A program made the position numbers and the translations under genes. Under the pieces are notes generated by a model that was not told the origin of the DNA, searched no databases, and saw only the letters and a program-made list of their open reading frames with translations. Positions 1-64,000 of a stretch of 64,000 nucleotides of DNA are shown one piece after another (position 1 is the stretch's first letter; every line of letters begins with the position of its first letter). The stretch is from a virus. Location of the stretch: positions 111,416 through 175,415 of IMG/VR virus record IMGVR_UViG_3300027850_000002. One strand, written 5' to 3'.

Positions 1-1
1 G

Positions 2-352
2 CTCGCGGCCTTTGGCGTGGTTAAGACTGCGACGGGGTTCAAGCAACCGGGGTTCAAGTCCGTCGGAATCCTACTTCCGAAGGCTGCGGATCTTCCGCCG
101 ATCCCACCGCCAAGCGTGCCTTCGCCGCTCGGTATTGGTAGGATCGAGAGCAACTACGACTTCGTACCCAAGGTCGCCTTCAACGTCGGAATGGGGGCTT
201 CGACTTCCACTGACGGAGCGGGCGCTCAGCGGGGAGTTCCAGCGGATACGGGACGTCGTCAACGCAGCGTCATCGACCGGGCGTTCCAACGCAACGAAGA
301 CGATTACGCAACAAGCAGCATGCCGTTGCCAGGGGACGTTGTCGCGCCATGA
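2..352 (+). CDS. 5'-partial tagged (K-x-A) putative internal virion protein
   Basis: Frame is open from base 2 (LAAFGVVKTATG...), so the gene starts before the window. It carries the end of the shared tag (L-x-x-F-G..KTA), and KVAFNVGMG/IDRAF resembles segments of the next ORF. Confidence 0.6.
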   Translation, partial: LAAFGVVKTATGFKQPGFKSVGILLPKAADLPPIPPPSVPSPLGIGRIESNYDFVPKVAFNVGMGASTSTDGAGAQRGVPADTGRRQRSVIDRAFQRNEDDYATSSMPLPGDVVAP

Positions 353-1146
353 CGCTCGAACTCATCTACGCAAATGGGCAGCTCGCGGCACTCGAACGCT
401 ACAAGCTCGGATTCCCCGCGCACCCAACGGTCGCGAACAGCGCCGTGCTGACGACGAAGAAAACTTCACCGACACTGCCCGCTGCAGCACAGCAGGGGAT
501 GGCGCCACCATCAACGCCCATGGGCCTCTCTCAGATCTTCGATGCGCACGAACAAGGTGAAACGCGCTCGGAACCTCGGCGCAAGCTGTCGGCCGATAAT
601 CTATGCACGTCGTGCCGAAGGATGAAGCACTACGGCAAATGCAGTCGTCCGCGTGCGATTCCCGAGAAGGCCGCTGATTTAAACATCGGGATGCAGGGCT
701 ACAGCCCTGAACAGGGCAACAACCCATCCACGAGCCCTAACTACCGCTCAGCGGTCAGCTCGATCAGCTCGCTCACGCGCGCGTTAGAGGGTCGCCCCGC
801 CGATGAGCAGGCAGCATCTGGGTTCGCGGACCTGTACCGCGGGGGCGGGATTTCGAACATGGCGGATGAGCCGGGCCAGATGTCGGGCAGCCTCGCCAAA
901 GTCGCGAACAAGCTCAGCGCCTTCATGTTGCCCGACGCAGGGCTCCATTCGATGCACGAGCAGCGGGGACCGACCGTGAACCCGTACGAAGAGCAGCGAA
1001 CACGGATGGGAGCGCCTGTCGGCTTCGGCGACGAGGGGCTGCAACGCATCAATCGGGCCTTCAATCAGATCGACCACGCGGCCGACACCACGAACATCGG
1101 GGGCGGCGCCGGCGATCCAGAGCCAGGGCCGGCGGTCCTTGGCTGA
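349..1146 (+). CDS. tagged putative internal virion protein (low complexity, small C/H cluster)
   Basis: ATGA overlap with upstream ORF. N-terminal IYANGQLAALERYKL tag, KAA/KVA sites, CTSCRRMKHYGKC cluster. Confidence 0.65.
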   Translation: MTLELIYANGQLAALERYKLGFPAHPTVANSAVLTTKKTSPTLPAAAQQGMAPPSTPMGLSQIFDAHEQGETRSEPRRKLSADNLCTSCRRMKHYGKCSRPRAIPEKAADLNIGMQGYSPEQGNNPSTSPNYRSAVSSISSLTRALEGRPADEQAASGFADLYRGGGISNMADEPGQMSGSLAKVANKLSAFMLPDAGLHSMHEQRGPTVNPYEEQRTRMGAPVGFGDEGLQRINRAFNQIDHAADTTNIGGGAGDPEPGPAVLG

Positions 1147-1981
1147 AGTTCACATCACGCGAACTACCGCACTGTTTCCGAGCGCCGTGTTCGTGCAATG
1201 GAACGTGGAATCGGAGGAGAGTGGAGCGTTCTTCGTCGATGTTGCGCGATCCGAGAGTCCCGACGGCCCATGGGAATACATCGCGACAGGTCTTCGTGAA
1301 GCGTACAACTTCGTCGACGATCAGTTCAACCTGCCTCCAGCAGACCCGCGGAACGCAGGTCGCGAGGGCTTGAACCTGTTCTCGCTCGCGCGTGCGGTCT
1401 ACTACCAAATTACAGTGACGCCGCCGTCGGGCTCCGCGAACGCGTTTCACAGCCACGCGGAACCTGTCGAACCTGGACTTGACCGACGCACACGTTTGTT
1501 CAAACGCAAAATCCTCCACGATCAAGCGGTCGGATACCGACGTCTAAACGGGATCCCACTCATCGTGTTGAAACGTCGTCGCTGGGGTGACCGTTGTCCG
1601 AAATGCTACGACCCCGTGACACGGGAATCGACACTCGAGCACTGCTTGACGTGCTTTGGAACGACGTTCGTCGGAGGCTACTGGACTCCGACGCCGATCC
1701 GCGGACGTCGTGAAGCAGCGACGGTCGAAACGAACATCACGGCACATGGCGATAGCGACGTGAAGTTCAACGACTTCAATATCCTTGACTACCCTCTTGT
1801 CGAATACAAAGACATCATTGTTGATGTCGTACGGAATGAACGCTACCAAGTTCAACGCGTTCACCCTACAGAACTGAAAAGCGTCACGGTACACCAGAAA
1901 CTAACGACGTCTCTACTCGGTCACAACTCGATTGAATACAAGCTGCTCGTGGACCTGACGGCAACGCCGTCTCTGTACTAA
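1139..1981 (+). CDS. putative head-closure/neck protein
   Basis: GDRCPKCYD...CLTCFGTTFVGGY motif typical of large-phage neck proteins. Lies just upstream of the tail terminator and sheath genes. Confidence 0.55.
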   Translation: MAEVHITRTTALFPSAVFVQWNVESEESGAFFVDVARSESPDGPWEYIATGLREAYNFVDDQFNLPPADPRNAGREGLNLFSLARAVYYQITVTPPSGSANAFHSHAEPVEPGLDRRTRLFKRKILHDQAVGYRRLNGIPLIVLKRRRWGDRCPKCYDPVTRESTLEHCLTCFGTTFVGGYWTPTPIRGRREAATVETNITAHGDSDVKFNDFNILDYPLVEYKDIIVDVVRNERYQVQRVHPTELKSVTVHQKLTTSLLGHNSIEYKLLVDLTATPSLY

Positions 1982-1984
1982 CCC

Positions 1985-2692
1985 ATGGCCGACAACTATC
2001 CCAAGTACGTACCGGACCCGAAGGTAGTACCTTCACCGGAAGAAACGCAGCAAGTCAGCATCCGTCCTGGGTCAAAACTTGCGGTGTTGGGAGTATTTGT
2101 CGAAATCATCCGAAGGCGTTTCGGGCGAGACATCGTGGGGGATGAATTCCAGTGGCGCTGGGACTCAGATATCAAGGTCACAAAGCTAGCCGTCGAGAGC
2201 GCGTTCAACGAAGACAAAACGCACCGGAACTTCCGTCCTGCCGTCTACGTGGATTGTGACGACCAGACGATGGGCCGTGTCGTACTCGGAGACCGGGCGG
2301 GTCTCAACCTCAAGACCGGGCTTGAAGGCTTCTGGAATCTGCAAACGGTTCCAATCCTGATCGAGTGCGTCACGGGAAAGCGCGCAGAGAGTGCTGCACT
2401 CGGCGACATCATCGGAATTTTCTTGCAGGCCTCGAGTGACCTCATCCAAGGCAAGTTCGGTTTCCACGACATGACGCCTGTTACGGTTGGACGAACACAG
2501 CCAGCGCAGCGCGACAAAGACCAATGGGTGACGTCCGTGACTTTCGTGGTGCAGTACCCGCAGCGTTGGACGAATGCTCCAACGGCACCGCTGCTGCGAG
2601 AGCTGGAGATGGATATCTCCCGTTCCGGTGCAGAATCAGCGACCGAGTTCTTCGAGTCTATCGCCCTGTCTTGGCAGGACGTGCCCGAGTAG
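1985..2692 (+). CDS. putative tail terminator/completion protein
   Basis: 235 aa, RPAVYV motif, synteny between neck and sheath. Confidence 0.5.
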   Translation: MADNYPKYVPDPKVVPSPEETQQVSIRPGSKLAVLGVFVEIIRRRFGRDIVGDEFQWRWDSDIKVTKLAVESAFNEDKTHRNFRPAVYVDCDDQTMGRVVLGDRAGLNLKTGLEGFWNLQTVPILIECVTGKRAESAALGDIIGIFLQASSDLIQGKFGFHDMTPVTVGRTQPAQRDKDQWVTSVTFVVQYPQRWTNAPTAPLLRELEMDISRSGAESATEFFESIALSWQDVPE

Positions 2693-2721
2693 GGCCCTTC
2701 GTCGTGTTTCGTTGCCCAACA

Positions 2722-2731
2722 CCCTATAATT
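2722..2731 (+). promoter_or_regulatory. CCTATAATT late-type -10 promoter of the sheath operon
   Basis: TATAAT at 2725-2730 in the intergenic gap, GGAG SD at 2751. Same motif recurs before other structural or tagged genes. Confidence 0.6.
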
Positions 2732-2762
2732 TCCGCAACCCTATGGACTCGGAGAACTGATC

Positions 2763-5156
2763 ATGGCCATCCGACCTGTCGTACTTGTTTACCAGGACCT
2801 GGCCACGCCGACGATTACGCCGACGTCGCCAGACCTGAACTGTTTGGTCGTTGGTCCGGCGTTTTGGATCCAGGACTACTTCCAACCCGGCACCACCGAC
2901 TACGCAGACAAGGCCGATATTCAGGTCACGTCTGCGTACGGTGCGCTGGAAACCAGCCCCGCTGCAGCGTTGCCGACGGGGGCCGCCGTGATCACGGTGG
3001 CATCGCCGCCAAACAACGCGGTGGGAGCGCTACTCGACGGAGACAGCGTCCAGATCTACTTCGACCAGGCCCGTGTTCGCATCGCGGGCAAAGGCGTCGA
3101 CGTTGGTGGCGGCGTTCAAGGAACGACCACGGTCCTGACGCCGAACGTGTTCGACACGGCCGAGGGAACTCCGACCACGTTCGCGACGCCTGGTCCCGGT
3201 CGTGCTCTTCCCGGTGACCGTTTGGTCATCGTGGATGCAGGCGCAGTCGTCATCGCGCGCACCGTGCTCACGGTTGTTACGGACACGCAGCTGCTGCTCA
3301 CGTCGGATGTGACCGGCGGTACGTTCGTGCCCGCGGCGAACCAGAGCTGGTACATCGAGCGCCAGGTCAACGACATCCAGATCAACTCGTCGTTCGTTTC
3401 CAGCACCGGAAACATCGTGAAGATCGCTGGTGGCGTCACGCTCCCCGTCACCGGCCAGGGCAGCAAGCCCGTGTCGTACGCGGTCGTGTACGAGGCGTAT
3501 CGCAGCCTCCAGCAGTCGCTGGTCGATCTCGACACCGTCGAGTCGCTGGTGGACATCGAGTCGAAGATCGGTCGTGTCGACGCGCGCAACCCACTCGCGA
3601 CGGGTGCCTTCGTGGCGCTTCAAAACACGACGTCCGTCGTTCAGTTCATCGGTGTCGTGTCGGACGATCTCCAGGGACATGTGTCCGTGCGAGACCATCT
3701 CTCGGCGCGACCCGACGTCTACGCCATCGTTCCGATGACGACGGACATTTCCATCTTCGTGATGTGGAATGTCGACTGTGTCGGTCTCGCACTGCCCGAC
3801 AACGTTCGCGGCCGTCCGCAGCGTTTCCGTGTCGTGATCGGTAGCGGCACGCTGCCCGTCACTAAGACGATCATCGAGCCTTCGGCCACCGGCCAGTCCG
3901 TGCAGCTCGCGGCCAGCGCGCCCACGGCAATCACCCGCCTCACGCTGACCGGCACGCTGAGCTTGGTCACGAACGGCGTGATTCCGGGCGACGTCCTGAG
4001 CGTCACCGTCACCAGCGCTGCGGGTGTTGTTGCGCTCGGTCTGTACCCGATCGGTGCCGTCGAAAATGCGACGATCGTCGAGGTCGACACAACGTCGCCC
4101 TTCGCGAGCGCCGGTGTCGCCAACATCAGCGTCACGATCTTCGAAGCGGACGGTGTGACGGTTCGTCTCGCGTCACAGGCACTGGTCGGCACAGTCACCG
4201 CGACGAGCGACGACCTCTATCTGATCCTCAAGGATCCGAGCGGGACGTTCGTCGTGAGCGGTGTTGTAGCCGGTGATCTCATCAAGATCCCCGTCGACCC
4301 GAACGCGGCCATCGACGACAACAGCGTGTTCGTCACCCTTGTGGTGAACAACATCATCAGCGACCAACGCTTGCAGCTCGTAAATAACGGGCAGGACTTG
4401 TCGACGGCTCAAAATGAGCTGCCGCACGGCGTGAAGCGAACCGGCAGCGCTCTTGTCGGCCTGACGACGATCAACTACCAAGTCGTGCGTACGCTGTCGA
4501 AAAGCCAGCAGGTGACCGAGCTGGTTGCGGTTGCGCAGTCGTTCAACTCCAAGCGCACGATTCTCGTGTGGCCGGATCGTTGTGATGTCGCAGGCGTGAC
4601 CGGCGGCAACAACCAGCCGGGCTACTACCTCGCAGCGGCAGTTGGCGGCATGACTGCAGGTCTGCCGTCGCAGCAGGGGTTCACGAACCTCGGCATCGCC
4701 GGCGTCAGTCAGATCTTCAACTCAAACACGTACTTCACGGACACCCAGCTCACTGACATCTCGAACGGCGGTTGGTACGTGTTCGCGCAGCAGACGACGA
4801 CGTCGTTGCCGTACACCATCCACCAGCTCACGACGGATCCTTCGACGCTCGAGTCGGGCGAATTCTCGGTCGTCAAGAACTTCGACTTCGTGTCGCTGTT
4901 CTTCGTCGACATCGTCGAGGACTTCCTCGGTCAGTACAACGTCACGGTCGACACGCTGACGTTGCTCGGCGCCGCGCTCAACACGGGAGCGCAGCTTCTC
5001 TTGCTGCGTACCGTTGCGAAGATCGGCGCACCGCTGACCTCGTTCACGCTCACCGGCATCAACGTCTCGCCGGCGTCGGCAGACCGTGTGCTCGTGTACT
5101 GCGCAATCGGTCTACCGAAGCCGCTCAACGTCATCGAACTCCACCTGGTGGCATAA
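2763..5156 (+). CDS. contractile tail sheath protein
   Basis: 797 aa. C-terminal HQLTTD...EFSVVKNFDFVS...PKPLNVIELHL is characteristic of sheath C-termini. Upstream of the tube gene. Confidence 0.85.
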   Translation: MAIRPVVLVYQDLATPTITPTSPDLNCLVVGPAFWIQDYFQPGTTDYADKADIQVTSAYGALETSPAAALPTGAAVITVASPPNNAVGALLDGDSVQIYFDQARVRIAGKGVDVGGGVQGTTTVLTPNVFDTAEGTPTTFATPGPGRALPGDRLVIVDAGAVVIARTVLTVVTDTQLLLTSDVTGGTFVPAANQSWYIERQVNDIQINSSFVSSTGNIVKIAGGVTLPVTGQGSKPVSYAVVYEAYRSLQQSLVDLDTVESLVDIESKIGRVDARNPLATGAFVALQNTTSVVQFIGVVSDDLQGHVSVRDHLSARPDVYAIVPMTTDISIFVMWNVDCVGLALPDNVRGRPQRFRVVIGSGTLPVTKTIIEPSATGQSVQLAASAPTAITRLTLTGTLSLVTNGVIPGDVLSVTVTSAAGVVALGLYPIGAVENATIVEVDTTSPFASAGVANISVTIFEADGVTVRLASQALVGTVTATSDDLYLILKDPSGTFVVSGVVAGDLIKIPVDPNAAIDDNSVFVTLVVNNIISDQRLQLVNNGQDLSTAQNELPHGVKRTGSALVGLTTINYQVVRTLSKSQQVTELVAVAQSFNSKRTILVWPDRCDVAGVTGGNNQPGYYLAAAVGGMTAGLPSQQGFTNLGIAGVSQIFNSNTYFTDTQLTDISNGGWYVFAQQTTTSLPYTIHQLTTDPSTLESGEFSVVKNFDFVSLFFVDIVEDFLGQYNVTVDTLTLLGAALNTGAQLLLLRTVAKIGAPLTSFTLTGINVSPASADRVLVYCAIGLPKPLNVIELHLVA

Positions 5157-5158
5157 CC

Positions 5159-5611
5159 GTGTCGGACTCCTTTTTCGACAAGTTCATCGCTGACCTCGTG
5201 AAAGGTGCCAACACCAACTCGAGGGAGAATGGCGGGCCCGGCGTGAACATCATCGTGGCGCGCGAAAACCACGGATGTGAAGAGAAACTCGCGAGCGAGA
5301 AGCTTGGAACGATCGCAGACGCCTATGCCAACGGTGCAACGGCAGCTGCTGCGGCGTTCGGAGTCAAGGAAGCGTTTCTCCCGGCGCTCCTTCCGCTCGC
5401 TGGTTCTCTGCTTGGAGGCACTGCGCTCCGTGCCGGTGCGGGCGCCGTCGCCAAAGGGGCGATGGGTCGCGGTGCAGCCGGTCTTGCTTCCAAGGTGGTG
5501 CCGAAGATGACGGGCGGCATCGGTGGCGCAGCCACGGACATGGCAGGTTCGATGGTAGGCGGTGCCATCGGCAACAAGCTCGCGCCGCAGCCGCAGCAGC
5601 AGCCGCAATAG
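5159..5611 (+). CDS. tagged glycine-zipper protein, putative internal virion protein
   Basis: GTG at 5159 right after the sheath stop. AYANGATAAAAAFGVKEAF tag followed by Gly/Ala hydrophobic helices. Confidence 0.65.
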   Translation: MSDSFFDKFIADLVKGANTNSRENGGPGVNIIVARENHGCEEKLASEKLGTIADAYANGATAAAAAFGVKEAFLPALLPLAGSLLGGTALRAGAGAVAKGAMGRGAAGLASKVVPKMTGGIGGAATDMAGSMVGGAIGNKLAPQPQQQPQ

Positions 5612-5619
5612 ATGAACTG

Positions 5620-6219
5620 ATGAGCGTCGAACGTTTCAAGATCAAGACCGCAAGCTTCGCTTCCGTGTTCCCGTCAGTGGCGGGACCTGCGGTAGGCGGC
5701 TTTGTGGGCTATGGCCTGGGACGTCGATACGGCAACCCAGAACTGGGTGCGTTGCTCGGCACGCTCACCATGGGCACTGCAGGCAAGCTTCTCGGCGAGA
5801 AGGTCCAGCAGGCAGAGGCGCAGGCACAGGCGGTTCCGCCAGGTGCGCCCTTCGATCTCGACGCTACGTCCCAAGACATTCCGGCGTGGGCGCTGCAGGG
5901 TGCGCACCTACTACAGCCACAGATAAAGCAGTCTGGGCACTTCGACGACATCGTAGGCAGCGACATGATGGGCGCCGCATGGCCGGTCGTCGAAGGTGTT
6001 CGCGAACACCAGCCGGCAGGGCAAATCGCGAAAAATGTTGCTGGTCAGGGTCTCGGAACTTTGGGCGGCGGACTGGTCGGACACGGACTCGGTGCACTCA
6101 TCAACAATGCCGCGGGACACCAGGTCCCCGGTATTCTCGGCGTTCCTCTTTCAACCCTGTTAACTGGTCTTGGCGCTACAATCGGTAACGTCAAGGGCCT
6201 CGATTTCGCACGCAAGTAA
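5620..6219 (+). CDS. glycine-zipper membrane protein with K-x-A site
   Basis: ERFKIKTAS at N-terminus, multiple GxxxGxxxG hydrophobic segments. Confidence 0.65.
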   Translation: MSVERFKIKTASFASVFPSVAGPAVGGFVGYGLGRRYGNPELGALLGTLTMGTAGKLLGEKVQQAEAQAQAVPPGAPFDLDATSQDIPAWALQGAHLLQPQIKQSGHFDDIVGSDMMGAAWPVVEGVREHQPAGQIAKNVAGQGLGTLGGGLVGHGLGALINNAAGHQVPGILGVPLSTLLTGLGATIGNVKGLDFARK

Positions 6220-6228
6220 GGAGCAACC

Positions 6229-6999
6229 ATGGCGCTCGGTGTAGTCAAAGGTTTCGATACCTGGTCCTTCCAGGAAAGCTACGTCGAGCGCGTGATGGAC
6301 AACGCTGCGTACACCGCAGCGCATCCTGACGACACGCTCGTTCTCGCAGGGCCTGCGCGAAAGCAGAACCTGTCGCAGGGTTTTGCCAACCTCCTCGCAA
6401 TCGGCATGCTGCAGGCGGTCAACTTCACCCAGACCAAGCCGACACAGCCGATGATGGCGATCGGTTCAGGCCGCTCGTTCTACGTCAGCGGTAAGGCGCA
6501 GACACAGTGGACGATGGGTCGCCTGTTCGTGAACGGACGCAACCTACTTCGCGTGCTCTCGCACAACGCGGTCGCCAGCGGCATCGACGTGTCACAGTTT
6601 GACGACATTGCGGCCGAGTCAGATCCGCAGAGCAAGAAGTACTTCATCAACCTCGACTCCGAGCTGTTCCTCATTCCGTTCGGGATGGGAGCGGTGTTCC
6701 GGGACAAGACGCACGGCTTCTGCGGCGGGTTCTACGCTGAGCTGTCGATGATCACGTCGTACGCGATCGGCTGGAACGCGGGTCAGAACCTGGTGCTCGA
6801 GAACGTCTCGGGTATGTCGGATCGGTTGCTTCCGTTCGGACACAACGCGACGCCGCCGGGTCTTCGACCGCACGCACAGGGCGGTATCGGTGTTCGTGCA
6901 TCCAGCATCGATGCGGTGCTTGGATTCATTGATGACAACAACACCGGTGACAATCAGTCGAATGCGCCAGGGGACACGATCCCCAACGAAAACGTCTAA
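6229..6999 (+). CDS. tail tube protein
   Basis: AAGGAG SD. AIGMLQAVNFTQ...MAIGSGRSFYVSGK pattern typical of tube proteins. Downstream of sheath. Confidence 0.7.
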   Translation: MALGVVKGFDTWSFQESYVERVMDNAAYTAAHPDDTLVLAGPARKQNLSQGFANLLAIGMLQAVNFTQTKPTQPMMAIGSGRSFYVSGKAQTQWTMGRLFVNGRNLLRVLSHNAVASGIDVSQFDDIAAESDPQSKKYFINLDSELFLIPFGMGAVFRDKTHGFCGGFYAELSMITSYAIGWNAGQNLVLENVSGMSDRLLPFGHNATPPGLRPHAQGGIGVRASSIDAVLGFIDDNNTGDNQSNAPGDTIPNENV

Positions 7000-7265
7000 T
7001 GCGCTACTCCCGTGAATGGTTTTTCCTCGTCATCGCTGTGCTCTGTATGGGTGCGGACAGTGCGAGCACAAACACGGACATCGCGGGGTTGCTCAGGGAG
7101 TTCGGATTTCCAATCTTCGTTAGCCTCTGGTTCATGTGGCGTGTCGAGAAACGTATGGACCGTTTCACCGATACGATCCAAAACCTGCTCACGGCAGTCA
7201 CCGTCATGGCGAAAACCATTGACGGCCTGCCGCCCCGAGCATCAACACACCAGCCGCATCCGTAA
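6999..7265 (+). CDS. YvrJ/BhlA-like small membrane protein (possible holin)
   Basis: GFPIFVSLWFMWRVEKRMDRFTDTIQNL: one TM plus coiled coil, YvrJ-like. Confidence 0.5.
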   Translation: MRYSREWFFLVIAVLCMGADSASTNTDIAGLLREFGFPIFVSLWFMWRVEKRMDRFTDTIQNLLTAVTVMAKTIDGLPPRASTHQPHP

Positions 7266-7274
7266 GGGAACTCC

Positions 7275-7508
7275 ATGTCTTGGATCATGACAGGCGTTCT
7301 GGCGTTCGTGGTGGGGGTGATTGTGTGGGCGGAGATTCGTTGCGGTCGTCGCAACAAGATCTTCCAAGCAATGATCGACCCCGAGATCGACACGCTCAAG
7401 ACCAACGCCATTTCCAAGTATCGTGAACGGTTTGGCAAGGACCCCACGGGCCCGTACCTGATCGTCAGCGAACCTCGCGCACGCGACGGGCTCGAAAAAC
7501 GGTCATGA
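7275..7508 (+). CDS. small single-TM protein
   Basis: Hydrophobic N-terminus, SD-like AAGGGA, operonic. Confidence 0.55.
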   Translation: MSWIMTGVLAFVVGVIVWAEIRCGRRNKIFQAMIDPEIDTLKTNAISKYRERFGKDPTGPYLIVSEPRARDGLEKRS

Positions 7509-7855
7509 CCATCGCGCTCGTCGTCGCTTCAATCGTGCTCGCGATTGCGTGGCTCCCGCTCGCCGTTCGCTTCCTGCGCGGTTGGCGAAACCGTAAGAAC
7601 CCCGTCAGCCTCGCCATCTGCGCAGCGCTCTGTTTGTTCGCGTACTCGAACATCATGTTCGCGCTTGTGCTCATCGACGGTGCGTCACTGCGATTTCTCG
7701 CTGTTGCGACCCACACGTTTGAACTCGTCGTCTTGGCCAACTTCTACGTCGCGTTCAAATGGTCTGCGAAAAAGTTTCCAGACGCGCGCACTAGCAAGCC
7801 GCCCGAGTACACCGTGCCGCCAATGAACACGTCGAACACCTCGCGCGAGGCGTGA
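7505..7855 (+). CDS. three-TM membrane protein (holin-like topology)
   Basis: Three hydrophobic segments and a charged tail, ATGA overlap. Confidence 0.55.
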   Translation: MTIALVVASIVLAIAWLPLAVRFLRGWRNRKNPVSLAICAALCLFAYSNIMFALVLIDGASLRFLAVATHTFELVVLANFYVAFKWSAKKFPDARTSKPPEYTVPPMNTSNTSREA

Positions 7856-7867
7856 TACGGTCGGGTC

Positions 7868-9274
7868 GTGAAGGACCCTCTAAGCGCACAACGTGGCGCC
7901 GCCAACCGCGGCGCTGCAGGTCTAGGACGTGTCGGTAAGGGGAACTGGGAGTTGGGGGTAGTTGTCGCCTACAACTCAGCGACTCATACGTCCATCGTGC
8001 GTACGCACAGTGGACGCCCTCTCCATGACGTGCCGCAGATCAAAGCGAGCGCGAGTGGCTTCGACCACATTCCCACAGGAACAACCGTTGTGATCTCGTG
8101 GGACCTCGGCATTCCAGCAATCGTTGGATGTATGGACATGCCGCGCTCTCCCCAGCCGGCGACGCAATCTCCCACGCTCACGGGCGTCGAGGGAGTTGGA
8201 AACGCAGACCCAACCCAGCTGACGCAGGGTTCGAACAACTACAAACCGACGAACGCACCCACCGACATGGGACAGGGTGACTGGGCCCAAGTAGGCACGA
8301 TGGGCAACCACGTTGCCGTGCTCGAGGGCGGCGTCTCGCTCTTGGGCAGCCCCTCCGCACACCTGCAGTCGCTGGGGACGTCTGGAACGATGCGAACCAT
8401 CGCGCGACGCATCCAACAGTTCTCGGACTTCGGTCAAATGCGAATCGAGAACGACCAAGGCAAGACGTCGTTCATCCTTCGCGCGGGGTCCAACCAGACA
8501 ACACAAACGGGGCAAGACGAACAGCACTGGACCATTCGATTGGACCTAGGCGCCACCGGCGACATGTTCGACTTCCGAATCCTTGAGCCCGAAGGTGCTG
8601 TGCTGTTCCGCCTCCACGCGGGCGCGGATGGACGTGTTCAGATCTTCGGCGAAGGCGGTGTCGATCTATCGTCGGGAGCGAGTGGGACCGGTCAAATGCG
8701 TCACGACATCGCAGGAGCCCGCGCGACTACCGTAGCCGGCGATGACACCCACGTCGTGGATGGGGCTTCTGACACCGTCGTTGCTGCGTCCGCAACCTAC
8801 GCCATCGGACGGGACATAACACGTTCGGTAGGACGCAACGCAACGGAGTTCATCGGAGGGGGCCGAGATGTTGGCGTGAGCGGCGATGAAACGCTCGCAA
8901 CCGCCGGTGATCGATCTACCAAAGTAGGTGGTAACGATAAGACCGATGTCACAGGAAACTCGACCATCAAGGCGATACGGGTAAACACGATCGACGGTGT
9001 TCAGGTCAAGCTCGGTTCGAACGCGGTGCAACCCGTCACCCGGAGCCTGGATTTTGGATCGAAGGTGCTAGCGCCTATCAGCGCAGCAGCGACCACGCTA
9101 CTCGCGGGGGCAGCCGCCGCCACGGTCATCGGTTCGGCGCTCCCCGGCCCGCCCGTGACCACTCCGTTGGCGCTCGCCGCACTGAATGCAGCAGTATCGA
9201 GCTTTGCATCCGCGGTGATCTCAGCCATCGCTGCATTCCCAGGAACCCTCTCCACGAAAGTGAAGACGGAGTAA
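7868..9274 (+). CDS. baseplate central spike (gp5/gpV/VgrG-like)
   Basis: N-terminal OB-fold-like GVVVAYN...P.GTTVVI. ~8-residue V/I-x-G-D/N beta-helix repeats (VAGDD, VSGDE, VGGND, VTGNS). Confidence 0.75.
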   Translation: MKDPLSAQRGAANRGAAGLGRVGKGNWELGVVVAYNSATHTSIVRTHSGRPLHDVPQIKASASGFDHIPTGTTVVISWDLGIPAIVGCMDMPRSPQPATQSPTLTGVEGVGNADPTQLTQGSNNYKPTNAPTDMGQGDWAQVGTMGNHVAVLEGGVSLLGSPSAHLQSLGTSGTMRTIARRIQQFSDFGQMRIENDQGKTSFILRAGSNQTTQTGQDEQHWTIRLDLGATGDMFDFRILEPEGAVLFRLHAGADGRVQIFGEGGVDLSSGASGTGQMRHDIAGARATTVAGDDTHVVDGASDTVVAASATYAIGRDITRSVGRNATEFIGGGRDVGVSGDETLATAGDRSTKVGGNDKTDVTGNSTIKAIRVNTIDGVQVKLGSNAVQPVTRSLDFGSKVLAPISAAATTLLAGAAAATVIGSALPGPPVTTPLALAALNAAVSSFASAVISAIAAFPGTLSTKVKTE

Positions 9275-9276
9275 GC

Positions 9277-9435
9277 ATGGCTGAAGACCCCAAATGGGAC
9301 GGTACACCTGCGTTAGGCGTCATCCTTGCGCGGATGGCTGAACTCTACGCACGCGTGGTTCAAGTAGAACTCGCGCAGCAAAAAAAGAACGCGGACCGCG
9401 TCGCTGCAATGTTCACAGAGAGCCCGTCCAAATGA
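9277..9435 (+). CDS. small hypothetical protein (52 aa)
   Basis: MAEDPKWDGTP... fills the gap between spike and next gene with ATGA coupling. Below the ORF-track size cut-off. Confidence 0.5.
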   Translation: MAEDPKWDGTPALGVILARMAELYARVVQVELAQQKKNADRVAAMFTESPSK

Positions 9436-11177
9436 GTACGTGGAACTCCATCAACCCGAATCAGTTGATCCCCAGTAGTGTCGTTGCAGCCGTAACCGCG
9501 ATAGGCGACACCCTCACAAGTGCAATCAGTGCAGCGTCAAATCCGCTCAGTAAATTTCCTTCCTTATCGGCACCGAACGTTCCCGACCCCATCACAGCAG
9601 TCGTTAATGCGATTTTGGATACATTGTCAGGTCTCCTCAAGGCCGGTCGTATTCACACACTTGCCGTACCCATTGTAAAAACGGTTCCTAACAAACCGTC
9701 GCCTCGGTTGCCGTCCACTCTAAACGACCTACAAGCCATGCTTGCAGTGCGATTAGGTCCCGCGTCTACCGCGGAACATGACGCATATACGAACATGGTC
9801 ATGCGTACAGGTGGTAATGCGGGCTTCTACCAAACATTCGCCGCGTCGATCATGGATCCGCAAGACTCCAACAGACCGAAATATGACAACGGTAAAGATG
9901 CCGTTGCGATGACGGTCTTAATGATCGGTGCGCCAAGGTTCTCAAGCATCGCATCAGCAGCATCGACGCTAGACCTTCTAACGCGTCCGACGAGTGACAA
10001 CAGCTTCGTCTCTCGCATCATCCCTGTCCCACAAAATCTAGGTACGAAAGTTGTAGGGTCTACGAAACCTCCGGGAATTGGTGTACGTCTCGATTGGGAT
10101 CCTCCAAAACCAGAGAACACACGTCAATTCTTCCCAGGTCTATCTGTCGAAGTAAAACGTTATGCCGTCATTCGAACAACGGACCCACGCGGAGCACGTG
10201 CACGCATGGTCATGGACTTGTTCAAGACGCAAAAGCTGACTGAAGGTCTAACAACAGGAAAGGCCAAGGTCGTCAAAATCGGGTCGGGCAGAAATACAGC
10301 GTATCTAGATACCGACGCGAGCCTCAAGCCCGCGACCCCCGTCTACTACTTCATCGCGTGGGAATGCACCGTGAAAGAGAACGGGGAGACTGTCACACTA
10401 CCGTTCGATAAACTTTCGAACGTGTCCAAGGTTGCGGTAACGAGTCCTGCTGCACCGCAAACGGGAAGCGCACCCAACTGGGTTGCTACGGACTCGGCGA
10501 TCTCTGCATTTCCAAGTCTCGATAACGCGGCCCGTCGCCTCATCGCAGAGACCCAAGTTCTGCTCAAGCCTTCCGCGAGTCCGCTGTCGCGCATTGATGC
10601 GGCGCTCAAAATATCTAAGGATGCAACTGCACGCTTGTCTGCGCGTTCAACGGAATTGATTGACGACGTCAAGCGGTTGACTGCAGCGCTGTCGGCGCCC
10701 ATTCCCGCGGTCTACGTCACCCAGATGTCGAGCGCTACAGGCGGAACAGCGTTTCTTCTAGCTGAGCTAGCTAAACGTCTCGGCGATACAAGTGACCCTT
10801 CACGCCCCCCGTTTGATAACGGTGAGTATGTGATTGGTGTTTGCTTTGTTGCAGGTGCGCCCCGTCTCGCGGACCTAGCGAAGGTCATCGCATTCTTCAA
10901 GGCGCTATTCGGTCCTGCCAACGCTGCGAATCCGCTACTCGGTCTTCTTGCTTCAATCGACACATTGGTGGCTCAAGCAGAAACGGTAGTTTTCCAGCCA
11001 GACATGACGCCGTTCCCTCCAGGAACGGACCTGACGGCCATCGACCCCGCGACGGGACGGCCTCCAACACTTGGTACGGCGGTGATCGCTGCAGATGGAA
11101 CGCCTGTCGCAGCTGACAGCCCGGACAATCCGAACGCAGGTAACACGAACGTCCCGCCGTCTGCCGAGCGCTGCTAG
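9432..11177 (+). CDS. putative baseplate/virion structural protein
   Basis: 581-aa ORF after the spike, with an FN3/Ig-like central region (LDWDPP...YAVIR...YYFIAW). Visibly lower GC. Confidence 0.55.
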   Translation: MSTWNSINPNQLIPSSVVAAVTAIGDTLTSAISAASNPLSKFPSLSAPNVPDPITAVVNAILDTLSGLLKAGRIHTLAVPIVKTVPNKPSPRLPSTLNDLQAMLAVRLGPASTAEHDAYTNMVMRTGGNAGFYQTFAASIMDPQDSNRPKYDNGKDAVAMTVLMIGAPRFSSIASAASTLDLLTRPTSDNSFVSRIIPVPQNLGTKVVGSTKPPGIGVRLDWDPPKPENTRQFFPGLSVEVKRYAVIRTTDPRGARARMVMDLFKTQKLTEGLTTGKAKVVKIGSGRNTAYLDTDASLKPATPVYYFIAWECTVKENGETVTLPFDKLSNVSKVAVTSPAAPQTGSAPNWVATDSAISAFPSLDNAARRLIAETQVLLKPSASPLSRIDAALKISKDATARLSARSTELIDDVKRLTAALSAPIPAVYVTQMSSATGGTAFLLAELAKRLGDTSDPSRPPFDNGEYVIGVCFVAGAPRLADLAKVIAFFKALFGPANAANPLLGLLASIDTLVAQAETVVFQPDMTPFPPGTDLTAIDPATGRPPTLGTAVIAADGTPVAADSPDNPNAGNTNVPPSAERC

Positions 11178-11220
11178 CTGCCTGATTTGTTTATTAGGTA
11201 AGCGGCGCCTATCATTCCGC

Positions 11221-11484
11221 GTGCCCAAGATTCGTGAATACACGTGCGATTGTGGTGCCCGTTTCGAACACATGCACATGACCGAAGATGAGGTCGCGCT
11301 GTGTCCGACGTGCGCGCAATCAGTCGGTCCAAAGGACGAAATGTTGGGCGGGCATTCGTGTACAACAATCGTTCCGATGTCCCGGACCTCGTTGAAAAAC
11401 AAGGCGGGCTACGTCCACTCGCACGGCGACAAGCCGGCTGAAAAGGGCTCGGTTAGCGTGCCGAGCAACAAGGGGAGCTTCTGA
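11221..11484 (+). CDS. FmdB-like zinc-ribbon protein
   Basis: MPKIREYTCDCGARFE...CPTC. GTG start 5 nt after CCTATCAT. Confidence 0.65.
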   Translation: MPKIREYTCDCGARFEHMHMTEDEVALCPTCAQSVGPKDEMLGGHSCTTIVPMSRTSLKNKAGYVHSHGDKPAEKGSVSVPSNKGSF

Positions 11485-11990
11485 TGCAGGACCAGATCGA
11501 AACCGTCAGCATGTTGATCGTCAAGGGTGTTGTACTGCCGCTCGTAGGACTCTTTGTCGCGTGGGCATCCATGATGCTGCCGGCGTGGATCAAGGCAAAG
11601 GTGAAGAACGAGAGTGTCGCGGGCGTCCTCGAGCGCCTCTCGACGCTTGCGTTCTCCGTCGTAACGGAGATCCAGCAGACGATCGTCTCAGGTCTCGGCG
11701 ACCAAGCGACCACAGAAGAGCTGCAAAAGGCGCGCGACCAAGCGATCGCAACCCTAAAATCACACCTCGGTGCGAAGGGTATGAAGGAACTGATGACAGT
11801 GTTGGGTCTTGCGGACGCCGCCGTCAACAAGCTGCTCGTCACATTCATCGAATCGGCGGTGCACAACCTTCCAAAGACGTTGATGGCAGGAACGTTGATC
11901 GAGACAAAGTCGACCACGACACCAGAAACGGCGAGCGAACCAGCTACCACCACTGTCACTACCACCGCAGCAACTTCGACCCCGACCTGA
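11484..11990 (+). CDS. putative holin (single TM, LL-H-like)
   Basis: N-terminal TM then helical domain ending IESAVHNL. In the lysis cluster. Confidence 0.5.
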   Translation: MQDQIETVSMLIVKGVVLPLVGLFVAWASMMLPAWIKAKVKNESVAGVLERLSTLAFSVVTEIQQTIVSGLGDQATTEELQKARDQAIATLKSHLGAKGMKELMTVLGLADAAVNKLLVTFIESAVHNLPKTLMAGTLIETKSTTTPETASEPATTTVTTTAATSTPT

Positions 11991-12001
11991 AAGGCCTTCC
12001 T

Positions 12002-12409
12002 ATGCGCTTCATTCTCGTCCTCGTTCTCGTCATCGGTCTGGCCAGCACGACCGCGTGTCCTCCAGGTCCAGGTCCTGTCGGTCCGGTGATCAACGCCGTT
12101 GTCGATTGTCTCGGTGCGAACCGCCCGCAAATCGACACCCTTATCAACGAGTTCAAGGGACCGATTCTCGGTGGTGGTTCGGTCTCGTGGCCGGACGTCA
12201 AGCTTCGGGCAACACAGGCCGGCAAGGACATCGGCGGCTGTTTCATCATGGAACTGACGCAGTGGTTCCTCAGTGGAACGCGCGCAGCGCCGGATGCAAA
12301 GGCGGCGCACGACGCTGCAGAGGAATTCCGTAGGACCGTCGGAGGAAACGCGACGTACTCCACGATCTGCGTGCGGGAAGACGGTACCAAGTCGGCGTGT
12401 AAGCTGTGA
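12002..12409 (+). CDS. lipoprotein (possible spanin component)
   Basis: MRFILVLVLVIGLASTTA-C lipobox-like signal, Pro-rich after Cys. In the lysis cluster. Confidence 0.55.
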   Translation: MRFILVLVLVIGLASTTACPPGPGPVGPVINAVVDCLGANRPQIDTLINEFKGPILGGGSVSWPDVKLRATQAGKDIGGCFIMELTQWFLSGTRAAPDAKAAHDAAEEFRRTVGGNATYSTICVREDGTKSACKL

Positions 12410-13152
12410 CGCTGAAGATCGGCAAAACGGGCGCAGTACCGTCGCGACATGATCCAAAGACGGTCACGTACAAGGCGATCCACAAAGCGCTCGCAATTGC
12501 CGATCCGAGACGTACACCGCCATTTCACGTCGACACTCGGCCACGCAACGCACGCTGGGACATCAACGGCAACGACCGCTACGGCTGCTGCACGTTCGCT
12601 GGCATCGTCCGTATCATGCAGAACAACGCGGCCCGCAAGGGCCGTACGCTTGACATCACGGACGAGGACGTCATCAAGGCGTACCTGGACAGCACAGGTG
12701 GCGTCGACGCAGGGCAGATGCCGATCAACGCGCTGAACTACATGCGCAGCATCGGCATCAAGGGCCACAAGGTGTTGGCGTATGCACGGGTCGGTGACCG
12801 AGACGTGTACGAACGACAAAGCGCGCTCGCGACGTTCGGTTCGCTGTACGTCGCCGCAGGGCTGCCTGCCAAACTCAATGATGATCGGGACCTACGGTGG
12901 GAGTTGACGCCGCGTGAGAAACGCACGGCTAGCGACGAGCCGCGCTCGATGGGCGGACACGCCTACCCGATTTTTGGTTTTCAACGCGGTGAAGAGTTCT
13001 CCGTACCGTGGGACCAGGAGGTCATCGAAGAGGCCAACTGGACGGACTATTACCGCGAGGAGACCTGGGTGTTCGCTGACAACCAGGAAACGGACCAACT
13101 TCTGCTCGGTGTCATGTTCGCGCAACTCGCAGCGATCAAGGAGACCGCATGA
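12406..13152 (+). CDS. papain-like (C1-type) cysteine peptidase
   Basis: GNDRYGCCTFAG catalytic Cys region, GGHAY catalytic His, downstream W. Confidence 0.65.
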   Translation: MTLKIGKTGAVPSRHDPKTVTYKAIHKALAIADPRRTPPFHVDTRPRNARWDINGNDRYGCCTFAGIVRIMQNNAARKGRTLDITDEDVIKAYLDSTGGVDAGQMPINALNYMRSIGIKGHKVLAYARVGDRDVYERQSALATFGSLYVAAGLPAKLNDDRDLRWELTPREKRTASDEPRSMGGHAYPIFGFQRGEEFSVPWDQEVIEEANWTDYYREETWVFADNQETDQLLLGVMFAQLAAIKETA

Positions 13153-14147
13153 CCCTCAAGCTAGGCAGTCAAGGACCCGAGGTCGAACAGCTGCAGCTCA
13201 AGTTGAAGGCCGCCGGGTACGACCCTGGCAACGTCGATGGAGACTACGGCAAGCGTACTGTGGACGCCGTGCTCGCGTTCCAAACAGACCGTCCAGATCT
13301 CGACGATGACGGTGCTGCAGGTCCAATGACCCTCGGCGCTCTGGATGCTGCGATTGCAAAGACGAAGCCCGCGTCTGCAACGCCCGTGGCGCCGACATCC
13401 ACCGTGCCTTGCGACGCGACAACGTGGGCCGCTTTCATGTCACTTGTCGACAAGGTCACAAAGCTTCCCGTCAAGTACGGACCTGGGCGAGGTCTTTGGT
13501 CCAAAGACAAATTCGTCATCACGTACAATCCCGGATCGCTCGTGAAAGACGTCAGGTGGACCGGCTGGCCGAACGTTCTCGGAAAGCCGTACCCAAGCTT
13601 TCACTGTACGTCGTGGTGCAACTTCTTCATGAGCTGGTTGTGTCGCCGCAACCAGGACTACACGCACGCGGGCAACATCCCCTCGCTGTTCGACCTTCTT
13701 TCGAAAGGTCCAGAGGTCCATCAGAACCCGGGCGCTGGTCCGTACCGAGGCTTTGGGGACGTGTGCTATCCGATTGTCCCCGATGGGTCAGCTGTGAAGC
13801 GCAGCGGCGTGCCCAAGGTCATGGATGTACGTGAGCTGTACGCACGTCGGGCGGACTTGCCGACCTTCGTCGTGTTCGGCCAATCGACGAAGAAAACCGG
13901 CGGCTGGAATTGGTGGCATCACACAGGGCTGTACGTCGCGCGCGACGGCAAGCTGTTCCGGATCGCCGCCGATGGCTTCAAGGGGTCGAACGGCTACTCT
14001 GCGAGCCCGATGAAGTACGTGGAAATCACGCCCCAGAACCTCAGTGCGTTCGACGGCTGTGTGTACCGCTGCTACGGCGTCCGCACGACGGACGGTACCT
14101 ACGGCGACAAGAGCAGGCCGTACGCGACCGTGGACTTCGAAGCGTAA
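13149..14147 (+). CDS. endolysin: PG-binding domain plus Cys/His (NlpC/P60-CHAP-like) catalytic domain
   Basis: LKLGSQGPEVEQLQ...DGDYGKRT..AV.AFQ...DG.AGPMT (PG_binding_1). FHCTSW and HHTGL candidate catalytic motifs. Confidence 0.75.
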   Translation: MTLKLGSQGPEVEQLQLKLKAAGYDPGNVDGDYGKRTVDAVLAFQTDRPDLDDDGAAGPMTLGALDAAIAKTKPASATPVAPTSTVPCDATTWAAFMSLVDKVTKLPVKYGPGRGLWSKDKFVITYNPGSLVKDVRWTGWPNVLGKPYPSFHCTSWCNFFMSWLCRRNQDYTHAGNIPSLFDLLSKGPEVHQNPGAGPYRGFGDVCYPIVPDGSAVKRSGVPKVMDVRELYARRADLPTFVVFGQSTKKTGGWNWWHHTGLYVARDGKLFRIAADGFKGSNGYSASPMKYVEITPQNLSAFDGCVYRCYGVRTTDGTYGDKSRPYATVDFEA

Positions 14148-14161
14148 TCCCGCGTCGGTCC

Positions 14162-14170
14162 ACTATAATT
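14162..14170 (+). promoter_or_regulatory. CTATAATT -10 promoter, leaderless
   Basis: TATAAT 14164-14169, ATG at 14176, no SD. Confidence 0.6.
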
Positions 14171-14175
14171 AGGGC

Positions 14176-14541
14176 ATGGCGCAGACCCTGACCGTCGCTG
14201 GCGCGGCCTCCTGTCCTTTCGTGGACGGTGGCGCCGTTGCTCCCATTCCCCTTGCGACTGCTCTCGGCTTCACGTCACGAGCAGACTTCCAGCGGAGCTA
14301 TCTCGGCGCCATTGTCGATGATCCTGTCAACTTCGGGACGCTCGCAGTGCCGGGTGCCAAGGGCGTCATCGTCATGTGCACGGCAGGCAGTTGCACGATC
14401 AAGTTCAACGGCGGTCTCGATGCGTGGCCCCTCTCGCCCGGCGGCTACTTCATTTGGATCAACACCGCGCAGCCATTCCCGACGTCGGCTCTGATCTCGA
14501 CGACAGGTGCTGCAGGCGTGTTCTTCCTCGCGGTAGGATGA
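14176..14541 (+). CDS. small beta-rich putative virion protein
   Basis: 121-aa beta-strand-rich ORF behind the late-type promoter. Confidence 0.6.
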   Translation: MAQTLTVAGAASCPFVDGGAVAPIPLATALGFTSRADFQRSYLGAIVDDPVNFGTLAVPGAKGVIVMCTAGSCTIKFNGGLDAWPLSPGGYFIWINTAQPFPTSALISTTGAAGVFFLAVG

Positions 14542-14544
14542 CCA

Positions 14545-14994
14545 ATGCTACAAAGGGCTTTCGAACAGGGCTGTAGCAACGCGTGCGCACGCTTCGGCGT
14601 GAAGATCGCAGCTGTCCCTCTCGCGCGCCCGATACCGCGAATGACGACGCCACACGTGCCAAAGCCCGGCTTCAAGCTCACACCTCAAGAAGAAGCGCAG
14701 GCGTTACGCATGAAGAGTCAGTCGCCTGCACAACGGCAACAAGAACTCGGCTTGGACCGTGACACGCAGAACACGCAGTTCGCACAGCGGCACGACCTGC
14801 CCTCTGCATCCCCTGTGGCGGCTGCCGGGCGGGGTGCGCGTGGTGCGGGTGGTTTCATGCGTCCCATCAAGCGGGGCCTCGGTCTCGCTGCGCTCGGGGC
14901 CGCGGGTACGGCAGCCTACGGTCTCCACAAGCAGCACCATATTGACGAAGAGAAAATTCCGCTCGTCTACGCCCCTCTGCAAGGTGGTTTCTGA
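14545..14994 (+). CDS. tagged protein with C-terminal Gly/Ala TM
   Basis: AFEQGCSNACARFGVKIAA tag, GLGLAALGAAGTAAYGL segment. Confidence 0.65.
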   Translation: MLQRAFEQGCSNACARFGVKIAAVPLARPIPRMTTPHVPKPGFKLTPQEEAQALRMKSQSPAQRQQELGLDRDTQNTQFAQRHDLPSASPVAAAGRGARGAGGFMRPIKRGLGLAALGAAGTAAYGLHKQHHIDEEKIPLVYAPLQGGF

Positions 14995-15269
14995 TGACGC
15001 TCAAGCACGCGTACGCGAGAGGTTGTCGAGCGGCGCTCGAGAAGTTCGCGCTCGATCCTCCAACCGCTGTTGACGCGTTCATGGGCGCGGTGGAATCAGG
15101 CAAGGATGTTGCGCCTGAACCGGCATTGCCGCCGATGTCTCATGCACCCGGCGAGATGCTTCCTGCACTCGACGGCACGACGCCACTCTCGACGTCGCCG
15201 CCCATGTCGCCGGACCTCGGTTCCACCATCGGTGCACCGCCACCACCCATGATGGGCGCGCTGGGCTGA
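14994..15269 (+). CDS. tagged Pro-rich small protein
   Basis: AYARGCRAALEKFAL tag then Pro-rich disordered tail. Confidence 0.65.
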   Translation: MTLKHAYARGCRAALEKFALDPPTAVDAFMGAVESGKDVAPEPALPPMSHAPGEMLPALDGTTPLSTSPPMSPDLGSTIGAPPPPMMGALG

Positions 15270-15270
15270 T

Positions 15271-16875
15271 GTGATGATCGGCAAGGGCTGGCTCAAGTTT
15301 GCGATCCTTGGAAGCACGTATGCACGGGCGCTCGAGAATGCGAACACGCGCGCAGGACGCCCTGGCGGAATGTTCTCGTCGATTGCAGAACAGCCACTGG
15401 CCAAACTCAAGCCAGGCGCATCAGCGTATGTGCGTGCGCCCGGTGCGCTGACGCCGACCGCAGACCAACGCGGCATGCAACAGATGCTCGCGAAAACGCC
15501 GTGGGCGGGTGATGACCATGGTGGGTCGCCGCACGCCGAAGCGACGTACAACGCGCTGTTGAAACGTCGGGGTATGGACGTGAAGACGCCGGGCGGCGAT
15601 ACGAACGCGCAAATCGCGAAGAGCTTCGGGGTCGGAGCCCGTGAACCGTCCGAATCCCATACCGCAGTGACGCGTAAAACGGACCTGCAGGGCCGGGCAG
15701 CGCAGACGCCGGACGGACGGAACCCACTCGAACATCAAGACCGTCGACTGCGAACGCCCAATCCAATGGGTGCGGGGGCTGTTGAGGACGTGCATCAGGC
15801 GCGTCCTATCCAACGGGAACGTCCGCGCGAGCCGCTACCCATGGAACGACACCGCCCGCTTCCTCCGATGCAGCAGGCGGCTCCAATGGCTGCGCCCATG
15901 CCTGCTGCACACAGCAGCGCAGCCACCAACGTGCTCACGGCGCCGCGCCCACCACAGCGGAACATTGCGACGAGTGTCATGAAGGCGGGGGCTGCTCAAT
16001 TCAAGATCGCCGGTCCGCTCGCGACGGCCGTGGGCATCGGTATCCCGCTGGCTGTCGGCGGAAGCATGCTCGCGGGTAAGCCGGGCATTCAGTCGAACAT
16101 CAAGAACCTGTTCGCGGGCAAAGGCACGACGGAGGAACAGGACAAAACGAACGAGCTGCCCGCAGGCGCGTTGCGACAAGCAGACGCAGTCCATCAAACA
16201 CTGTTGGCTCGCGGGTTCGACCCGACGTCGATGCGCATCGGGATTGACGCGCCACCCGGTTCCGGCAAGACGACGCTAGCGCGCGCGCTCGCTCACCGCA
16301 CCGGCATGAAGCACTACGGCCTCGACTGGGAGCCCGGCAATGCCTGGAAGTCGACGATTGGTCTGGGTCGTAACGTCGAGAAGATGCCGCACGCGCCTCG
16401 AGCGGGCGAGATCATGGAGCACTACCTGCTCAACCGTACACACGATCCGGAACTGTTCGACGCTCAGATCCACTTGCGTAGAGACCCGAACATCATCCGT
16501 CAGCAGCTCAACCATCGCGGCAACGCCGCATACATCGGGGACATGATGGACCTCGACAAGTCGCTCGCCGTTGCCGACCTTGGCTTTGACACGCTGGGCG
16601 GCGAGACGATCGATCTCGGCGACGGCACGGTCATGAAGCTTCGGCCGCATGGAGGCTGGGGAGACAACCTCGACCAAGCGCTCATGGCGAAGGGCATCAA
16701 CCCAGCAGGCATGAGTCGTCATTCGAAGCTGCTCTCGCTCCACCGCGGGACACCTACGGAAGGTGCTGGCTGGACGCCGTACGTGAAAAATCCACTGTCA
16801 GGCGGTCAGACGCTTGCGCTGGGTGCGTCGATCCCGTTGGGCGTCATGGCTGCGCGCGCGCTCGCTCGTCACTGA
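15271..16875 (+). CDS. K-x-A protein with TM-flanked P-loop (nucleoside/nucleotide kinase-like) domain
   Basis: IGIDAPPGSGKTT Walker A. Hydrophobic segments on both sides. KFA/KIA sites. Confidence 0.65.
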   Translation: MMIGKGWLKFAILGSTYARALENANTRAGRPGGMFSSIAEQPLAKLKPGASAYVRAPGALTPTADQRGMQQMLAKTPWAGDDHGGSPHAEATYNALLKRRGMDVKTPGGDTNAQIAKSFGVGAREPSESHTAVTRKTDLQGRAAQTPDGRNPLEHQDRRLRTPNPMGAGAVEDVHQARPIQRERPREPLPMERHRPLPPMQQAAPMAAPMPAAHSSAATNVLTAPRPPQRNIATSVMKAGAAQFKIAGPLATAVGIGIPLAVGGSMLAGKPGIQSNIKNLFAGKGTTEEQDKTNELPAGALRQADAVHQTLLARGFDPTSMRIGIDAPPGSGKTTLARALAHRTGMKHYGLDWEPGNAWKSTIGLGRNVEKMPHAPRAGEIMEHYLLNRTHDPELFDAQIHLRRDPNIIRQQLNHRGNAAYIGDMMDLDKSLAVADLGFDTLGGETIDLGDGTVMKLRPHGGWGDNLDQALMAKGINPAGMSRHSKLLSLHRGTPTEGAGWTPYVKNPLSGGQTLALGASIPLGVMAARALARH

Positions 16876-16877
16876 TC

Positions 16878-16910
16878 AAAAAAAAAGGCGGGCCCGCTAA
16901 ACCCGAGCCC
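16878..16910 (-). terminator. intrinsic terminator of the (-) strand early block
   Basis: Minus strand reads GGGCTCG-loop-CGGGCCC, then GCC and T9, at the convergent junction. Confidence 0.65.
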
Positions 16911-16924
16911 CGGAGAAACCCTTG

Positions 16925-17218
16925 CTAGGGCGTCTCCTGATCTGTTTTGTCACGGTCAGGGTTCGCTCGACGCAGGCCCGCGAGGATGTAGATGGCGGCC
17001 GGCTTGCCCGCGCGCGTCTTACGTCGAGCGGCACGCGCTTCAACGAGCGGCTTCGGCTTCCAGTTCGCCAGTTCATTCACGCGCGCCGAGATGCTCTGGT
17101 GCGAGCGCTTCAATTCAATTTCGATTTCGTCGGTCGTCTTTCCGTCCCAGCCAGCGGTACGGATGATGTTGTAGACCTGCAGCTGCAGATCGCTCAAAAG
17201 GCTTTCGACGTCAGCCAT
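16925..17218 (-). CDS. winged-HTH DNA-binding protein
   Basis: GKTTDEIEIELKRSHQSISARVNEL...RKTRAGKPA. Confidence 0.65.
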   Translation of the reverse strand: MADVESLLSDLQLQVYNIIRTAGWDGKTTDEIEIELKRSHQSISARVNELANWKPKPLVEARAARRKTRAGKPAAIYILAGLRRANPDRDKTDQETP

Positions 17219-17417
17219 CTCCCATATGCTCCCTGCATGCCTTACATTCCTTGAACGATTTCTCCTGGATGTTTGATTGGCACGCTTTACATGTTTTGTA
17301 TCCAGAGAAGTCTGACCGTCCCTGTGTCTCGGCTGCGTATGCCAGCCGTGAGACTTGTTGTGTCAGCATCCCGATTGCTTCAATCGCACGTTCGAACAAC
17401 CGTTCGATGTCACGCAT
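17211..17417 (-). CDS. hypothetical protein with two CxxC
   Basis: CKAC x2, operonic overlaps. Confidence 0.5.
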   Translation of the reverse strand: MRDIERLFERAIEAIGMLTQQVSRLAYAAETQGRSDFSGYKTCKACQSNIQEKSFKECKACREHMGDG

Positions 17418-17634
17418 TGTCGAGAATATTCTTCTCGGCCCACCACATCTTCACAACCAACTGTCCGACGTCGTCTTGCTTCCACACCTCTGAGTCGTCG
17501 TGAACAACGGATTTGGGAATCCAACGCTGTCCTTCCGCGCTGGTGAAGGCGACAAGAATCGCCTTTTCAGATTCGCGGATACACTTTCCTTCGCCCATCT
17601 TGTGCGGTTCGTCGCCGCTGTTATCGCGTGGCAT
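17410..17634 (-). CDS. conserved phage hypothetical protein
   Basis: ESEKAILV...WIPKS...WWA motif, AAGGAG SD. Confidence 0.6.
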   Translation of the reverse strand: MPRDNSGDEPHKMGEGKCIRESEKAILVAFTSAEGQRWIPKSVVHDDSEVWKQDDVGQLVVKMWWAEKNILDNA

Positions 17635-17665
17635 GTTTCTCCTTCGAGGTCTTGTACCAAGAAAT

Positions 17666-19411
17666 TCAATCAAACAAGGTAGGGCTCGCCATCACGAGCC
17701 CGCGCCCTGCTTTCGAAACCAGTTTCTTGGCCGCAAGCTGTCGCATGTACTCGTAGCGACTTGTGGCTTTGTACTTCGTGGCTTCCTCGAGCGCTTCGTT
17801 CGTAACGGCTTCCGGGTACGCTTCAATCAAAACGTCGAGCAGTGCGCGTTCACCCTTCGACAGGCGGTGTCGCCACCAATCCTGCAACTCAGACCCCACC
17901 GGCAACGGAGCAGCGTCAGGAAGCGCCCGTACACCAACATCTGTCGCGCGAACGATGTCGCCTTGCTCAACAGTGAGATCCTCTTGTTTTAGGATGCGCA
18001 GGAACTCATATAGGCTGGTGGCTTTGTACCCCGTGAGCACGGTCAGCTGTTCACGACGAAGACCCGCGGGATATTGAATCAACGCAGTCAGAATGTTCCG
18101 CGGCCCTTTCGCAAGCGGACTGGCATCGACGATTCCTTTGGGGACCGCCATACGTCCGGTTCCCATCGGTGGATGGCGCTGTGCACCAATCGCAGGAGGT
18201 GCGTCAATCCTCGCTGAGGTCCGCTGTTTCATCGCAAGGTCGATAACAGTCTGACGGAGCATGTTATCGGCGTGCTTGTTGTTGACCTCCGCCTGCGCGA
18301 CCTTGCCGAGCTGGATTGCGACCATCGAACGGAAGTTGTGCAGCTCGCTGACGACGACCTGCTGCGCCTGCGCGAGCGTGTCCGTGACTTTGGCAAGCTT
18401 GTCGACAGCACGTTCAACGACGGCGACTTGCTTCGGATCGAAGATGCGAACTTTCTCAACTTTGGTCTTTGACAGCGCCGTCTCGGGCAGCTTTGTGATT
18501 TTGATCTGGCGCTCGAGGTCGCGGACGCGTGTACGCAGCTCGGACACGGTTTGTTGCTCGACCTCGACTTCCTTGGGCAGGTCAGCGAGCTGTGCCAGGA
18601 TGCGCTTCACACTGGCACGCGGAGGTGTTGGCGGGGCTGCGCGTTCGCCTGCACGCGGGTGTGTTGTCTGAACCTCGCCGATCTTGATAGTGCGAACGTC
18701 GTCGCAGATCGCAGGACCAAACGCATAGAACTGGCCTGCCTTGAGCGCACGAAGTCCGAGCATGTCCGTCGAGTTCGACATGCCCAACTCCGCAGACGCG
18801 CGACGCATGTCGATATCGAGACCGCAGCGTCCGATGAGCTTGTTGTTGCACTCAGCTGCTGCGTCCTTGCTGAGCTTGCTGATCCGCTGGGTAGCAAGCA
18901 CGCCACAGAAGCCGCGCTTGCGTCCGCGCGTCATCAGATCAATGACGGCATGTGCGCTCTCGGCCTTGTCCTTCTCAGGACAGAACATGTGGGCCTCATC
19001 AATAATGACGAGAACCGGATGCCACAGCTCACGCGGCGCCGACATCATAGACTCGAGGAACAGCTTCACGAATCGTTGGCGTTGTGCGCCCAGTTCGTAA
19101 ATGTCGATGATCGCAGAGACGTTCAACTCGAGCAGTCGCCGCGCCAGCAACGCAGCGCTCTTACAGTCGGCCGGACAGTCGCCGCCTTTTTGACCTGCGA
19201 GCACGTAGTCGTACTTCTCGCGCAAGGAGTGAAACTCGCCTTCGACGTCAATCAGGATCTGTTGGGGTCCGCCGTATGTGGTCTCACACAGCTTGCGGAG
19301 CGCGTAGCTCTTACCTCCGCCAGAGTTGGCCTGGAGCAACAGCCGCGTTTCGACGAGGCGCTGAACGTCGATGGAGACGTTCGGCGCCAGTTGTGCGAGG
19401 AGCTTGGTCAC
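17666..19411 (-). CDS. HerA/FtsK-family ATPase with C-terminal winged-helix domains
   Basis: ANSGGGKS Walker A, IDVEGEF, IIDEAH Walker B, RGRKRG, ATQR. GTG start coupled to upstream stop. Confidence 0.8.
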   Translation of the reverse strand: MTKLLAQLAPNVSIDVQRLVETRLLLQANSGGGKSYALRKLCETTYGGPQQILIDVEGEFHSLREKYDYVLAGQKGGDCPADCKSAALLARRLLELNVSAIIDIYELGAQRQRFVKLFLESMMSAPRELWHPVLVIIDEAHMFCPEKDKAESAHAVIDLMTRGRKRGFCGVLATQRISKLSKDAAAECNNKLIGRCGLDIDMRRASAELGMSNSTDMLGLRALKAGQFYAFGPAICDDVRTIKIGEVQTTHPRAGERAAPPTPPRASVKRILAQLADLPKEVEVEQQTVSELRTRVRDLERQIKITKLPETALSKTKVEKVRIFDPKQVAVVERAVDKLAKVTDTLAQAQQVVVSELHNFRSMVAIQLGKVAQAEVNNKHADNMLRQTVIDLAMKQRTSARIDAPPAIGAQRHPPMGTGRMAVPKGIVDASPLAKGPRNILTALIQYPAGLRREQLTVLTGYKATSLYEFLRILKQEDLTVEQGDIVRATDVGVRALPDAAPLPVGSELQDWWRHRLSKGERALLDVLIEAYPEAVTNEALEEATKYKATSRYEYMRQLAAKKLVSKAGRGLVMASPTLFD

Positions 19412-19974
19412 GGTCGGAGCGCCGTAATTGCTGCAACGACCCCGCCCCAGTCGTTCGCGGACGTGCCTTCCCACCCATCACGCGTGTTGTAGCTACGACG
19501 GAACAAAACACCGTGACCTTTGGGGTGGTGCGAACACCACTCCACAAGCGTGGACGTCTTGTCTTCGATGAGAAAGTCACCAGACACGACGTGCTTCCGG
19601 CTACTGCGGACATGTAGTACGTCATCTTTGTGAAAGCCGAGGTTCTGAATGCACCACTGATCCCGTTCGTGCATCCAGTGGTTGCCGCCGAACGGCGACG
19701 TCACAGCTAAGACCTCGGCAATCTTACGTAGCTCTTCGACGCCCTCCTTGGCGCCTGGGTAGACCGGAATGCCCAAACACAGACCCGGCGCCTGCATCGA
19801 TTCATAGATGGTCTTGGCGTCGGGCCCTTCGATGCCGAGAGACTTCATGATGTCCCAGTCACCGATGTCTTCAGGCGTGAAACGTTTCCCGGTATGTTGA
19901 AACACAGCTTCCAGACACGGCGTGAGAAAGTCTCCGCAGACTCCGTCGATATCAAGTAGAACACGTGGCTTCAC
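19408..19974 (-). CDS. 5'(3')-deoxyribonucleotidase (HAD, NT5C-like)
   Basis: LLDIDGV, PVYPGA, VTSP, DFLIEDK, YN motifs. Confidence 0.85.
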   Translation of the reverse strand: MKPRVLLDIDGVCGDFLTPCLEAVFQHTGKRFTPEDIGDWDIMKSLGIEGPDAKTIYESMQAPGLCLGIPVYPGAKEGVEELRKIAEVLAVTSPFGGNHWMHERDQWCIQNLGFHKDDVLHVRSSRKHVVSGDFLIEDKTSTLVEWCSHHPKGHGVLFRRSYNTRDGWEGTSANDWGGVVAAITALRP

Positions 19975-20801
19975 GAAGTTGCTCCATAACTGGTGATGAT
20001 CACTTCGGCGACCTTGCCTCGTTTGTCACCTTTGCTGTTGATTGACCGCCCACACTGGACGGTGTCCATACAGAAATCTTGGTAGAGGTCACGGATGTAA
20101 GGTGTGTCGTTGTTTGACAACATGACGTTCGTGCCACGTTTGCGTAGCTCGCGTGAGTACTCTGCCAACTGTTCTTGTTGTTTCTGACCAAAGACATCCT
20201 TGGTGTACGATGTAAAATTAGATGTCTTTGAATGCGGGTCGTAGGGCGGATCGAAATACACGAAATCGCCCGCGGTCGCGGAAGCAGTCGTCAATTCGTA
20301 CGACGTCTTACGTAGACTGACCCTACCCAATACTTGACTCGCGGTGCGTAACGTTGCGGGTTCAAATATTTTGGGGTTCTCGTAGTCACCGCGTGGGACA
20401 TTGAAACCGCCTGCACGGTTCACGCGCCACAGTCCGTTAAAACAAGTCTTGTTCAGGTAGAGAAACGCGGACGCTCGCGCACTGGGATCCTCTATCCATC
20501 CGCCTTCGTTCCAAATGTCACGAATCTCATAGTAATACTTGGGACGAACATGGGCTCGACGGTGCACTTCAAGCATCCCGATGATTTGTTCAACGTCGTC
20601 AGCGACTGCTTGATATGTGTTGATCAAGGCGTCGTTCATGTCGCCAAGCACCGCGTCCTTGGGCTCAAGAGCGAAGAACAAGGCGGCGCCGCCCGCGAAC
20701 GGTTCGAAATAGCATTTGAACGTCTTAGGTAGACGCGCACGCAATTCAGGGAGGAGTTTGGACTTCCCTCCAACCCACTTCACGATAGGCGAGGCCGGCA
20801 C
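19971..20801 (-). CDS. dam: Dam-like DNA adenine methyltransferase (D12 class)
   Basis: KWVGGK, YFEPFAGG, YLNKTCFNGLWRVN, FVYFDPPY. Confidence 0.9.
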   Translation of the reverse strand: MPASPIVKWVGGKSKLLPELRARLPKTFKCYFEPFAGGAALFFALEPKDAVLGDMNDALINTYQAVADDVEQIIGMLEVHRRAHVRPKYYYEIRDIWNEGGWIEDPSARASAFLYLNKTCFNGLWRVNRAGGFNVPRGDYENPKIFEPATLRTASQVLGRVSLRKTSYELTTASATAGDFVYFDPPYDPHSKTSNFTSYTKDVFGQKQQEQLAEYSRELRKRGTNVMLSNNDTPYIRDLYQDFCMDTVQCGRSINSKGDKRGKVAEVIITSYGATS

Positions 20802-20807
20802 CGAGGA

Positions 20808-20836
20808 ACCCTATATGTTTATGCCGCAAACGTCAA
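20808..20836 (-). promoter_or_regulatory. sigma70-type leaderless promoter of the methylase
   Basis: Minus strand TTGACG-17 nt-TAGGGT, 6 nt before GTG at 20801. Confidence 0.5.
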
Positions 20837-20963
20837 CTAACGGCCAAAAAACAACCAGGTGCGATCTCTCGCCAATCCCACCGTCCAAGACGGCACCGCC
20901 ACCACGCGAATGCTCGCCCATGCAGATACGCATGTTCAGCAAGCACTCGCGCGATGTTGGAGG

Positions 20964-21224
20964 TCATCGATTCTTACGTTCGTCCGATGTTAGTTCGCTG
21001 GTGAAGCCGAATAGTTGGTCCAACTCGTCCGCGAACCCTTCAAACGATTCACGCATAGCCGCATTCCTGACGCCATCCAGGTCCGACGTGTAGTGGTCGT
21101 CGTGCATCCAATACGCACGTGAACGAAACCGTTTGGCCAACGTGAACATCTGCCCAACAGTTACCGTTTGGACCGCGTCGGGCGGCTGCCACATCTGGTT
21201 GTCGTCGTTGTCGCCTGTCATCAC
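20964..21224 (-). CDS. hypothetical protein
   Basis: Operonic small ORF. Confidence 0.5.
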   Translation of the reverse strand: MMTGDNDDNQMWQPPDAVQTVTVGQMFTLAKRFRSRAYWMHDDHYTSDLDGVRNAAMRESFEGFADELDQLFGFTSELTSDERKNR

Positions 21225-21514
21225 GACACGACAGGTTCGAAATCCAACACGTCAACAAGCGTCTTGGGACGATCGCCACCAAGGAGCAGAACGGTTTGAC
21301 CGCGGTCCTTGAGCTGGTTTGCAGCCCACGCCGCAGCGTCATACGGGGTCGTAAAGCCGTTCTTCCCCAAGTGAACGACGGCACGTTCCATCTGACGGTA
21401 CTCCGGGCAGAGCGACAACGTCGCAGCCCACCTCCCGTCTTGGCCGTCGAGAAGGACTTCCCACGCGGCCCAGCGTGCGGCCCAGAGACCTGTATCGAGC
21501 TGTACCGCCTTCAC
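21221..21514 (-). CDS. hypothetical protein
   Basis: Coupled overlaps on both sides. Confidence 0.55.
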   Translation of the reverse strand: MKAVQLDTGLWAARWAAWEVLLDGQDGRWAATLSLCPEYRQMERAVVHLGKNGFTTPYDAAAWAANQLKDRGQTVLLLGGDRPKTLVDVLDFEPVVS

Positions 21515-21783
21515 GAAGCGACCTCGAAGGCGAGAGACGCGTTGTGTAGTTTGCGAGCGAGCACGATACGACGTTCGACCTGCGCGAGTTTGTCATCGTA
21601 CGCAAAGTAGTGTTTGTCGTCGGGGTAGCGGGTCTCAACGTACGACGCTGCAGGTGTACGACGTGCAGCGAACTCGCCAAGCGCGTCCACGAGCAGGTAG
21701 CGGAGGTCGGTCTGTTCTTGTTCGGTGAGTCCGTCTTCGACTGTCAGAACGATTTTGGTAATCATATTCGTTGGTCCTTTCAT
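21511..21783 (-). CDS. hypothetical protein
   Basis: Operonic small ORF. Confidence 0.55.
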   Translation of the reverse strand: MKGPTNMITKIVLTVEDGLTEQEQTDLRYLLVDALGEFAARRTPAASYVETRYPDDKHYFAYDDKLAQVERRIVLARKLHNASLAFEVAS

Positions 21784-21788
21784 GCGCG

Positions 21789-22010
21789 TCAGCGCGAACC
21801 AGTGTCTTTGGAAATTCGAATAACAAGAGGTAATTCGTTCGGCCTGCCGTCAACAGGCGTCAGGTCGTCATTTTCATCAAGTTCATCGGAAAGACGCAGG
21901 CGAACTTGAAACTCGGCGATCAATGCCGCTTTGACTGTCCGAGCAAGCATCAGTACATCCTCTGATGGTTGTTCGGGCAGGCAAAGCAAGACGCGTCGTC
22001 GACGCATCAA
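21789..22010 (-). CDS. hypothetical protein
   Basis: Operonic small ORF. Confidence 0.45.
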   Translation of the reverse strand: MMRRRRVLLCLPEQPSEDVLMLARTVKAALIAEFQVRLRLSDELDENDDLTPVDGRPNELPLVIRISKDTGSR

Positions 22011-22333
22011 TGCACCAAGTGCATGTGTTTCATCAGACCGTCACGATTGCGGTCATAGAGCACATACGTATCGTGGTCGTCAGAAGACCCGGAAACTTGG
22101 AACTCGCCTTTCTTGCGTGTGCCATCACGTAAGATCACTTCGATCTCGTAATCCACAACGGACTCGTCGTGGTCGGGGCATTGGTGCACCGTCACCGCGC
22201 GAACGTCGCGAACATCGACATCTTGCATCAGCTCCCGAACGCGGACCGGCAGTGCGAACGCCACGGGGAGTTCACACCGCAGGCCCGCTTGCAGGAGCGC
22301 GTTGCTCAGGCAGTTGAACTCGTTGTTGCTCAC
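22007..22333 (-). CDS. hypothetical protein
   Basis: Operonic small ORF. Confidence 0.5.
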   Translation of the reverse strand: MSNNEFNCLSNALLQAGLRCELPVAFALPVRVRELMQDVDVRDVRAVTVHQCPDHDESVVDYEIEVILRDGTRKKGEFQVSGSSDDHDTYVLYDRNRDGLMKHMHLVH

Positions 22334-22348
22334 AGACAGAAGTGTAGG

Positions 22349-22636
22349 TCACGCATCGTCTGGAGCCACACTACGAAAATCATCTTCAGTAACAGCCGTG
22401 TCGATCTCCTCAGTGGTCAAGAAGCCGATCTCGAGAATCAAATCTTCGGTCTGTCGCATGAGGCGGTTGACGTGTTTCATGAGCCAGAACGCGGCTTCCT
22501 TTTCTGTCTTGCCGGCTGCGTGAACGATCTTGCGTTCGTTCTCGTAGACAGTGAGATGAACCGAGCCATCCCGTACTTCTTGGGAGAGCTTCAGCTTCCG
22601 TTCGTATTGAAGAATCGTCCGCGGTTTGAGCGGCAT
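22349..22636 (-). CDS. hypothetical protein
   Basis: Operonic small ORF. Confidence 0.55.
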   Translation of the reverse strand: MPLKPRTILQYERKLKLSQEVRDGSVHLTVYENERKIVHAAGKTEKEAAFWLMKHVNRLMRQTEDLILEIGFLTTEEIDTAVTEDDFRSVAPDDA

Positions 22637-22639
22637 GAC

Positions 22640-24355
22640 TCAAACCTTCTTACCAGAGAACGCTCCCTGAAAGACCTTGGCCAACGCCACCGGCTTGCTC
22701 TCGACCTCGACAGCGCTTCCGTTCAAGGCGCGGTCGACACTGTTACGCGCGTCCATGACGATATCCTTCACGAGCCGCTTGGCTGCAGCTTTGTGACGGT
22801 CCGACTTGAGTGCGACGCCCAGCGCTTCAGCGTCATACATCCGCGTGTGGCGGTCGTAAGTCACTGTTCCAACAACGTCGCCGTTGTCGAGCAAGCCCCA
22901 CTGACGAGCGTGCTCGACGTTGTCACGCGTCCGCCACGACGACATCGCCAACCACTGCATCTCTGCAGAGTTGGCTTTTGACGCGATGTACTCCGGAGAA
23001 GCTTCGATACCCGCCGGAAGCAGCGGCACATGTACGTGCCGCGCCTTGAGCGACACGCCTGTGAACCGCAACGCGTCTTCTTCGCACTGCGCATCGAAGC
23101 ACGGCGAGCAGAGGCCGTTCGTTTCGACCGAGCCTTCCGTCGCCGACCGCATTCCCGGTTCCGTCGTGCCGCACGCGAAGCACGGTGTGTTCACCGCGAT
23201 CGCATGACCTTCGTCGGCGTCGTCGTGAACGACGACCATCGTCGGCGGAACGTCGTGCGCCGTGCCCCACAACTCCTCCGTGCCCTTTGCGCGCAGGGTG
23301 TTCCCGCGCGTCCAGGTCTCGGGATTGTTCGGGGCGTCCGCCGGCGTGATGTCGATTCCATGATCGTGCGCAACCCGAAGAACTCGGGCCTGCGCGACAC
23401 CTTCCGTGGTTCCCACACGGGATTCGCTCGTGACGATTTTTGGGACGGCCGCCTCGAACTTACCTTGTAGAGCAAGTCCGAGCGGCGAATCCGCGGGAAC
23501 CTCCCGAACGGCGGGTGCGACCACTTCGATCGACTTCGACTTGGTCGTCAACATCGTGCGCACGCGGACAGACGGCTTACGAGGAGCCACTGCACCTTCC
23601 GTCACGAGCTGCGACGACGCACCGTTCATCGCAGAACGAATCATGTCGGGAATGGTCGCGGAGGTCCAGTTCCCGATCGAACGCATCACCAACTCGGTGA
23701 TGAACACGAGCGCCAGCGGCAACGAGATTGAAGCGGCGAGCAGCGTCATCGCGCCTGCGCCCACGTAGAGCGCGACGCGAACGGCCTGAGCCACTGCTTC
23801 GAGGAAGTCCCGTGTGAACTTCGCCAGCTTCGACTTCGACTTCTCGAGCCAGCCGACGCCCTGCGCGGCTGCGAGTGCCACGAGACCTGCTGCCGCGGTC
23901 ACTGCCGATGTCGCCAACGGCGCAATCGAGAGCGAGACCAACCACGCGGCGGCGCCGAACAGAAAGCCCCAGTCCTGGAGGAAGGGGCGGAGGACCGTGC
24001 GCCACGCGTGCGCCACGCGCGCCCACGCCGCCTGACCCAACTCACGGAGCGCGACGACCGGCCGGCTGTTCGCTGCCTTGCTGTAGACCCGGACGATCCG
24101 CTTCGTGACCGGCTCGACGAGCTTGGCGACCTTGAGTGCTGCCGCCTTGGTCGAGCGCGCCACACGGAGCGCTGCCGCCTTCGTCATGCGCGCAAGCCGC
24201 TTCGCCGCTGCCTTGGCGCGGTGACCGGCTGCCGAACCCATCCGTGCGACCTTGCGGAGGGCGCGCTTGATTGAACCTTCCGAACGAACGGTGCGTGCCT
24301 TGCGAACGGTCTTACGGCTCGTGCGGGGAACTGAAACTGTTGCTGTCGTTGCCAT
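22640..24355 (-). CDS. early membrane protein: basic Lys/Arg/Ala N-terminus, ~4 TM, CxxC-CxxC zinc site
   Basis: ATG at 24355 behind hairpin+AGGAGA. Repeated TKAAAL, hydrophobic helices, CFAC...CSPC. Confidence 0.65.
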   Translation of the reverse strand: MATTATVSVPRTSRKTVRKARTVRSEGSIKRALRKVARMGSAAGHRAKAAAKRLARMTKAAALRVARSTKAAALKVAKLVEPVTKRIVRVYSKAANSRPVVALRELGQAAWARVAHAWRTVLRPFLQDWGFLFGAAAWLVSLSIAPLATSAVTAAAGLVALAAAQGVGWLEKSKSKLAKFTRDFLEAVAQAVRVALYVGAGAMTLLAASISLPLALVFITELVMRSIGNWTSATIPDMIRSAMNGASSQLVTEGAVAPRKPSVRVRTMLTTKSKSIEVVAPAVREVPADSPLGLALQGKFEAAVPKIVTSESRVGTTEGVAQARVLRVAHDHGIDITPADAPNNPETWTRGNTLRAKGTEELWGTAHDVPPTMVVVHDDADEGHAIAVNTPCFACGTTEPGMRSATEGSVETNGLCSPCFDAQCEEDALRFTGVSLKARHVHVPLLPAGIEASPEYIASKANSAEMQWLAMSSWRTRDNVEHARQWGLLDNGDVVGTVTYDRHTRMYDAEALGVALKSDRHKAAAKRLVKDIVMDARNSVDRALNGSAVEVESKPVALAKVFQGAFSGKKV

Positions 24356-24363
24356 AGTGATTC

Positions 24364-24384
24364 TCTCCTGCCCGTCTGGGCGTT
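24364..24384 (-). promoter_or_regulatory. hairpin+SD motif copy 1 (AACGCCCAGACGGGCAGGAGA)
   Basis: One of four related copies, directly upstream of a start codon. Confidence 0.7.
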
Positions 24385-24399
24385 GTTGAACAGATACCG

Positions 24400-24441
24400 A
24401 CGGGAAGGGGTTGAAGCGGAATTGCTTCAATCCTTTCCCGT
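24400..24441. repeat. 18-bp imperfect inverted repeat (long hairpin)
   Basis: ACGGGAAGGGGTTGAAGC / GCTTCAATCCTTTCCCGT with a 6-nt loop and two G-T positions. Confidence 0.75.
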
Positions 24442-24467
24442 AGGCGCGACCGCGAGGTCGCGTGGGA

Positions 24468-24800
24468 CTAGTTCGAAATGAACGGGACCACGAAGGCTTC
24501 GTCCGTCTTGTCGACGAACTCCATCTTCGACGCGTGTGCTTCTGGAGTCGGATCGTGCATCCGCGCCAAGAAGTTGCGCGCCTGGGTCTTCAGCTCGTCG
24601 GCCGTCGACGTCTCGCGAACAACCACGACGGTTGCCTTGTCGATGTCATCAGACACGACGATAACGGGCATGATCGTGAACAACACGCCACGCAACGAAC
24701 TGACGCGATACTCACTGCCCGTGAGACGTGCCAACTTCAGCGCGGCCACGATGACGTGGTCGAGCGCTGCCTTGATCTCTGCATCACACTTAGTACACAT
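24468..24800 (-). CDS. hypothetical protein
   Basis: Strong SD with hairpin motif upstream. Confidence 0.6.
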   Translation of the reverse strand: MCTKCDAEIKAALDHVIVAALKLARLTGSEYRVSSLRGVLFTIMPVIVVSDDIDKATVVVVRETSTADELKTQARNFLARMHDPTPEAHASKMEFVDKTDEAFVVPFISN

Positions 24801-24805
24801 GGAAA

Positions 24806-24828
24806 TCTCCTCACCCGTCAGGGTGGTT
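24806..24828 (-). promoter_or_regulatory. hairpin+SD motif copy 2 (AACCACCCTGACGGGTGAGGAGA)
   Basis: Compensatory A-T pair relative to the other copies. Confidence 0.7.
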
Positions 24829-25188
24829 GTTCGTTAGTACGTTCTGAATGGTTGAGCGAAGCACTGGGACGTCCGAGCCTTTGGCGACGCAGGGCACGCC
24901 GCGGTCTTGAGCAGATTCGTCCGACGTCAGGAACAAGAACCGCTTCACGAGATGTGAAACGTGAGTCTCGACCCATTCGAGAACGTCCCCACCCGTACGC
25001 GGTCCGATCAGATTCCAGTCGCAGATGATCAAGTCGAACTCGCGTTCGAGCACGCTCTCCTTGAGGTACTCGATTGCGAGGTCGGCGTTGTCTGAGACCC
25101 AGACGTCTACGTCGCCGTACTGACGACGTAGAAGCCTGGCGAGAACCCGTTGAATGTCCGCGCAATCTTCAACGAGGAGGACCTTCAC
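24811..25188 (-). CDS. single-domain response regulator (CheY-like receiver)
   Basis: VLLVED, FDLIICDWNL (phospho-Asp), GGDVL, FLFLT, VAK. Confidence 0.85.
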   Translation of the reverse strand: MKVLLVEDCADIQRVLARLLRRQYGDVDVWVSDNADLAIEYLKESVLEREFDLIICDWNLIGPRTGGDVLEWVETHVSHLVKRFLFLTSDESAQDRGVPCVAKGSDVPVLRSTIQNVLTNNHPDG

Positions 25189-25847
25189 GGCGTCACGCTC
25201 CTACCGCGACGGTAGATGTACATGTCGTCATGAATGCCGTCCCAGTTGGGAAGGTGCACTGCCTTCACCTCAGTCCAATCCCTCTCGAGCGCGTCATGGA
25301 ACGCGTAGTCGCCGGTACATCCTCCGCGACCTTCACCGATGTACGCCACCGTGTCGCCGGTGTAGTACCAAAGACACGACGACGCGAAGTCGGTGTTGTA
25401 GTTCGGCCAGCACAAGAAGAGGGCGCGGTCAGCGCGCTTCTTGAGCTTGCCTGGCAGACCGTGCACCACACCCGTCCACCGCTTGGTGAACTGGTAGTGG
25501 TTGGTTTTGCCCGGGTGCTTGTCGTACGCCTGAACGTCCACGCCACGCTTGCGCAGCAAGTACGCCCAGTATCCCGACCCGGCGCCCATCTCGATGATGG
25601 GCCCCAGAGCCGCGAGTGCGTCGATAGCCTCGTCGTTGGGAATCGCGAACGAGAACTGCTTGATCAGCTCGCCGCGGACCGTGAACGATGAGCACACTGA
25701 GCCGTAGCGCCAGGAATCACGCGTAGTGTTCTTGGTGGCCTCGAAGCGCGCGCGGTAGTCGTCCTCGGGCAGCTTCGCGAGCCGCTCGAGAAACGTTTCG
25801 TGCGCAATCTTGTACTGGGTCAAGTACTGCCCGTAGCCCAGGTTCAC
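25185..25847 (-). CDS. class I SAM-dependent methyltransferase-like protein
   Basis: IIEMGAGSGYWAYLL, LFLCWP, YIGEG.GGCT. GTG start coupled to upstream stop. Confidence 0.65.
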   Translation of the reverse strand: MNLGYGQYLTQYKIAHETFLERLAKLPEDDYRARFEATKNTTRDSWRYGSVCSSFTVRGELIKQFSFAIPNDEAIDALAALGPIIEMGAGSGYWAYLLRKRGVDVQAYDKHPGKTNHYQFTKRWTGVVHGLPGKLKKRADRALFLCWPNYNTDFASSCLWYYTGDTVAYIGEGRGGCTGDYAFHDALERDWTEVKAVHLPNWDGIHDDMYIYRRGRSVTP

Positions 25848-26467
25848 AGCGCGGCTCCGTTCGGCGCAACGAGCGCGTGCGTGGCCCAGAAGATCTGAGC
25901 CTCGCTGAGCTGCGCCTCGAGCCGTGCCCGCCTCTCCAAGCCCTCCTGCGTGCTGTCCTCGGGGAGCGCAGCGAGCTTGTTCTCGAGGTCGCCAGCCTCC
26001 ATCGACGCAGTCGGCATATCGAGCGAAGCGACGCCGTACGCCGTGTAGAGGACGCAGGCGACCGCGGTCACCTTGGTGCCCTTGCACTCCACACACTCGA
26101 CCTGGAACTTCACGCTCGGTCCACTGAGACCTGCGGTCCAAGTCCAACCCTCACCCATGCAGTAGTCGCACTTCTCCTCGTGGGGACCTGCGATGACGCG
26201 CACGAATCGCGTCGGCCGCTTGGGCTTGGCGACCAGGCGCGAGTCGCACGTACGCATGCCGCGCTTGGCATAGAACACCTCGCCCTCGTCGACCGGCGCG
26301 TCGCCTGCCGTCGGTCCGTACAGTTCGTTCGTGACCGTCCCGAGGTCTTCGGGCAGCTCGAGTGTTTCGATGAAGAACGCCGTCTTGTCAGCGTACTTCG
26401 CGAAGATGTGATCCCACTGCGCCTGAGTGAAACCGTGGTCCATATGTGATTCAGCGTGCTTCTTCAT
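25844..26467 (-). CDS. hypothetical protein with inserted CxxCxGxG zinc finger
   Basis: CDYCMGEG...CVECKGT, SD plus hairpin motif upstream. Confidence 0.65.
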   Translation of the reverse strand: MKKHAESHMDHGFTQAQWDHIFAKYADKTAFFIETLELPEDLGTVTNELYGPTAGDAPVDEGEVFYAKRGMRTCDSRLVAKPKRPTRFVRVIAGPHEEKCDYCMGEGWTWTAGLSGPSVKFQVECVECKGTKVTAVACVLYTAYGVASLDMPTASMEAGDLENKLAALPEDSTQEGLERRARLEAQLSEAQIFWATHALVAPNGAAL

Positions 26468-26472
26468 GTTGA

Positions 26473-26495
26473 TCTCCTTGCCCGTCAGGGCGGTT
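26473..26495 (-). promoter_or_regulatory. hairpin+SD motif copy 3 (AACCGCCCTGACGGGCAAGGAGA)
   Basis: 23/23 identical to copy 4. Confidence 0.75.
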
Positions 26496-26503
26496 GAATG
26501 TGT

Positions 26504-26695
26504 TTAGTAACGATACCTGGTGGTTGCTCCGATGCCGAGTCGTGCGTACCGCTCGGCCGTGGCGTAGTCACCGCGCTCGGCAGCCTTGCTCGCTTCGGCG
26601 TACCAGTACTTCGGAGAGGTCGTCTTCTCGACCGCCACAGCCATAACCGCGAGCCCGCCGCCGATTGCTTTCATCGCTTTCTTGAACTTACCCAT
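26504..26695 (-). CDS. small hypothetical protein
   Basis: 63 aa, bracketed by two identical 23-nt motifs. Confidence 0.6.
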   Translation of the reverse strand: MGKFKKAMKAIGGGLAVMAVAVEKTTSPKYWYAEASKAAERGDYATAERYARLGIGATTRYRY

Positions 26696-26703
26696 AACAT
26701 CTG

Positions 26704-26726
26704 TCTCCTTGCCCGTCAGGGCGGTT
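26704..26726 (-). promoter_or_regulatory. hairpin+SD motif copy 4
   Basis: 23/23 identical to copy 3. Confidence 0.75.
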
Positions 26727-26765
26727 TATTGAATGCCTAGTGAAAGGCATGGTTTATCGACATAG

Positions 26766-26798
26766 TCTTATACCTATTTTCGAGGTCATTTTTTAGAC
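26766..26798 (-). promoter_or_regulatory. putative promoter GTCTAAA-N17-GGTATAAG
   Basis: Heads the (-) block. Second copy at 29413-29444. Confidence 0.45.
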
Positions 26799-26913
26799 TC
26801 ATTGGGTCAAGGATAGACGGCCATCTAGACCGCCCATCGTTCAACCAATGCGTATTAACGGAGGTCTCGGATATCCATAGGCACCTCCTTTCTTTGAATG
26901 AAAGAGGGGCCTG

Positions 26914-27114
26914 CTAGGGCTTGAACACGATCTTCGATTCGCCGTTCACGCGAGCATCGGGGTCACGGACGATAGCGCCGTCCACCGTGACCTTGCCTCG
27001 CAGGATGGCTTTTCGAGCCTTGCCCTTCGACAGTTTGACGTCCTCGGAAACGACGTCGAGTAGCGCGAATGTGAACACCGTCGGGATGTTCTGGAGGGGT
27101 GGTAGGCCTTTCAC
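26914..27114 (-). CDS. stand-alone S4 RNA-binding domain protein
   Basis: LSKGKARKAILRGKVTVDGAIVRDPDARV matches the S4 consensus. AGGAG SD before GTG at 27114. Confidence 0.7.
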   Translation of the reverse strand: MKGLPPLQNIPTVFTFALLDVVSEDVKLSKGKARKAILRGKVTVDGAIVRDPDARVNGESKIVFKP

Positions 27115-27120
27115 GGAACT

Positions 27121-27129
27121 CCTATAATT
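27121..27129 (+). promoter_or_regulatory. CCTATAATT late-type promoter
   Basis: TATAAT 27123-27128, GTG at 27138. Confidence 0.6.
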
Positions 27130-27137
27130 ACAGCGAC

Positions 27138-28532
27138 GTGGAAAATTACCTGAAGATAGCTTTCCTCGACGGAGCGCAGGATGCCCTGTCACGACATGGC
27201 CTCGCTCCCAAGCGGGAGAAATCCATGCTTCGGAAGGTGCTTCCTTGGGCAGCGGCGCTTGGCGCGGGGGCAGGGGCGTACAAATTCTTACGGACGCCAT
27301 CGTTCTCCGCGAACCCGCTCCTTCGGAAGGTGCAACAGCAAGCCGCGAGCAAGGGCTTCCACCGCATCGTCGACGTCACGCCGGACGGAACCGGCGGACT
27401 GTTTCGTCCGGTGGCCAACGCCGAAGGCAAGCTGTCTCCGTGGAACAAGCTGAAGATGTTCCTCAACGAGGGTACGACCGAAGCGATTCCGATCTCGCAC
27501 GCAGGTGACGTTCCGAAAGTCGTCGGGCACAAGGGGCCGCGTCGCGTGCAGGGCGTCACCCACGGGCGGCATGACGTCTTCGGAACCTCCGACGCCGTAC
27601 GTGGCGGCATCGACATCGAGGGGCCGCAAGAGACGATGACAGCGATGAACCGCGTATCCAAGGGCGGCAAGAAGTTCGAAGCAAACCTGTTGAACAAACA
27701 CGCTCCGGGGTCGATGCCCGAGACACATACCGACCTCGGTCAACTGTTCGAAGGTCTACCTGCCGATCGCCAGCAAGCCGTTGCGGAGCTGCAGAGCCGG
27801 GTTCTTTCAAACCACGGCGAGAACGTATTGCTGAAACCGAACCAGGGCTTGGCATCCGGAGGAAAGTTCCCTCGTGCAAACCAGGACTGGAGTTCACAGC
27901 TTCAAGCATACGATGCACACATGGCAGACCCTGCCAAACGCCAAACGTGGCGAGCAGCGAAGCAAGTCGGCGGAAACGAACTGTCGAAATACATGATCGA
28001 CAACGGATTGTATGAAGGTGGCGTTCTCCATCAGGCGCTGCGCAACCCGAAGTCGGTGCTTGCACAGAAACTGATCGAGAATCCATTGGGTGAATGGCGG
28101 GCACACACGATGGCGGGCAGCGTGCCTGCGAACATGATGTTCCCGCGTTTCTCCAAAGGACCGAAGGCCATCGCGGGCGTCATCCATCGTGACAAGGCGA
28201 TGCAGAGTTTTCTCGAGGATACGGTCGCGAAGCTGCCGCCGAAGTATCAGTCGGGGAACTACGCGTTCGATGTGATGCCACACCGCCAACCGGATGGTTC
28301 CATCGGATACAAGATTCTCGAGATGAACCCAACCGAACAAGCCACGGCGACGGCGGCGGGTGGTGGATCTGGTTTCTTGGATCCGTCCACCGTACCGTTC
28401 ACCGGACACTCGCATTACCGCGCTGCGACGGGCCGCCACACGCCGTTGGTGGCGGGCTTGGGCGGCGTCGGCGCCGCGAGTCTCGCAGGTCTCGGCACGC
28501 GCGCGCTCACTCGTGACGAGGACGAACAATAA
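27138..28532 (+). CDS. tagged, TM-flanked ATP-grasp (RimK-like) ligase
   Basis: AFLDGAQDALSRHGL tag. VLLKPNQGLASGG, LAQKLI, EWRAH, YAFDV, ILEMNP ATP-grasp motifs. Gly/Ala TM near each end. Confidence 0.7.
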   Translation: MENYLKIAFLDGAQDALSRHGLAPKREKSMLRKVLPWAAALGAGAGAYKFLRTPSFSANPLLRKVQQQAASKGFHRIVDVTPDGTGGLFRPVANAEGKLSPWNKLKMFLNEGTTEAIPISHAGDVPKVVGHKGPRRVQGVTHGRHDVFGTSDAVRGGIDIEGPQETMTAMNRVSKGGKKFEANLLNKHAPGSMPETHTDLGQLFEGLPADRQQAVAELQSRVLSNHGENVLLKPNQGLASGGKFPRANQDWSSQLQAYDAHMADPAKRQTWRAAKQVGGNELSKYMIDNGLYEGGVLHQALRNPKSVLAQKLIENPLGEWRAHTMAGSVPANMMFPRFSKGPKAIAGVIHRDKAMQSFLEDTVAKLPPKYQSGNYAFDVMPHRQPDGSIGYKILEMNPTEQATATAAGGGSGFLDPSTVPFTGHSHYRAATGRHTPLVAGLGGVGAASLAGLGTRALTRDEDEQ

Positions 28533-28992
28533 CCCCGTCGTTCATCCACCGCTGCTTGAAGCGTTGGATGGGCGTCCACCGGCGCAGTTGTCGGCGAACG
28601 CTCGGATCAGCGAGGTAGACAATGTCTTCATCCTCGTCGATCGCATGTACGACGCCGTAATGGTCGTCGTCCAAGCCAACCAGGACCACGTTGCCACGCT
28701 TCAATGCGCGCACGAGGCCTAACCAACTTAGGCGTTCGCGCGGAGCGACCCGCAGGTCACACGAACGCAAGAACCGAACGATCGGTCCCTCCGCGGTGCC
28801 TTCACTCGTGGTGCCGACTGCGTCGAGAACCTCTGTGTAACTAACGTCAGCACCGAAGAACGACGCAATCGCGTAGGTGCAGCAAGGGCCGCACGTGTAG
28901 CGCGTGAACTGAAGCTCGCGTGGAAAGTCGATGTAGCCGACAAGCACTGGGCGCCTCCGAGGCAGGTCTTCGTGAGTGTTCACGGTGATCAT
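28507..28992 (-). CDS. C39-like cysteine peptidase
   Basis: QFTRYTCGPCC, DHYGVV, VYLADP. Confidence 0.75.
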   Translation of the reverse strand: MITVNTHEDLPRRRPVLVGYIDFPRELQFTRYTCGPCCTYAIASFFGADVSYTEVLDAVGTTSEGTAEGPIVRFLRSCDLRVAPRERLSWLGLVRALKRGNVVLVGLDDDHYGVVHAIDEDEDIVYLADPSVRRQLRRWTPIQRFKQRWMNDGVIVRPRHE

Positions 28993-29366
28993 GACGGCAG
29001 CACGAAGACGGCGGACGTAAAGGTTTCGCAAACTACGACTGCGTGACCATCGCCCACGAACAGCGCGGAGCCTGCTAAAGACCGTGTGACTGTACGACCG
29101 CCCAGTTGACTCGCAGCTCCAACACGCCACGCCGTTAGCTGGAGCAAGTCCGAAGCTGTTTTGCCTGGGTACAGGTGAATGGCGTACCCGTTGGAACACG
29201 TCACGGTCGCCGTCGACACCATCGACACAGCACCACTGTCGGTAACGGCCGTGCCACCGCCGTCTATCGCTACACTGCCGGCATCAGGAAGTATTTCCTC
29301 TCGACCATCGTTCCGACCTTCGACACCGCAACCGAACATTAAAGCGAGAACCAGGACGATCTTCAT
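28989..29366 (-). CDS. lipoprotein with DAG/DGG linker
   Basis: MKIVLVLALMFG-C lipobox, PDAG/DGGG/DSG linker. Confidence 0.65.
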   Translation of the reverse strand: MKIVLVLALMFGCGVEGRNDGREEILPDAGSVAIDGGGTAVTDSGAVSMVSTATVTCSNGYAIHLYPGKTASDLLQLTAWRVGAASQLGGRTVTRSLAGSALFVGDGHAVVVCETFTSAVFVLPS

Positions 29367-29412
29367 AGAGAGCCTTTGGTTGAATGTGTATTCCGCATAC
29401 CTGTAGACACAT

Positions 29413-29444
29413 CCTTATGCCCAAATCGTAGGGCCGATTTAGAC
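29413..29444 (-). promoter_or_regulatory. putative promoter GTCTAAA-N16-GGCATAAG
   Basis: Matches the motif at 26766-26798. Upstream of the lipoprotein gene. Confidence 0.45.
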
Positions 29445-29598
29445 CGCCCCTTGACAGGGTCCAACCGACGAGGCTGCCAGCGTGCGGGTGTGGGTGTTGT
29501 GACGTCCAACCGCGGCCCGGCAGGACCGGACCCCGCTGCCCGCCCTCAAACCATCGCCAACGAGTTGCGTGCGTGTCCTCCCAACTAAGGAGGATCGA

Positions 29599-29859
29599 AT
29601 GGCAGCAGCTACCCCCCGACCGTTGTCCGGCGACGACCCGCCACGCAACGCGTTCACAACCCAGCCTGAATGGATCTCCGCTGCTCGTCTAGCGAACCTC
29701 CTGGATGTTCGCGTAGACCATCTCCGTTCTCTGGTCGCCCGGCGCGAAATCCCGTTCGGCCGGGTCGGCAGACTCGTCAGGTTTCACTGGCCGACGATCC
29801 AGCGCTGGATCGGTGAAGCAGCGGCAGCAGGCCGGGCCCCCGCCAGGGTGTCCCCGTGA
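29599..29859 (+). CDS. excisionase-like HTH DNA-binding protein
   Basis: AAGGAGG SD. WISAARLANLLDV...EIPFGRVGRLVRF. Confidence 0.75.
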   Translation: MAAATPRPLSGDDPPRNAFTTQPEWISAARLANLLDVRVDHLRSLVARREIPFGRVGRLVRFHWPTIQRWIGEAAAAGRAPARVSP

Positions 29860-30124
29860 CGTCGCGCCAGCTGAGCATGTTGAACGAGCGCGATCGCCGC
29901 TACGTCGGCGCGGACGCCTCGTTCATGATCAACATCGCGAAGCGCTGCACGAGCGTGCCATCAACGATCAGCGCGTTCGTGGCGGACGTCGTGTCCGGAT
30001 CGCCGAAGGCCGTCATGTTCTCCGAACAGAGCCGATCCCAGCGTGGGAGCAACTGACCATAGAGGAGCGATCGAACTGGTGCGCCACTGCAATGGCGGTG
30101 TTCCCACAGCTGAACGACGCGTAG

Positions 30125-30388
30125 CTACGCGTCTGCGGGCGGGTTCGCCTTCGCGAACGCCTTGAACACGCGCTTGTACTCAGCCTTGTTCTTGAGCTTG
30201 AGCTGAGCACTGCCCGCGAGATTCTGCAGCTGTTCAGCAGCAAGCTCACTGAGCACATCCATCGACGCGTCCGGATCACGGCCTTCGCTGAGGGCGGACG
30301 CGAGATCGACAGGGAGGTTGATGATGATCGGCGTCTTGCCGATCTTGGTGGTGAACTGCGCAGTGATGGTGGACTTGGTCTTAGGCAT
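30125..30388 (-). CDS. hypothetical protein
   Basis: 87-aa ORF with good codon pattern. Confidence 0.55.
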   Translation of the reverse strand: MPKTKSTITAQFTTKIGKTPIIINLPVDLASALSEGRDPDASMDVLSELAAEQLQNLAGSAQLKLKNKAEYKRVFKAFAKANPPADA

Positions 30389-30400
30389 GGCGATGTTTAT

Positions 30401-30895
30401 CTAGCAACCCGATGCAGTCGTCAACTCTTGATCCTGCCATTGCAGCTGCTTCACTTGACGTTTCACATGCGCCGCGTACTCAAGGCAGTTGAACGTTCCG
30501 CCTGCTGAGCCGTCGTGCACAGACAAGAGCAGGCTGCAGTGGTCGACCATCCACTCGTTACGTCGTTGCATCTTCCAAGGCTTGTACGGTCCCGCGGAGA
30601 CGACGTGGATCTCTTTTGCTTTGTTCAGGAGTGCTCGGTACCGCTCTTGAGAAGGCAGTGGCCAGTTCTCGCCCCACCCATCGCAAGGCAGCGCCGCGAT
30701 GAACGGTATGCCCAGCTCGACGCATGTCTCGGCTGCCCAGGTATCGACACCGAGTGCCATGCCCGAGATTGCGTAGACTGGCCAGTTCGCGCAAAGGGCA
30801 TTACGTAACGCAATACGGATGCACAATACGACGGGGTGAAGAGGGTCCCAGCCGCCCAACTTGTCTGGACGATGTCCCGTGAATGCAACAATCAC
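30401..30895 (-). CDS. YspA/DUF1273 SLOG-family protein
   Basis: AFTGHRP, ISGMALGVD.WAAE, MQRRNEWMVD, GGT.NC..YA. Confidence 0.85.
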   Translation of the reverse strand: MIVAFTGHRPDKLGGWDPLHPVVLCIRIALRNALCANWPVYAISGMALGVDTWAAETCVELGIPFIAALPCDGWGENWPLPSQERYRALLNKAKEIHVVSAGPYKPWKMQRRNEWMVDHCSLLLSVHDGSAGGTFNCLEYAAHVKRQVKQLQWQDQELTTASGC

Positions 30896-30913
30896 GCGTG
30901 GTACCGTCCGAGG

Positions 30914-31093
30914 ACGTTCACTCTCATTGCAGTTATTGTTGCCGTTGGTGTCATTGTGTGGGCGATCAACTACGCCATCCCGATGGAGCCGATGTTCAAG
31001 CGGGCGGTTACCGCGGTGGCTGTTGTATGTGTCGTACTTTACGCGCTGAAGGTCTTTGGCCTGTTCACAGGCCACATGCGTTTCCCGGGCTAA
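30914..31093 (+). CDS. Thivi_2564-like two-TM small membrane protein (start uncertain)
   Basis: LIAVIVAVGVIVWAINYAIPM...VVCVVLYALKVFGL. No canonical start codon at the expected position. Confidence 0.45.
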   Translation, partial: TFTLIAVIVAVGVIVWAINYAIPMEPMFKRAVTAVAVVCVVLYALKVFGLFTGHMRFPG

Positions 31094-31437
31094 GGCTCAT
31101 TCCGCCAGCCCGGCGGCAACCTGCAGTTCGTAGGAGCGGACTCGAACATCGGAGCGATTTCAGCTTCGGTGAAGCCTGCGAGTCCGCAACCAATCTTGAC
31201 GACCTGGAACTCCAGTTCGGGGTGTTCGTGCGCGTACGCGACGAACGTTTTGACGGACGACGCGACGTCGTCGAGAGGGCGTACACGAAGGTTCGCGTCC
31301 TTGGTCGGAATTGCGTAGGCCCTGCTGGTGCGGCCTTCGCCGACGCCGTAGACCGCGCCGTAGGTCTCGCGTGCCTCGAGCGCGGAGCCCTTGCCGTGGC
31401 GACCGGCGAGGTTGGAACCGAAGACGAAGATCTTCAA
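31090..31437 (-). CDS. macro-like phage protein (A1S_2505-type)
   Basis: IFVFGSNLAGRHGKGSA, YAIPTK, IGCGLAG. Confidence 0.75.
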   Translation of the reverse strand: MKIFVFGSNLAGRHGKGSALEARETYGAVYGVGEGRTSRAYAIPTKDANLRVRPLDDVASSVKTFVAYAHEHPELEFQVVKIGCGLAGFTEAEIAPMFESAPTNCRLPPGWRNEP

Positions 31438-31781
31438 GGTCCCGTCATCCTCACACCGTGCAGCCGCCCGACATCCCGCACCTGCTTGACCACGTTCTCC
31501 CAGTGCTTGGAGCCGCTTCGCGTCAGCTCGCCTTCGACGATCCCGGGGTGTGTCTTTTTTTCTTCGTCCAGGACGCGGTCCCAGCGCCAGCCCTGCAACG
31601 TCATCGCGAGGAACCAGGCGCTGCGTGTGAAGTCAGGGCTGCCTGTGTTCAATGCAGCGTCTGCAACTGCGTAGGCGGCGACCCGACGCCAATCCGGCGC
31701 CTCAGTCCACGGGACTGGATCGAAGTCGTGCTCGAGAGCGGCCTTCGCACACGTCGTGAAGTACTCGTCGTACGGCCTCAT
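31434..31781 (-). CDS. degenerate RyR-domain protein
   Basis: GWRWDRVLDEEKKTHP. Paralogue of the adjacent gene. Confidence 0.6.
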   Translation of the reverse strand: MRPYDEYFTTCAKAALEHDFDPVPWTEAPDWRRVAAYAVADAALNTGSPDFTRSAWFLAMTLQGWRWDRVLDEEKKTHPGIVEGELTRSGSKHWENVVKQVRDVGRLHGVRMTGP

Positions 31782-32206
31782 GCCGGGCGCGGGGTGACCT
31801 GAAGGCTCTCACGCACATTCAGCGCCGTGCTCCCCATCACTGGGTGGTTGAGCGCCATCGCAACCGAGAGCACCGTGCTCACGAACAGGAAGTCCTTTGC
31901 CTTCTGTTCTTCGGTCAGCTCGTCGTAGGGAACGAAGCACGGATGCTCCTTCTTCGTTGGGTCTTTCACCGCGCCGAACTTCCAACCGTCCGCGGCCTTC
32001 TCTGCCAACCACGACTCGTGGGCCGCGCGAGGATTGTTCCCTGCGAACACGCCGTCAACGCCGTTGATCGCGCTCTTACGCTGCCAGTCCTCGGCTGCGC
32101 TCCAGGAGGGTTGGGTGAAGTCGCCCAGGGCCCTGCAGTAAGTCGCATTAACCTCGTGCGCAGCTTCCGCGCAAATCAATCGAACCTCTTTACACGTTCG
32201 CGGCAT
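31778..32206 (-). CDS. RyR-domain protein
   Basis: HESW...GWKFGAVKDPTKKEHPCFVPYDELTEEQKAKD. Confidence 0.8.
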   Translation of the reverse strand: MPRTCKEVRLICAEAAHEVNATYCRALGDFTQPSWSAAEDWQRKSAINGVDGVFAGNNPRAAHESWLAEKAADGWKFGAVKDPTKKEHPCFVPYDELTEEQKAKDFLFVSTVLSVAMALNHPVMGSTALNVRESLQVTPRPA

Positions 32207-32807
32207 TTCGCATTCTCTCGTGGTAGGCCTTCGTCGCCGCGCTCAATTTGGCGCGTTTCTCCGGTGTACATTTTTGGGCAGCCATACTCAATTTGGCACG
32301 ATGTTCGTCGGACTGCGGTCCGAGTTTTTGTCCGCGCTTCATTAGACTGACCTTGGCGCGCACATCAGGACGCAGCATGGGGTTGCGTCCAATCAACGCA
32401 GTACGTTGTTTCGCGCGAAACGCCTCGGATCGAGGCGGACGTGTTCGTCCCGCGTTCGCCGCGCTGATCTTGGCACGTGTTTCGGCTGAAACGACTTTTC
32501 CGGGTGTGCCTTGACCGCCGTCAGTCGTGTTCGTTAACCGACAACCGATGGTACGAAAGAATTTAATCCAATACCGCTCAGCGGTCGCCCATTCCGTCAA
32601 CGGGACTTCCTGCAAAAGTAGAATGATCGGAACCATCGTCAGTCGACGGAGTACCTCTAGCCATTGAGCGCGATGGAATGTCTTGTGTTTCTCGCGCAGG
32701 TGGCAAGCGAGACGTCTCTGAAGTGTCTTGTTCGTCCAACCCACGTAACGGATCTCCCCGTCGTGGGAGTCCACTAGCACGTAGATTCGAGCAATCATCG
32801 ACTCCAT
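32190..32807 (-). CDS. GIY-YIG homing endonuclease with NUMOD3-like repeats
   Basis: IYVL...YVG.T..RR..H, ERYWI, LTN.TDGG, repeated ETRAKIS/EHRAKLS. Confidence 0.8.
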   Translation of the reverse strand: MESMIARIYVLVDSHDGEIRYVGWTNKTLQRRLACHLREKHKTFHRAQWLEVLRRLTMVPIILLLQEVPLTEWATAERYWIKFFRTIGCRLTNTTDGGQGTPGKVVSAETRAKISAANAGRTRPPRSEAFRAKQRTALIGRNPMLRPDVRAKVSLMKRGQKLGPQSDEHRAKLSMAAQKCTPEKRAKLSAATKAYHERMRNAANV

Positions 32808-32885
32808 GTTTACCTCGCAAGCAAGGCCAGGTGCAAGGGGTCTCCATGCCGGAGAGCCATCCGTCGTCGTACGGAGACACGGACA

Positions 32886-33488
32886 TCAATCAGCGTCAGA
32901 AACGCCGCAAACCACGCACACATCGTTGGAGAAACGATGAATCGCACAGGACTCAGGAGAAACGAGCGTGGAGTGTTGAGCACCGCCGAAGTCCTGTGAT
33001 GCGATGTCCGTAGGGGCGTCGAGCATGCCCATCAGCGACTTGAACCGTGTCATCTGATCGGGTCCCATACGGTCAACGACGATGCCGGCCTCCCGCAGGA
33101 AATCGGGAACATCGGCGCTCTTGCCGTAGCGGCTCTCGTAGTGCTCGTCGTAGCAGACCCTCGAGATGCCCGCATTGACGACGCGCTTGGCACAATCCCA
33201 ACACGGAGTGACCGTTACGTAGAGCGTGCAGCCCTCCGCGAAGCGGCCCGCGAAATCGATCGCGTTCGACTCGGCGTGAAGGGTTCGTACACAGTGCCCT
33301 TCGACCATCTGGCAACCAACCTCATCGCACGATGGCTGGTGTCGGGGAGCGCCGTTGTAGCCTGTGGCCACGATACGGTGCGCCGAATCGGTGATGATCG
33401 CGCCAACGTGTTTGCGAGGGCAACTTGCCCGCATCGCAGCAACGTAAGCGAAGCGCATCATGTAGGTATCCCAATCAGGGCGAGACAT
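32886..33488 (-). CDS. dCMP deaminase
   Basis: CPRKHVGA, TGYNG, HAESNAI, PCWDC. Confidence 0.9.
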   Translation of the reverse strand: MSRPDWDTYMMRFAYVAAMRASCPRKHVGAIITDSAHRIVATGYNGAPRHQPSCDEVGCQMVEGHCVRTLHAESNAIDFAGRFAEGCTLYVTVTPCWDCAKRVVNAGISRVCYDEHYESRYGKSADVPDFLREAGIVVDRMGPDQMTRFKSLMGMLDAPTDIASQDFGGAQHSTLVSPESCAIHRFSNDVCVVCGVSDAD

Positions 33489-33673
33489 CAGATGTCCTTC
33501 CGTTTGTAGGTCAAGACCAGCGTGAATTCGCCGGTGGGCTTGTATTCAACGCGGCCCGCCGCGTTGGACGTCGGCATCGCGTTCTGCGACGTTTCAATGT
33601 TGCCGAGGTCGTAGGAACTGTCCCGCAATCCTGCGGCGATGTGTTCAAGTGTCTTCACGGCATGGGCCGTCAC
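33488..33673 (-). CDS. hypothetical protein
   Basis: Coupled small ORF. Confidence 0.4.
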   Translation of the reverse strand: MTAHAVKTLEHIAAGLRDSSYDLGNIETSQNAMPTSNAAGRVEYKPTGEFTLVLTYKRKDI

Positions 33674-33981
33674 TGCGGGTGCTCCTCGAAGCCGTCGGTA
33701 GGCCGCCAACCGGCTCGTTGAAACGGTGCAGTATGCGCTTCGTCGTCTTGGGAGACGTGCATGAAACGCGGCTGTCCGTCCTTCTCACCCAGAAAGACCG
33801 AGAGCGCACGTACCCATACAATGCCGTCGGGACCTGCGTAGATGACGACAGGTGCAAGCGTTGCTTCGTCGATGCCCGTAGCGATTACGGTATAGCGGCG
33901 TCCCGTCTTCCCATGCAGCCAGCTCTGTCCAGGACAGACCTCGGATGCGTCAATCGTCTGCAACGCGTCTTCCTTCGTCAT
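33670..33981 (-). CDS. DUF1653-like protein
   Basis: H.KTG..Y.VI...E.T...VVIY...WVR....F. Confidence 0.7.
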   Translation of the reverse strand: MTKEDALQTIDASEVCPGQSWLHGKTGRRYTVIATGIDEATLAPVVIYAGPDGIVWVRALSVFLGEKDGQPRFMHVSQDDEAHTAPFQRAGWRPTDGFEEHPQ

Positions 33982-34002
33982 CCACCGTCCGTATCACGCA
34001 CG

Positions 34003-34188
34003 TCAGTCCACTGCCAACACCTTGCGTACGCACTCGCTAAATTCTTCGAAGGGATGCTCCGCGAATTTTCGACCGCACCCACCACATTGCTCTTGTTGTT
34101 GCCGTGTCTGTTCAAGACGTGCAATTGCCTTTAGAAACCGTTCATCCCATTCACGACGGAGCCGAGCGATTGGTTGCCATACACTCAC
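34003..34188 (-). CDS. small hypothetical protein
   Basis: AGGAG SD, CGGC..H..C. Confidence 0.45.
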   Translation of the reverse strand: MSVWQPIARLRREWDERFLKAIARLEQTRQQQEQCGGCGRKFAEHPFEEFSECVRKVLAVD

Positions 34189-34215
34189 GTGCGGTCTCCT
34201 AGATGGGATGTCCGG

Positions 34216-34560
34216 TCATCGGCCAGCCTTGGCCTCGTACAAAAAGAGCGGCATGCCGGTGGCCTCGTCGACGTAGGAGTAGAGGAATTTCAGATCGCCT
34301 GGATACTCGAGCGCTTTGCCGGCAGGCAACCACACGTACGAACGCTTGCGCGGTGTGGTGTCGGGATCCACTTCAAACACGAGGGCAGGCCGCGCGATCA
34401 TCTCCGCTGCGGGCGGCTGTCCCATCGACGCGGGAATGATCGAGCTGGGAGGCTCGTATCCGGTAAGGATCGTACGGAGTACTCCCGGATCTTTCACTTC
34501 AAGCGTGAACGGCGAATAACTGTCGTTGGGTGAACTCAGGACTTCGATGGCGCGCTTCAT
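34216..34560 (-). CDS. hypothetical protein
   Basis: Operonic ORF. Confidence 0.55.
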   Translation of the reverse strand: MKRAIEVLSSPNDSYSPFTLEVKDPGVLRTILTGYEPPSSIIPASMGQPPAAEMIARPALVFEVDPDTTPRKRSYVWLPAGKALEYPGDLKFLYSYVDEATGMPLFLYEAKAGR

Positions 34561-34820
34561 GGCTGCCTCATATCACGGACGACCTCGAGCAGTTCAATCC
34601 GTTTCTCAAGAGACCGTGTGCGTTCGTGGCCCCAAAATTTGATCAGTGAGGACGCAACCAAGGCGATCGCAATAACAACAGTGGACCAACGAATAGTGCG
34701 CCGTGCTTGAGCAATCGTCTCGGGTATAGACACACTCTTAGCAACGATTTCAAGAGCGCTAACCTGAAGTTTCAGATCGGCGAGACTGCGGGATACTTGT
34801 TCGACGTCTTGCGGTGCCAC
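34557..34820 (-). CDS. single-TM coiled-coil protein
   Basis: Central hydrophobic segment. Confidence 0.5.
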   Translation of the reverse strand: MAPQDVEQVSRSLADLKLQVSALEIVAKSVSIPETIAQARRTIRWSTVVIAIALVASSLIKFWGHERTRSLEKRIELLEVVRDMRQP

Positions 34821-34824
34821 AAGT

Positions 34825-35151
34825 TCACGGAGTCACAACGGCAATCTCATCGGTCTCATACGCGACGAGAAAGGCCCGTTTATACATGCTGGGTAGGCTC
34901 AGGCTGGCGGGCTGTTGTACGCGCATGTTGTCGATAATGTTTTCCATCGCCATGAGCACAACGTTGATCGCTGTTGGAACAACGATACGAACCGGATCTT
35001 GTGAAAGGGAGAGGTTGAGCGGGTCGGCGTCGGGGCGCGGTGCAGGCAGCGCGGGCACAGGCACGGACTGTGTGATCATGCCCTTCGTGGTGACCGTGAC
35101 GCCGCGCCCCGACGGGGAGCCTTTTGAACCGTGTGCTCCGCCGTTGCTCAC
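34825..35151 (-). CDS. hypothetical protein
   Basis: Operonic ORF. Confidence 0.45.
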   Translation of the reverse strand: MSNGGAHGSKGSPSGRGVTVTTKGMITQSVPVPALPAPRPDADPLNLSLSQDPVRIVVPTAINVVLMAMENIIDNMRVQQPASLSLPSMYKRAFLVAYETDEIAVVTP

Positions 35152-35774
35152 TGGCGGACCGCCCGATGTGTTGCGATCTTGTTAGGACCTGTGTACGTGG
35201 TCGTGATGTTGAATGTCGCGAACTCGCCTTGGCCCGAGCCGCCGTCGGTGGCGAGAGCTGTAGCTGCGCCCGTTCGGAACACGCGTAGCCGCGCGAATAT
35301 TTGTCCGTTCGGGTCAGTGTTGTTTGTCTGGTCCATGTAGAAGTTGCCTTGGAGAAGACCGGCGGCGACTGCGATCGCATCTCCGACACTGCCGACGACG
35401 GCGTGTGCCGTGAGCAAGTCGTCGAGGACGGCAGCGGCGATCGCGGGTGCAAGAGGAAGATCGTCGGTGTTGCGCGTCAGGATGTTGAACGACGCGACGC
35501 CGCTGACCGGGCATCGTGCAGTCACGCCGCCGACAGTGACCTCGGCGTAGCTGCTGTACTCGTGACCCACGAGAAAGCCGTTGCCTGTCGTCAAGACCGC
35601 CTGAATCTCGTAAAGCCCGACAGCCTTCAACGCGACGACAGGCGCGTAGCCCATCGGCGTGCCTTGATCGAGGATCACACAGACCGGAAGGGAATCTGCG
35701 TTCTGTGCAGCGCCCGTTCCAAAATTCGCAGTCCCAAAGGTTCCGCGGAGGGTTTCACCAAGTTTGACGTACAT
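35148..35774 (-). CDS. putative virion structural protein (Ig-like)
   Basis: NADSLP...GLYEI..., Ig-like strands. Follows the appendage genes. Confidence 0.55.
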   Translation of the reverse strand: MYVKLGETLRGTFGTANFGTGAAQNADSLPVCVILDQGTPMGYAPVVALKAVGLYEIQAVLTTGNGFLVGHEYSSYAEVTVGGVTARCPVSGVASFNILTRNTDDLPLAPAIAAAVLDDLLTAHAVVGSVGDAIAVAAGLLQGNFYMDQTNNTDPNGQIFARLRVFRTGAATALATDGGSGQGEFATFNITTTYTGPNKIATHRAVRQ

Positions 35775-38700
35775 CAGCCACCTCCACGCAGAATGTTCGA
35801 ACCCACCAAGACGCCGCCGCCGCCACTGCCGCCAGCAATGATCTCGAGCGGATCTTGCGCCAGGAGAAGCGGATCGACTTCAACCTCGACTTGACTCGGC
35901 AACACGATGATCGAGCCGGTCACCGCTTGAATGGGCACGCCAATCGAACTACGCGAACCGTCAGCCACTGTACGGAACTCGGTGTTGCCGCTGTACGGTC
36001 CTTGCGGGTCGACGCTGTTGAGCGGGACGCTGCCGTTCCAAGGTACAGCGAATGCGTGACGCGACTGATCGGTTTGATACAAGTTGTTCGTCTTGAACAC
36101 GACCTTGTGCATCATGTAGTCGCGGGCAGTGCTCACCGTGATCGAAGTGCCGCCGTAGCCGTACGCTCGATCCGGCAAGTGCAAGAAGGACGATTCGCCC
36201 TTGATGCCACGACCCGCAGGCGCACCGCCGGTCTGTAACCACACCCACGGCCACAACCGCAGGTGGTTGCCTCCGACAGCAGGGTCACACCCAAAGAGTC
36301 CTCCGCCACCGCTACCACCACCCGCGATGGTGCCGTAGAGCGTCTCGTAGGTCGGAGAGCCGACGTTCGTCCAAAGCGCGTTCTCAGCAGTGAACGCCTC
36401 GCCGTAAAAAAACGCTGCGAAGGGTTGTGCGAACGGCGGGTAGTTGCTGTTTCCGCTGGAGTTGAATGCGCCCTGCATCCCGGAGAAGCCTTGTCCAGGC
36501 GAACTCCGCTGAGACACGTAGACAACGTACGGATCAGGGTCGGACGGGTCTGCGTTCTTGATCGGGTCATAGAACATGAACCCGGACGCTGAGCCGTTGA
36601 ACTTGCCGGTGTACCAGTGGTGTCCTGCGTGAACGAAGTGCGCACGACTTCGTGAGACGTCGTACGCGGTCGCGGCATATCCGTCGGAGCCTCCGGTGTA
36701 TGGCAACGCCTGGCCTTGGTTGTTGCCAGTCGGCGCCTCGAAGAAGTCCGTCTCCTGTTGCCAACCAAACACGGTGTCGACACGGTCCCAGAAGTATCCA
36801 GGTCCAGGGATGAAGCCTGAGTAGTTGCGCCCGCCTGCCATCGCGAGAACACCGCGCGCGTTGTCAAACCACATCGACCCGCCGACGCGCGGCAGGCTTG
36901 CCGGCAGAAACGTTTGCAGGACCCAATTTCCGCCGACCCATTTCCACGTATCGGTAGGAAAGATGCTGCCGTTGTACCCGCCGTACAGCCACACATTCGT
37001 TCCATCGCCACACATCGCCACCGACTCGCGCGTCCCTGGATTGTTCGCGGGTGCGAGCAAAGTCCAGTTTGATCCGTTCCACGAGTACGTCGAGGACTGG
37101 AGTGTCGGAGAACCGTCGTAGCCTCCGTACAAGATGACGCGGTCGCCGGCGCCATCCCATGCCATCGCGTGAAGAAACCGTGTCGCGGGTGTCGTCACGG
37201 GAACGGCGTTCGTCCACGTCACGCCGTTGTACATCCACGTGTCCGAGAGTGCGCTGTTGTTGCGATCACGACCGCCGAAGAGCACGACACGGCTGTTGGC
37301 CACGTCGTATGCCATCGAATGGTGGTACCGCGCTGACGGAGACGTTGTAGGAAAGATGCGTGTCCACTTCGTGCCGTCGAATTCCCATGTTCGATCGGTC
37401 GCGCCGTTTGGTGGCGTAACCGTGTCGTTGTATCCACCGAACCAGACGAGCACCTGTCGAACAGGGTCATAAACCATCTGTGAGCCGTGCCCAGCAGACG
37501 GAATGGCGCGGACAACACTCCACTGCGTACCGTTCCACAACCAGGTTTGGTTGCTGGTCTGGTTGCTGAACCCCCACGGAGCGTAGTCGTTTCCCGATGG
37601 AAACCCGGAATGCACAACCATACGTGCTCGATCAGAATCGAAACACGTAGCTGCACTGGCACGCCGACTCGGGGCACGTTCGTCCGGAAGCGAAAACGGT
37701 GTCGACGGTGATGCGACGGCCAGTGTCCAGTTCGTGCCGTTCCATGTGTATGTAGCACCGTCGTAGATGCCGCCAGCGAGCAACCCGCCCAACATCACAA
37801 TCTTACCGTTGGTCGTGTCTGTCACCATCGCTTGCGTCGAGCGTGCTGGTGGTATGGTGCCCGGAGCAAGCAACGTCCACGTATTGGTCGCTGTATTGAA
37901 CTCGTACGTCTGGCTGTTCGGGACTCCGCCGTTCTCGCCGCCGAACATGATGATGCGTCCGTTGGACGGGCTGATGCCCATGCCAGCGCCCGCGCATGCG
38001 GTCGGTGTTCCAACGGTTACGAGCAACGACCAATCCGTGCCGTCCCACTTCCAGGTGTCGTTCAGATACGTGCCACCCTGATCCTTGCCGCCGAACATGA
38101 TGATCGCATCCGCCGCGGGCGACCACACCATGGATTGTTGCTGGCGTGCGGGCGGTGTCGTAGTGACTGTAGTCGATGGGTGCCAACGCACGCCGTTCCA
38201 GATCATGGTCGTGGGCGTGGTTTCGATGTTGAAGTTGTCGATGAGGCCACCGAACAACACAACCTCTTGACGAGTCTCGTCGTACGCCATCGCGCCATTG
38301 CGACGAGGCCGCGGAGATCCGTTCCACGAGACCGTCGCAGCTTTCCAATCCGTGCCGTCCCACAGCCATGTTTGGATGTCGACGAAGTTGCCGCCAAACA
38401 AAACGCCTCGCTGACGAGCCTTGTCGTAGGCCATCATCGCGCCATCAGCAGCCGGCGGTGAATGTGCCAGTGAGTCAGGGTTACTGTCCCCACTGGTATC
38501 GAGCACGACCCAATCGTCGACGGCCAGCCCGCCTGCAACGAACCACCCGTCAAGATTGTAGCCGTACCCGCCTGCCCACCATCCATAGGGCGCAGCGTTG
38601 TCAGCGCTGATCGTGAACGTCTGATCCCCGTCTGGGTAGAGCGGGACGACGGCGAACGTCGGTGCTGCATCTGTTCCGCCACCGACAATGATGTGCTCAT

Positions 38701-39109
38701 CAACAGACGTCGGTGTTTCGATTGCGGACGGTGTTCCGCTCGTGAAAGGCGCAAACAGCGTGTACTTGATACGCCAACACAGGTTTGCAGAAAATCCAAG
38801 GAGGGGCGCGTACCCGAGTGTGTTGAGCGCTGCCGGATACACCGTGGCGTCGTCGACACGCTGAAAACAGAACATCGCACCGCTGTCCGGCTTCTTGATT
38901 ACAAACCACGCGAGTGTGTTCGCCATGCCGCCTGCGCCTGCGCCTGCGGTCGTGATGACGTCGTTGACGTTGCCTGGCGTTGTAGAGAACGTCGTACCAT
39001 CACTCGACGCTTGTACGACCCAACCGCAGCTCTTGAGCAACTGCTTGATTCGGAAGATCGCCTCCGCGAACGTGGCGGGAATGAAATTGGCGTCGAATTG
39101 CATGGTCAT
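35774..39109 (-). CDS. Kelch/galactose-oxidase beta-propeller tail appendage (putative receptor-binding protein)
   Basis: About a dozen P.AR....M.YD...V.LFGG...DTW.W.G..W repeats inserted into a scaffold shared with the two upstream genes. Confidence 0.8.
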   Translation of the reverse strand: MTMQFDANFIPATFAEAIFRIKQLLKSCGWVVQASSDGTTFSTTPGNVNDVITTAGAGAGGMANTLAWFVIKKPDSGAMFCFQRVDDATVYPAALNTLGYAPLLGFSANLCWRIKYTLFAPFTSGTPSAIETPTSVDEHIIVGGGTDAAPTFAVVPLYPDGDQTFTISADNAAPYGWWAGGYGYNLDGWFVAGGLAVDDWVVLDTSGDSNPDSLAHSPPAADGAMMAYDKARQRGVLFGGNFVDIQTWLWDGTDWKAATVSWNGSPRPRRNGAMAYDETRQEVVLFGGLIDNFNIETTPTTMIWNGVRWHPSTTVTTTPPARQQQSMVWSPAADAIIMFGGKDQGGTYLNDTWKWDGTDWSLLVTVGTPTACAGAGMGISPSNGRIIMFGGENGGVPNSQTYEFNTATNTWTLLAPGTIPPARSTQAMVTDTTNGKIVMLGGLLAGGIYDGATYTWNGTNWTLAVASPSTPFSLPDERAPSRRASAATCFDSDRARMVVHSGFPSGNDYAPWGFSNQTSNQTWLWNGTQWSVVRAIPSAGHGSQMVYDPVRQVLVWFGGYNDTVTPPNGATDRTWEFDGTKWTRIFPTTSPSARYHHSMAYDVANSRVVLFGGRDRNNSALSDTWMYNGVTWTNAVPVTTPATRFLHAMAWDGAGDRVILYGGYDGSPTLQSSTYSWNGSNWTLLAPANNPGTRESVAMCGDGTNVWLYGGYNGSIFPTDTWKWVGGNWVLQTFLPASLPRVGGSMWFDNARGVLAMAGGRNYSGFIPGPGYFWDRVDTVFGWQQETDFFEAPTGNNQGQALPYTGGSDGYAATAYDVSRSRAHFVHAGHHWYTGKFNGSASGFMFYDPIKNADPSDPDPYVVYVSQRSSPGQGFSGMQGAFNSSGNSNYPPFAQPFAAFFYGEAFTAENALWTNVGSPTYETLYGTIAGGGSGGGGLFGCDPAVGGNHLRLWPWVWLQTGGAPAGRGIKGESSFLHLPDRAYGYGGTSITVSTARDYMMHKVVFKTNNLYQTDQSRHAFAVPWNGSVPLNSVDPQGPYSGNTEFRTVADGSRSSIGVPIQAVTGSIIVLPSQVEVEVDPLLLAQDPLEIIAGGSGGGGVLVGSNILRGGG

Positions 39110-39113
39110 GGGT

Positions 39114-40247
39114 TCACGTCAACGGCAGCGAGCCGTTCCAATCGAGGATGACCTTGCCCACGACGATCTTATCGCGTGAGGTGACGGCCTTGAGTGCTTG
39201 TCCGTTGGAAAGATGTGCGTTGCAGAACTGCATCAACGACGACACCCCTTTGTAGCCGCGGATCATGCCGGGTGCAGACAATCCAAACCCGTCGGTGCCC
39301 ACTTGAAATTGGGGGGCTGTGATTTTGTTGTTGTAGCTGTTGTACGACCAACCCATGGGGAGGCCGTACACGACAGGCCACCGATCAACTTTGTTGTTGA
39401 TCGGATTTTGCATTCGTCGTTCAGACGCTACGTAGTCCGGGAAGTGTGTTTGCATCGGAAGCCACGTCTCGACAGGGCCGCCGTAGTCGATGTACCCCCA
39501 GATCGAACTCTGTCCGGGTTGAAACGCGTATTGAAGCTCGTCGTCGAGAGCGTTTCCGTAACCCGCCCACGTGAAGTAGAACGCGTACGGATCGAGGTCT
39601 CCTGGAACAGCATGCATGATCGGGTCGAACACGGCGGCCCAGCCTGTGCGTCCGCTGAGGTGTCCGTCACCTTGCATGCCGTAGCCAACTATCCACCAGC
39701 CATACGGGGCAGCGTTGTCAGCCGCAATGTGGAAGATGGTGCCGGTGATGCGCTGCGACCCGAGCCACTCGGACCATTGAGGCGACGCATCTGTTCCAAA
39801 CCGTGCGGGGTCTGATCCGTATTTGCCGAGTACGAACTGTTCATCCAGCGCGTACGGAGTCTGGATGGCACTCGGTGTACCGCTGGTGAAGCCAACGTTG
39901 ACGGAGTATTTGATTCGAAACCCCGTGGACTGCGGATTCGCGGTATCGCCCAATCGACGCTGAATCTGAAAACACAACTGTCGGTTGTCGTCGGGCTTCT
40001 TGATCACGAACCACGCGAAGTCTTGGTTCATCTTGTCAACGGTCGTGATGACATCATTGGCGTTGCCCGGCGTCGTGTTGAACGACGTGCCGTCACTCGA
40101 TGCTTGGATGACCCAGCCCACCGACTTCAAGTGCTCCTTCAGCGTGAAAAGCATTGTTGCATGTAGACCTGCGGTCCCCAGACCCCCACTGGTGCTCCAG
40201 TCAGGATCAAAGCCGCGCAGAATATTGTTTGCGCTGAATTGCATCAT
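39114..40247 (-). CDS. tail appendage paralogue 2
   Basis: Shares LK..GWV.QASSDG, AWFVIKKPD, KG.SS, WNGS.P with its neighbours. Confidence 0.65.
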   Translation of the reverse strand: MMQFSANNILRGFDPDWSTSGGLGTAGLHATMLFTLKEHLKSVGWVIQASSDGTSFNTTPGNANDVITTVDKMNQDFAWFVIKKPDDNRQLCFQIQRRLGDTANPQSTGFRIKYSVNVGFTSGTPSAIQTPYALDEQFVLGKYGSDPARFGTDASPQWSEWLGSQRITGTIFHIAADNAAPYGWWIVGYGMQGDGHLSGRTGWAAVFDPIMHAVPGDLDPYAFYFTWAGYGNALDDELQYAFQPGQSSIWGYIDYGGPVETWLPMQTHFPDYVASERRMQNPINNKVDRWPVVYGLPMGWSYNSYNNKITAPQFQVGTDGFGLSAPGMIRGYKGVSSLMQFCNAHLSNGQALKAVTSRDKIVVGKVILDWNGSLPLT

Positions 40248-41218
40248 GCGATGTCTCGCTTCGGCAGGGTGCCGTTCCAGGGTGCCGCGACGAGATAGCC
40301 GAACCCAGGGCCAAGGATGATGCGATCGCCTAGGGTGTCGACGGTCAAGACTGTGCCGATCGATCGCGGATTCAACACGTTCTTGAACAACGACGACAAC
40401 CCTTTGACGCCTTGTCCCATGCTCTTCGTGAAGCCGTAGATGATAGGACCGAGGTCGTCTTTGCCGTTGTATGGATTCGCACCTTGTCCATCGTATTCTG
40501 AACCAGGCATCACGATCCCCGAGGAGTAGTCATCGTAGAGCCACTGACCGTCGTACATCGCGAAGCGTTGCTGTGTGCCCGTACCGACGTACCCCCAACC
40601 AAACAAGTAATGGTCGGCCGTGCAGATGTACACGTATGGATCCGGGTCGATGGACACAGCAAGTGTGTTTGGATGGAGTGCGTCCATCGCGATCATCTGC
40701 GCGTATTCGTAGTCGCCGTTGCTGCCGTCCAACACGGCGGCATAGAATCGCCAGGGCGCCGTGTCTTCGACACAAATGTTCCACCGGATATCGCGATTGA
40801 AGCCGCCGAGATTGAACCCGTAAAAGTTGTCGTCGGAGACGAAACCACTGTCTGGTGCGGTTGGCTTGTCCGTCGCGGGGATCGCGCCTGCGACGAACCC
40901 CGCAGTCTTCGACACTCCGATGTACCAGTACTGAGAGCTAATGTTGTTGTCTGGGCCTTGTGGAAACAAGCCGCGCTGGAACATCCACTCATGTAGATTG
41001 TCCGGCGCCCGGACAACGAACCACGCGTTGTTGTTGTCCATGCCGTTGGCGCCGCTGTTGCGGTGTGCGATCTGATCGCCTGAGGCGTTGTACGTGATGC
41101 CGTCGGACGAGATCGGCACCGTCCACCCCACCGCCTTCAACGCTTCCTTGAGTGCGAAGACGGCCCACGGTGTGAACCCGTAGCGCAGGAAGATGTTGTT
41201 GTTGAAAACGAAGGCCAC
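40244..41218 (-). CDS. tail appendage paralogue 1
   Basis: GTG at 41218 with AGGAG SD. Same conserved N- and C-terminal motifs. Confidence 0.65.
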   Translation of the reverse strand: MAFVFNNNIFLRYGFTPWAVFALKEALKAVGWTVPISSDGITYNASGDQIAHRNSGANGMDNNNAWFVVRAPDNLHEWMFQRGLFPQGPDNNISSQYWYIGVSKTAGFVAGAIPATDKPTAPDSGFVSDDNFYGFNLGGFNRDIRWNICVEDTAPWRFYAAVLDGSNGDYEYAQMIAMDALHPNTLAVSIDPDPYVYICTADHYLFGWGYVGTGTQQRFAMYDGQWLYDDYSSGIVMPGSEYDGQGANPYNGKDDLGPIIYGFTKSMGQGVKGLSSLFKNVLNPRSIGTVLTVDTLGDRIILGPGFGYLVAAPWNGTLPKRDIA

Positions 41219-41219
41219 G

Positions 41220-41636
41220 TTAGGGCTCCTTGGGCTTGTCGGGCTTGTCGGGTTTATCGTGTTTGGCGGGCTCGCCTGCTTCACCGTTCACGAGCAATCG
41301 ATCGGGAATCGGCGGCATCAGAACAGGTGTTGGTGTCGGCTCGACGGGCAAGACAGTCGGACCGACGATCCAACCGCCCGCCTTCAAGATCGACAGGGCC
41401 TCGAGAGGTGCGTCGAACTCGGTCTCCGGTTCTCCGAGAAAATCAACAAGGCCCCATGTGATGGGAAACCGCCCTCGCTTCACACGAGCACGCACCCGCA
41501 CGCGCACAGTGTTGTTGGGGACGGGCGCGTCCTTGGACTCGGGCTCAGCTTTACCCAGTGCAGCAGGTGCGCCTTGAAGTTCAGTTTTTTCCTGTGCAAC
41601 AGGTGCACGCAGCGGTCGTTTCACCTGACGCTTCAT
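41220..41636 (-). CDS. Pro-rich hypothetical protein
   Basis: ATGA-coupled, ends in a (DKP)3 repeat. Confidence 0.5.
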   Translation of the reverse strand: MKRQVKRPLRAPVAQEKTELQGAPAALGKAEPESKDAPVPNNTVRVRVRARVKRGRFPITWGLVDFLGEPETEFDAPLEALSILKAGGWIVGPTVLPVEPTPTPVLMPPIPDRLLVNGEAGEPAKHDKPDKPDKPKEP

Positions 41637-42145
41637 GGTTGCGGCTCCCATACTCCATTGGTGACGTGACCGTGAGCGCCGCACGTACGGCACTTCAAGC
41701 TCGGCGTCAGCGTGAGCGGTTCAACGCAGATGATCTGGTGGACCGGAGCCCCGTCGAGAGGTCGCACGGCGCAGAACGACTGGCACACGGCGTTCGAGTT
41801 GCGTGCGTCGATGTGCGTGTGCAGCCAGCCGATGAGGATCTCGTCTTTATCGAGCACGGCCTCGAACGTGTGGCCATGTCCCAGCTCAAGTGCTCCGACG
41901 TGGACAAGCGGCTCCTTGGATGTAGGCTGCGCCTTCGTGGGATCATCACGCCACGCGGGCCTGCCATTGATCTCGTCGAGGTCATCGGCGGTGCGCGCGA
42001 TCGGCTCCTCGAACCTTTGCTTACGCAAGCAGTCACTGCACAACGGGCGGTGTGCGAGCGGCGTGTTCGGGACATGATAGAGACGCTCGTCGATGCGCTT
42101 GCAGTCGCACTCGCCGACGCCGACGTAGACCGGACGCTCCATCAT
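41633..42145 (-). CDS. Cys/His-rich protein with DUF6527-like C-terminus
   Basis: PLTLTPSL.C..CG.HG.VTNG.W. Confidence 0.6.
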   Translation of the reverse strand: MMERPVYVGVGECDCKRIDERLYHVPNTPLAHRPLCSDCLRKQRFEEPIARTADDLDEINGRPAWRDDPTKAQPTSKEPLVHVGALELGHGHTFEAVLDKDEILIGWLHTHIDARNSNAVCQSFCAVRPLDGAPVHQIICVEPLTLTPSLKCRTCGAHGHVTNGVWEPQP

Positions 42146-43533
42146 CAGCGCCGTCCCGGCAACGCGAACGCGGCAGCGGCGGCTTCCTCACCCAGCGAGG
42201 CCCACTTCGGATTCTGTGGTGGGCTGTGTTCTTGGATGAGGGGCTTCGCGTTGCCGAACGCCTGGCCCATCAGGTTGCCGGGACGGGCCGGGTCCTTGAT
42301 GTAGTTCGTGAACGCGTGGTTCATGCCGTGCTGGTGCGCAGCTGCAGCAGCTTCGCCGCGCTCTATCACATCAGTACGAAGGCCCGTGGGCTGACCCGGC
42401 TTGATCGGAAGGTAGTCCACGGCTTTGCCACCGACGATGTTGCCTTCGTGCACGTCGTGCAGACGCATGCCGTTGGGACGCTCGCCGCGCACGCGCGTGG
42501 CCGCTTCGAAGCTGGACGTCGCGCCCGGGTGATCGGTGGCGTGCTCGTAGAAGTGCGCGGGTCCGATCTTTGTCGGGGTCTCACCCTTGTACTGCGCGAC
42601 GTACGGGTTGCCGCGCAGTGCGGTTCCGGCCTCCGCCTTGTTCGCGACCATCAGGGGACCGGAGATGCCTTGCGGGTCGTAGACCTTGCGGACCGCGATG
42701 CCGTGCTCGGGGTGCGCGACGAGCGTCGACGTTCCCTCCATGCCGCTGCCGATGTGTTTGATCTGGCTGCCGGCCGCAGACGGCTTGAGCACGCCGGGCG
42801 TGGTAGCGAGCCGGTTCGCTGCACCCATGTTGCCGGTGTTGATGTGCTGCTGGATTGCACGCATGCCTGCGCGCGCAGCCGTCTTCTCCGTTGAGAACGA
42901 TGCGGCCTTCTCGCCGAGCGACTTCTCGCGTCCGGTCAGCGGGATCTCGTGGTGATCGCGTGCCGCTACGTGCGCGTGGTCGATCGTGAACTTTGCATCG
43001 AACGCGGGAAGGTGACCTTCAACGCGCCCCTTGTCGCCGAGGTAGCCAAGCGTAATGTGCGGGGTGAAGGTGTGGAGATCGGACGGGTCGATACCGTGCG
43101 TAGAAAGAGCACGCGACATGTCGACGTGGAGGTGTTCGAGGCCTGGCGCGTCGAGTAGCGCGACCAGAGCAGTCGAAGGCTTGCCGCCGCTCGAGGCGCC
43201 ATCGAAGTAGCCCCAGCCTTGGATCTTGGCGTCGATGGGTTCGGTCTTTTCGCCGACCTGGCGAAGCGCGGAGAGTGCGGCATGTACCTTCTCGGGTGGA
43301 TGGTCCTCGGCGGGCTTGCGCGTGTAGACCAACGTGACGTGGTCAATGTCCTTGTGCTTCGACGCATCCGGGATGACCTTCCTCTGGATTTCCCGAAGGT
43401 TGTCAGCGACATGCTCGGGCACGCGAACGTGCACGAAGAACGTCTTTGGATCAGTCGAAATCCTCGCAGTCTTCACCTGGCTGGAGGCCAGAAGAAGCTC
43501 ATCGAGCACCGCGGCAAACGAGACGGTTCGCAC
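42145..43533 (-). CDS. 2H phosphoesterase (Acb1/LigT-like) fused to a minimal protein-kinase-like domain, with K-x-A sites and C-terminal tag
   Basis: HVTL and HITL 2H motifs. IGSGMEG, AVRK, HDVHEGN, VDY kinase motifs. GTG 6 nt after TATAAT. Confidence 0.75.
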   Translation of the reverse strand: MRTVSFAAVLDELLLASSQVKTARISTDPKTFFVHVRVPEHVADNLREIQRKVIPDASKHKDIDHVTLVYTRKPAEDHPPEKVHAALSALRQVGEKTEPIDAKIQGWGYFDGASSGGKPSTALVALLDAPGLEHLHVDMSRALSTHGIDPSDLHTFTPHITLGYLGDKGRVEGHLPAFDAKFTIDHAHVAARDHHEIPLTGREKSLGEKAASFSTEKTAARAGMRAIQQHINTGNMGAANRLATTPGVLKPSAAGSQIKHIGSGMEGTSTLVAHPEHGIAVRKVYDPQGISGPLMVANKAEAGTALRGNPYVAQYKGETPTKIGPAHFYEHATDHPGATSSFEAATRVRGERPNGMRLHDVHEGNIVGGKAVDYLPIKPGQPTGLRTDVIERGEAAAAAHQHGMNHAFTNYIKDPARPGNLMGQAFGNAKPLIQEHSPPQNPKWASLGEEAAAAAFALPGRR

Positions 43534-43538
43534 GGGGA

Positions 43539-43547
43539 AATTATAGG
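43539..43547 (-). promoter_or_regulatory. CCTATAATT leaderless promoter
   Basis: TATAAT on minus strand at 43540-43545, GTG at 43533. Confidence 0.6.
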
Positions 43548-43585
43548 TGTTCCGGCCGTTTGCACCGGAACCAAAAAAAAATCCA

Positions 43586-43594
43586 CCTATCATT
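43586..43594 (+). promoter_or_regulatory. CCTATCATT leaderless promoter (divergent partner)
   Basis: TATCAT 43588-43593, ATGs at 43597 and 43600. Confidence 0.5.
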
Positions 43595-43596
43595 AC

Positions 43597-44028
43597 ATGA
43601 TGGTCCCACCACCACCGAAGACGATCGCGGCGATCATTGCTGGTGTCGTCATCGCAATCACGCCTGCACTGTTTGGTTACTTGCAGAGCCGTGATGAGAT
43701 CAGCGCGAAGTATCGACTGACCCAGGATGAAGCCGCGAACGGCTACACCGCGCTTGCCACGTCAGTCAAAGAACTTCAGGCCGCGATGACGGCACAGCAC
43801 GACTACATCGTGAAGCTCGAGGGACATCTCGAGGCGATGGACAAATTCGTGCTGTCGAACATCGACAAGCCCATGCTGATGCCTACGGTCGACGGCCATC
43901 AGCCGCCTGGAAAGCCTGTCACACCGGAGCAACCACCCAAGCCGATCGAACCGCCTGCAAAGCCCTCGTTTGGGGATCTACCGGCCGATTTCACTGCGGC
44001 GACGCAACAGGCTGCACCGTCGTCGTAG
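43597..44028 (+). CDS. TM-coiled-coil-Pro-rich protein (spanin-like topology)
   Basis: N-terminal TM, coiled coil, Pro-rich tail. Next to the SLT gene. Confidence 0.55.
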   Translation: MMVPPPPKTIAAIIAGVVIAITPALFGYLQSRDEISAKYRLTQDEAANGYTALATSVKELQAAMTAQHDYIVKLEGHLEAMDKFVLSNIDKPMLMPTVDGHQPPGKPVTPEQPPKPIEPPAKPSFGDLPADFTAATQQAAPSS

Positions 44029-44046
44029 TGTGTTAAGATCCGCGAC

Positions 44047-44577
44047 ATGTCAATCATTATCGCGTTTCTGACGTTGTTTCTTGTATCGGCAGATGATGTA
44101 GAGACCTTCCGAGCGACCGCGCCGTCCTACCTCACGACAGAGACCGCACGTGATCACCTGGTCGCAGCACGTATGGCCGCTGTGTATCATCGTGTCGATG
44201 CGGACTTGCTGCTCTCGATCGCATGGTTCGAGAGTCGTTACACCATCGACGCGGTAGGGCCGATGGTCCGCGGCAAGCGTGCATGTGGCGTCCTCCAGCC
44301 GATCATGGAGCAGAGGTGCAGCGAGACGCCGTCTCTGATGGGCGGATACTTCGAAGGCGCCAAGCACCTGCGCGAATGGATGAACGCGGCGCGTGGTGAC
44401 ATGCGCACGGCGATGCTCGGGTACGCCGGCGGCTACGCACTGATCAAGGCCTGCGACGAAGGGCCGTTGATGGTGCAACGCGGCGGCCGTGAGGTGGACC
44501 TGTGCACCGTCGTCAACGCCCGCTTCTCCCGCATGCGTTGGATTCAACGTATGAGAGCAAAAAAGACCGCCGTCTAG
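44047..44577 (+). CDS. lytic transglycosylase (SLT) with signal peptide
   Basis: LLLSIAWFESRY (catalytic E), ACGVLQ, GYAGG. Confidence 0.8.
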   Translation: MSIIIAFLTLFLVSADDVETFRATAPSYLTTETARDHLVAARMAAVYHRVDADLLLSIAWFESRYTIDAVGPMVRGKRACGVLQPIMEQRCSETPSLMGGYFEGAKHLREWMNAARGDMRTAMLGYAGGYALIKACDEGPLMVQRGGREVDLCTVVNARFSRMRWIQRMRAKKTAV

Positions 44578-44665
44578 CGAAGCTTGATCTACACAAGCGC
44601 ACCCGCGCTTGTGTTGACCGCCGCTACACAGCGGATCTCGTGAGAGGTCCACGGAGTGGCTGGAG

Positions 44666-44863
44666 CTACTCGAACAGGTCGAGCAGGTCGCCACCCGTGC
44701 TTTCGTCCTCCAACGGGGCCTCGCCTGCTACTTGCCGGCGTAGCCACGTGCGGTGACGTCGTTTGAGCAACGCCAGTCGCTTCGCTTTGCTGAACGCTTC
44801 CGCGAAGCTCGTCGCGCCGAGAAAGGGCACGCCATGGGGCTTGCCGTTGGTCCACGTCATCAC
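44666..44863 (-). CDS. hypothetical protein
   Basis: Coupled small ORF. Confidence 0.4.
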   Translation of the reverse strand: MMTWTNGKPHGVPFLGATSFAEAFSKAKRLALLKRRHRTWLRRQVAGEAPLEDESTGGDLLDLFE

Positions 44864-45108
44864 TCACCGCTTGGTATCACATCGTCAAGAGGCGCAGCAA
44901 CGATACATTGAAGACACGTCGGGAAGCCGTCGACCTTCGTTCGAGCGTTGACGTCGTCCACCGTTACTTGCAGACGACAGAGAGTTGTGTATTCGACACG
45001 GTCAACACCGTGGGGCGTGCCGTACACGAGCTTGAGGATCGAGTGCTTCAGCTTTCGTAGAGGATCGAACCAGAGCCAGGGTATGTTCTCGCGGGTTTGA
45101 AACGTCAC
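44860..45108 (-). CDS. HC3-type zinc-finger mini-protein
   Basis: LKH...TTLC...PTCLQC. Confidence 0.6.
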   Translation of the reverse strand: MTFQTRENIPWLWFDPLRKLKHSILKLVYGTPHGVDRVEYTTLCRLQVTVDDVNARTKVDGFPTCLQCIVAAPLDDVIPSGE

Positions 45109-45596
45109 GGCTTGGGCATTGTGGTAAGCATCCCGGCGAGCCACGCTTGGTAGTCGACGATGTTCTTGTAGTCGTCGAAGATGGAGACGACGCGCCGACC
45201 GTTCATCTTCGGCGGAGGTATGTTCTGTAGTGGAATTTGCGGTCCAGGATACGGCGTACGTCCGGAGACGGTCTTTCCATATCGTGCGGCGAACGTCAGG
45301 GTCTTCTGTTCGTAGCGAAAGCTGACGCCGTCCGTTGAGTGTCCAGACAAACAACGAATACATGTGAGCATGTGGTCGTCGTTGATGTAGACGCCTTCAC
45401 GTGCGCGTCCTTTAGACCCGGGGTACAACGTGACAAGGACGCCACACTCCGTGATGCCCTCGACGGGATACATATCGTTGACGTCCATCTGTTCGTAGCT
45501 CGTGACGTAGGTTGCAAGCACTGTATGCGTGAGACTGTCGTGGTCGGGACCACGATCGTAAAAGAACGTCCAACGGTTGCGGCCGAGGGGCTTCAC
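45105..45596 (-). CDS. HC3-type zinc-finger protein
   Basis: DSLTH...TEC...LTCIRC. Confidence 0.6.
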   Translation of the reverse strand: MKPLGRNRWTFFYDRGPDHDSLTHTVLATYVTSYEQMDVNDMYPVEGITECGVLVTLYPGSKGRAREGVYINDDHMLTCIRCLSGHSTDGVSFRYEQKTLTFAARYGKTVSGRTPYPGPQIPLQNIPPPKMNGRRVVSIFDDYKNIVDYQAWLAGMLTTMPKP

Positions 45597-45883
45597 TCCA
45601 CCTGCTCCCGTGTCCCCAAACACTCGAGGCAGTTGATTATGGCTGGTTCGTCGGTTTGCGCGTCGTCCCATGTTTTAGCCAACACGTCTGTGCAGAGGAT
45701 GGTGTAGCCGATGATGACATCGACGTGATCGACGCCGGCACCGAGGATGTTGTCTGCGGATTGCCGTACCAGCACGGCGCCGTGGTGAACGAGCTGCGTC
45801 GCAGGGTCACGCCAGCGAAACGCTGCGGGCAGGAGCAGGATTCGAGGAACGACTCTTCGTGAGTCGAGTTTTCCAAAGCTCAT
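45593..45883 (-). CDS. HC3-type zinc-finger mini-protein
   Basis: DPATQLVH...TILC...INCLEC. Confidence 0.6.
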   Translation of the reverse strand: MSFGKLDSRRVVPRILLLPAAFRWRDPATQLVHHGAVLVRQSADNILGAGVDHVDVIIGYTILCTDVLAKTWDDAQTDEPAIINCLECLGTREQVE

Positions 45884-46062
45884 CACTCCTCCTTGGCCAG
45901 GCACTGTAAGCATGTGCGTACCCGGTCGCCTTGTTGAACTTCGTCGCTGCCGAACGTCTGATCGCACAACGTCAGGTAGGCCATCGCGCTGCGGCCCGGA
46001 AACACGATGGCGTGCACGAGGCCTGTGCTATCGACGACCGACCAGATGGTTCGGGCCGTCAT
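45883..46062 (-). CDS. HC3-type zinc-finger mini-protein
   Basis: DSTGLVH...TLC...RTCLQC. Confidence 0.65.
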   Translation of the reverse strand: MTARTIWSVVDSTGLVHAIVFPGRSAMAYLTLCDQTFGSDEVQQGDRVRTCLQCLAKEE

Positions 46063-46229
46063 CGCAGGCATTCAGGCTTCACCATCTCCTTGACGGTGTC
46101 GTGCACGCGGTCCTCGTAGCCGTGTGAATAGTTCCACGACCGTTCGAGCTGCCACGCGCCGTAGCTGACGAAGCTGAGAACAATGACCACGACGACGTAG
46201 AACGCCACGGACGGCTTGAAGGTCTTCAC
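46059..46229 (-). CDS. small single-TM protein
   Basis: MKTFKPSVAFYVVVVIVLSFVSYGAW..., coupled on both sides. Not in the ORF track. Confidence 0.55.
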   Translation of the reverse strand: MKTFKPSVAFYVVVVIVLSFVSYGAWQLERSWNYSHGYEDRVHDTVKEMVKPECLR

Positions 46230-46804
46230 GGCTTTTCTTTCTCCTTCTCGAGTTTCTCCTGTTCCTCGTACGCACGCATCAGTGCTTCCTGTTTGAGGCG
46301 CTCGGGCCAGTAGTACTCAGGCGTGTCGTAGTACGAGACCTTCTCTTCAACGACGGGCCGCACATAGTGCTCACGTTGGACATCCTTGTTCTTAGGCCAG
46401 TCTTCCCAAGCGCTGTCCTCTATCTCGTCTTGATCGAAGTACCACTCCATCCGCGCGTCGATGAGCTTCTGCTTCGCAGCGGGCGATAACCCTGTCATGC
46501 ACTGGCCGCCGGCCTTCATGTCGGGGAAGAAGTTCTCCTCCAGGTCGTTCCAAAGCTGTTCGTAGATCCAACCCTCGCACGCGAAGTGATCGCGGATCTC
46601 GACACACAACAAGCACGTCTTGAACGAATCGGGTCGACCGTCCCAGACGCTGGTAGCGTAGTCGTACTTCGTGCCTGCGGAGATGACCTCACGGCATTCA
46701 CCGCATACATGCTCCTTGCGGGCCTTGCGTACCGTTCGTGACGAACACGTCGGGCCTTCGCCGTCGTTGCCTTGAAGCGGACAGCAGACGATGTCACCCA
46801 TCAC
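46226..46804 (-). CDS. phage protein with zinc-ribbon (RKARKEH.C.EC...C..C)
   Basis: Common phage motif. Confidence 0.6.
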   Translation of the reverse strand: MMGDIVCCPLQGNDGEGPTCSSRTVRKARKEHVCGECREVISAGTKYDYATSVWDGRPDSFKTCLLCVEIRDHFACEGWIYEQLWNDLEENFFPDMKAGGQCMTGLSPAAKQKLIDARMEWYFDQDEIEDSAWEDWPKNKDVQREHYVRPVVEEKVSYYDTPEYYWPERLKQEALMRAYEEQEKLEKEKEKP

Positions 46805-46959
46805 AGCACCCAGTAGATGGGTTCAAGACCAATACACGCGAAGCATGTCAACGGACCGTCCACGGTGTCCCATGTTCGGGTGAGCTGACTCTCGTTGCAC
46901 AACGAGAGATGGTGACGAGGCCGTTCAATGTGAACAAGCCCGTCACCACCTGAGTGCAC
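46801..46959 (-). CDS. HC3-type zinc-finger mini-protein (start uncertain)
   Basis: DGLVH...SLC...LTCFAC. Confidence 0.5.
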   Translation of the reverse strand: MHSGGDGLVHIERPRHHLSLCNESQLTRTWDTVDGPLTCFACIGLEPIYWVL

Positions 46960-46997
46960 GGAAAGCGTTACGTAGTCGAACCGAGGTTGCGTGAGAC

Positions 46998-47243
46998 CTA
47001 CGGTGCTGCGTCCTTCGCAATCTTGTTGAGGGCTGAAACGTCGATCGGACGAGCCACGCGACGCGGCATCATCTTGAGCTTGACGCCTTCCTTGCGGAGG
47101 CGCGTCGACATTGCCGACACTGTGTTGCGGGAGAGGCCCGTCGCGGCCACCACCTCGGCGATGTTCGTCGCCTTCTGCCAGTTCTTCACAAAGGCCTCGT
47201 AAGCGTACGGGGCCGTCTTGGTCTTTCCATTCATCTTGGTCAT
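46998..47243 (-). CDS. HTH DNA-binding protein
   Basis: NIAEVVAATGLSRNTVSAMSTRLRKEGV. TTGACG -35 at 47273-47278. Confidence 0.65.
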   Translation of the reverse strand: MTKMNGKTKTAPYAYEAFVKNWQKATNIAEVVAATGLSRNTVSAMSTRLRKEGVKLKMMPRRVARPIDVSALNKIAKDAAP

Positions 47244-47313
47244 ATTGCTTTTCTGGCATGGCTCGGCACCTCCGTCAAGAGTCTAGTCAGTTCAATAAAC
47301 ACAGCTCGACAGT

Positions 47314-47517
47314 TCAGAACTCGCCCCACGGCCTTTCAACCAGGCAGCGAAAGCATGTGGTAGGTCCGAACTCGTAGTACACGGGCGACTTTGTACGGCC
47401 CATCCCGCATACAGTGGTGCCCCGAGAATTAGCACGGTGCATGAGGTCGTCGTGACCAGCCACATAGCCGTAGCGCCAGAGTCGGCGTTCAGCATCGAAG
47501 TCGACTATATCCCTCAG
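47314..47517 (-). CDS. HC3-type zinc-finger mini-protein (start uncertain)
   Basis: DDLMH...TVC...TTCFRC. Confidence 0.5.
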   Translation of the reverse strand: MRDIVDFDAERRLWRYGYVAGHDDLMHRANSRGTTVCGMGRTKSPVYYEFGPTTCFRCLVERPWGEF

Positions 47518-47732
47518 GTTGTTGGATCTTTCGTCCAATCGTGCATCGTAACGCCGGCAGCGCAGCCCATGCACGAGACCGGCAACGAGGTGACTGACGA
47601 CATCGCGAAGCCCCAGCCGCATGTGAACCAGGGCCACTCAGATTTGTTGTCCCGTTCGTTGGTCTCGCCGATATGGACAAGGCCGGTCGTGCGGTCGAGG
47701 AAGTGGTTATTGATGAGTGTTGGCGTTGGCAC
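47514..47732 (-). CDS. HC3-type zinc-finger mini-protein
   Basis: DRTTGLVH...FTC...VSCMGC. Confidence 0.6.
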   Translation of the reverse strand: MPTPTLINNHFLDRTTGLVHIGETNERDNKSEWPWFTCGWGFAMSSVTSLPVSCMGCAAGVTMHDWTKDPTT

Positions 47733-48126
47733 GTACCTCTCCTTCCCGTGCGATGCACTGCAGGCAGTTGACGGTCACTTCGTGGCTGAGAATACATTCG
47801 GCGTCGACACTCTCGTAGTCGCAGAACCGCATCCAGTGATCAATGCCGTCCCGAGTGTTGATGCCGGCGGAGTGCGTGAGCTGCTCGCGGCCAAGCGCAC
47901 GCCACTGGCGATAGGGTTCGTGAACGATGGGTGCGACCAAGAAGACCTGCGAGATGAACAAGAGGCGGCTCATCATCGATGAAGTGGTCGGCGACCAAGG
48001 CCCGACCTTGTTCTTGGTCATCTCGTCGACAGGCTGTCCGATCATCGGCTTGAGCGCGTCCCTCAAGTAGTCCGACATCCGTTGATGGATCTTCTTGATC
48101 CGCTTGTTGCGCTGTCGTTTGTTCAT
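47707..48126 (-). CDS. HC3-type zinc-finger protein with basic N-terminus
   Basis: QLTH...RFC...VNCLQC. Confidence 0.55.
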   Translation of the reverse strand: MNKRQRNKRIKKIHQRMSDYLRDALKPMIGQPVDEMTKNKVGPWSPTTSSMMSRLLFISQVFLVAPIVHEPYRQWRALGREQLTHSAGINTRDGIDHWMRFCDYESVDAECILSHEVTVNCLQCIAREGEVRANANTHQ

Positions 48127-48602
48127 TCGTGTTCCGCCGCGATGCACTGAAGGCACGACAGGATGGGCGGGTCCTTGGGCAAGTACATGAAGCATGTGAC
48201 TGTGGTCGTTTGCGGGCACTGCCACAGGAACAGCATCCCACACAAGAGAACGCCGGCCTGTTCAGCGAACGGCCACACCTGGACACGGTGAGCGAGGTCC
48301 GTGTTGGCGTCGGCGACAATGAACGGACGCTTGGTTTCGTTGCCTCGTAGCGGACTCTCTTGAATCTCGAGCGACTCGTCCTCGACCTCGGTGGTGTAGA
48401 GGCGGTGGCACAACATGAAGTCGTCGTTCTCGTAGGCGTCAGCGATAGCGCGTCGAACATCGGCGTCGGACACTTCGTCCTCGATGTTATTCATGATGAT
48501 TTCGGCACGCGCCTCCCGGGCGTCTTCAAGGGAGGCCCACGTGGTCACGTTTTCTCCGTGCCGATGCTTGTAGTGCAGCACGTACGTGTACTGCTTCATC
48601 AT
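48123..48602 (-). CDS. two-part protein with C-terminal HC3-type zinc finger
   Basis: DANTDLAH...LLC...LSCLQC. Confidence 0.6.
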   Translation of the reverse strand: MMKQYTYVLHYKHRHGENVTTWASLEDAREARAEIIMNNIEDEVSDADVRRAIADAYENDDFMLCHRLYTTEVEDESLEIQESPLRGNETKRPFIVADANTDLAHRVQVWPFAEQAGVLLCGMLFLWQCPQTTTVTCFMYLPKDPPILSCLQCIAAEHE

Positions 48603-48907
48603 CCGAAGCTCCCGACGCTGAGGCATTGCAGGCAGGTTGGAATCTCACGCACGTGGTACTCGACGATTTGGAATCGAGGCGAGCTGTGGGTCATCGTCAC
48701 GGCGGGAAGGGTGGAGCCGTGCCAATAGATGCCGCGCTGGTTGATTCCGTCGAATTGCTCGACCTTCGGGTGACATGCCGTCGAAACGTGCAGCGTGCAA
48801 AGCTTGTCTTCATCGTCAAAGAACCGCGCAACCATCGAATTGTGCAGGAGGCCCATGTCATCGCGGCAGACCCAGTGGTCGCGTTTGTTACGGGACGTCA
48901 CAGACAC
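48599..48907 (-). CDS. HC3-type zinc-finger mini-protein
   Basis: DDMGLLH...TAC...PTCLQC. Confidence 0.6.
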   Translation of the reverse strand: MSVTSRNKRDHWVCRDDMGLLHNSMVARFFDDEDKLCTLHVSTACHPKVEQFDGINQRGIYWHGSTLPAVTMTHSSPRFQIVEYHVREIPTCLQCLSVGSFG

Positions 48908-48908
48908 G

Positions 48909-49121
48909 TCAATGCCACGCGCCGCACGAACACGGGCCACTACGGACATCGCACGACTGCCCACCGTTCGTACCAAGCGACGCGTGCTCACCATGGGCGT
49001 CCATCAGACCGAGGTCCATCGCGCCGTTGACGAAGCAGCATTGCTGCAGTCCGTTGAAGTCGTGTTTGTGTTTCTCGGGGTGATTCTTGATATCGAGCAT
49101 CTTGGCTTGTCGCGCATTCAT
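48909..49121 (-). CDS. small Cys/His-rich protein
   Basis: CC...H...CDV..GPCSCGAWH. Confidence 0.55.
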   Translation of the reverse strand: MNARQAKMLDIKNHPEKHKHDFNGLQQCCFVNGAMDLGLMDAHGEHASLGTNGGQSCDVRSGPCSCGAWH

Positions 49122-49286
49122 CGTCGATAACTCTCCCGAAGCTCCCGGTGCAGCGCTTGTTCGTCATGAGCATGTACACGAGGTCGTAGGCCGCGTCGTA
49201 CATCGCGTTCGGGCGGGCTTTGACCTCGGAGGTCGAGATTGTATCGCCTGTCACGATGACGAGCTTGATGCGTGGTTTGTAGGCCA

Positions 49287-49592
49287 CTACGTCATCGCTC
49301 CGGTTGTGAGGTTGAGGCTGTACAGCTTGTAGATCTCGGGTTGATACAACGTCGCGTTGACGCTGCACACGTGCTGCTTGCACAGTGCATAATTGGTCCA
49401 GGCCCCGGTCGACACCTTGAGCCCGAACGGATCGTTGGCCAGCTCCTCCGGTGTCCATGTGATTGGGTGCGTGCGGTCGAACAACGAATCGAGAACGATC
49501 GTCTCGGCTTCACGTCGGCTGCATGCGCTCACGAGGTAGACGGTCTCGATGTCGTCTTTTTTGTGGATGACCTTCCAGACGTTGAGGGTCAT
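49287..49592 (-). CDS. hypothetical protein
   Basis: Coupled ORF. Confidence 0.5.
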   Translation of the reverse strand: MTLNVWKVIHKKDDIETVYLVSACSRREAETIVLDSLFDRTHPITWTPEELANDPFGLKVSTGAWTNYALCKQHVCSVNATLYQPEIYKLYSLNLTTGAMT

Positions 49593-49804
49593 ACGTACTC
49601 CGGCCAGACAAAGACGTCGTCAGGGAACCCGCCCTTGAGCTGCTTTCGATAGGCACCACCGGCCATGGCCATCGTGCGCCGATACTCGTCGTCGTCCTCG
49701 GTGCACTGGCGCATGGCGGCGGATGCTTCGACCTGTGACTTGAAGGGGCCGCACTTCGCGATGCCGCCACCTCGTGCGAACCATTGCAGTTTCTTTTTCG
49801 CCAT
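49589..49804 (-). CDS. hypothetical protein
   Basis: MAKKKLQWFARGGGIAKCGPFKSQ..., coupled. Confidence 0.55.
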   Translation of the reverse strand: MAKKKLQWFARGGGIAKCGPFKSQVEASAAMRQCTEDDDEYRRTMAMAGGAYRKQLKGGFPDDVFVWPEYV

Positions 49805-50016
49805 CACGCGCTCCCGAAGCGAAACGACTGGAAGCACGGATCGCCGTCTGAATCGCTGATGAAGAACCCGAGCGTCTCAAGACGTTTTTCGTCGGCCGCG
49901 GAGACTTTCCCCGGGTCAATGCCGCAAATGGTCAGAACGTCGTGCTCGCAGTGTGTCGGGTTGCGCGGGTTGCCGTACTTGAGGAAGATGGTGAGCGCTT
50001 CGATGAGGTCCTTCAT
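49804..50016 (-). CDS. conserved phage hypothetical protein
   Basis: MKDLIEALTIFLKYGN..PTHCEHD...SFRFGSA, GGAG SD. Confidence 0.65.
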   Translation of the reverse strand: MKDLIEALTIFLKYGNPRNPTHCEHDVLTICGIDPGKVSAADEKRLETLGFFISDSDGDPCFQSFRFGSA

Positions 50017-50204
50017 GTCTTCTCCATCCGGGCGACGGCGTGGCGTGCGGCGTCGACGTGCGTTTGAGCACTCGCGATGTCGATGCGCGCAGCGTCTCTC
50101 GGCGAACCCGCGAGAGGCGCAGGTAGTCGACGGGAGGCTTCCTTCAAGGCCATCTGCGCCGTCAGCAACAGTCCGTAGATGACGCCGATGTCTTCGTCGC
50201 TCAT
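50013..50204 (-). CDS. hypothetical protein
   Basis: Coupled ORF. Confidence 0.45.
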   Translation of the reverse strand: MSDEDIGVIYGLLLTAQMALKEASRRLPAPLAGSPRDAARIDIASAQTHVDAARHAVARMEKT

Positions 50205-50240
50205 GGCTGGATGCGCTTGTCGAGGTCATCGGGATCGATG

Positions 50241-51581
50241 TCAGACACTGAGCACCTCACTCGTCTGCCGTTCGAGGTCCCAGTGCTTCTCGATGAAGTC
50301 GATGACGAGCTTGGGGTCGACGTTCTTGTTGAACACGATGTTGGGTCCGTGCTTCTCGAGCATCACCGCCTTCACGGGGTATTTGAGGTTGCCGTTGTAG
50401 AGGTCAAAAACTTTCAGCCCGTCGCTCGTGTTCTTGCCGCACTCGTGCGAGCCGCACTCGTGGGCTTCTTGCGACCGCATGGGGATGTCACCACGCACGA
50501 GGTTCTCGTGGCGGTCGCCCTTCATCGGGCAGTGGAAGTGCACGATGCAATCGACGTCCGGATGGTCCGCGAAGATGATGCGCTGACTCTGGCCGCCGAC
50601 CGAGGGCTTCGCACCCATGGCGATCACGTTGTCGTCGCCTTTGGCGAGCACCATCACCATACCGACCTTGTCCAGCTCGTTGAAGTTCACGCCGCGCCGA
50701 GACGTCACGAACACGCCGTTGTCGACCTTGAACGCGAAGTGTCCGACGGTCTTACCGTTGAACGGCTTGTACGCACCGCGCTTGATGCAGTGGTCGACGA
50801 CGGTGCGTAGCGACGCAGGAACGGTCTCGCCGGTCCACGTGACAGGCTCACCTTCACGAACCTCGCTGCGTGTGAAGTGTCCCTTCGACCGATCAACCGC
50901 CATCGACACCAGGCCGTTGATCGCCGAGCGTCGGTCGTAGGTCATGTAGTACGGCGCCTGCTCGGGCGTGACGACCATGTTCATGCGGGTCTCGAGGTCG
51001 TTGGCGAGCACGAGGTTGCATGACGCCTTCTTCACGAGGTTCAGGCCGGCGTCGAACTGCTGTTCGGGGGTGGCGCCGGTCGTCGTCTTGAAGCCGACGA
51101 GGAAGATGTCCTTGCGGGTGCGTCGGACCTTCTGGATGACCTTCTCGGACGGACGGAGGTTGAGCCCGTACTCGTGCGCCGAGGACAAGCGTGAGTACGC
51201 CTTGCCGATGTCACGAAGCTTCTCGCCCATCGACCACAGCCCGTCGATGGACTCGACCTCGAAGTCACACAGCGCCGCCGGCAAGATGATGACCTTGGGC
51301 TTAGGGTCGGTGCACAGCTCGTTGAGCAGAGCTGCGATGTCTTCGTTGGTCTCGAGGTTCTTGGGCTCGACATCGTCACGCCCCGTACGCGCCGACCAGA
51401 TCGAATGACGGTTGCCCGCCATCTTCGTCGTGTACGAGTGGACGAGGCCGTCGAAGTTGTTCTGGTACAGCGCCTCCTCGATGTCACGCACGACCTTGCC
51501 GTACGCAGGAGCCGAGAGCGCGAGATGCGGACGGATGTGGAACACGGTTCCGCCGCCGATGATGTGGACGGGCTTGTTCAT
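50241..51581 (-). CDS. CoaB (phosphopantothenate-cysteine ligase)-like domain fused to class II aldolase/adducin-like domain
   Basis: IGGGT..HIRPH.ALS, PAALCDF, LVGFK, VLANDL (CoaB-like). FVTSRRG, KPSV, IVHFH, LEKHG (aldolase II-like). Confidence 0.7.
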   Translation of the reverse strand: MNKPVHIIGGGTVFHIRPHLALSAPAYGKVVRDIEEALYQNNFDGLVHSYTTKMAGNRHSIWSARTGRDDVEPKNLETNEDIAALLNELCTDPKPKVIILPAALCDFEVESIDGLWSMGEKLRDIGKAYSRLSSAHEYGLNLRPSEKVIQKVRRTRKDIFLVGFKTTTGATPEQQFDAGLNLVKKASCNLVLANDLETRMNMVVTPEQAPYYMTYDRRSAINGLVSMAVDRSKGHFTRSEVREGEPVTWTGETVPASLRTVVDHCIKRGAYKPFNGKTVGHFAFKVDNGVFVTSRRGVNFNELDKVGMVMVLAKGDDNVIAMGAKPSVGGQSQRIIFADHPDVDCIVHFHCPMKGDRHENLVRGDIPMRSQEAHECGSHECGKNTSDGLKVFDLYNGNLKYPVKAVMLEKHGPNIVFNKNVDPKLVIDFIEKHWDLERQTSEVLSV

Positions 51582-51790
51582 GGTGTTTCCTTGTGAGCGT
51601 GTGCATCGCAGCGCACGCAGATCTTCTTCTTGCGTCCGCCGGTCTGGCGGAACCAGTGCCATTCGTGGGAGCCGAGCCTGCACAGAAGCTGCCCAGCGAC
51701 GTACGACGCGAGCTGCGGTGCTCGCCGGACGTAGTCATGCCAGCGCAGACCTTCTTCGATGCCTGCTCGATAGTCGCGCGAGGGGCGCAT
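51578..51790 (-). CDS. DUF1660-like zinc-binding small protein
   Basis: LLCRLGSHEW...CVRC. Confidence 0.55.
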   Translation of the reverse strand: MRPSRDYRAGIEEGLRWHDYVRRAPQLASYVAGQLLCRLGSHEWHWFRQTGGRKKKICVRCDAHAHKETP

Positions 51791-51966
51791 TACTCCTCCG
51801 GTTCGATGGGCTCGCTCGCCTCGTAGTTGGGGTCGGTGAGAACTTCGGGACGGAAGCACTTCAGCTTCTCGTCGATGCATTCGTTGCAGACGCGTGCGAG
51901 GGGAATGCCGCGAGCGTCGTTCTCCCACCACGAGCCGTCACCCTTAGTGTGCTGATGCGCCGTCAT
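51790..51966 (-). CDS. small phage protein
   Basis: DARGIPLARVC..C....FRPEVLTDPNY. Not in the ORF track. Confidence 0.55.
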   Translation of the reverse strand: MTAHQHTKGDGSWWENDARGIPLARVCNECIDEKLKCFRPEVLTDPNYEASEPIEPEE

Positions 51967-52011
51967 GCCGAAGCCTTTCGTTCGTATTTTGACGTTCGTA
52001 TTTCTACGTCT

Positions 52012-52239
52012 TTACGTCATGGAGATGTTTGTTTGACAGACCTCTCTTGCTTTCCCTGTCTCAAAGCGCAGACTCCCCTTGTGTTGGTTGCGTTCATCCA
52101 GGCGAACCGCACCATCCTCATTGAGCGTGCGCAAGAACGCCTCATTGAGCGTGCGCAAGAACGCCTCATTGAGCGTGCGCAACGCGCCCCACATGCCGTA
52201 GGTGTTTGCGATGCGGGTGTAGCGCTTCGTCGGTTTCAC
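52012..52239 (-). CDS. hypothetical protein with LRTLNEAF repeat
   Basis: In-frame tandem repeat. Confidence 0.4.
   Translation of the reverse strand: MKPTKRYTRIANTYGMWGALRTLNEAFLRTLNEAFLRTLNEDGAVRLDERNQHKGSLRFETGKAREVCQTNISMT
52116..52182. repeat. 24-bp perfect tandem repeat, ~2.8 copies
   Basis: Unit cctcattgagcgtgcgcaagaacg at 52116 and 52140, partial at 52164. Confidence 0.9.
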
Positions 52240-52547
52240 GCGGCATCGGCCTTGGCCTTTGCATCGAGCTTGACTCGAACCCGTCGAAGCTTTGCATAGA
52301 GCGCGGGGTCCTCGCTCTCATGCATGAGCGACGGATTGGGGTCGCGGCCTTCCATGTCGCAGTCTTCGCAGAACGAGTTGTCACCGTTGTTCCACGAGCC
52401 GCACAGATCGTGGGTCTGGTCGGTGTTGGGCGAATACCAGATCGAGTACTGCACGTCGTGCGAGCCACAGACTCGACAACAACAGAAGTCCGTGTCAGGC
52501 GCCGTCGTCGTCTTCGACTTCTTTTTCTTCTTCTTCAATGTAGCCAC
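52236..52547 (-). CDS. zinc-ribbon protein with poly-Lys N-terminus
   Basis: CRVCGS.DV...FCEDC, AAGGAGG SD. Confidence 0.6.
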   Translation of the reverse strand: MATLKKKKKKSKTTTAPDTDFCCCRVCGSHDVQYSIWYSPNTDQTHDLCGSWNNGDNSFCEDCDMEGRDPNPSLMHESEDPALYAKLRRVRVKLDAKAKADAA

Positions 52548-52583
52548 GTTCGTACGCCTCCTTGGCGATGTTGAAACCGAACT

Positions 52584-52715
52584 TCACGTTCTCGAGGGGT
52601 GGCCTGTGACCTCGAGAAGGGTGAGATCACACTCCGTGATGATGATGGGTTGATGTTCCGGTGTTTCGTAGATGATGTGGACGAGACCGTCATCGTCGCA
52701 GTTGAACTGGTTCAT
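52584..52715 (-). pseudogene. truncated HC3-type zinc-finger copy
   Basis: MNQFNCDDDGLVH...ITEC... stops before the CxxC. Confidence 0.45.
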
Positions 52716-52951
52716 GGTTCAGGCCCTTGTTCGTTCGGTGAACGAACGCCCCATTGAAACCATTGAAGCCCCGAACCATCGGAGCCGCCGATGCACCAGA
52801 AGCACGTCGGCACCGCGTTGCGATCGTAATGTTGGTCCATCGTGGCAGCTCCGAAGCTGCCCTTGCAGACCGAAAGGCTCAGGCTCTTAACGTCGCGCAG
52901 GTGTACGACCGGGTCGGGTCCTTTGATGCGGGTGTAGTCGGTGTACTTCAC
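52712..52951 (-). CDS. HC3-type zinc-finger mini-protein
   Basis: DPVVH...SVC...PTCFWC. Confidence 0.6.
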   Translation of the reverse strand: MKYTDYTRIKGPDPVVHLRDVKSLSLSVCKGSFGAATMDQHYDRNAVPTCFWCIGGSDGSGLQWFQWGVRSPNEQGPEP

Positions 52952-53199
52952 TTCCAGAAACTCCTCCCTGAGAGGCACCAGAGACATGTGACGGGTGCGA
53001 GCGTCTCGACCATACGGTGGTCGATCAAGCACACCGTCATACCGAGGTGGTTGGCGGTCACCTGTTGACTGCTCTCGTGAACGACGCCGTTGTCGTCAGC
53101 CCAGTGCCACGACAGACCCGCGCCAAGTCGTTGCGAGAGCACAGAGCCTTGCTCGCTCGTCGGTAGAGGTGTGTGTGGTGTAAACGTTCGACGCTTCAT
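52948..53199 (-). CDS. HC3-type zinc-finger mini-protein
   Basis: DDNGVVH...TVC...VTCLWC. Confidence 0.65.
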   Translation of the reverse strand: MKRRTFTPHTPLPTSEQGSVLSQRLGAGLSWHWADDNGVVHESSQQVTANHLGMTVCLIDHRMVETLAPVTCLWCLSGRSFWK

Positions 53200-53438
53200 G
53201 GTTCGAACTCTTTTGCCAAACACTGGAGGCAAGTTACGAAACCGTTGAACAGGTGCGGCGGTTTGTTGGTGCGAGATGTGGTGACTATCACCTCGTAGAG
53301 GCCGCAAAGCGTGACCCAGGTGACCGATTCTTCTTCGAAGACATTGTGAAGAACTCCGTGACGAAGACCGTGAAGACTCCAGACCTTGCCTTCGAGGTAC
53401 ATGAGCTGCCACCCACGATCGACGGCCGCGTGCCTCAC
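53196..53438 (-). CDS. HC3-type zinc-finger mini-protein
   Basis: GLRH/GVLH...TLC...VTCLQC. Confidence 0.6.
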   Translation of the reverse strand: MRHAAVDRGWQLMYLEGKVWSLHGLRHGVLHNVFEEESVTWVTLCGLYEVIVTTSRTNKPPHLFNGFVTCLQCLAKEFEP

Positions 53439-53980
53439 GACGTTTCGATCTCAATCAGTGGTCGACCGTAACCCTGCCACTCCTTCACACAGTCTTCGCA
53501 CGTGATGACAGCCTCCTTAGTCGTACGCAGTCGTCGTGTGGATGCACCACACATTGTGTAGTTCGTGTCGACGATACCGATGTGAACTGTACCAGGACGT
53601 CCTGCGCTCATATGTGGGTACTGGAGCAGACGAGCTATATCACTCGGTCCAAGCGTGTACGCTTTGTCGGTAGGCGGATTGGCGTAACGCCAATGACGCG
53701 GGTTGATACATGTAGCCAAACCACACGTGTTCTCGAGAAACAGACGGCGGATGCCAACACCGTCATTGTCCCAACACCAAAGCAATCGGGCGACAACGAA
53801 CTGTACCGAGACCTCGGCCGGCGGCGTCCACGGAAAGATGGCGATCGGTCCTGCACCATCGTCATGGAACTCAGCGAGCCAATACCAGTGGTTCGGTGTG
53901 ACCTCCACGAAGGGGTCAACCAGCTCACGGGGAGGGATCACAACCGTACGTCCGAAATGTCCAGGTAACCGGATACCCAT
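53435..53980 (-). CDS. degenerate HNH (His-Cys zinc-loop) domain plus HC3-type zinc finger
   Basis: VARLLW...CGLATCINPRHW, then GTVH...TMC...ITCEDC. Confidence 0.6.
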   Translation of the reverse strand: MGIRLPGHFGRTVVIPPRELVDPFVEVTPNHWYWLAEFHDDGAGPIAIFPWTPPAEVSVQFVVARLLWCWDNDGVGIRRLFLENTCGLATCINPRHWRYANPPTDKAYTLGPSDIARLLQYPHMSAGRPGTVHIGIVDTNYTMCGASTRRLRTTKEAVITCEDCVKEWQGYGRPLIEIETS

Positions 53981-54570
53981 CAGCAACCGCCTTTACATGT
54001 GATGACTGCGTTGGTGGCGAGCACTGTGGAAACGTCGGGGACGATGACGGCTTCGCACATCGCAACAAACCTGGACGTCAGAACCGGGAGCACGGGCACT
54101 GCGTGCGAAACCCCGTGCTGGTCACGTACCGCGAGTAGCAGGCGCTTCTCCACAGGGCGTCCTGTTCGGCGCTCGACCACACGCCAACCCCCGTACTCGG
54201 CAGGGTCGAAGCGATACCGGGGCACAGGTTCAACCCATGTCCAGTGGTCCGGATTCACACAGCCCGGGTGACCGCACTTCAGTGTGAAGCTAGAACGTTC
54301 GGGGAACGGTCCTTTGTGGTGTTCGATAAGCAATCGAGCAACGACAAATATTCCACGCTTAACATTTGTGTTGGGCGCCCACGATATAACCGCATGGCCG
54401 TACTCACTAAGACGACGTGGAAACTTGGCCTCGAGATCGACAGACCATAACCAATGCCCTGAAGTGTCTTCGTCCTTCACTATATAACGCAGTAAAAGCG
54501 CCATCGGAGGCTGTTGTTTTCGGAGCCAAGTCGCTCCATGTGTTTTCAACAAGTTGGCGGAATATGACAT
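53980..54570 (-). CDS. degenerate HNH (His-Cys zinc-loop) domain plus HC3-like zinc finger
   Basis: GHWLW...YG...VARL...CGHPGCVNPDHW, then DQHGVSH...AMC...ITCKGGC. Confidence 0.6.
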   Translation of the reverse strand: MSYSANLLKTHGATWLRKQQPPMALLLRYIVKDEDTSGHWLWSVDLEAKFPRRLSEYGHAVISWAPNTNVKRGIFVVARLLIEHHKGPFPERSSFTLKCGHPGCVNPDHWTWVEPVPRYRFDPAEYGGWRVVERRTGRPVEKRLLLAVRDQHGVSHAVPVLPVLTSRFVAMCEAVIVPDVSTVLATNAVITCKGGC

Positions 54571-55030
54571 ATCCGTTTTAAAACTCGCGATGGGCCTATT
54601 CTGGCCTGGAAGAAAGAAACCCACGGCCCGCCGCAGCGCCTCTACTCTACTCTATCTAGGAGGATCATAATGGTTTTAGTTTAGGGGGACGCTGGGGGCA
54701 ACCAAAACCACGATTAATCGCGACTGCTGCTTTGGGATGGAGGTGTTATTACGGCGTATACTTGATCGCGGGAGCCCGTATTTGTGAGTAGGTTTGTGTA
54801 GGTGGAGATGTGTGAGCCACGGACACGTCCTGAAAACACGTTAAAATCGTTAAAAACATGCCCTCCCGAAAAGAAGTGTGCGCCGTAACAACATGTCCGT
54901 ACTTGTGGAACGGTCGTTTTATTTCTTGTTTTTGATGTACACAACCTTGACCTTCTTGTTACGTTTAACATATCCCTGATTGTGGTCACCTTCGTTTTTC
55001 CAAACCAACTACTCAATTAGGGCATTCGCA
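54571..55030. other. AT-rich divergent intergenic region
   Basis: ~460 bp without a credible ORF, visibly AT-rich, at a strand switch. Confidence 0.6.
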
Positions 55031-55846
55031 ATGTCAAAACATAAAACACACTTTCACTACAGCTTCAAGCCGTTGGACTGGGTGGAGGCGCATAGCTGCG
55101 AGCGTCTCGGTGCACGTTTGCGTGATGATGGATCTACGTTCGAATTCAATGGGTTGAACGCCTGGCAGGCACGGCATCAGTGGCAGCTCGAGGTCCCTCT
55201 GGGTCTCTTCGCACACGATTTCCGTCCCGGCCTCATCACCCCAGAACAAGACGTCGCCGCACGCGACGCCCTCTTCGCCAAGATGCGTCCCAAGCGCTTC
55301 CACCAGGCGCGAGACGTTATCGTGCGCGACGACGTCACGTACTACCGCAAGCCGGTGCTTGAGCAGGTCCGGGGGCATCACGACCACCCCGAGCTGATCG
55401 ACGCCCTGCTGGCGTTCTGGAACGCGGCAGAGCGTGACCGCACAATCATCAAGCCACCCAAGCCCAAGAAGCCCCACCTCGAGCCGTGGGAGCGAAAGCA
55501 ACGCTTCGGCACCGAATGTCGCGGTCCGAGCTGGACAAACGAAGAAGACGACGTGATCCGAAAGTGGTTCGGACGCCGCACCATCGGTCCCTATGCCGGT
55601 TCGCACGTCCCGCTCACATCCGACGAATGGAACACCGTGCTCGACGCCCTTGGTCGCCGTCGCACCAAAGCCGGCGTGCATCAACGTCTCGTCATCCTCA
55701 ACAACCGACTCCGCCAAGAGTTCGTCGATCGCAAGTACATCTTCGGTGGCTTCATCGGACGCGCACACCATGGAGAGTGGTTGAATCGCGTGCTCGGCGA
55801 ACGCCCCCGACCATTGCAGGTGCGACCATCGCGACGACGAGCCTAG
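55031..55846 (+). CDS. hypothetical protein with Myb/SANT-like C-terminal motif
   Basis: GPSWTNEEDDVIR...W....L.RRTKAGV..R. Confidence 0.55.
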   Translation: MSKHKTHFHYSFKPLDWVEAHSCERLGARLRDDGSTFEFNGLNAWQARHQWQLEVPLGLFAHDFRPGLITPEQDVAARDALFAKMRPKRFHQARDVIVRDDVTYYRKPVLEQVRGHHDHPELIDALLAFWNAAERDRTIIKPPKPKKPHLEPWERKQRFGTECRGPSWTNEEDDVIRKWFGRRTIGPYAGSHVPLTSDEWNTVLDALGRRRTKAGVHQRLVILNNRLRQEFVDRKYIFGGFIGRAHHGEWLNRVLGERPRPLQVRPSRRRA

Positions 55847-55847
55847 C

Positions 55848-55856
55848 CCTATAATT
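55848..55856 (+). promoter_or_regulatory. CCTATAATT late-type promoter
   Basis: TATAAT 55850-55855, GTG at 55867. Confidence 0.6.
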
Positions 55857-55866
55857 TCGAGAACCT

Positions 55867-56478
55867 GTGCCACCGCCGAAGGATCTCGTTCGCTTCAAAG
55901 AAGTCCGCGTCGCGGATCTGCGAAACGATCAGAAGACCGCCGCACAGATTCTCAACGCCGACGCTGCGTCGCTCACACAAGAGCAGTTCCAAGAATTCAT
56001 CCTCTCGCAGATCAAGCGCATCATCCACGGCGACAATGTCGGCGTTTGGAAAGACGACTTCCTCGCGCTCGGCATCCTCGACCTGCAGGACATCAGCGCG
56101 GGGCAACTTCTCCCCGCTGACTGCCAAGCCGGCGACTCACCCGGTGCAGCCGTGCGCATCACGGGTCCCTATGTTTTGGGGGTTGCCCAAGTAACGACGT
56201 GCGACGTCTCTATCGCCGGCGGCTATCCAGCGATCGGCATCATCCAATACAAGACAAGCCCCACGCGTTGCTTCGTTCGCATGGCAGGACCGCTCGCGGG
56301 GTACATCACGCTGACGCCCGGCGTGACCTACTTCGTCGGCTTCGACGGCATGCCCGCAGCAGCCCCGCTCCCCGCGTCCATCACCGGCTTCACCGCGGTG
56401 CAGGCACTCGGCGTCGCCATCGACGCAACAACACTGCAAGTCTCCGTCACGCCGAACCGTTTCCTTCGTTCAAGCTGA
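55867..56478 (+). CDS. putative virion decoration/structural protein
   Basis: C-terminal PAIGII...LTPG.TYF...Q.LGVA.D domain, also seen at the C-terminus of 56963..58180. Confidence 0.55.
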   Translation: MPPPKDLVRFKEVRVADLRNDQKTAAQILNADAASLTQEQFQEFILSQIKRIIHGDNVGVWKDDFLALGILDLQDISAGQLLPADCQAGDSPGAAVRITGPYVLGVAQVTTCDVSIAGGYPAIGIIQYKTSPTRCFVRMAGPLAGYITLTPGVTYFVGFDGMPAAAPLPASITGFTAVQALGVAIDATTLQVSVTPNRFLRSS

Positions 56479-56484
56479 CCAACG

Positions 56485-56493
56485 CCTATAATT
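56485..56493 (+). promoter_or_regulatory. CCTATAATT late-type promoter
   Basis: TATAAT 56487-56492, ATG at 56501. Confidence 0.6.
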
Positions 56494-56500
56494 CCGGTGA

Positions 56501-56959
56501 ATGGGCAAGGCATTGCAAACCCCGGAACTCGATGAGGATGGACAGCTCATCCTTCGCGGGGAGCTGTTCTGGAAATGGAAAGCGCTTCACGAAGCGGTGC
56601 AGCGTTGCGACGCTGAGATCAAGCTTCGCAACCCGCTCATCGACGCTCTGCTCGATCAGCAGCCCGACCTGAAGAAGCTGCTCGGCGAGCGCTCGACGTA
56701 CATCCAACAGTCCGTCACCGCACGGCACGAGTACAAGACCGTGCTCGCCGCGCTCGAGGCCCACTTCGGCTTCTCGATGGCGGAGGTCTCGATCGACGAC
56801 ATCACGGGCGTCGTGCATCGCCTCTCGCCCGCGCCCGTGCCCGTCGCGCCAGTGAAGAACGGCGTCAACGCACACACGCCTCGTCGCCCCGCCAAACCAT
56901 CTCCCGTCGCATCCGGCTCCACCACGCGCAAGACACCCACGAAGAAGAAAAGGACGTAG
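56501..56959 (+). CDS. helical hypothetical protein (possible chaperone)
   Basis: Coiled coil plus basic tail. Confidence 0.55.
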   Translation: MGKALQTPELDEDGQLILRGELFWKWKALHEAVQRCDAEIKLRNPLIDALLDQQPDLKKLLGERSTYIQQSVTARHEYKTVLAALEAHFGFSMAEVSIDDITGVVHRLSPAPVPVAPVKNGVNAHTPRRPAKPSPVASGSTTRKTPTKKKRT

Positions 56960-56962
56960 ACC

Positions 56963-58180
56963 ATGGCCCTCCGCAAGCTTGTCGTATTCAATGCCACCGA
57001 GGGTTATCCCACCGATGTCATCGGCGCCGACGACTTCGATGTTGGCTCTCGCCTTCTCTCCAACGTGCTCAACCCCGTTGCAGCACAGGACGCAGCCACC
57101 AAGGCCTACGTCGATCTCTACGTGCAGGGCATCTCGTGGAAGTCGCCCGTGCGTCTCGCGACTGCGGCGGCTCTGTCGCCTGCGAACACCTACGCCAACG
57201 GCGCCTCGGGCGTCGGCGCGACGCTGACCGCGACCGGCAACGGCACGCTCACCGTCGATGGCTCGCTCACCGTCATTGGCGATCGCATCCTCGTGAGGAA
57301 CGAGGTCGCGGCACTGGGCAACGGTATCTACGTCGTCACCACGGCGGGCGCCGCCGCCGCTGCCTACATCCTCACCCGCGTCACCGACGCCGACATCGCC
57401 GCCGAGCTGCTGCAGGCCGCCGTGTTCGCGCAGGAGGGCACCGCCAACGGCGACATCGCATTCGTCGGCACGGCCAACGCACCGATCACGGTCGGCACCA
57501 CGGCACTGCCGTTCATCGCCTTCACGACCACGACGGCCTACACGTTCGACGCAGGCCTTCTCAACACGGCCGGCGCGATCTCGGTCGAGCTGGACACGGC
57601 CGCTGCAGCAGCGACGGCTGGTAACGGCGGCGGTAGCTCAGGCCTGGAGTTCGACGCAGCAGGCGTCGCAGGCAAGCTTCGCGCAGCCGTTGTTTCAACG
57701 GGCGGTCTGACGCGCCAGGCAACGGGCCTGGGCATCCTCGTTGACCCGGTCGCGAACACCGCCGGCAACAACCCGTCGTCATCGACGTCGGCCACGGGCT
57801 TCAAGGTGCTGCGTGCGCCCAAGGTCGACGACAACTACCTCATCAACTCGGCAGTCGCCGTTGGTGATGCGGTGAACTTCTCAGCCACAGCCAACCGCAT
57901 CAAGAAGAGCGATGCCGCTGTCGACGCGGACTCCCGCGTCATCGGCGTGGCACGCACCGCTGGCACCGTCCCCGGCACCGACACCGTCCAGGTGGTCAGC
58001 GCGGGTCCGTGCCTCGGCGTCATCGCTGGCGCAACGGTCAACACGCCGTACTACCTGCAGAGCGGCGGCGGCATCGGAACCGCGCTGCCCAGCGGTGGCA
58101 CGCGCACCATCCAGGTCGGCAAGGCCATGAACACGACCGACCTCTGGGTGCAGATCATCGACTTCGGCAAGAAGGCGTAG
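56963..58180 (+). CDS. tail fibre / head fibre-like structural protein
   Basis: P.AAQDAATKAYVD..SWKSPVRLAT...GDRILV.N....NGIY motif of phage fibre proteins. Confidence 0.7.
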   Translation: MALRKLVVFNATEGYPTDVIGADDFDVGSRLLSNVLNPVAAQDAATKAYVDLYVQGISWKSPVRLATAAALSPANTYANGASGVGATLTATGNGTLTVDGSLTVIGDRILVRNEVAALGNGIYVVTTAGAAAAAYILTRVTDADIAAELLQAAVFAQEGTANGDIAFVGTANAPITVGTTALPFIAFTTTTAYTFDAGLLNTAGAISVELDTAAAAATAGNGGGSSGLEFDAAGVAGKLRAAVVSTGGLTRQATGLGILVDPVANTAGNNPSSSTSATGFKVLRAPKVDDNYLINSAVAVGDAVNFSATANRIKKSDAAVDADSRVIGVARTAGTVPGTDTVQVVSAGPCLGVIAGATVNTPYYLQSGGGIGTALPSGGTRTIQVGKAMNTTDLWVQIIDFGKKA

Positions 58181-58191
58181 TCAGATAGGTT

Positions 58192-58566
58192 ATGGCGATC
58201 ATTCGTACCCTTCCTGAGAAAGACTCCACCGAAGGGTACGAGACCGAGTTCGATCGCAATAGCGATGCTGCGGATATGCGTGGCGCGTATTTGCAGAACG
58301 ACGTGAGCAACGACGCGACGGTCTTGGTGTCGCGCGATGCCTCAGACAACCTGACGTTTACGGATCCCGTCGTGGGCGTCACCAAGACGTTGACCGACTT
58401 GCTCGCAGGTGGTGGTGGCGCGAGCGCGCTCGCTCTCAACAAGCACGTGCTGTCCGCGAACTTCACCGTGACAGCGGCGTATGGCGTCGTCGTGCCTCGC
58501 TACATCGAAATCGCAGCAGGCATCACGCTGACGCTCGGCGACGACGCCGACTTGGAGATTTCATGA
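58192..58566 (+). CDS. putative fibre-associated protein
   Basis: Operonic, beta-rich C-terminus. Confidence 0.55.
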   Translation: MAIIRTLPEKDSTEGYETEFDRNSDAADMRGAYLQNDVSNDATVLVSRDASDNLTFTDPVVGVTKTLTDLLAGGGGASALALNKHVLSANFTVTAAYGVVVPRYIEIAAGITLTLGDDADLEIS

Positions 58567-59765
58567 GCTATTTGACGCAATCCAAGTTGGCTGCGCCGTC
58601 CACACCCGCGAGCGGCAAGGGCACCTGGTACATCGACGTAAACGGCGAGCCTCGCTTCAAGGACGACAACGGCGTCGACATCGCGCTCTCTCCGAAGTGG
58701 AAGTACAACTGGATGCGCAACGGCGGCTTCTGGTTCGCACAGCGCCAAGCGCCCGGCACGCTCACGACGTACTCGAACTTGACGGGTCGCGCGATCGCAG
58801 CAGACGGCTGGGGGATCACCAACGAGAACGCGAGCGTGCAGTACCTCCGCGTCGATACGATGACGTCGCCGGAGACGAATCTCTACGCGCGGTACTACGG
58901 ACAGTTTACCAAAATCACTAGCACGGGAAAGCTCGTCATCTCGCAAGTCGTCGAAGGCTTCGATACCGCGAACCTACGCGGCAGCACGTTTCGTATCCAG
59001 GCCAAGATCAAGGCCGTGACCTCGAACATCACGGTGCGGTTGGCGGTCGCGTTCCTGACGACGGGATCACCCGACACAGGCATGCCGGCGACGTTCGTCA
59101 CGGCGTTCGGAGCCAACGCCACCGACCCGACCCTGGGAACCAACCTCGCCTATATCACGCCGAAGGCAGGCGTCAACGCAGACGGCGGCACGGTGCGCGG
59201 CAACGCGATCGACTGCACGGTGACGAGTGCTGTGTGGGGTCGGTTTGGTGGTGTGTTCGACATTCCAACCAGCGCACGCAACATCGTCATCCTGGTCTTC
59301 AGTGACAGCCAGCTCATTCCCAACAACGGTATCTCGATTTCGGAAGTGTCCCTGACGGATGGCCAGGCGACCCAAGACTGGGCGCCCAACTCGATCTCAC
59401 AGGAACTCGTGAAGGTGCAGCGCTTCTACTGCAAGAGCTTCAACATCGACGTGCTGCCTGCGCAAAACGTAGGTCTTGTCGGCGCCGTTCGCGGTTACGT
59501 GAGCGTTGCGGGCGCGACCGCCAACCAGCCTGTCGGTGTGCGGTTCCCCGTGCCAATGCGCGCAGCTCCGACTACCTTCGTGTTCTACAACCCGTCGGCG
59601 GCCAACGCTTTCGCACGCAACACAACAGCAGCAACCAACGCGACCGCGCTCGCCCTGGGCGGAACGTCTGGTGACCAGGGGTTCGACGCGTTCTTCACCG
59701 GCATCGCGGCGTGGACCATCGCGCAGTCGGTTGCGTTTCACTTCACGGCCGACGCGGAGATCTAA
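58563..59765 (+). CDS. tail fibre-like protein with carbohydrate-binding-like domain
   Basis: N.MRNGGFW.AQR, EL...QRFYCKS, RFPVPMRAAPT. Confidence 0.65.
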   Translation: MSYLTQSKLAAPSTPASGKGTWYIDVNGEPRFKDDNGVDIALSPKWKYNWMRNGGFWFAQRQAPGTLTTYSNLTGRAIAADGWGITNENASVQYLRVDTMTSPETNLYARYYGQFTKITSTGKLVISQVVEGFDTANLRGSTFRIQAKIKAVTSNITVRLAVAFLTTGSPDTGMPATFVTAFGANATDPTLGTNLAYITPKAGVNADGGTVRGNAIDCTVTSAVWGRFGGVFDIPTSARNIVILVFSDSQLIPNNGISISEVSLTDGQATQDWAPNSISQELVKVQRFYCKSFNIDVLPAQNVGLVGAVRGYVSVAGATANQPVGVRFPVPMRAAPTTFVFYNPSAANAFARNTTAATNATALALGGTSGDQGFDAFFTGIAAWTIAQSVAFHFTADAEI

Positions 59766-61085
59766 ATGCGCCAGCGAGCGCGGTACGCACCAATGCCGGT
59801 TGCTGGCAAGACGCACCGCTACGTCGAGCGCAACCGTGGGACGACCGACCTCAACGGATTGACGGAGCCTCCGACCATCATCCCGTTCGCACAGGAAGAC
59901 AGCGGTGCTCGCTACACACTGAACCGTGACAGCACGTACAACTATCTTCGCAACGCTGGGTTCTGGTCTACCCAACATCAACGGTTGGGCGTTACCGGCT
60001 TGCCCCAAATATTCATCCCTGCGGGCACGCGGATCATGGCGTTTGACGGTTGGGCTCTTAACATGGGGTCGACTACAGGTAATAACGCGGTGACCCGCGT
60101 GTCAGCTGTCACAAACGGGCAATACTACAGAAACCCGTACTATTCAGCAGTCGTAAGACAGTGGGACGGTGTCGACTTCGCAGGTCGATGGATGTGGTCA
60201 CAGGTGATCGAAGCCTCCGACGTTGCAACATTGCGAGGCAAGGTTGTAAGGCTGCAGGCAAAGGTGACCTGCCCGAGTTTTTGGATCGCGAACGCGAGGT
60301 TTAACAACTCGGTGATTCGACTCGGCCTGTTGAAGTTATCAGGCGGGACGGACGACACGATTCCAACGACGTTCACGACGAACTCCACGGCAGGTGTTAT
60401 CCCGACGTTTGGAACCGGGCTCTCCCTCATTCCACCTTTGACCTACGGTATAGATGGCGCTGGTGCAGACCAGTACTCGCTCTTCTCCAACGACCCCGGC
60501 GCCACCAAACTGCCCTTTTTTGCCGACTTCGAATCAACCATCGCGACGTACCCGTTCGGTAGGAGGCTCGGTGGACTGTGGCAAATCCCTTCTGACGCTC
60601 AGAACCTAATCTTCGTGGTATGGACACACAATGTGACGACGGGCGGGTTTGGCGGCATGGGTCTTGTCCTATCACAACCACAGCTCACCGTCGGTGAGTC
60701 CGTCAAAGAGTGGACGTGCCTGTCACCTGCGCTTGAGCGTGTACGCAGCCAGCGGTTCGTATGTAGCAGCTTCAACGATAACCCAAGACAGAACGCAGGG
60801 CTCGCAGGCGCTCTTCGCGGGCACGCGAACGCCGCGGGTGCTGCTGCCGACCAGGTTCTGCCCGTACGATTCCCTGTCCAGATGCACCGCGCACCCACAA
60901 TCACGCTCTACAACCCGCTCGCCGCCAACGCGTTCGTGCGCAACACCGTCAACATCACGGATGCGAGCGCGTCGTCGTTCGCGAATGCGTCCGAGCAAGG
61001 GGCAGACATAACGTTCACCGGACTGAGTACCTGGGACGTAGGAGCGTCTGTCGCTGTACATTACAAGGCAAGCGCTGAACTATAG
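59766..61085 (+). CDS. tail fibre-like protein, paralogue of upstream gene
   Basis: YNYLRNAGFW, QRFVCSSF, RFPVQMHRAPT, YNP.AANAF.RNT. Confidence 0.65.
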   Translation: MRQRARYAPMPVAGKTHRYVERNRGTTDLNGLTEPPTIIPFAQEDSGARYTLNRDSTYNYLRNAGFWSTQHQRLGVTGLPQIFIPAGTRIMAFDGWALNMGSTTGNNAVTRVSAVTNGQYYRNPYYSAVVRQWDGVDFAGRWMWSQVIEASDVATLRGKVVRLQAKVTCPSFWIANARFNNSVIRLGLLKLSGGTDDTIPTTFTTNSTAGVIPTFGTGLSLIPPLTYGIDGAGADQYSLFSNDPGATKLPFFADFESTIATYPFGRRLGGLWQIPSDAQNLIFVVWTHNVTTGGFGGMGLVLSQPQLTVGESVKEWTCLSPALERVRSQRFVCSSFNDNPRQNAGLAGALRGHANAAGAAADQVLPVRFPVQMHRAPTITLYNPLAANAFVRNTVNITDASASSFANASEQGADITFTGLSTWDVGASVAVHYKASAEL

Positions 61086-61122
61086 GTCCGACCTAGTGTA
61101 GGGTTCTCCCAAGGAGATGTAT

Positions 61123-61359
61123 ATGAAGCTACTGCTCACTGCCATCCTCATCACAGCAACCATCACCGCCGTCTCGTCGGCGGTGTTCACCCCCACGAAC
61201 TACGGGTACCAGAACATCGTCGTGACAGGCGTCGACGACATGCTCCATGACGGCAACATCGTCTATTACACCCTCACGGACTTCTGCACGAGCACGGACC
61301 TTGCCTACAATGGCTCGAATCCCACCACAGTGGCGTTGTCCAACAAAGACAATGACTGA
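61123..61359 (+). CDS. small secreted protein
   Basis: AAGGAG SD, signal peptide. Confidence 0.5.
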   Translation: MKLLLTAILITATITAVSSAVFTPTNYGYQNIVVTGVDDMLHDGNIVYYTLTDFCTSTDLAYNGSNPTTVALSNKDND

Positions 61360-61365
61360 TCTTTG

Positions 61366-61650
61366 ATGAAGATCATCATCGAGCGAATCACGGCGTTGAC
61401 CAACCAGAAGGTCACCAAGGAGCTGGTCGCCGTCATCGACGCCGACATGCTCCCTGCACTTCCGGGCGACGCCTTGTGGATCGCCGATGACAACGGCTCG
61501 CGCGAGCGCCACATCATCCTGGCTGTTCGCCCGTGCGTCCAAGGCACTCAGGTCGCGCAGATCTTAGACGTCGCCAAGGCAAGCCTGGCCAAGACGCTCG
61601 ACCGCGCCATGCTCGCCAAGGCCCAAGGCGACACCGAGACGTCGTCATGA
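61366..61650 (+). CDS. hypothetical protein
   Basis: Operonic ORF. Confidence 0.5.
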   Translation: MKIIIERITALTNQKVTKELVAVIDADMLPALPGDALWIADDNGSRERHIILAVRPCVQGTQVAQILDVAKASLAKTLDRAMLAKAQGDTETSS

Positions 61651-61859
61651 CGCACGTCCTCTCCATCGAGACGAGCAACGGCGCCATCTCGGTGTTCACG
61701 TGCCCCCTTCCCTGGGGCCCGCAAGGACCGACGGTGACGCTCAACGGCCGCGCCTTGTCCGAGGGCTACACCATCCTCTCGAGCACGCAGGTTCGTTTCA
61801 CCGAAGCGCCTCGTATGGACGATGTCGTCGGTTTCTTCGTGGCGACGACCTACACTTAG
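61647..61859 (+). CDS. small beta-rich structural module
   Basis: NG....F......V.LNG....Y......I.F..AP...D.V pattern shared with the next gene. Confidence 0.55.
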   Translation: MTHVLSIETSNGAISVFTCPLPWGPQGPTVTLNGRALSEGYTILSSTQVRFTEAPRMDDVVGFFVATTYT

Positions 61860-61862
61860 GTC

Positions 61863-62318
61863 ATGGCCAACACGCGCATCATGTTGATGCAGGGGCTGAT
61901 CGACGGTTCCAACCGTGTGTTCAGCACCGGCGTGCCCTACGTGCTGGGCTCGACCGCGTACATCCTCAACGGCCGCATCCACAACCGCCTGGGCTCGGAC
62001 AGCGACTACGGCTACGTCGAGTCCAACCCCGACTCCGGCGAGATCACGGTCGACGTTGCACCACTCACCGACGACGTCGTGCAGCTGTTCTTCTGGGACC
62101 GTGTGGTGTCGCCGCCATCGCCCATCCAGCAGCTCACGGGCGTCGTGGTGACGGGGGCGACGCTCACCGGCGTTGCTCGAGAGCCTGTGGTCGAACGTCT
62201 CTCGGGCGTCGTGCGCACGCGTGCGTTGCAAGGTGCCGTCCGAAGCCCCGACGAAACACGGCTCGCGGGCGTCGTCCGCACGCAACGAATCATCGGAACG
62301 ATCAAGGAGCGATGCTGA
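61863..62318 (+). CDS. putative structural protein
   Basis: DGSNRVF...LNG...DY..E....I....AP..DD.V, plus L.GVV repeats. CCTACACT 6 nt upstream. Confidence 0.6.
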   Translation: MANTRIMLMQGLIDGSNRVFSTGVPYVLGSTAYILNGRIHNRLGSDSDYGYVESNPDSGEITVDVAPLTDDVVQLFFWDRVVSPPSPIQQLTGVVVTGATLTGVAREPVVERLSGVVRTRALQGAVRSPDETRLAGVVRTQRIIGTIKERC

Positions 62319-62968
62319 TGTCCAACCGTATCTCCCTCATCCGCGGCACGACCAAAAAACTGAGCGTTGACCTCGTCGACGAGACCGGCGAGCCCATCGC
62401 AGTCAGCCGTCTTGTCGGTGCAACGGCCGAGTTCCTGATGCGCGAGGCGCCCGAGGATGTCGTCAACATCCTGCGCTACACGACCGCGCTCAATCCGACG
62501 AACCTCGCGTTCCAGGTCGGCGTGCCCGTGCTCGACCTGACGTTCCTCGCGACCGACACCCCGACGCTCGCGCTCAAGCTCTACTACTACCAGGTGATGG
62601 TCACGCTCACGACGGGCGACGTGCTTCCCGTCATCGAGTGGGACCTGCTCGACCTGAACCTCGGCGGCGCTGCTGTCGTGCCGCCCGCACCGTTCGCGAG
62701 CACGGTGACGATCACGGCCGACTACCCACTGTCCAACGACATGACGTACATGACGCCGGGCGGCTCGCCGATCGTCGGTGCGCAGGTACGGCTCTACTTG
62801 AAGAGCGAGTACGACATCGGCAACCTCGCGAATCCGATCGGCATCACGACGACGGACACGCACGGCAAGTGGATGAACCCGATCCTCGTGCTGCCGGGCT
62901 ACACGTACGTCGCACGCTTCGAGAAGCCCAACGAGTTCGGACCCGACAAGGTCGAGTTTTTCGCCTAG
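62318..62968 (+). CDS. putative baseplate/structural protein (BppU-like N-terminus plus Ig-like domain)
   Basis: IS.IRG.T...L.F...DT..L....YYYQV, P.VGAQVRLY...TTTD..G.W. Confidence 0.55.
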   Translation: MSNRISLIRGTTKKLSVDLVDETGEPIAVSRLVGATAEFLMREAPEDVVNILRYTTALNPTNLAFQVGVPVLDLTFLATDTPTLALKLYYYQVMVTLTTGDVLPVIEWDLLDLNLGGAAVVPPAPFASTVTITADYPLSNDMTYMTPGGSPIVGAQVRLYLKSEYDIGNLANPIGITTTDTHGKWMNPILVLPGYTYVARFEKPNEFGPDKVEFFA

Positions 62969-63222
62969 CTCAACTCGTCGAGACGGCCGAACTGATTCTC
63001 GAGCCTAGCCAGTATGGCAGGGCTTTCGGTGTGAAGGCGTGCGCGTTCTTGAACAAGAAATTGTTTGAGCGCCGCTTCGAAAATCGCGCGTAGCGTCGCG
63101 CGTTCCCCGCGTTCTTTCCTGTGCATCATGCGAAGCATGTCGAGCTTAATACGCAGCGTGTACGGCAGCTCAACACTCAGTACGGCTGTCTTGTTTGGAC
63201 CAGCATCCTTGGTGGATGGCAT
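62965..63222 (-). CDS. ribbon-helix-helix-like DNA-binding protein
   Basis: LSVELP..LR.KL...TLRAIFEAALKQFL, AGGAG SD. Confidence 0.6.
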   Translation of the reverse strand: MPSTKDAGPNKTAVLSVELPYTLRIKLDMLRMMHRKERGERATLRAIFEAALKQFLVQERARLHTESPAILARLENQFGRLDELS

Positions 63223-63377
63223 GTCGATTGCGCTCCTACAAAAATAGGTTTGTGGGTGTCCGACCGTCTAAACGGGACTGGATGCTACTAACATGGACGG
63301 CTTGAGCACCATGAACAGCACGTCGTACGTCTTGTACGCCGTTGCAGCGCGCGTGTTTATCGTGTAAGCCTCAGAGG

Positions 63378-64000
63378 ATGAGCGACCATGCCATCCCCAC
63401 CACATACAACGGTGTCCGATTCCGCTCGCGACTCGAGGCGCGTTGGGCCGCATTCTTTGATCTCTGCAAGTGGCCGTGGTCGTACGAGCCTCTCGACCTC
63501 AAGGGTTACATTCCTGACTTCATTCTCTCGTTCAAGTCTCCACTGCTTGTCGAGGTGAAGCCCTTGATGTGGGACTCTTCGTTCGAGGAGCAAGAAGCTG
63601 TCACGGCAGCACAGAGAAAGATTGCAACTGCTGGATGGCGGAAGGAATCGATCATCGTGGGTGCCCGCGTCATCCAAGGGCCTGTTCTAGACAACAAGCT
63701 CGGCGTATGCAGTGATCGACACGTCCATTATGACGCTTTCGATACGCCAGTCTCTGCTGAGTTTATATGGGACGACGCGTTTTACTATTGTTGTTCGAAC
63801 TGTAAGCAGGCCACATTCGGAAATACAACACAGTCATGGCGTTGTCGTACGTCCGATTGTTACGACGGAGACCGCTATCTGACGGATGGATGGGATGCCG
63901 CTGCGATGTTTAACGAGGCGGGCAACAAGGTACAGTGGAAGGCGCCTCAGTCATCAATAGTTAAGACGCGAGGCAAGGTACGTACCAAACCACGCGCCAG
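63378..64000 (+). CDS. PD-(D/E)XK nuclease, 3'-partial
   Basis: YNGVRFRSRLEARWAAFFD...YEP...YIPDF...VEVKP. Open to the window end. Confidence 0.8.
   Translation, partial: MSDHAIPTTYNGVRFRSRLEARWAAFFDLCKWPWSYEPLDLKGYIPDFILSFKSPLLVEVKPLMWDSSFEEQEAVTAAQRKIATAGWRKESIIVGARVIQGPVLDNKLGVCSDRHVHYDAFDTPVSAEFIWDDAFYYCCSNCKQATFGNTTQSWRCRTSDCYDGDRYLTDGWDAAAMFNEAGNKVQWKAPQSSIVKTRGKVRTKPRA

Follow-up and report, generated by a model that had tools for sequence, protein, structure and literature searches.

Two runs of small minus-strand genes in this virus genome raise the question of whether their products, which share little beyond one His and three Cys residues, form a single protein family and, if so, why a tailed phage would keep so many copies. 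The window analyzed here comprises 64,000 nucleotides of the IMG/VR record IMGVR_UViG_3300027850_000002 (positions 111,416 to 175,415). A preliminary description had listed 15 open reading frames (ORFs) and one truncated copy in two runs, and all 16 family genes were recovered on the minus strand of the window, with 10 at 44.86 to 48.9 kb and six at 52.58 to 54.57 kb. Two of them are nuclease-domain fusions (g1 and g2), and one is truncated (g6). A sequence profile (A2), built mostly from homologues outside this genome plus a single sequence from the window and a small number of library proteins that equal the genome's own, matches 15 window ORFs at an E value of ≤0.01. The sixteenth, a11, scores weakly on its own (E 0.43), with the motif visible by eye, and its orthologue in contig L013 (61% identity to a11) matches at 5.1e-6.

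Counting copies with this profile gave 42 genome-wide matches at E ≤0.01, compared with 0 in a reversed-sequence control. The motif similarity is significant, given 38 to 44 profile-found copies in the 175-kb genome and none in the reversed sequence. Outside the window, approximately 27 copies lie at genome positions 1 to 21.5 kb and one at 64 kb. The initial observation is thus confirmed, and it was understated, as the window set represents about a third of the family. With 38 to 45 copies of one 60-residue domain, family genes make up roughly 5% of the genome; large paralog families are rarely kept by tailed phages.

Related IMG/VR records contain 45 and 29 copies, and five other contigs yielded 9 to 60 profile matches per 12- to 20-kb stretch (reversed controls, 0), the densest case being approximately 60 matches inside one 20-kb metagenomic stretch. 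A profile search of 1.84 billion proteins returned 426 clusters, all metagenomic and all unnamed, none of which reaches a Pfam or PHROG family. In addition, about 10 of the best 150 matches are tandem two-domain members. The suspicion that such an array had not been described is upheld: the family was not found in any protein-family library or paper searched, and no tailed-phage family of similar copy number was found in Pfam, PHROGs, GenBank phages, or a literature search. The ORFs in the window are genuine genes, and the protein family to which they belong had no name before.

The unit of the family is a domain of 55 to 65 residues. In an alignment of 30 paralogous copies, the His, the Cys, and the first Cys of a CxxC pair are invariant, and a Thr and the last Cys occur in at least 90% of copies. 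All four ligands are invariant in 129 external homologues and align in 157 of 173 domains; across 157 domains from seven contigs, their spacing is H-x(6-37)-C-x(14-37)-C-x2-C. Conservation is confined to these ligands and to a pair of turn motifs, D-x-x-G-L-V-H and T-C-L-x-C-[IL]-A. The alignments of copies hold no conserved column beyond ligands and turns and hence no shared surface patch, and the identity of paralogs drops to 12% once eight motif columns are set aside. The remaining positions, among them the two loops of 6 to 37 and 14 to 37 residues, vary from paralog to paralog and are kept between orthologues. The alignments thereby bear out the earlier view of one homologous family with a fixed His-Cys3 scaffold and two loops wholly different between paralogs. 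The His, the Cys, and the CxxC pair suggest a metal staple that would hold one ion, most likely zinc.

An AlphaFold2 model of the a10 mini-protein (pLDDT 82, five strands and a helix) suggests an SH3-like beta-barrel of five strands that is capped by a C-terminal helix. The model places the His on strand 2, the Cys after strand 3, and the CxxC pair at the helix start. A treble-clef zinc finger was considered and rejected, as the ligands do not fit: the CxxC pair (C54 and C57) marks the beginning of the C-terminal helix (residues 55 to 61), and instead of forming a knuckle, H20 and C36 belong to or follow separate strands, with the His and the first Cys 6 to 37 residues apart across the family. 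The best PDB neighbors of the model have Z scores of 3.0 to 4.2 (root mean square deviation, 2 to 3 Å over 40 to 49 residues), the range of common arrangements, and the best Foldseek match to the PDB is weak (E 0.35). Similar to the model, the SH3-like small beta-barrels (SH3, Tudor/PWWP, KOW, Hfq/Sm, and the retroviral integrase C-terminal domain) form barrels of approximately 50 residues from five short strands; all scores are of the size that a common arrangement would give, below that of homology. The neighbors listed differ in lacking any description as His-Cys3 metal proteins, and in no case does the alignment extend over the C-terminal CxxC helix of the family. The layout of a barrel with a C-terminal helix also occurs in Sso7d/Sac7d, which are used as engineered binder scaffolds and are absent among the structural matches listed.

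A likeness to the Pfam family zf-HC3 (PF16827) had also been proposed. The small size and the His/Cys3 set ending in CxxC are indeed common to both, and zf-HC3 is an uncharacterized His-Cys3 zinc-finger family found mainly in Actinomycetota; to our knowledge, it has not been assigned a function or reported in arrays. The profile match did not hold up, leaving only a weak resemblance. A six-frame search of the whole genome with PF16827 gave 0 candidates even at E ≤10, and the sole match among 17 window ORFs, a13, reached 14.2 bits (E 0.054), compared with a gathering cutoff of 25 bits. Among the 129 homologues, one matches (E 0.036). An ESM Atlas cluster with PF16827 in 11% of its members matches the model at TM scores of 0.65/0.57, and a neighboring cluster in feature space (rank 26, score 0.88) carries it in 23% of members. 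The family falls short of the Pfam membership threshold, and the relation to zf-HC3 serves as a lead only.

Along the minus strand, the first run begins with a1 (48599 to 48907; approximately 100 amino acids [aa], long second loop; A2 E 0.0064), whose start is tentative, the frame being open to 48994. It is followed by a2 (48123 to 48602; 159 aa; E 7.8e-6), with an acidic N-terminal extension of approximately 95 aa before the His-Cys3 domain, and a3 (47707 to 48126; 139 aa; E 6.1e-5), in which this extension is basic; each overlaps the stop codon of the preceding gene by ATGA. Next, a4 (47514 to 47732; 72 aa; E 7.2e-9) has its own ribosome-binding site, overlaps the a3 end by 26 nucleotides, and encodes a protein for which an identical entry, P0009, is present in a public protein collection. 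A close homologue, P0012, exists for a5 (47314 to 47538; approximately 74 aa, tentative start; E 4.9e-8). Three non-family minus-strand genes are interleaved within 46059 to 47243 of the same co-directional run, a span that also holds a7 (46801 to 46959; 52 aa from the first GTG; E 6.4e-8). They encode a helix-turn-helix (HTH) protein (46998 to 47243), a Cys-rich protein of a different family (46226 to 46804; 192 aa; phrog_19515), and a predicted membrane protein (46059 to 46229; 56 aa); the open frame of a7 reaches 47274 and overlaps the HTH gene in another frame. The run continues with a10 (45883 to 46062; 59 to 62 aa), the best-scoring copy (E 6.6e-17) and the one used for modeling, and a11 (45593 to 45883; 96 aa, long first loop), which overlaps the a10 stop by TGATG. 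The last two genes overlap their upstream stops by GTGA: a12 (45105 to 45596; 163 aa; E 0.005) carries its His-Cys3 domain at the N terminus, ahead of a C-terminal extension of approximately 70 aa, and a13 (44860 to 45108; 82 aa; E 1.5e-6) is the only window copy with the weak PF16827 match.

The second run begins with g1 (53980 to 54570, minus strand; 196 aa, or 214 aa if the start is at 54624; A2 E 9.4e-4) and its paralog g2 (53435 to 53980; 181 aa; E 0.0011). In both, a His-Me finger-like N-terminal domain (His-Me finger/HNH-like endonuclease in g1) precedes a C-terminal His-Cys3 domain, which is divergent in g1. Searched against PHROGs, g1 matches phrog_1872 (endonuclease; E 1.6e-9) and phrog_826 (HNH; E 2.2e-6). 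In the AlphaFold2 model of g2 (pLDDT 86), residues 11 to 102 score Z 5.1 against I-HmuI and 4.8 against I-PpoI, compared with Z 2.3 for the best of the unrelated folds, and the C-terminal part has the same order of elements as the mini-protein model. Nineteen homologues of g2 were found elsewhere (43 to 78% identity), and their alignment shows invariant H133, C144, C161, and C164, as well as H31, N93, and H96. Both proteins thus carry a putative His-Me finger/HNH nuclease core, as judged from the profile for g1 and the predicted fold for g2. Similar to the homing endonucleases I-HmuI and I-PpoI, they have a small separate module after this core. However, the appended module is the predicted His-Cys3 barrel rather than a helix-turn-helix, and g2 is a conserved gene in relatives, unlike a sporadic homing element. 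The run ends with g3 (53196 to 53402; 68 aa, or 80 aa from a GTG at 53438 that overlaps the g2 stop; E 4.1e-11; P0032), g4 (52948 to 53199; 83 aa; ATGA overlap with the g3 stop; E 5.2e-11; P0022), g5 (52712 to 52987; 79 to 91 aa; E 9.4e-11; P0011), whose orthologue in the related phage G001 is 72% identical, and the truncated g6 (52584 to 52715; 43 aa; ATGA overlap with the g5 stop; E 0.0015), which retains DDDGLVH and the first Cys without the CxxC helix.

Translational coupling, as first proposed, is evident, since most genes start on the stop codon of the upstream gene. Such ATGA, GTGA, or TGATG overlaps occur at 45108, 45596, 45883, 46062, 48126, 48602, 52715, 53199, and 53980, with optional further ones at 52951 and 53438 depending on start choice. 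The late-promoter motif of the phage, CCTAT[AC]ATT, is present 13 times in the genome and 0 times in the family arrays; an early promoter was searched for, and none was found. As the genes form long co-directional coupled runs without this motif, their products probably appear jointly, ahead of late gene expression, a timing suggested by gene order and by the lack of that one motif.

What, then, might these proteins do? Our favored, still tentative reading, to which we give nearly even chances, is that the copies act inside the cell, outside the late phase, as binders that each recognize a separate target, either in the host or in a rival element. The loop surface of each small protein would engage a separate target of the host or of a competing mobile element and either block or redirect it, the coupled runs would allow the family proteins to be produced together ahead of the late phase, and the His-Cys3 domain would double as the C-terminal module of the two conserved nuclease-like proteins. 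Among the 16 window products, 11 have an acidic to neutral pI (4.3 to 6.7), and one has a net charge of -14, which makes proteins rather than nucleic acids the likely targets. Host defense or regulatory proteins, the targets suggested in the preliminary description, would be plausible candidates. It is possible, though doubtful, that the approximately 40 copies of a metal-stapled two-loop barrel constitute a natural binder toolkit, in which each would inhibit a different defense, core process, or rival element.

Alternatively, the domain could bind nucleic acids, with the free copies recognizing particular DNA or RNA sequences (as repressors, anti-terminators, or protectors of phage DNA) and the copies in g1 and g2 guiding the nuclease to its site. 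Its position C-terminal to the nuclease-like domain, conserved across the 19 homologues, is the usual seat of DNA-binding modules, and an HTH gene lies in the neighborhood. Some structural neighbors (retroviral integrase C-terminal domains, KOW, Hfq, and KorB-C) bind nucleic acid, but all these matches are weak (Z ≤4.2). Many domains across all contigs are basic (median pI 7.8 to 9.8, with crude domain boundaries), so some copies may bind nucleic acids; the acidic to neutral values of the window proteins come from proper gene models. As no basic or aromatic surface position is conserved and 40 to 60 separate regulators in one phage are hard to justify, we consider this explanation unlikely.

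The copies could also be interchangeable specificity or adaptor subunits of a machine of the phage itself, each presenting this shared enzyme with another substrate or site; candidates include its RNA polymerase, a protease, and the g1/g2 nuclease-like pair. Co-directional order and translational coupling probably make expression of the genes roughly coordinated; the domain is covalently joined to an enzyme-like domain in g1 and g2, and the tandem two-domain members are common. However, a common docking partner predicts a conserved patch, and only metal ligands and turn residues are conserved. This, and the lack of a candidate partner co-varying with the family in the loci examined, makes an adaptor role quite improbable.

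The proteins had initially been described as hypervariable and antibody-like. In a stronger form, this would mean a fast-evolving library in which an arms race with host defenses keeps changing the loops. Loops wholly different between paralogs would fit, as would the variation in copy content between relatives. Comparing G000 with G001 leaves 12 of the 44 copies in the former and 16 of the 48 in the latter unpaired, and L013 carries three additional copies at places empty of family genes in the window. However, orthologues are collinear, with 32 collinear reciprocal best hits shared with G001, and their loops are conserved (56 to 57% identity). The dN/dS ratios of orthologues relative to L013 range from 0.10 to 0.25, i.e., purifying selection, with values of 0.10 for a10 (81% identity), 0.13 for a12 (74% identity), and 0.13 for a13. 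The nearest paralogs are ≤38% identical, and most are undetectable by BLASTP, so there have been no recent duplications. No DNA-level repeats or templates linking the copies were found, and the genome has no RVT_1 match; without a reverse transcriptase, a diversity-generating retroelement is absent, and the loops were rejected as its targets. The antibody-like reading is largely refuted and, in our judgment, very unlikely. An iron-sulfur, redox, or metal-buffering center through which the family manipulates the host metal or redox state is the most remote prospect: some other proteins ligate 2Fe-2S clusters through three Cys and one His, and dozens of co-expressed sites could bind notable metal, but the wide ligand spacing suits a structural staple over a tuned redox site, and bulk metal binding needs no 40 distinct, individually conserved loop sets.

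The evolutionary data point to an old expansion, within a single clade of uncultured high-GC phages, that brought the family to approximately 40 copies per genome and was followed by copy-by-copy upkeep with some gain and loss. The strong purifying selection is equally compatible with stable housekeeping roles and with roles in conflict. The expanded family is similar to the multigene families of large DNA viruses, in which dozens of diverged paralogs cluster in non-structural regions and content varies between relatives. Examples are the African swine fever virus MGF genes and the ankyrin or BTB/kelch expansions of poxviruses and giant viruses, for which a role in host interaction is presumed. 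However, those families belong to eukaryotic viruses and use larger repeat domains, whereas a tailed phage here employs a metal-stapled domain of 55 to 65 residues in coupled mini-genes.

For a phage, approximately 40 old, individually conserved copies of a tiny protein make an unusually large gene family. As the 426 clusters are all unnamed and metagenomic, a sizeable portion of viral "dark matter" becomes one definable family, which can now be recognized by a clear signature and for which a confident model and a testable hypothesis are available. Should the copies be specific inhibitors, they would provide a rich source of anti-defense and host-takeover proteins. If the binder toolkit is real, the phage would neutralize many targets at once with proteins of approximately 60 residues, and the scaffold would offer a ready-made, very small platform for engineered binders. 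If they instead recognize nucleic acids or assist a phage enzyme, the copies would represent a new small metal-dependent recognition module.

The source record spans 175,415 bp with a G+C content of 59% and a CheckV completeness of 94%, and the window represents its final 64 kb. All ORFs listed in the preliminary description were recovered on the minus strand, each carrying a [TSN]-C-[LFIM]-x-C motif just before the stop codon. When gene starts were chosen by upstream stop positions and ribosome-binding sites, 10 family genes were placed within 44860-48907 and 6 within 52584-54570, the second run including a truncated copy of 43 aa (g6). Three non-family genes are interleaved in the first run: one for an HTH protein, one for a Cys-rich protein (phrog_19515), and one for a membrane protein of 56 aa. 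Start/stop overlaps with the preceding gene (ATGA, GTGA, or TGATG) occur at nine junctions and are optional at two more, and the claim that most copies are translationally coupled therefore holds.

The open frame of the first-run copy a7 (46801-47274) extends approximately 300 nt beyond its first usable start, overlapping the HTH gene (46998-47243) in another frame. This copy is either 52 aa only or an HTH-finger fusion made through frameshifting. The Cys-rich protein (46226-46804; 192 aa) belongs to another family (E 8.7e-14), has its own CxxC...CxxC pattern, and shares 75% identity with a partial ORF in the related contig L013. Immediately downstream of the last family copy, a minus-strand gene at 44669-44860 encodes a 65-aa product that is 80% identical to its L013 counterpart and therefore represents a real gene. 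In L013, three extra family genes, missing from the window, follow this counterpart.

Other features were noted near the arrays. A small minus-strand ORF (52012-52239; 75 aa) between the two runs contains three tandem 24-nt units at 52116-52187, two of them identical, encoding a repeated LRTLNEAF peptide; an 11-mer common to this repeat and genome position 8121 merely reflects LNEA codons. The adjacent 103-aa protein (52236-52547), with a lysine run near its N terminus and two CxxC pairs, falls outside the His-Cys3 family, and its Pfam match is at chance level only. Further away, the product of 35774-39109 (1,111 aa) is built with multiple Kelch repeats, matched by Pfam at E 2.7e-58, an uncommon feature for a phage protein.

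The family is defined by its putative metal ligands. In an alignment of 30 copies, the His, the Cys, and the first Cys of the CxxC are invariant, while the last Cys and the Thr preceding the first Cys of the CxxC are each retained by 90% of copies or more; none of the four ligands varies across 129 external homologues. Their spacing is H-x(6-37)-C-x(14-37)-C-x2-C over 157 domains from seven contigs. With the eight motif columns excluded, paralogs within this genome share 12% identity. The preliminary picture of a fixed scaffold with free loops is correct. The family alignment has no 7- to 10-column stretch conserved enough to seed a scan of the collection, and degenerate DNA patterns pick up only a few percent of known copies, which chance matches would swamp.

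A profile derived from 26 clear copies was run over every six-frame ORF of the genome. Approximately 40 ORFs scored E<0.02, each located on the minus strand; the best reversed sequence scored E 0.45. A second profile (A2), consisting mostly of homologues from elsewhere together with a single window sequence and a small number of library entries that match this genome's own proteins exactly, matched 42 ORFs at E<=0.01 (reversed control, 0), and a separate genome search counted 38. Outside the window, approximately 27 copies occupy genome positions 1-21.5 kb and one is found at 64 kb; the window set is therefore only about a third of the family.

An AlphaFold2 model of the 62-residue copy at 45883-46071, based on a 129-sequence alignment (mean pLDDT, 82), shows five short strands and a C-terminal helix, with His20 on strand 2, Cys36 just past strand 3, and Cys54 and Cys57 at the helix start. 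Among solved structures, those closest to it are SH3, Tudor/PWWP, KOW, Hfq, and integrase C-terminal domains. Their scores, with Z no higher than 4.2 and Foldseek E no lower than 0.35, fit a common arrangement only. No PDB or BFVD entry matched at E<=0.001 in Foldseek searches (best BFVD E, 0.14), and a sequence-profile search of the PDB gave chance-level matches only. Matches to the model in the ESM Atlas comprise segments of longer hypothetical proteins, labelled mainly as Actinomycetota, Chloroflexota, and Dormiibacterota (TM, 0.72 to 0.79), and a 75-residue cluster with Pfam zf-HC3 in 11% of its members (TM, 0.65/0.57). A feature-space search placed a partly zf-HC3-annotated cluster at rank 26, and the Pfam zf-HC3 profile found nothing in this genome. 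Hence, zf-HC3 is treated here as the closest named family rather than a proven parent; no function is known for it, and the sole paper mentioning it merely names it.

When 1.84 billion cluster representatives were searched exhaustively with a profile, 426 proteins were retrieved at E<=0.001, mostly of 52 to 90 residues, with about ten tandem two-domain forms among the best 150 matches. Ten homologues that were looked up all come from metagenome assemblies and are unnamed. A word-indexed search, which is weak evidence on this point, found no longer fused forms; the N-terminal 'HEMGH' of one homologue (P0021), considered as a protease fusion, is probably an overextended gene call overlapping the upstream gene. 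Pfam and PHROGs scans of all window copies and the 129 homologues gave no significant match for the His-Cys3 domain, and no homologue reached a family. Among GenBank phages, megablast with 20 kb of the window gave no match, nor did tblastn with two family members against 50,697 phage records. In agreement with the preliminary description, no entry in Pfam or PHROGs and no paper in the literature searched was found to describe the family or its arrays, although this is not proof of absence.

The array arrangement is the rule among the contigs fetched. At E<=0.01, A2 matched 23 ORFs in 20 kb of L005, 15 in 20 kb of L008, 12 in 12.9 kb of L010, 9 in 11.8 kb of L012, and 60 in 20 kb of L011 (63.7% G+C), with 0 in reversed controls. 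L011, a 44.5-kb Logan contig (SRR23954820), is the densest family array seen: its approximately 60 matches, at 100-18700, lie nearly back to back on one strand, and three adjacent ones (8413-9346), whose C-terminal motifs are nearly identical, look recently duplicated by eye. Of two related whole IMG/VR records, one of 158 kb contains 45 copies and the other, of 112 kb and 60% complete, contains 29. A neighboring window gene (50241-51683) encodes a 480-aa fusion of DFP-like (phosphopantothenate-cysteine ligase type) and class II aldolase-like domains, with relatives of 42 to 66% identity in numerous large phage contigs whose G+C content spans 30% to 67%. Sixteen more distant large-phage contigs that share this gene have no family copy, which confines the expansion to a single lineage.

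The favored reading, at slightly less than even odds, is that the copies would be non-late, co-expressed small binders aimed at proteins of the host or of rival elements. Conservation across copies is limited to the metal ligands and turn residues, pointing to a different surface, and hence a different target, per copy rather than a shared partner. The late-gene motif occurs 13 times in the genome and never inside the arrays. A scan for sigma-70 promoters and terminators showed no enrichment, and k-mers enriched in the arrays corresponded only to LVH and CIA motif codons, with no promoter. As to rival elements, the VIPR RNA-guided silencing system is regarded by its describers as a weapon against competing elements (10.64898/2026.04.26.720920); that paper mentions no zinc-binding or finger proteins.

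The domain might instead bind nucleic acids, for which the main support comes from g1 and g2, adjacent minus-strand paralogs (53435-54570) in which a His-Me finger nuclease-like domain is followed by a C-terminal His-Cys3 domain. The g1 product matches phrog_1872 'endonuclease' (E 1.6e-9). For g2, 19 other metagenomic homologues were found (164 to 192 residues; 43 to 78% identity), and H133, C144, C161, and C164, all C-terminal, are among the columns that do not vary in their alignment. In the g2 model (pLDDT, 86), the first 100 residues are similar in fold to two His-Me finger nucleases, I-HmuI (Z, 5.1) and I-PpoI (Z, 4.8), and to DNA-binding domains derived from nucleases of this type, the next unrelated fold scoring Z 2.3, while the C-terminal part again shows strands followed by the CxxC helix. 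Tandem ORFs similar to g1 and g2 also occur in the unrelated contig L011 (13553-14715). Domains in other contigs are more basic, on crude boundaries, whereas 11 of the 16 window proteins, with proper gene models, have a pI of 4.3 to 6.7, which argues against general nucleic acid binding by the window copies. Nucleic acid binding as the role of the family is unlikely. That the copies would serve as adaptor subunits of some machine encoded by the phage itself is quite improbable, as the narrow conservation of ligands and turns speaks against a shared partner.

The preliminary description had proposed a hypervariable, antibody-like library, and a truly fast-evolving one is very unlikely. The nearest within-genome paralog is at most 38% identical, most pairs fall below BLASTP detection, and no DNA-level repeats link copies in the genome; the copies are thus not recent duplicates. 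They are instead maintained as orthologues. Against the related record G001, 32 domains are collinear reciprocal best hits (30 to 75% identity), leaving 12 unpartnered copies here and 16 there. Four window genes compared with the closer contig L013 gave a dN/dS of 0.10 to 0.25, a rough value at near-saturated dS (approximately 1.1 to 1.4) but clearly below 1, and in 18 orthologue pairs, the two loops (56 to 57% identical) exceed the N- and C-terminal tails (39 to 50%). The genome has no reverse transcriptase. Ancient paralogs, together with conserved orthologues and loops, therefore argue against antibody-like hypervariation. Exact 21-nt (6289-6309/11499-11519) and 18-nt (916-933/1143-1160) matches between otherwise unrelated copies in the whole record (G000; stretch L001) encode CFWCIA and CLWCIA, respectively. 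Recombination was not adopted here, as identical motifs and high-GC codon usage probably explain them, by a rough codon bias estimate. Finally, a putative redox or metal-buffering role is extremely unlikely.

The family is rather a long-established and stable set of specialised genes that has undergone moderate gain and loss, an expansion that is unusual for a tailed phage in both its copy number and the smallness of its unit.
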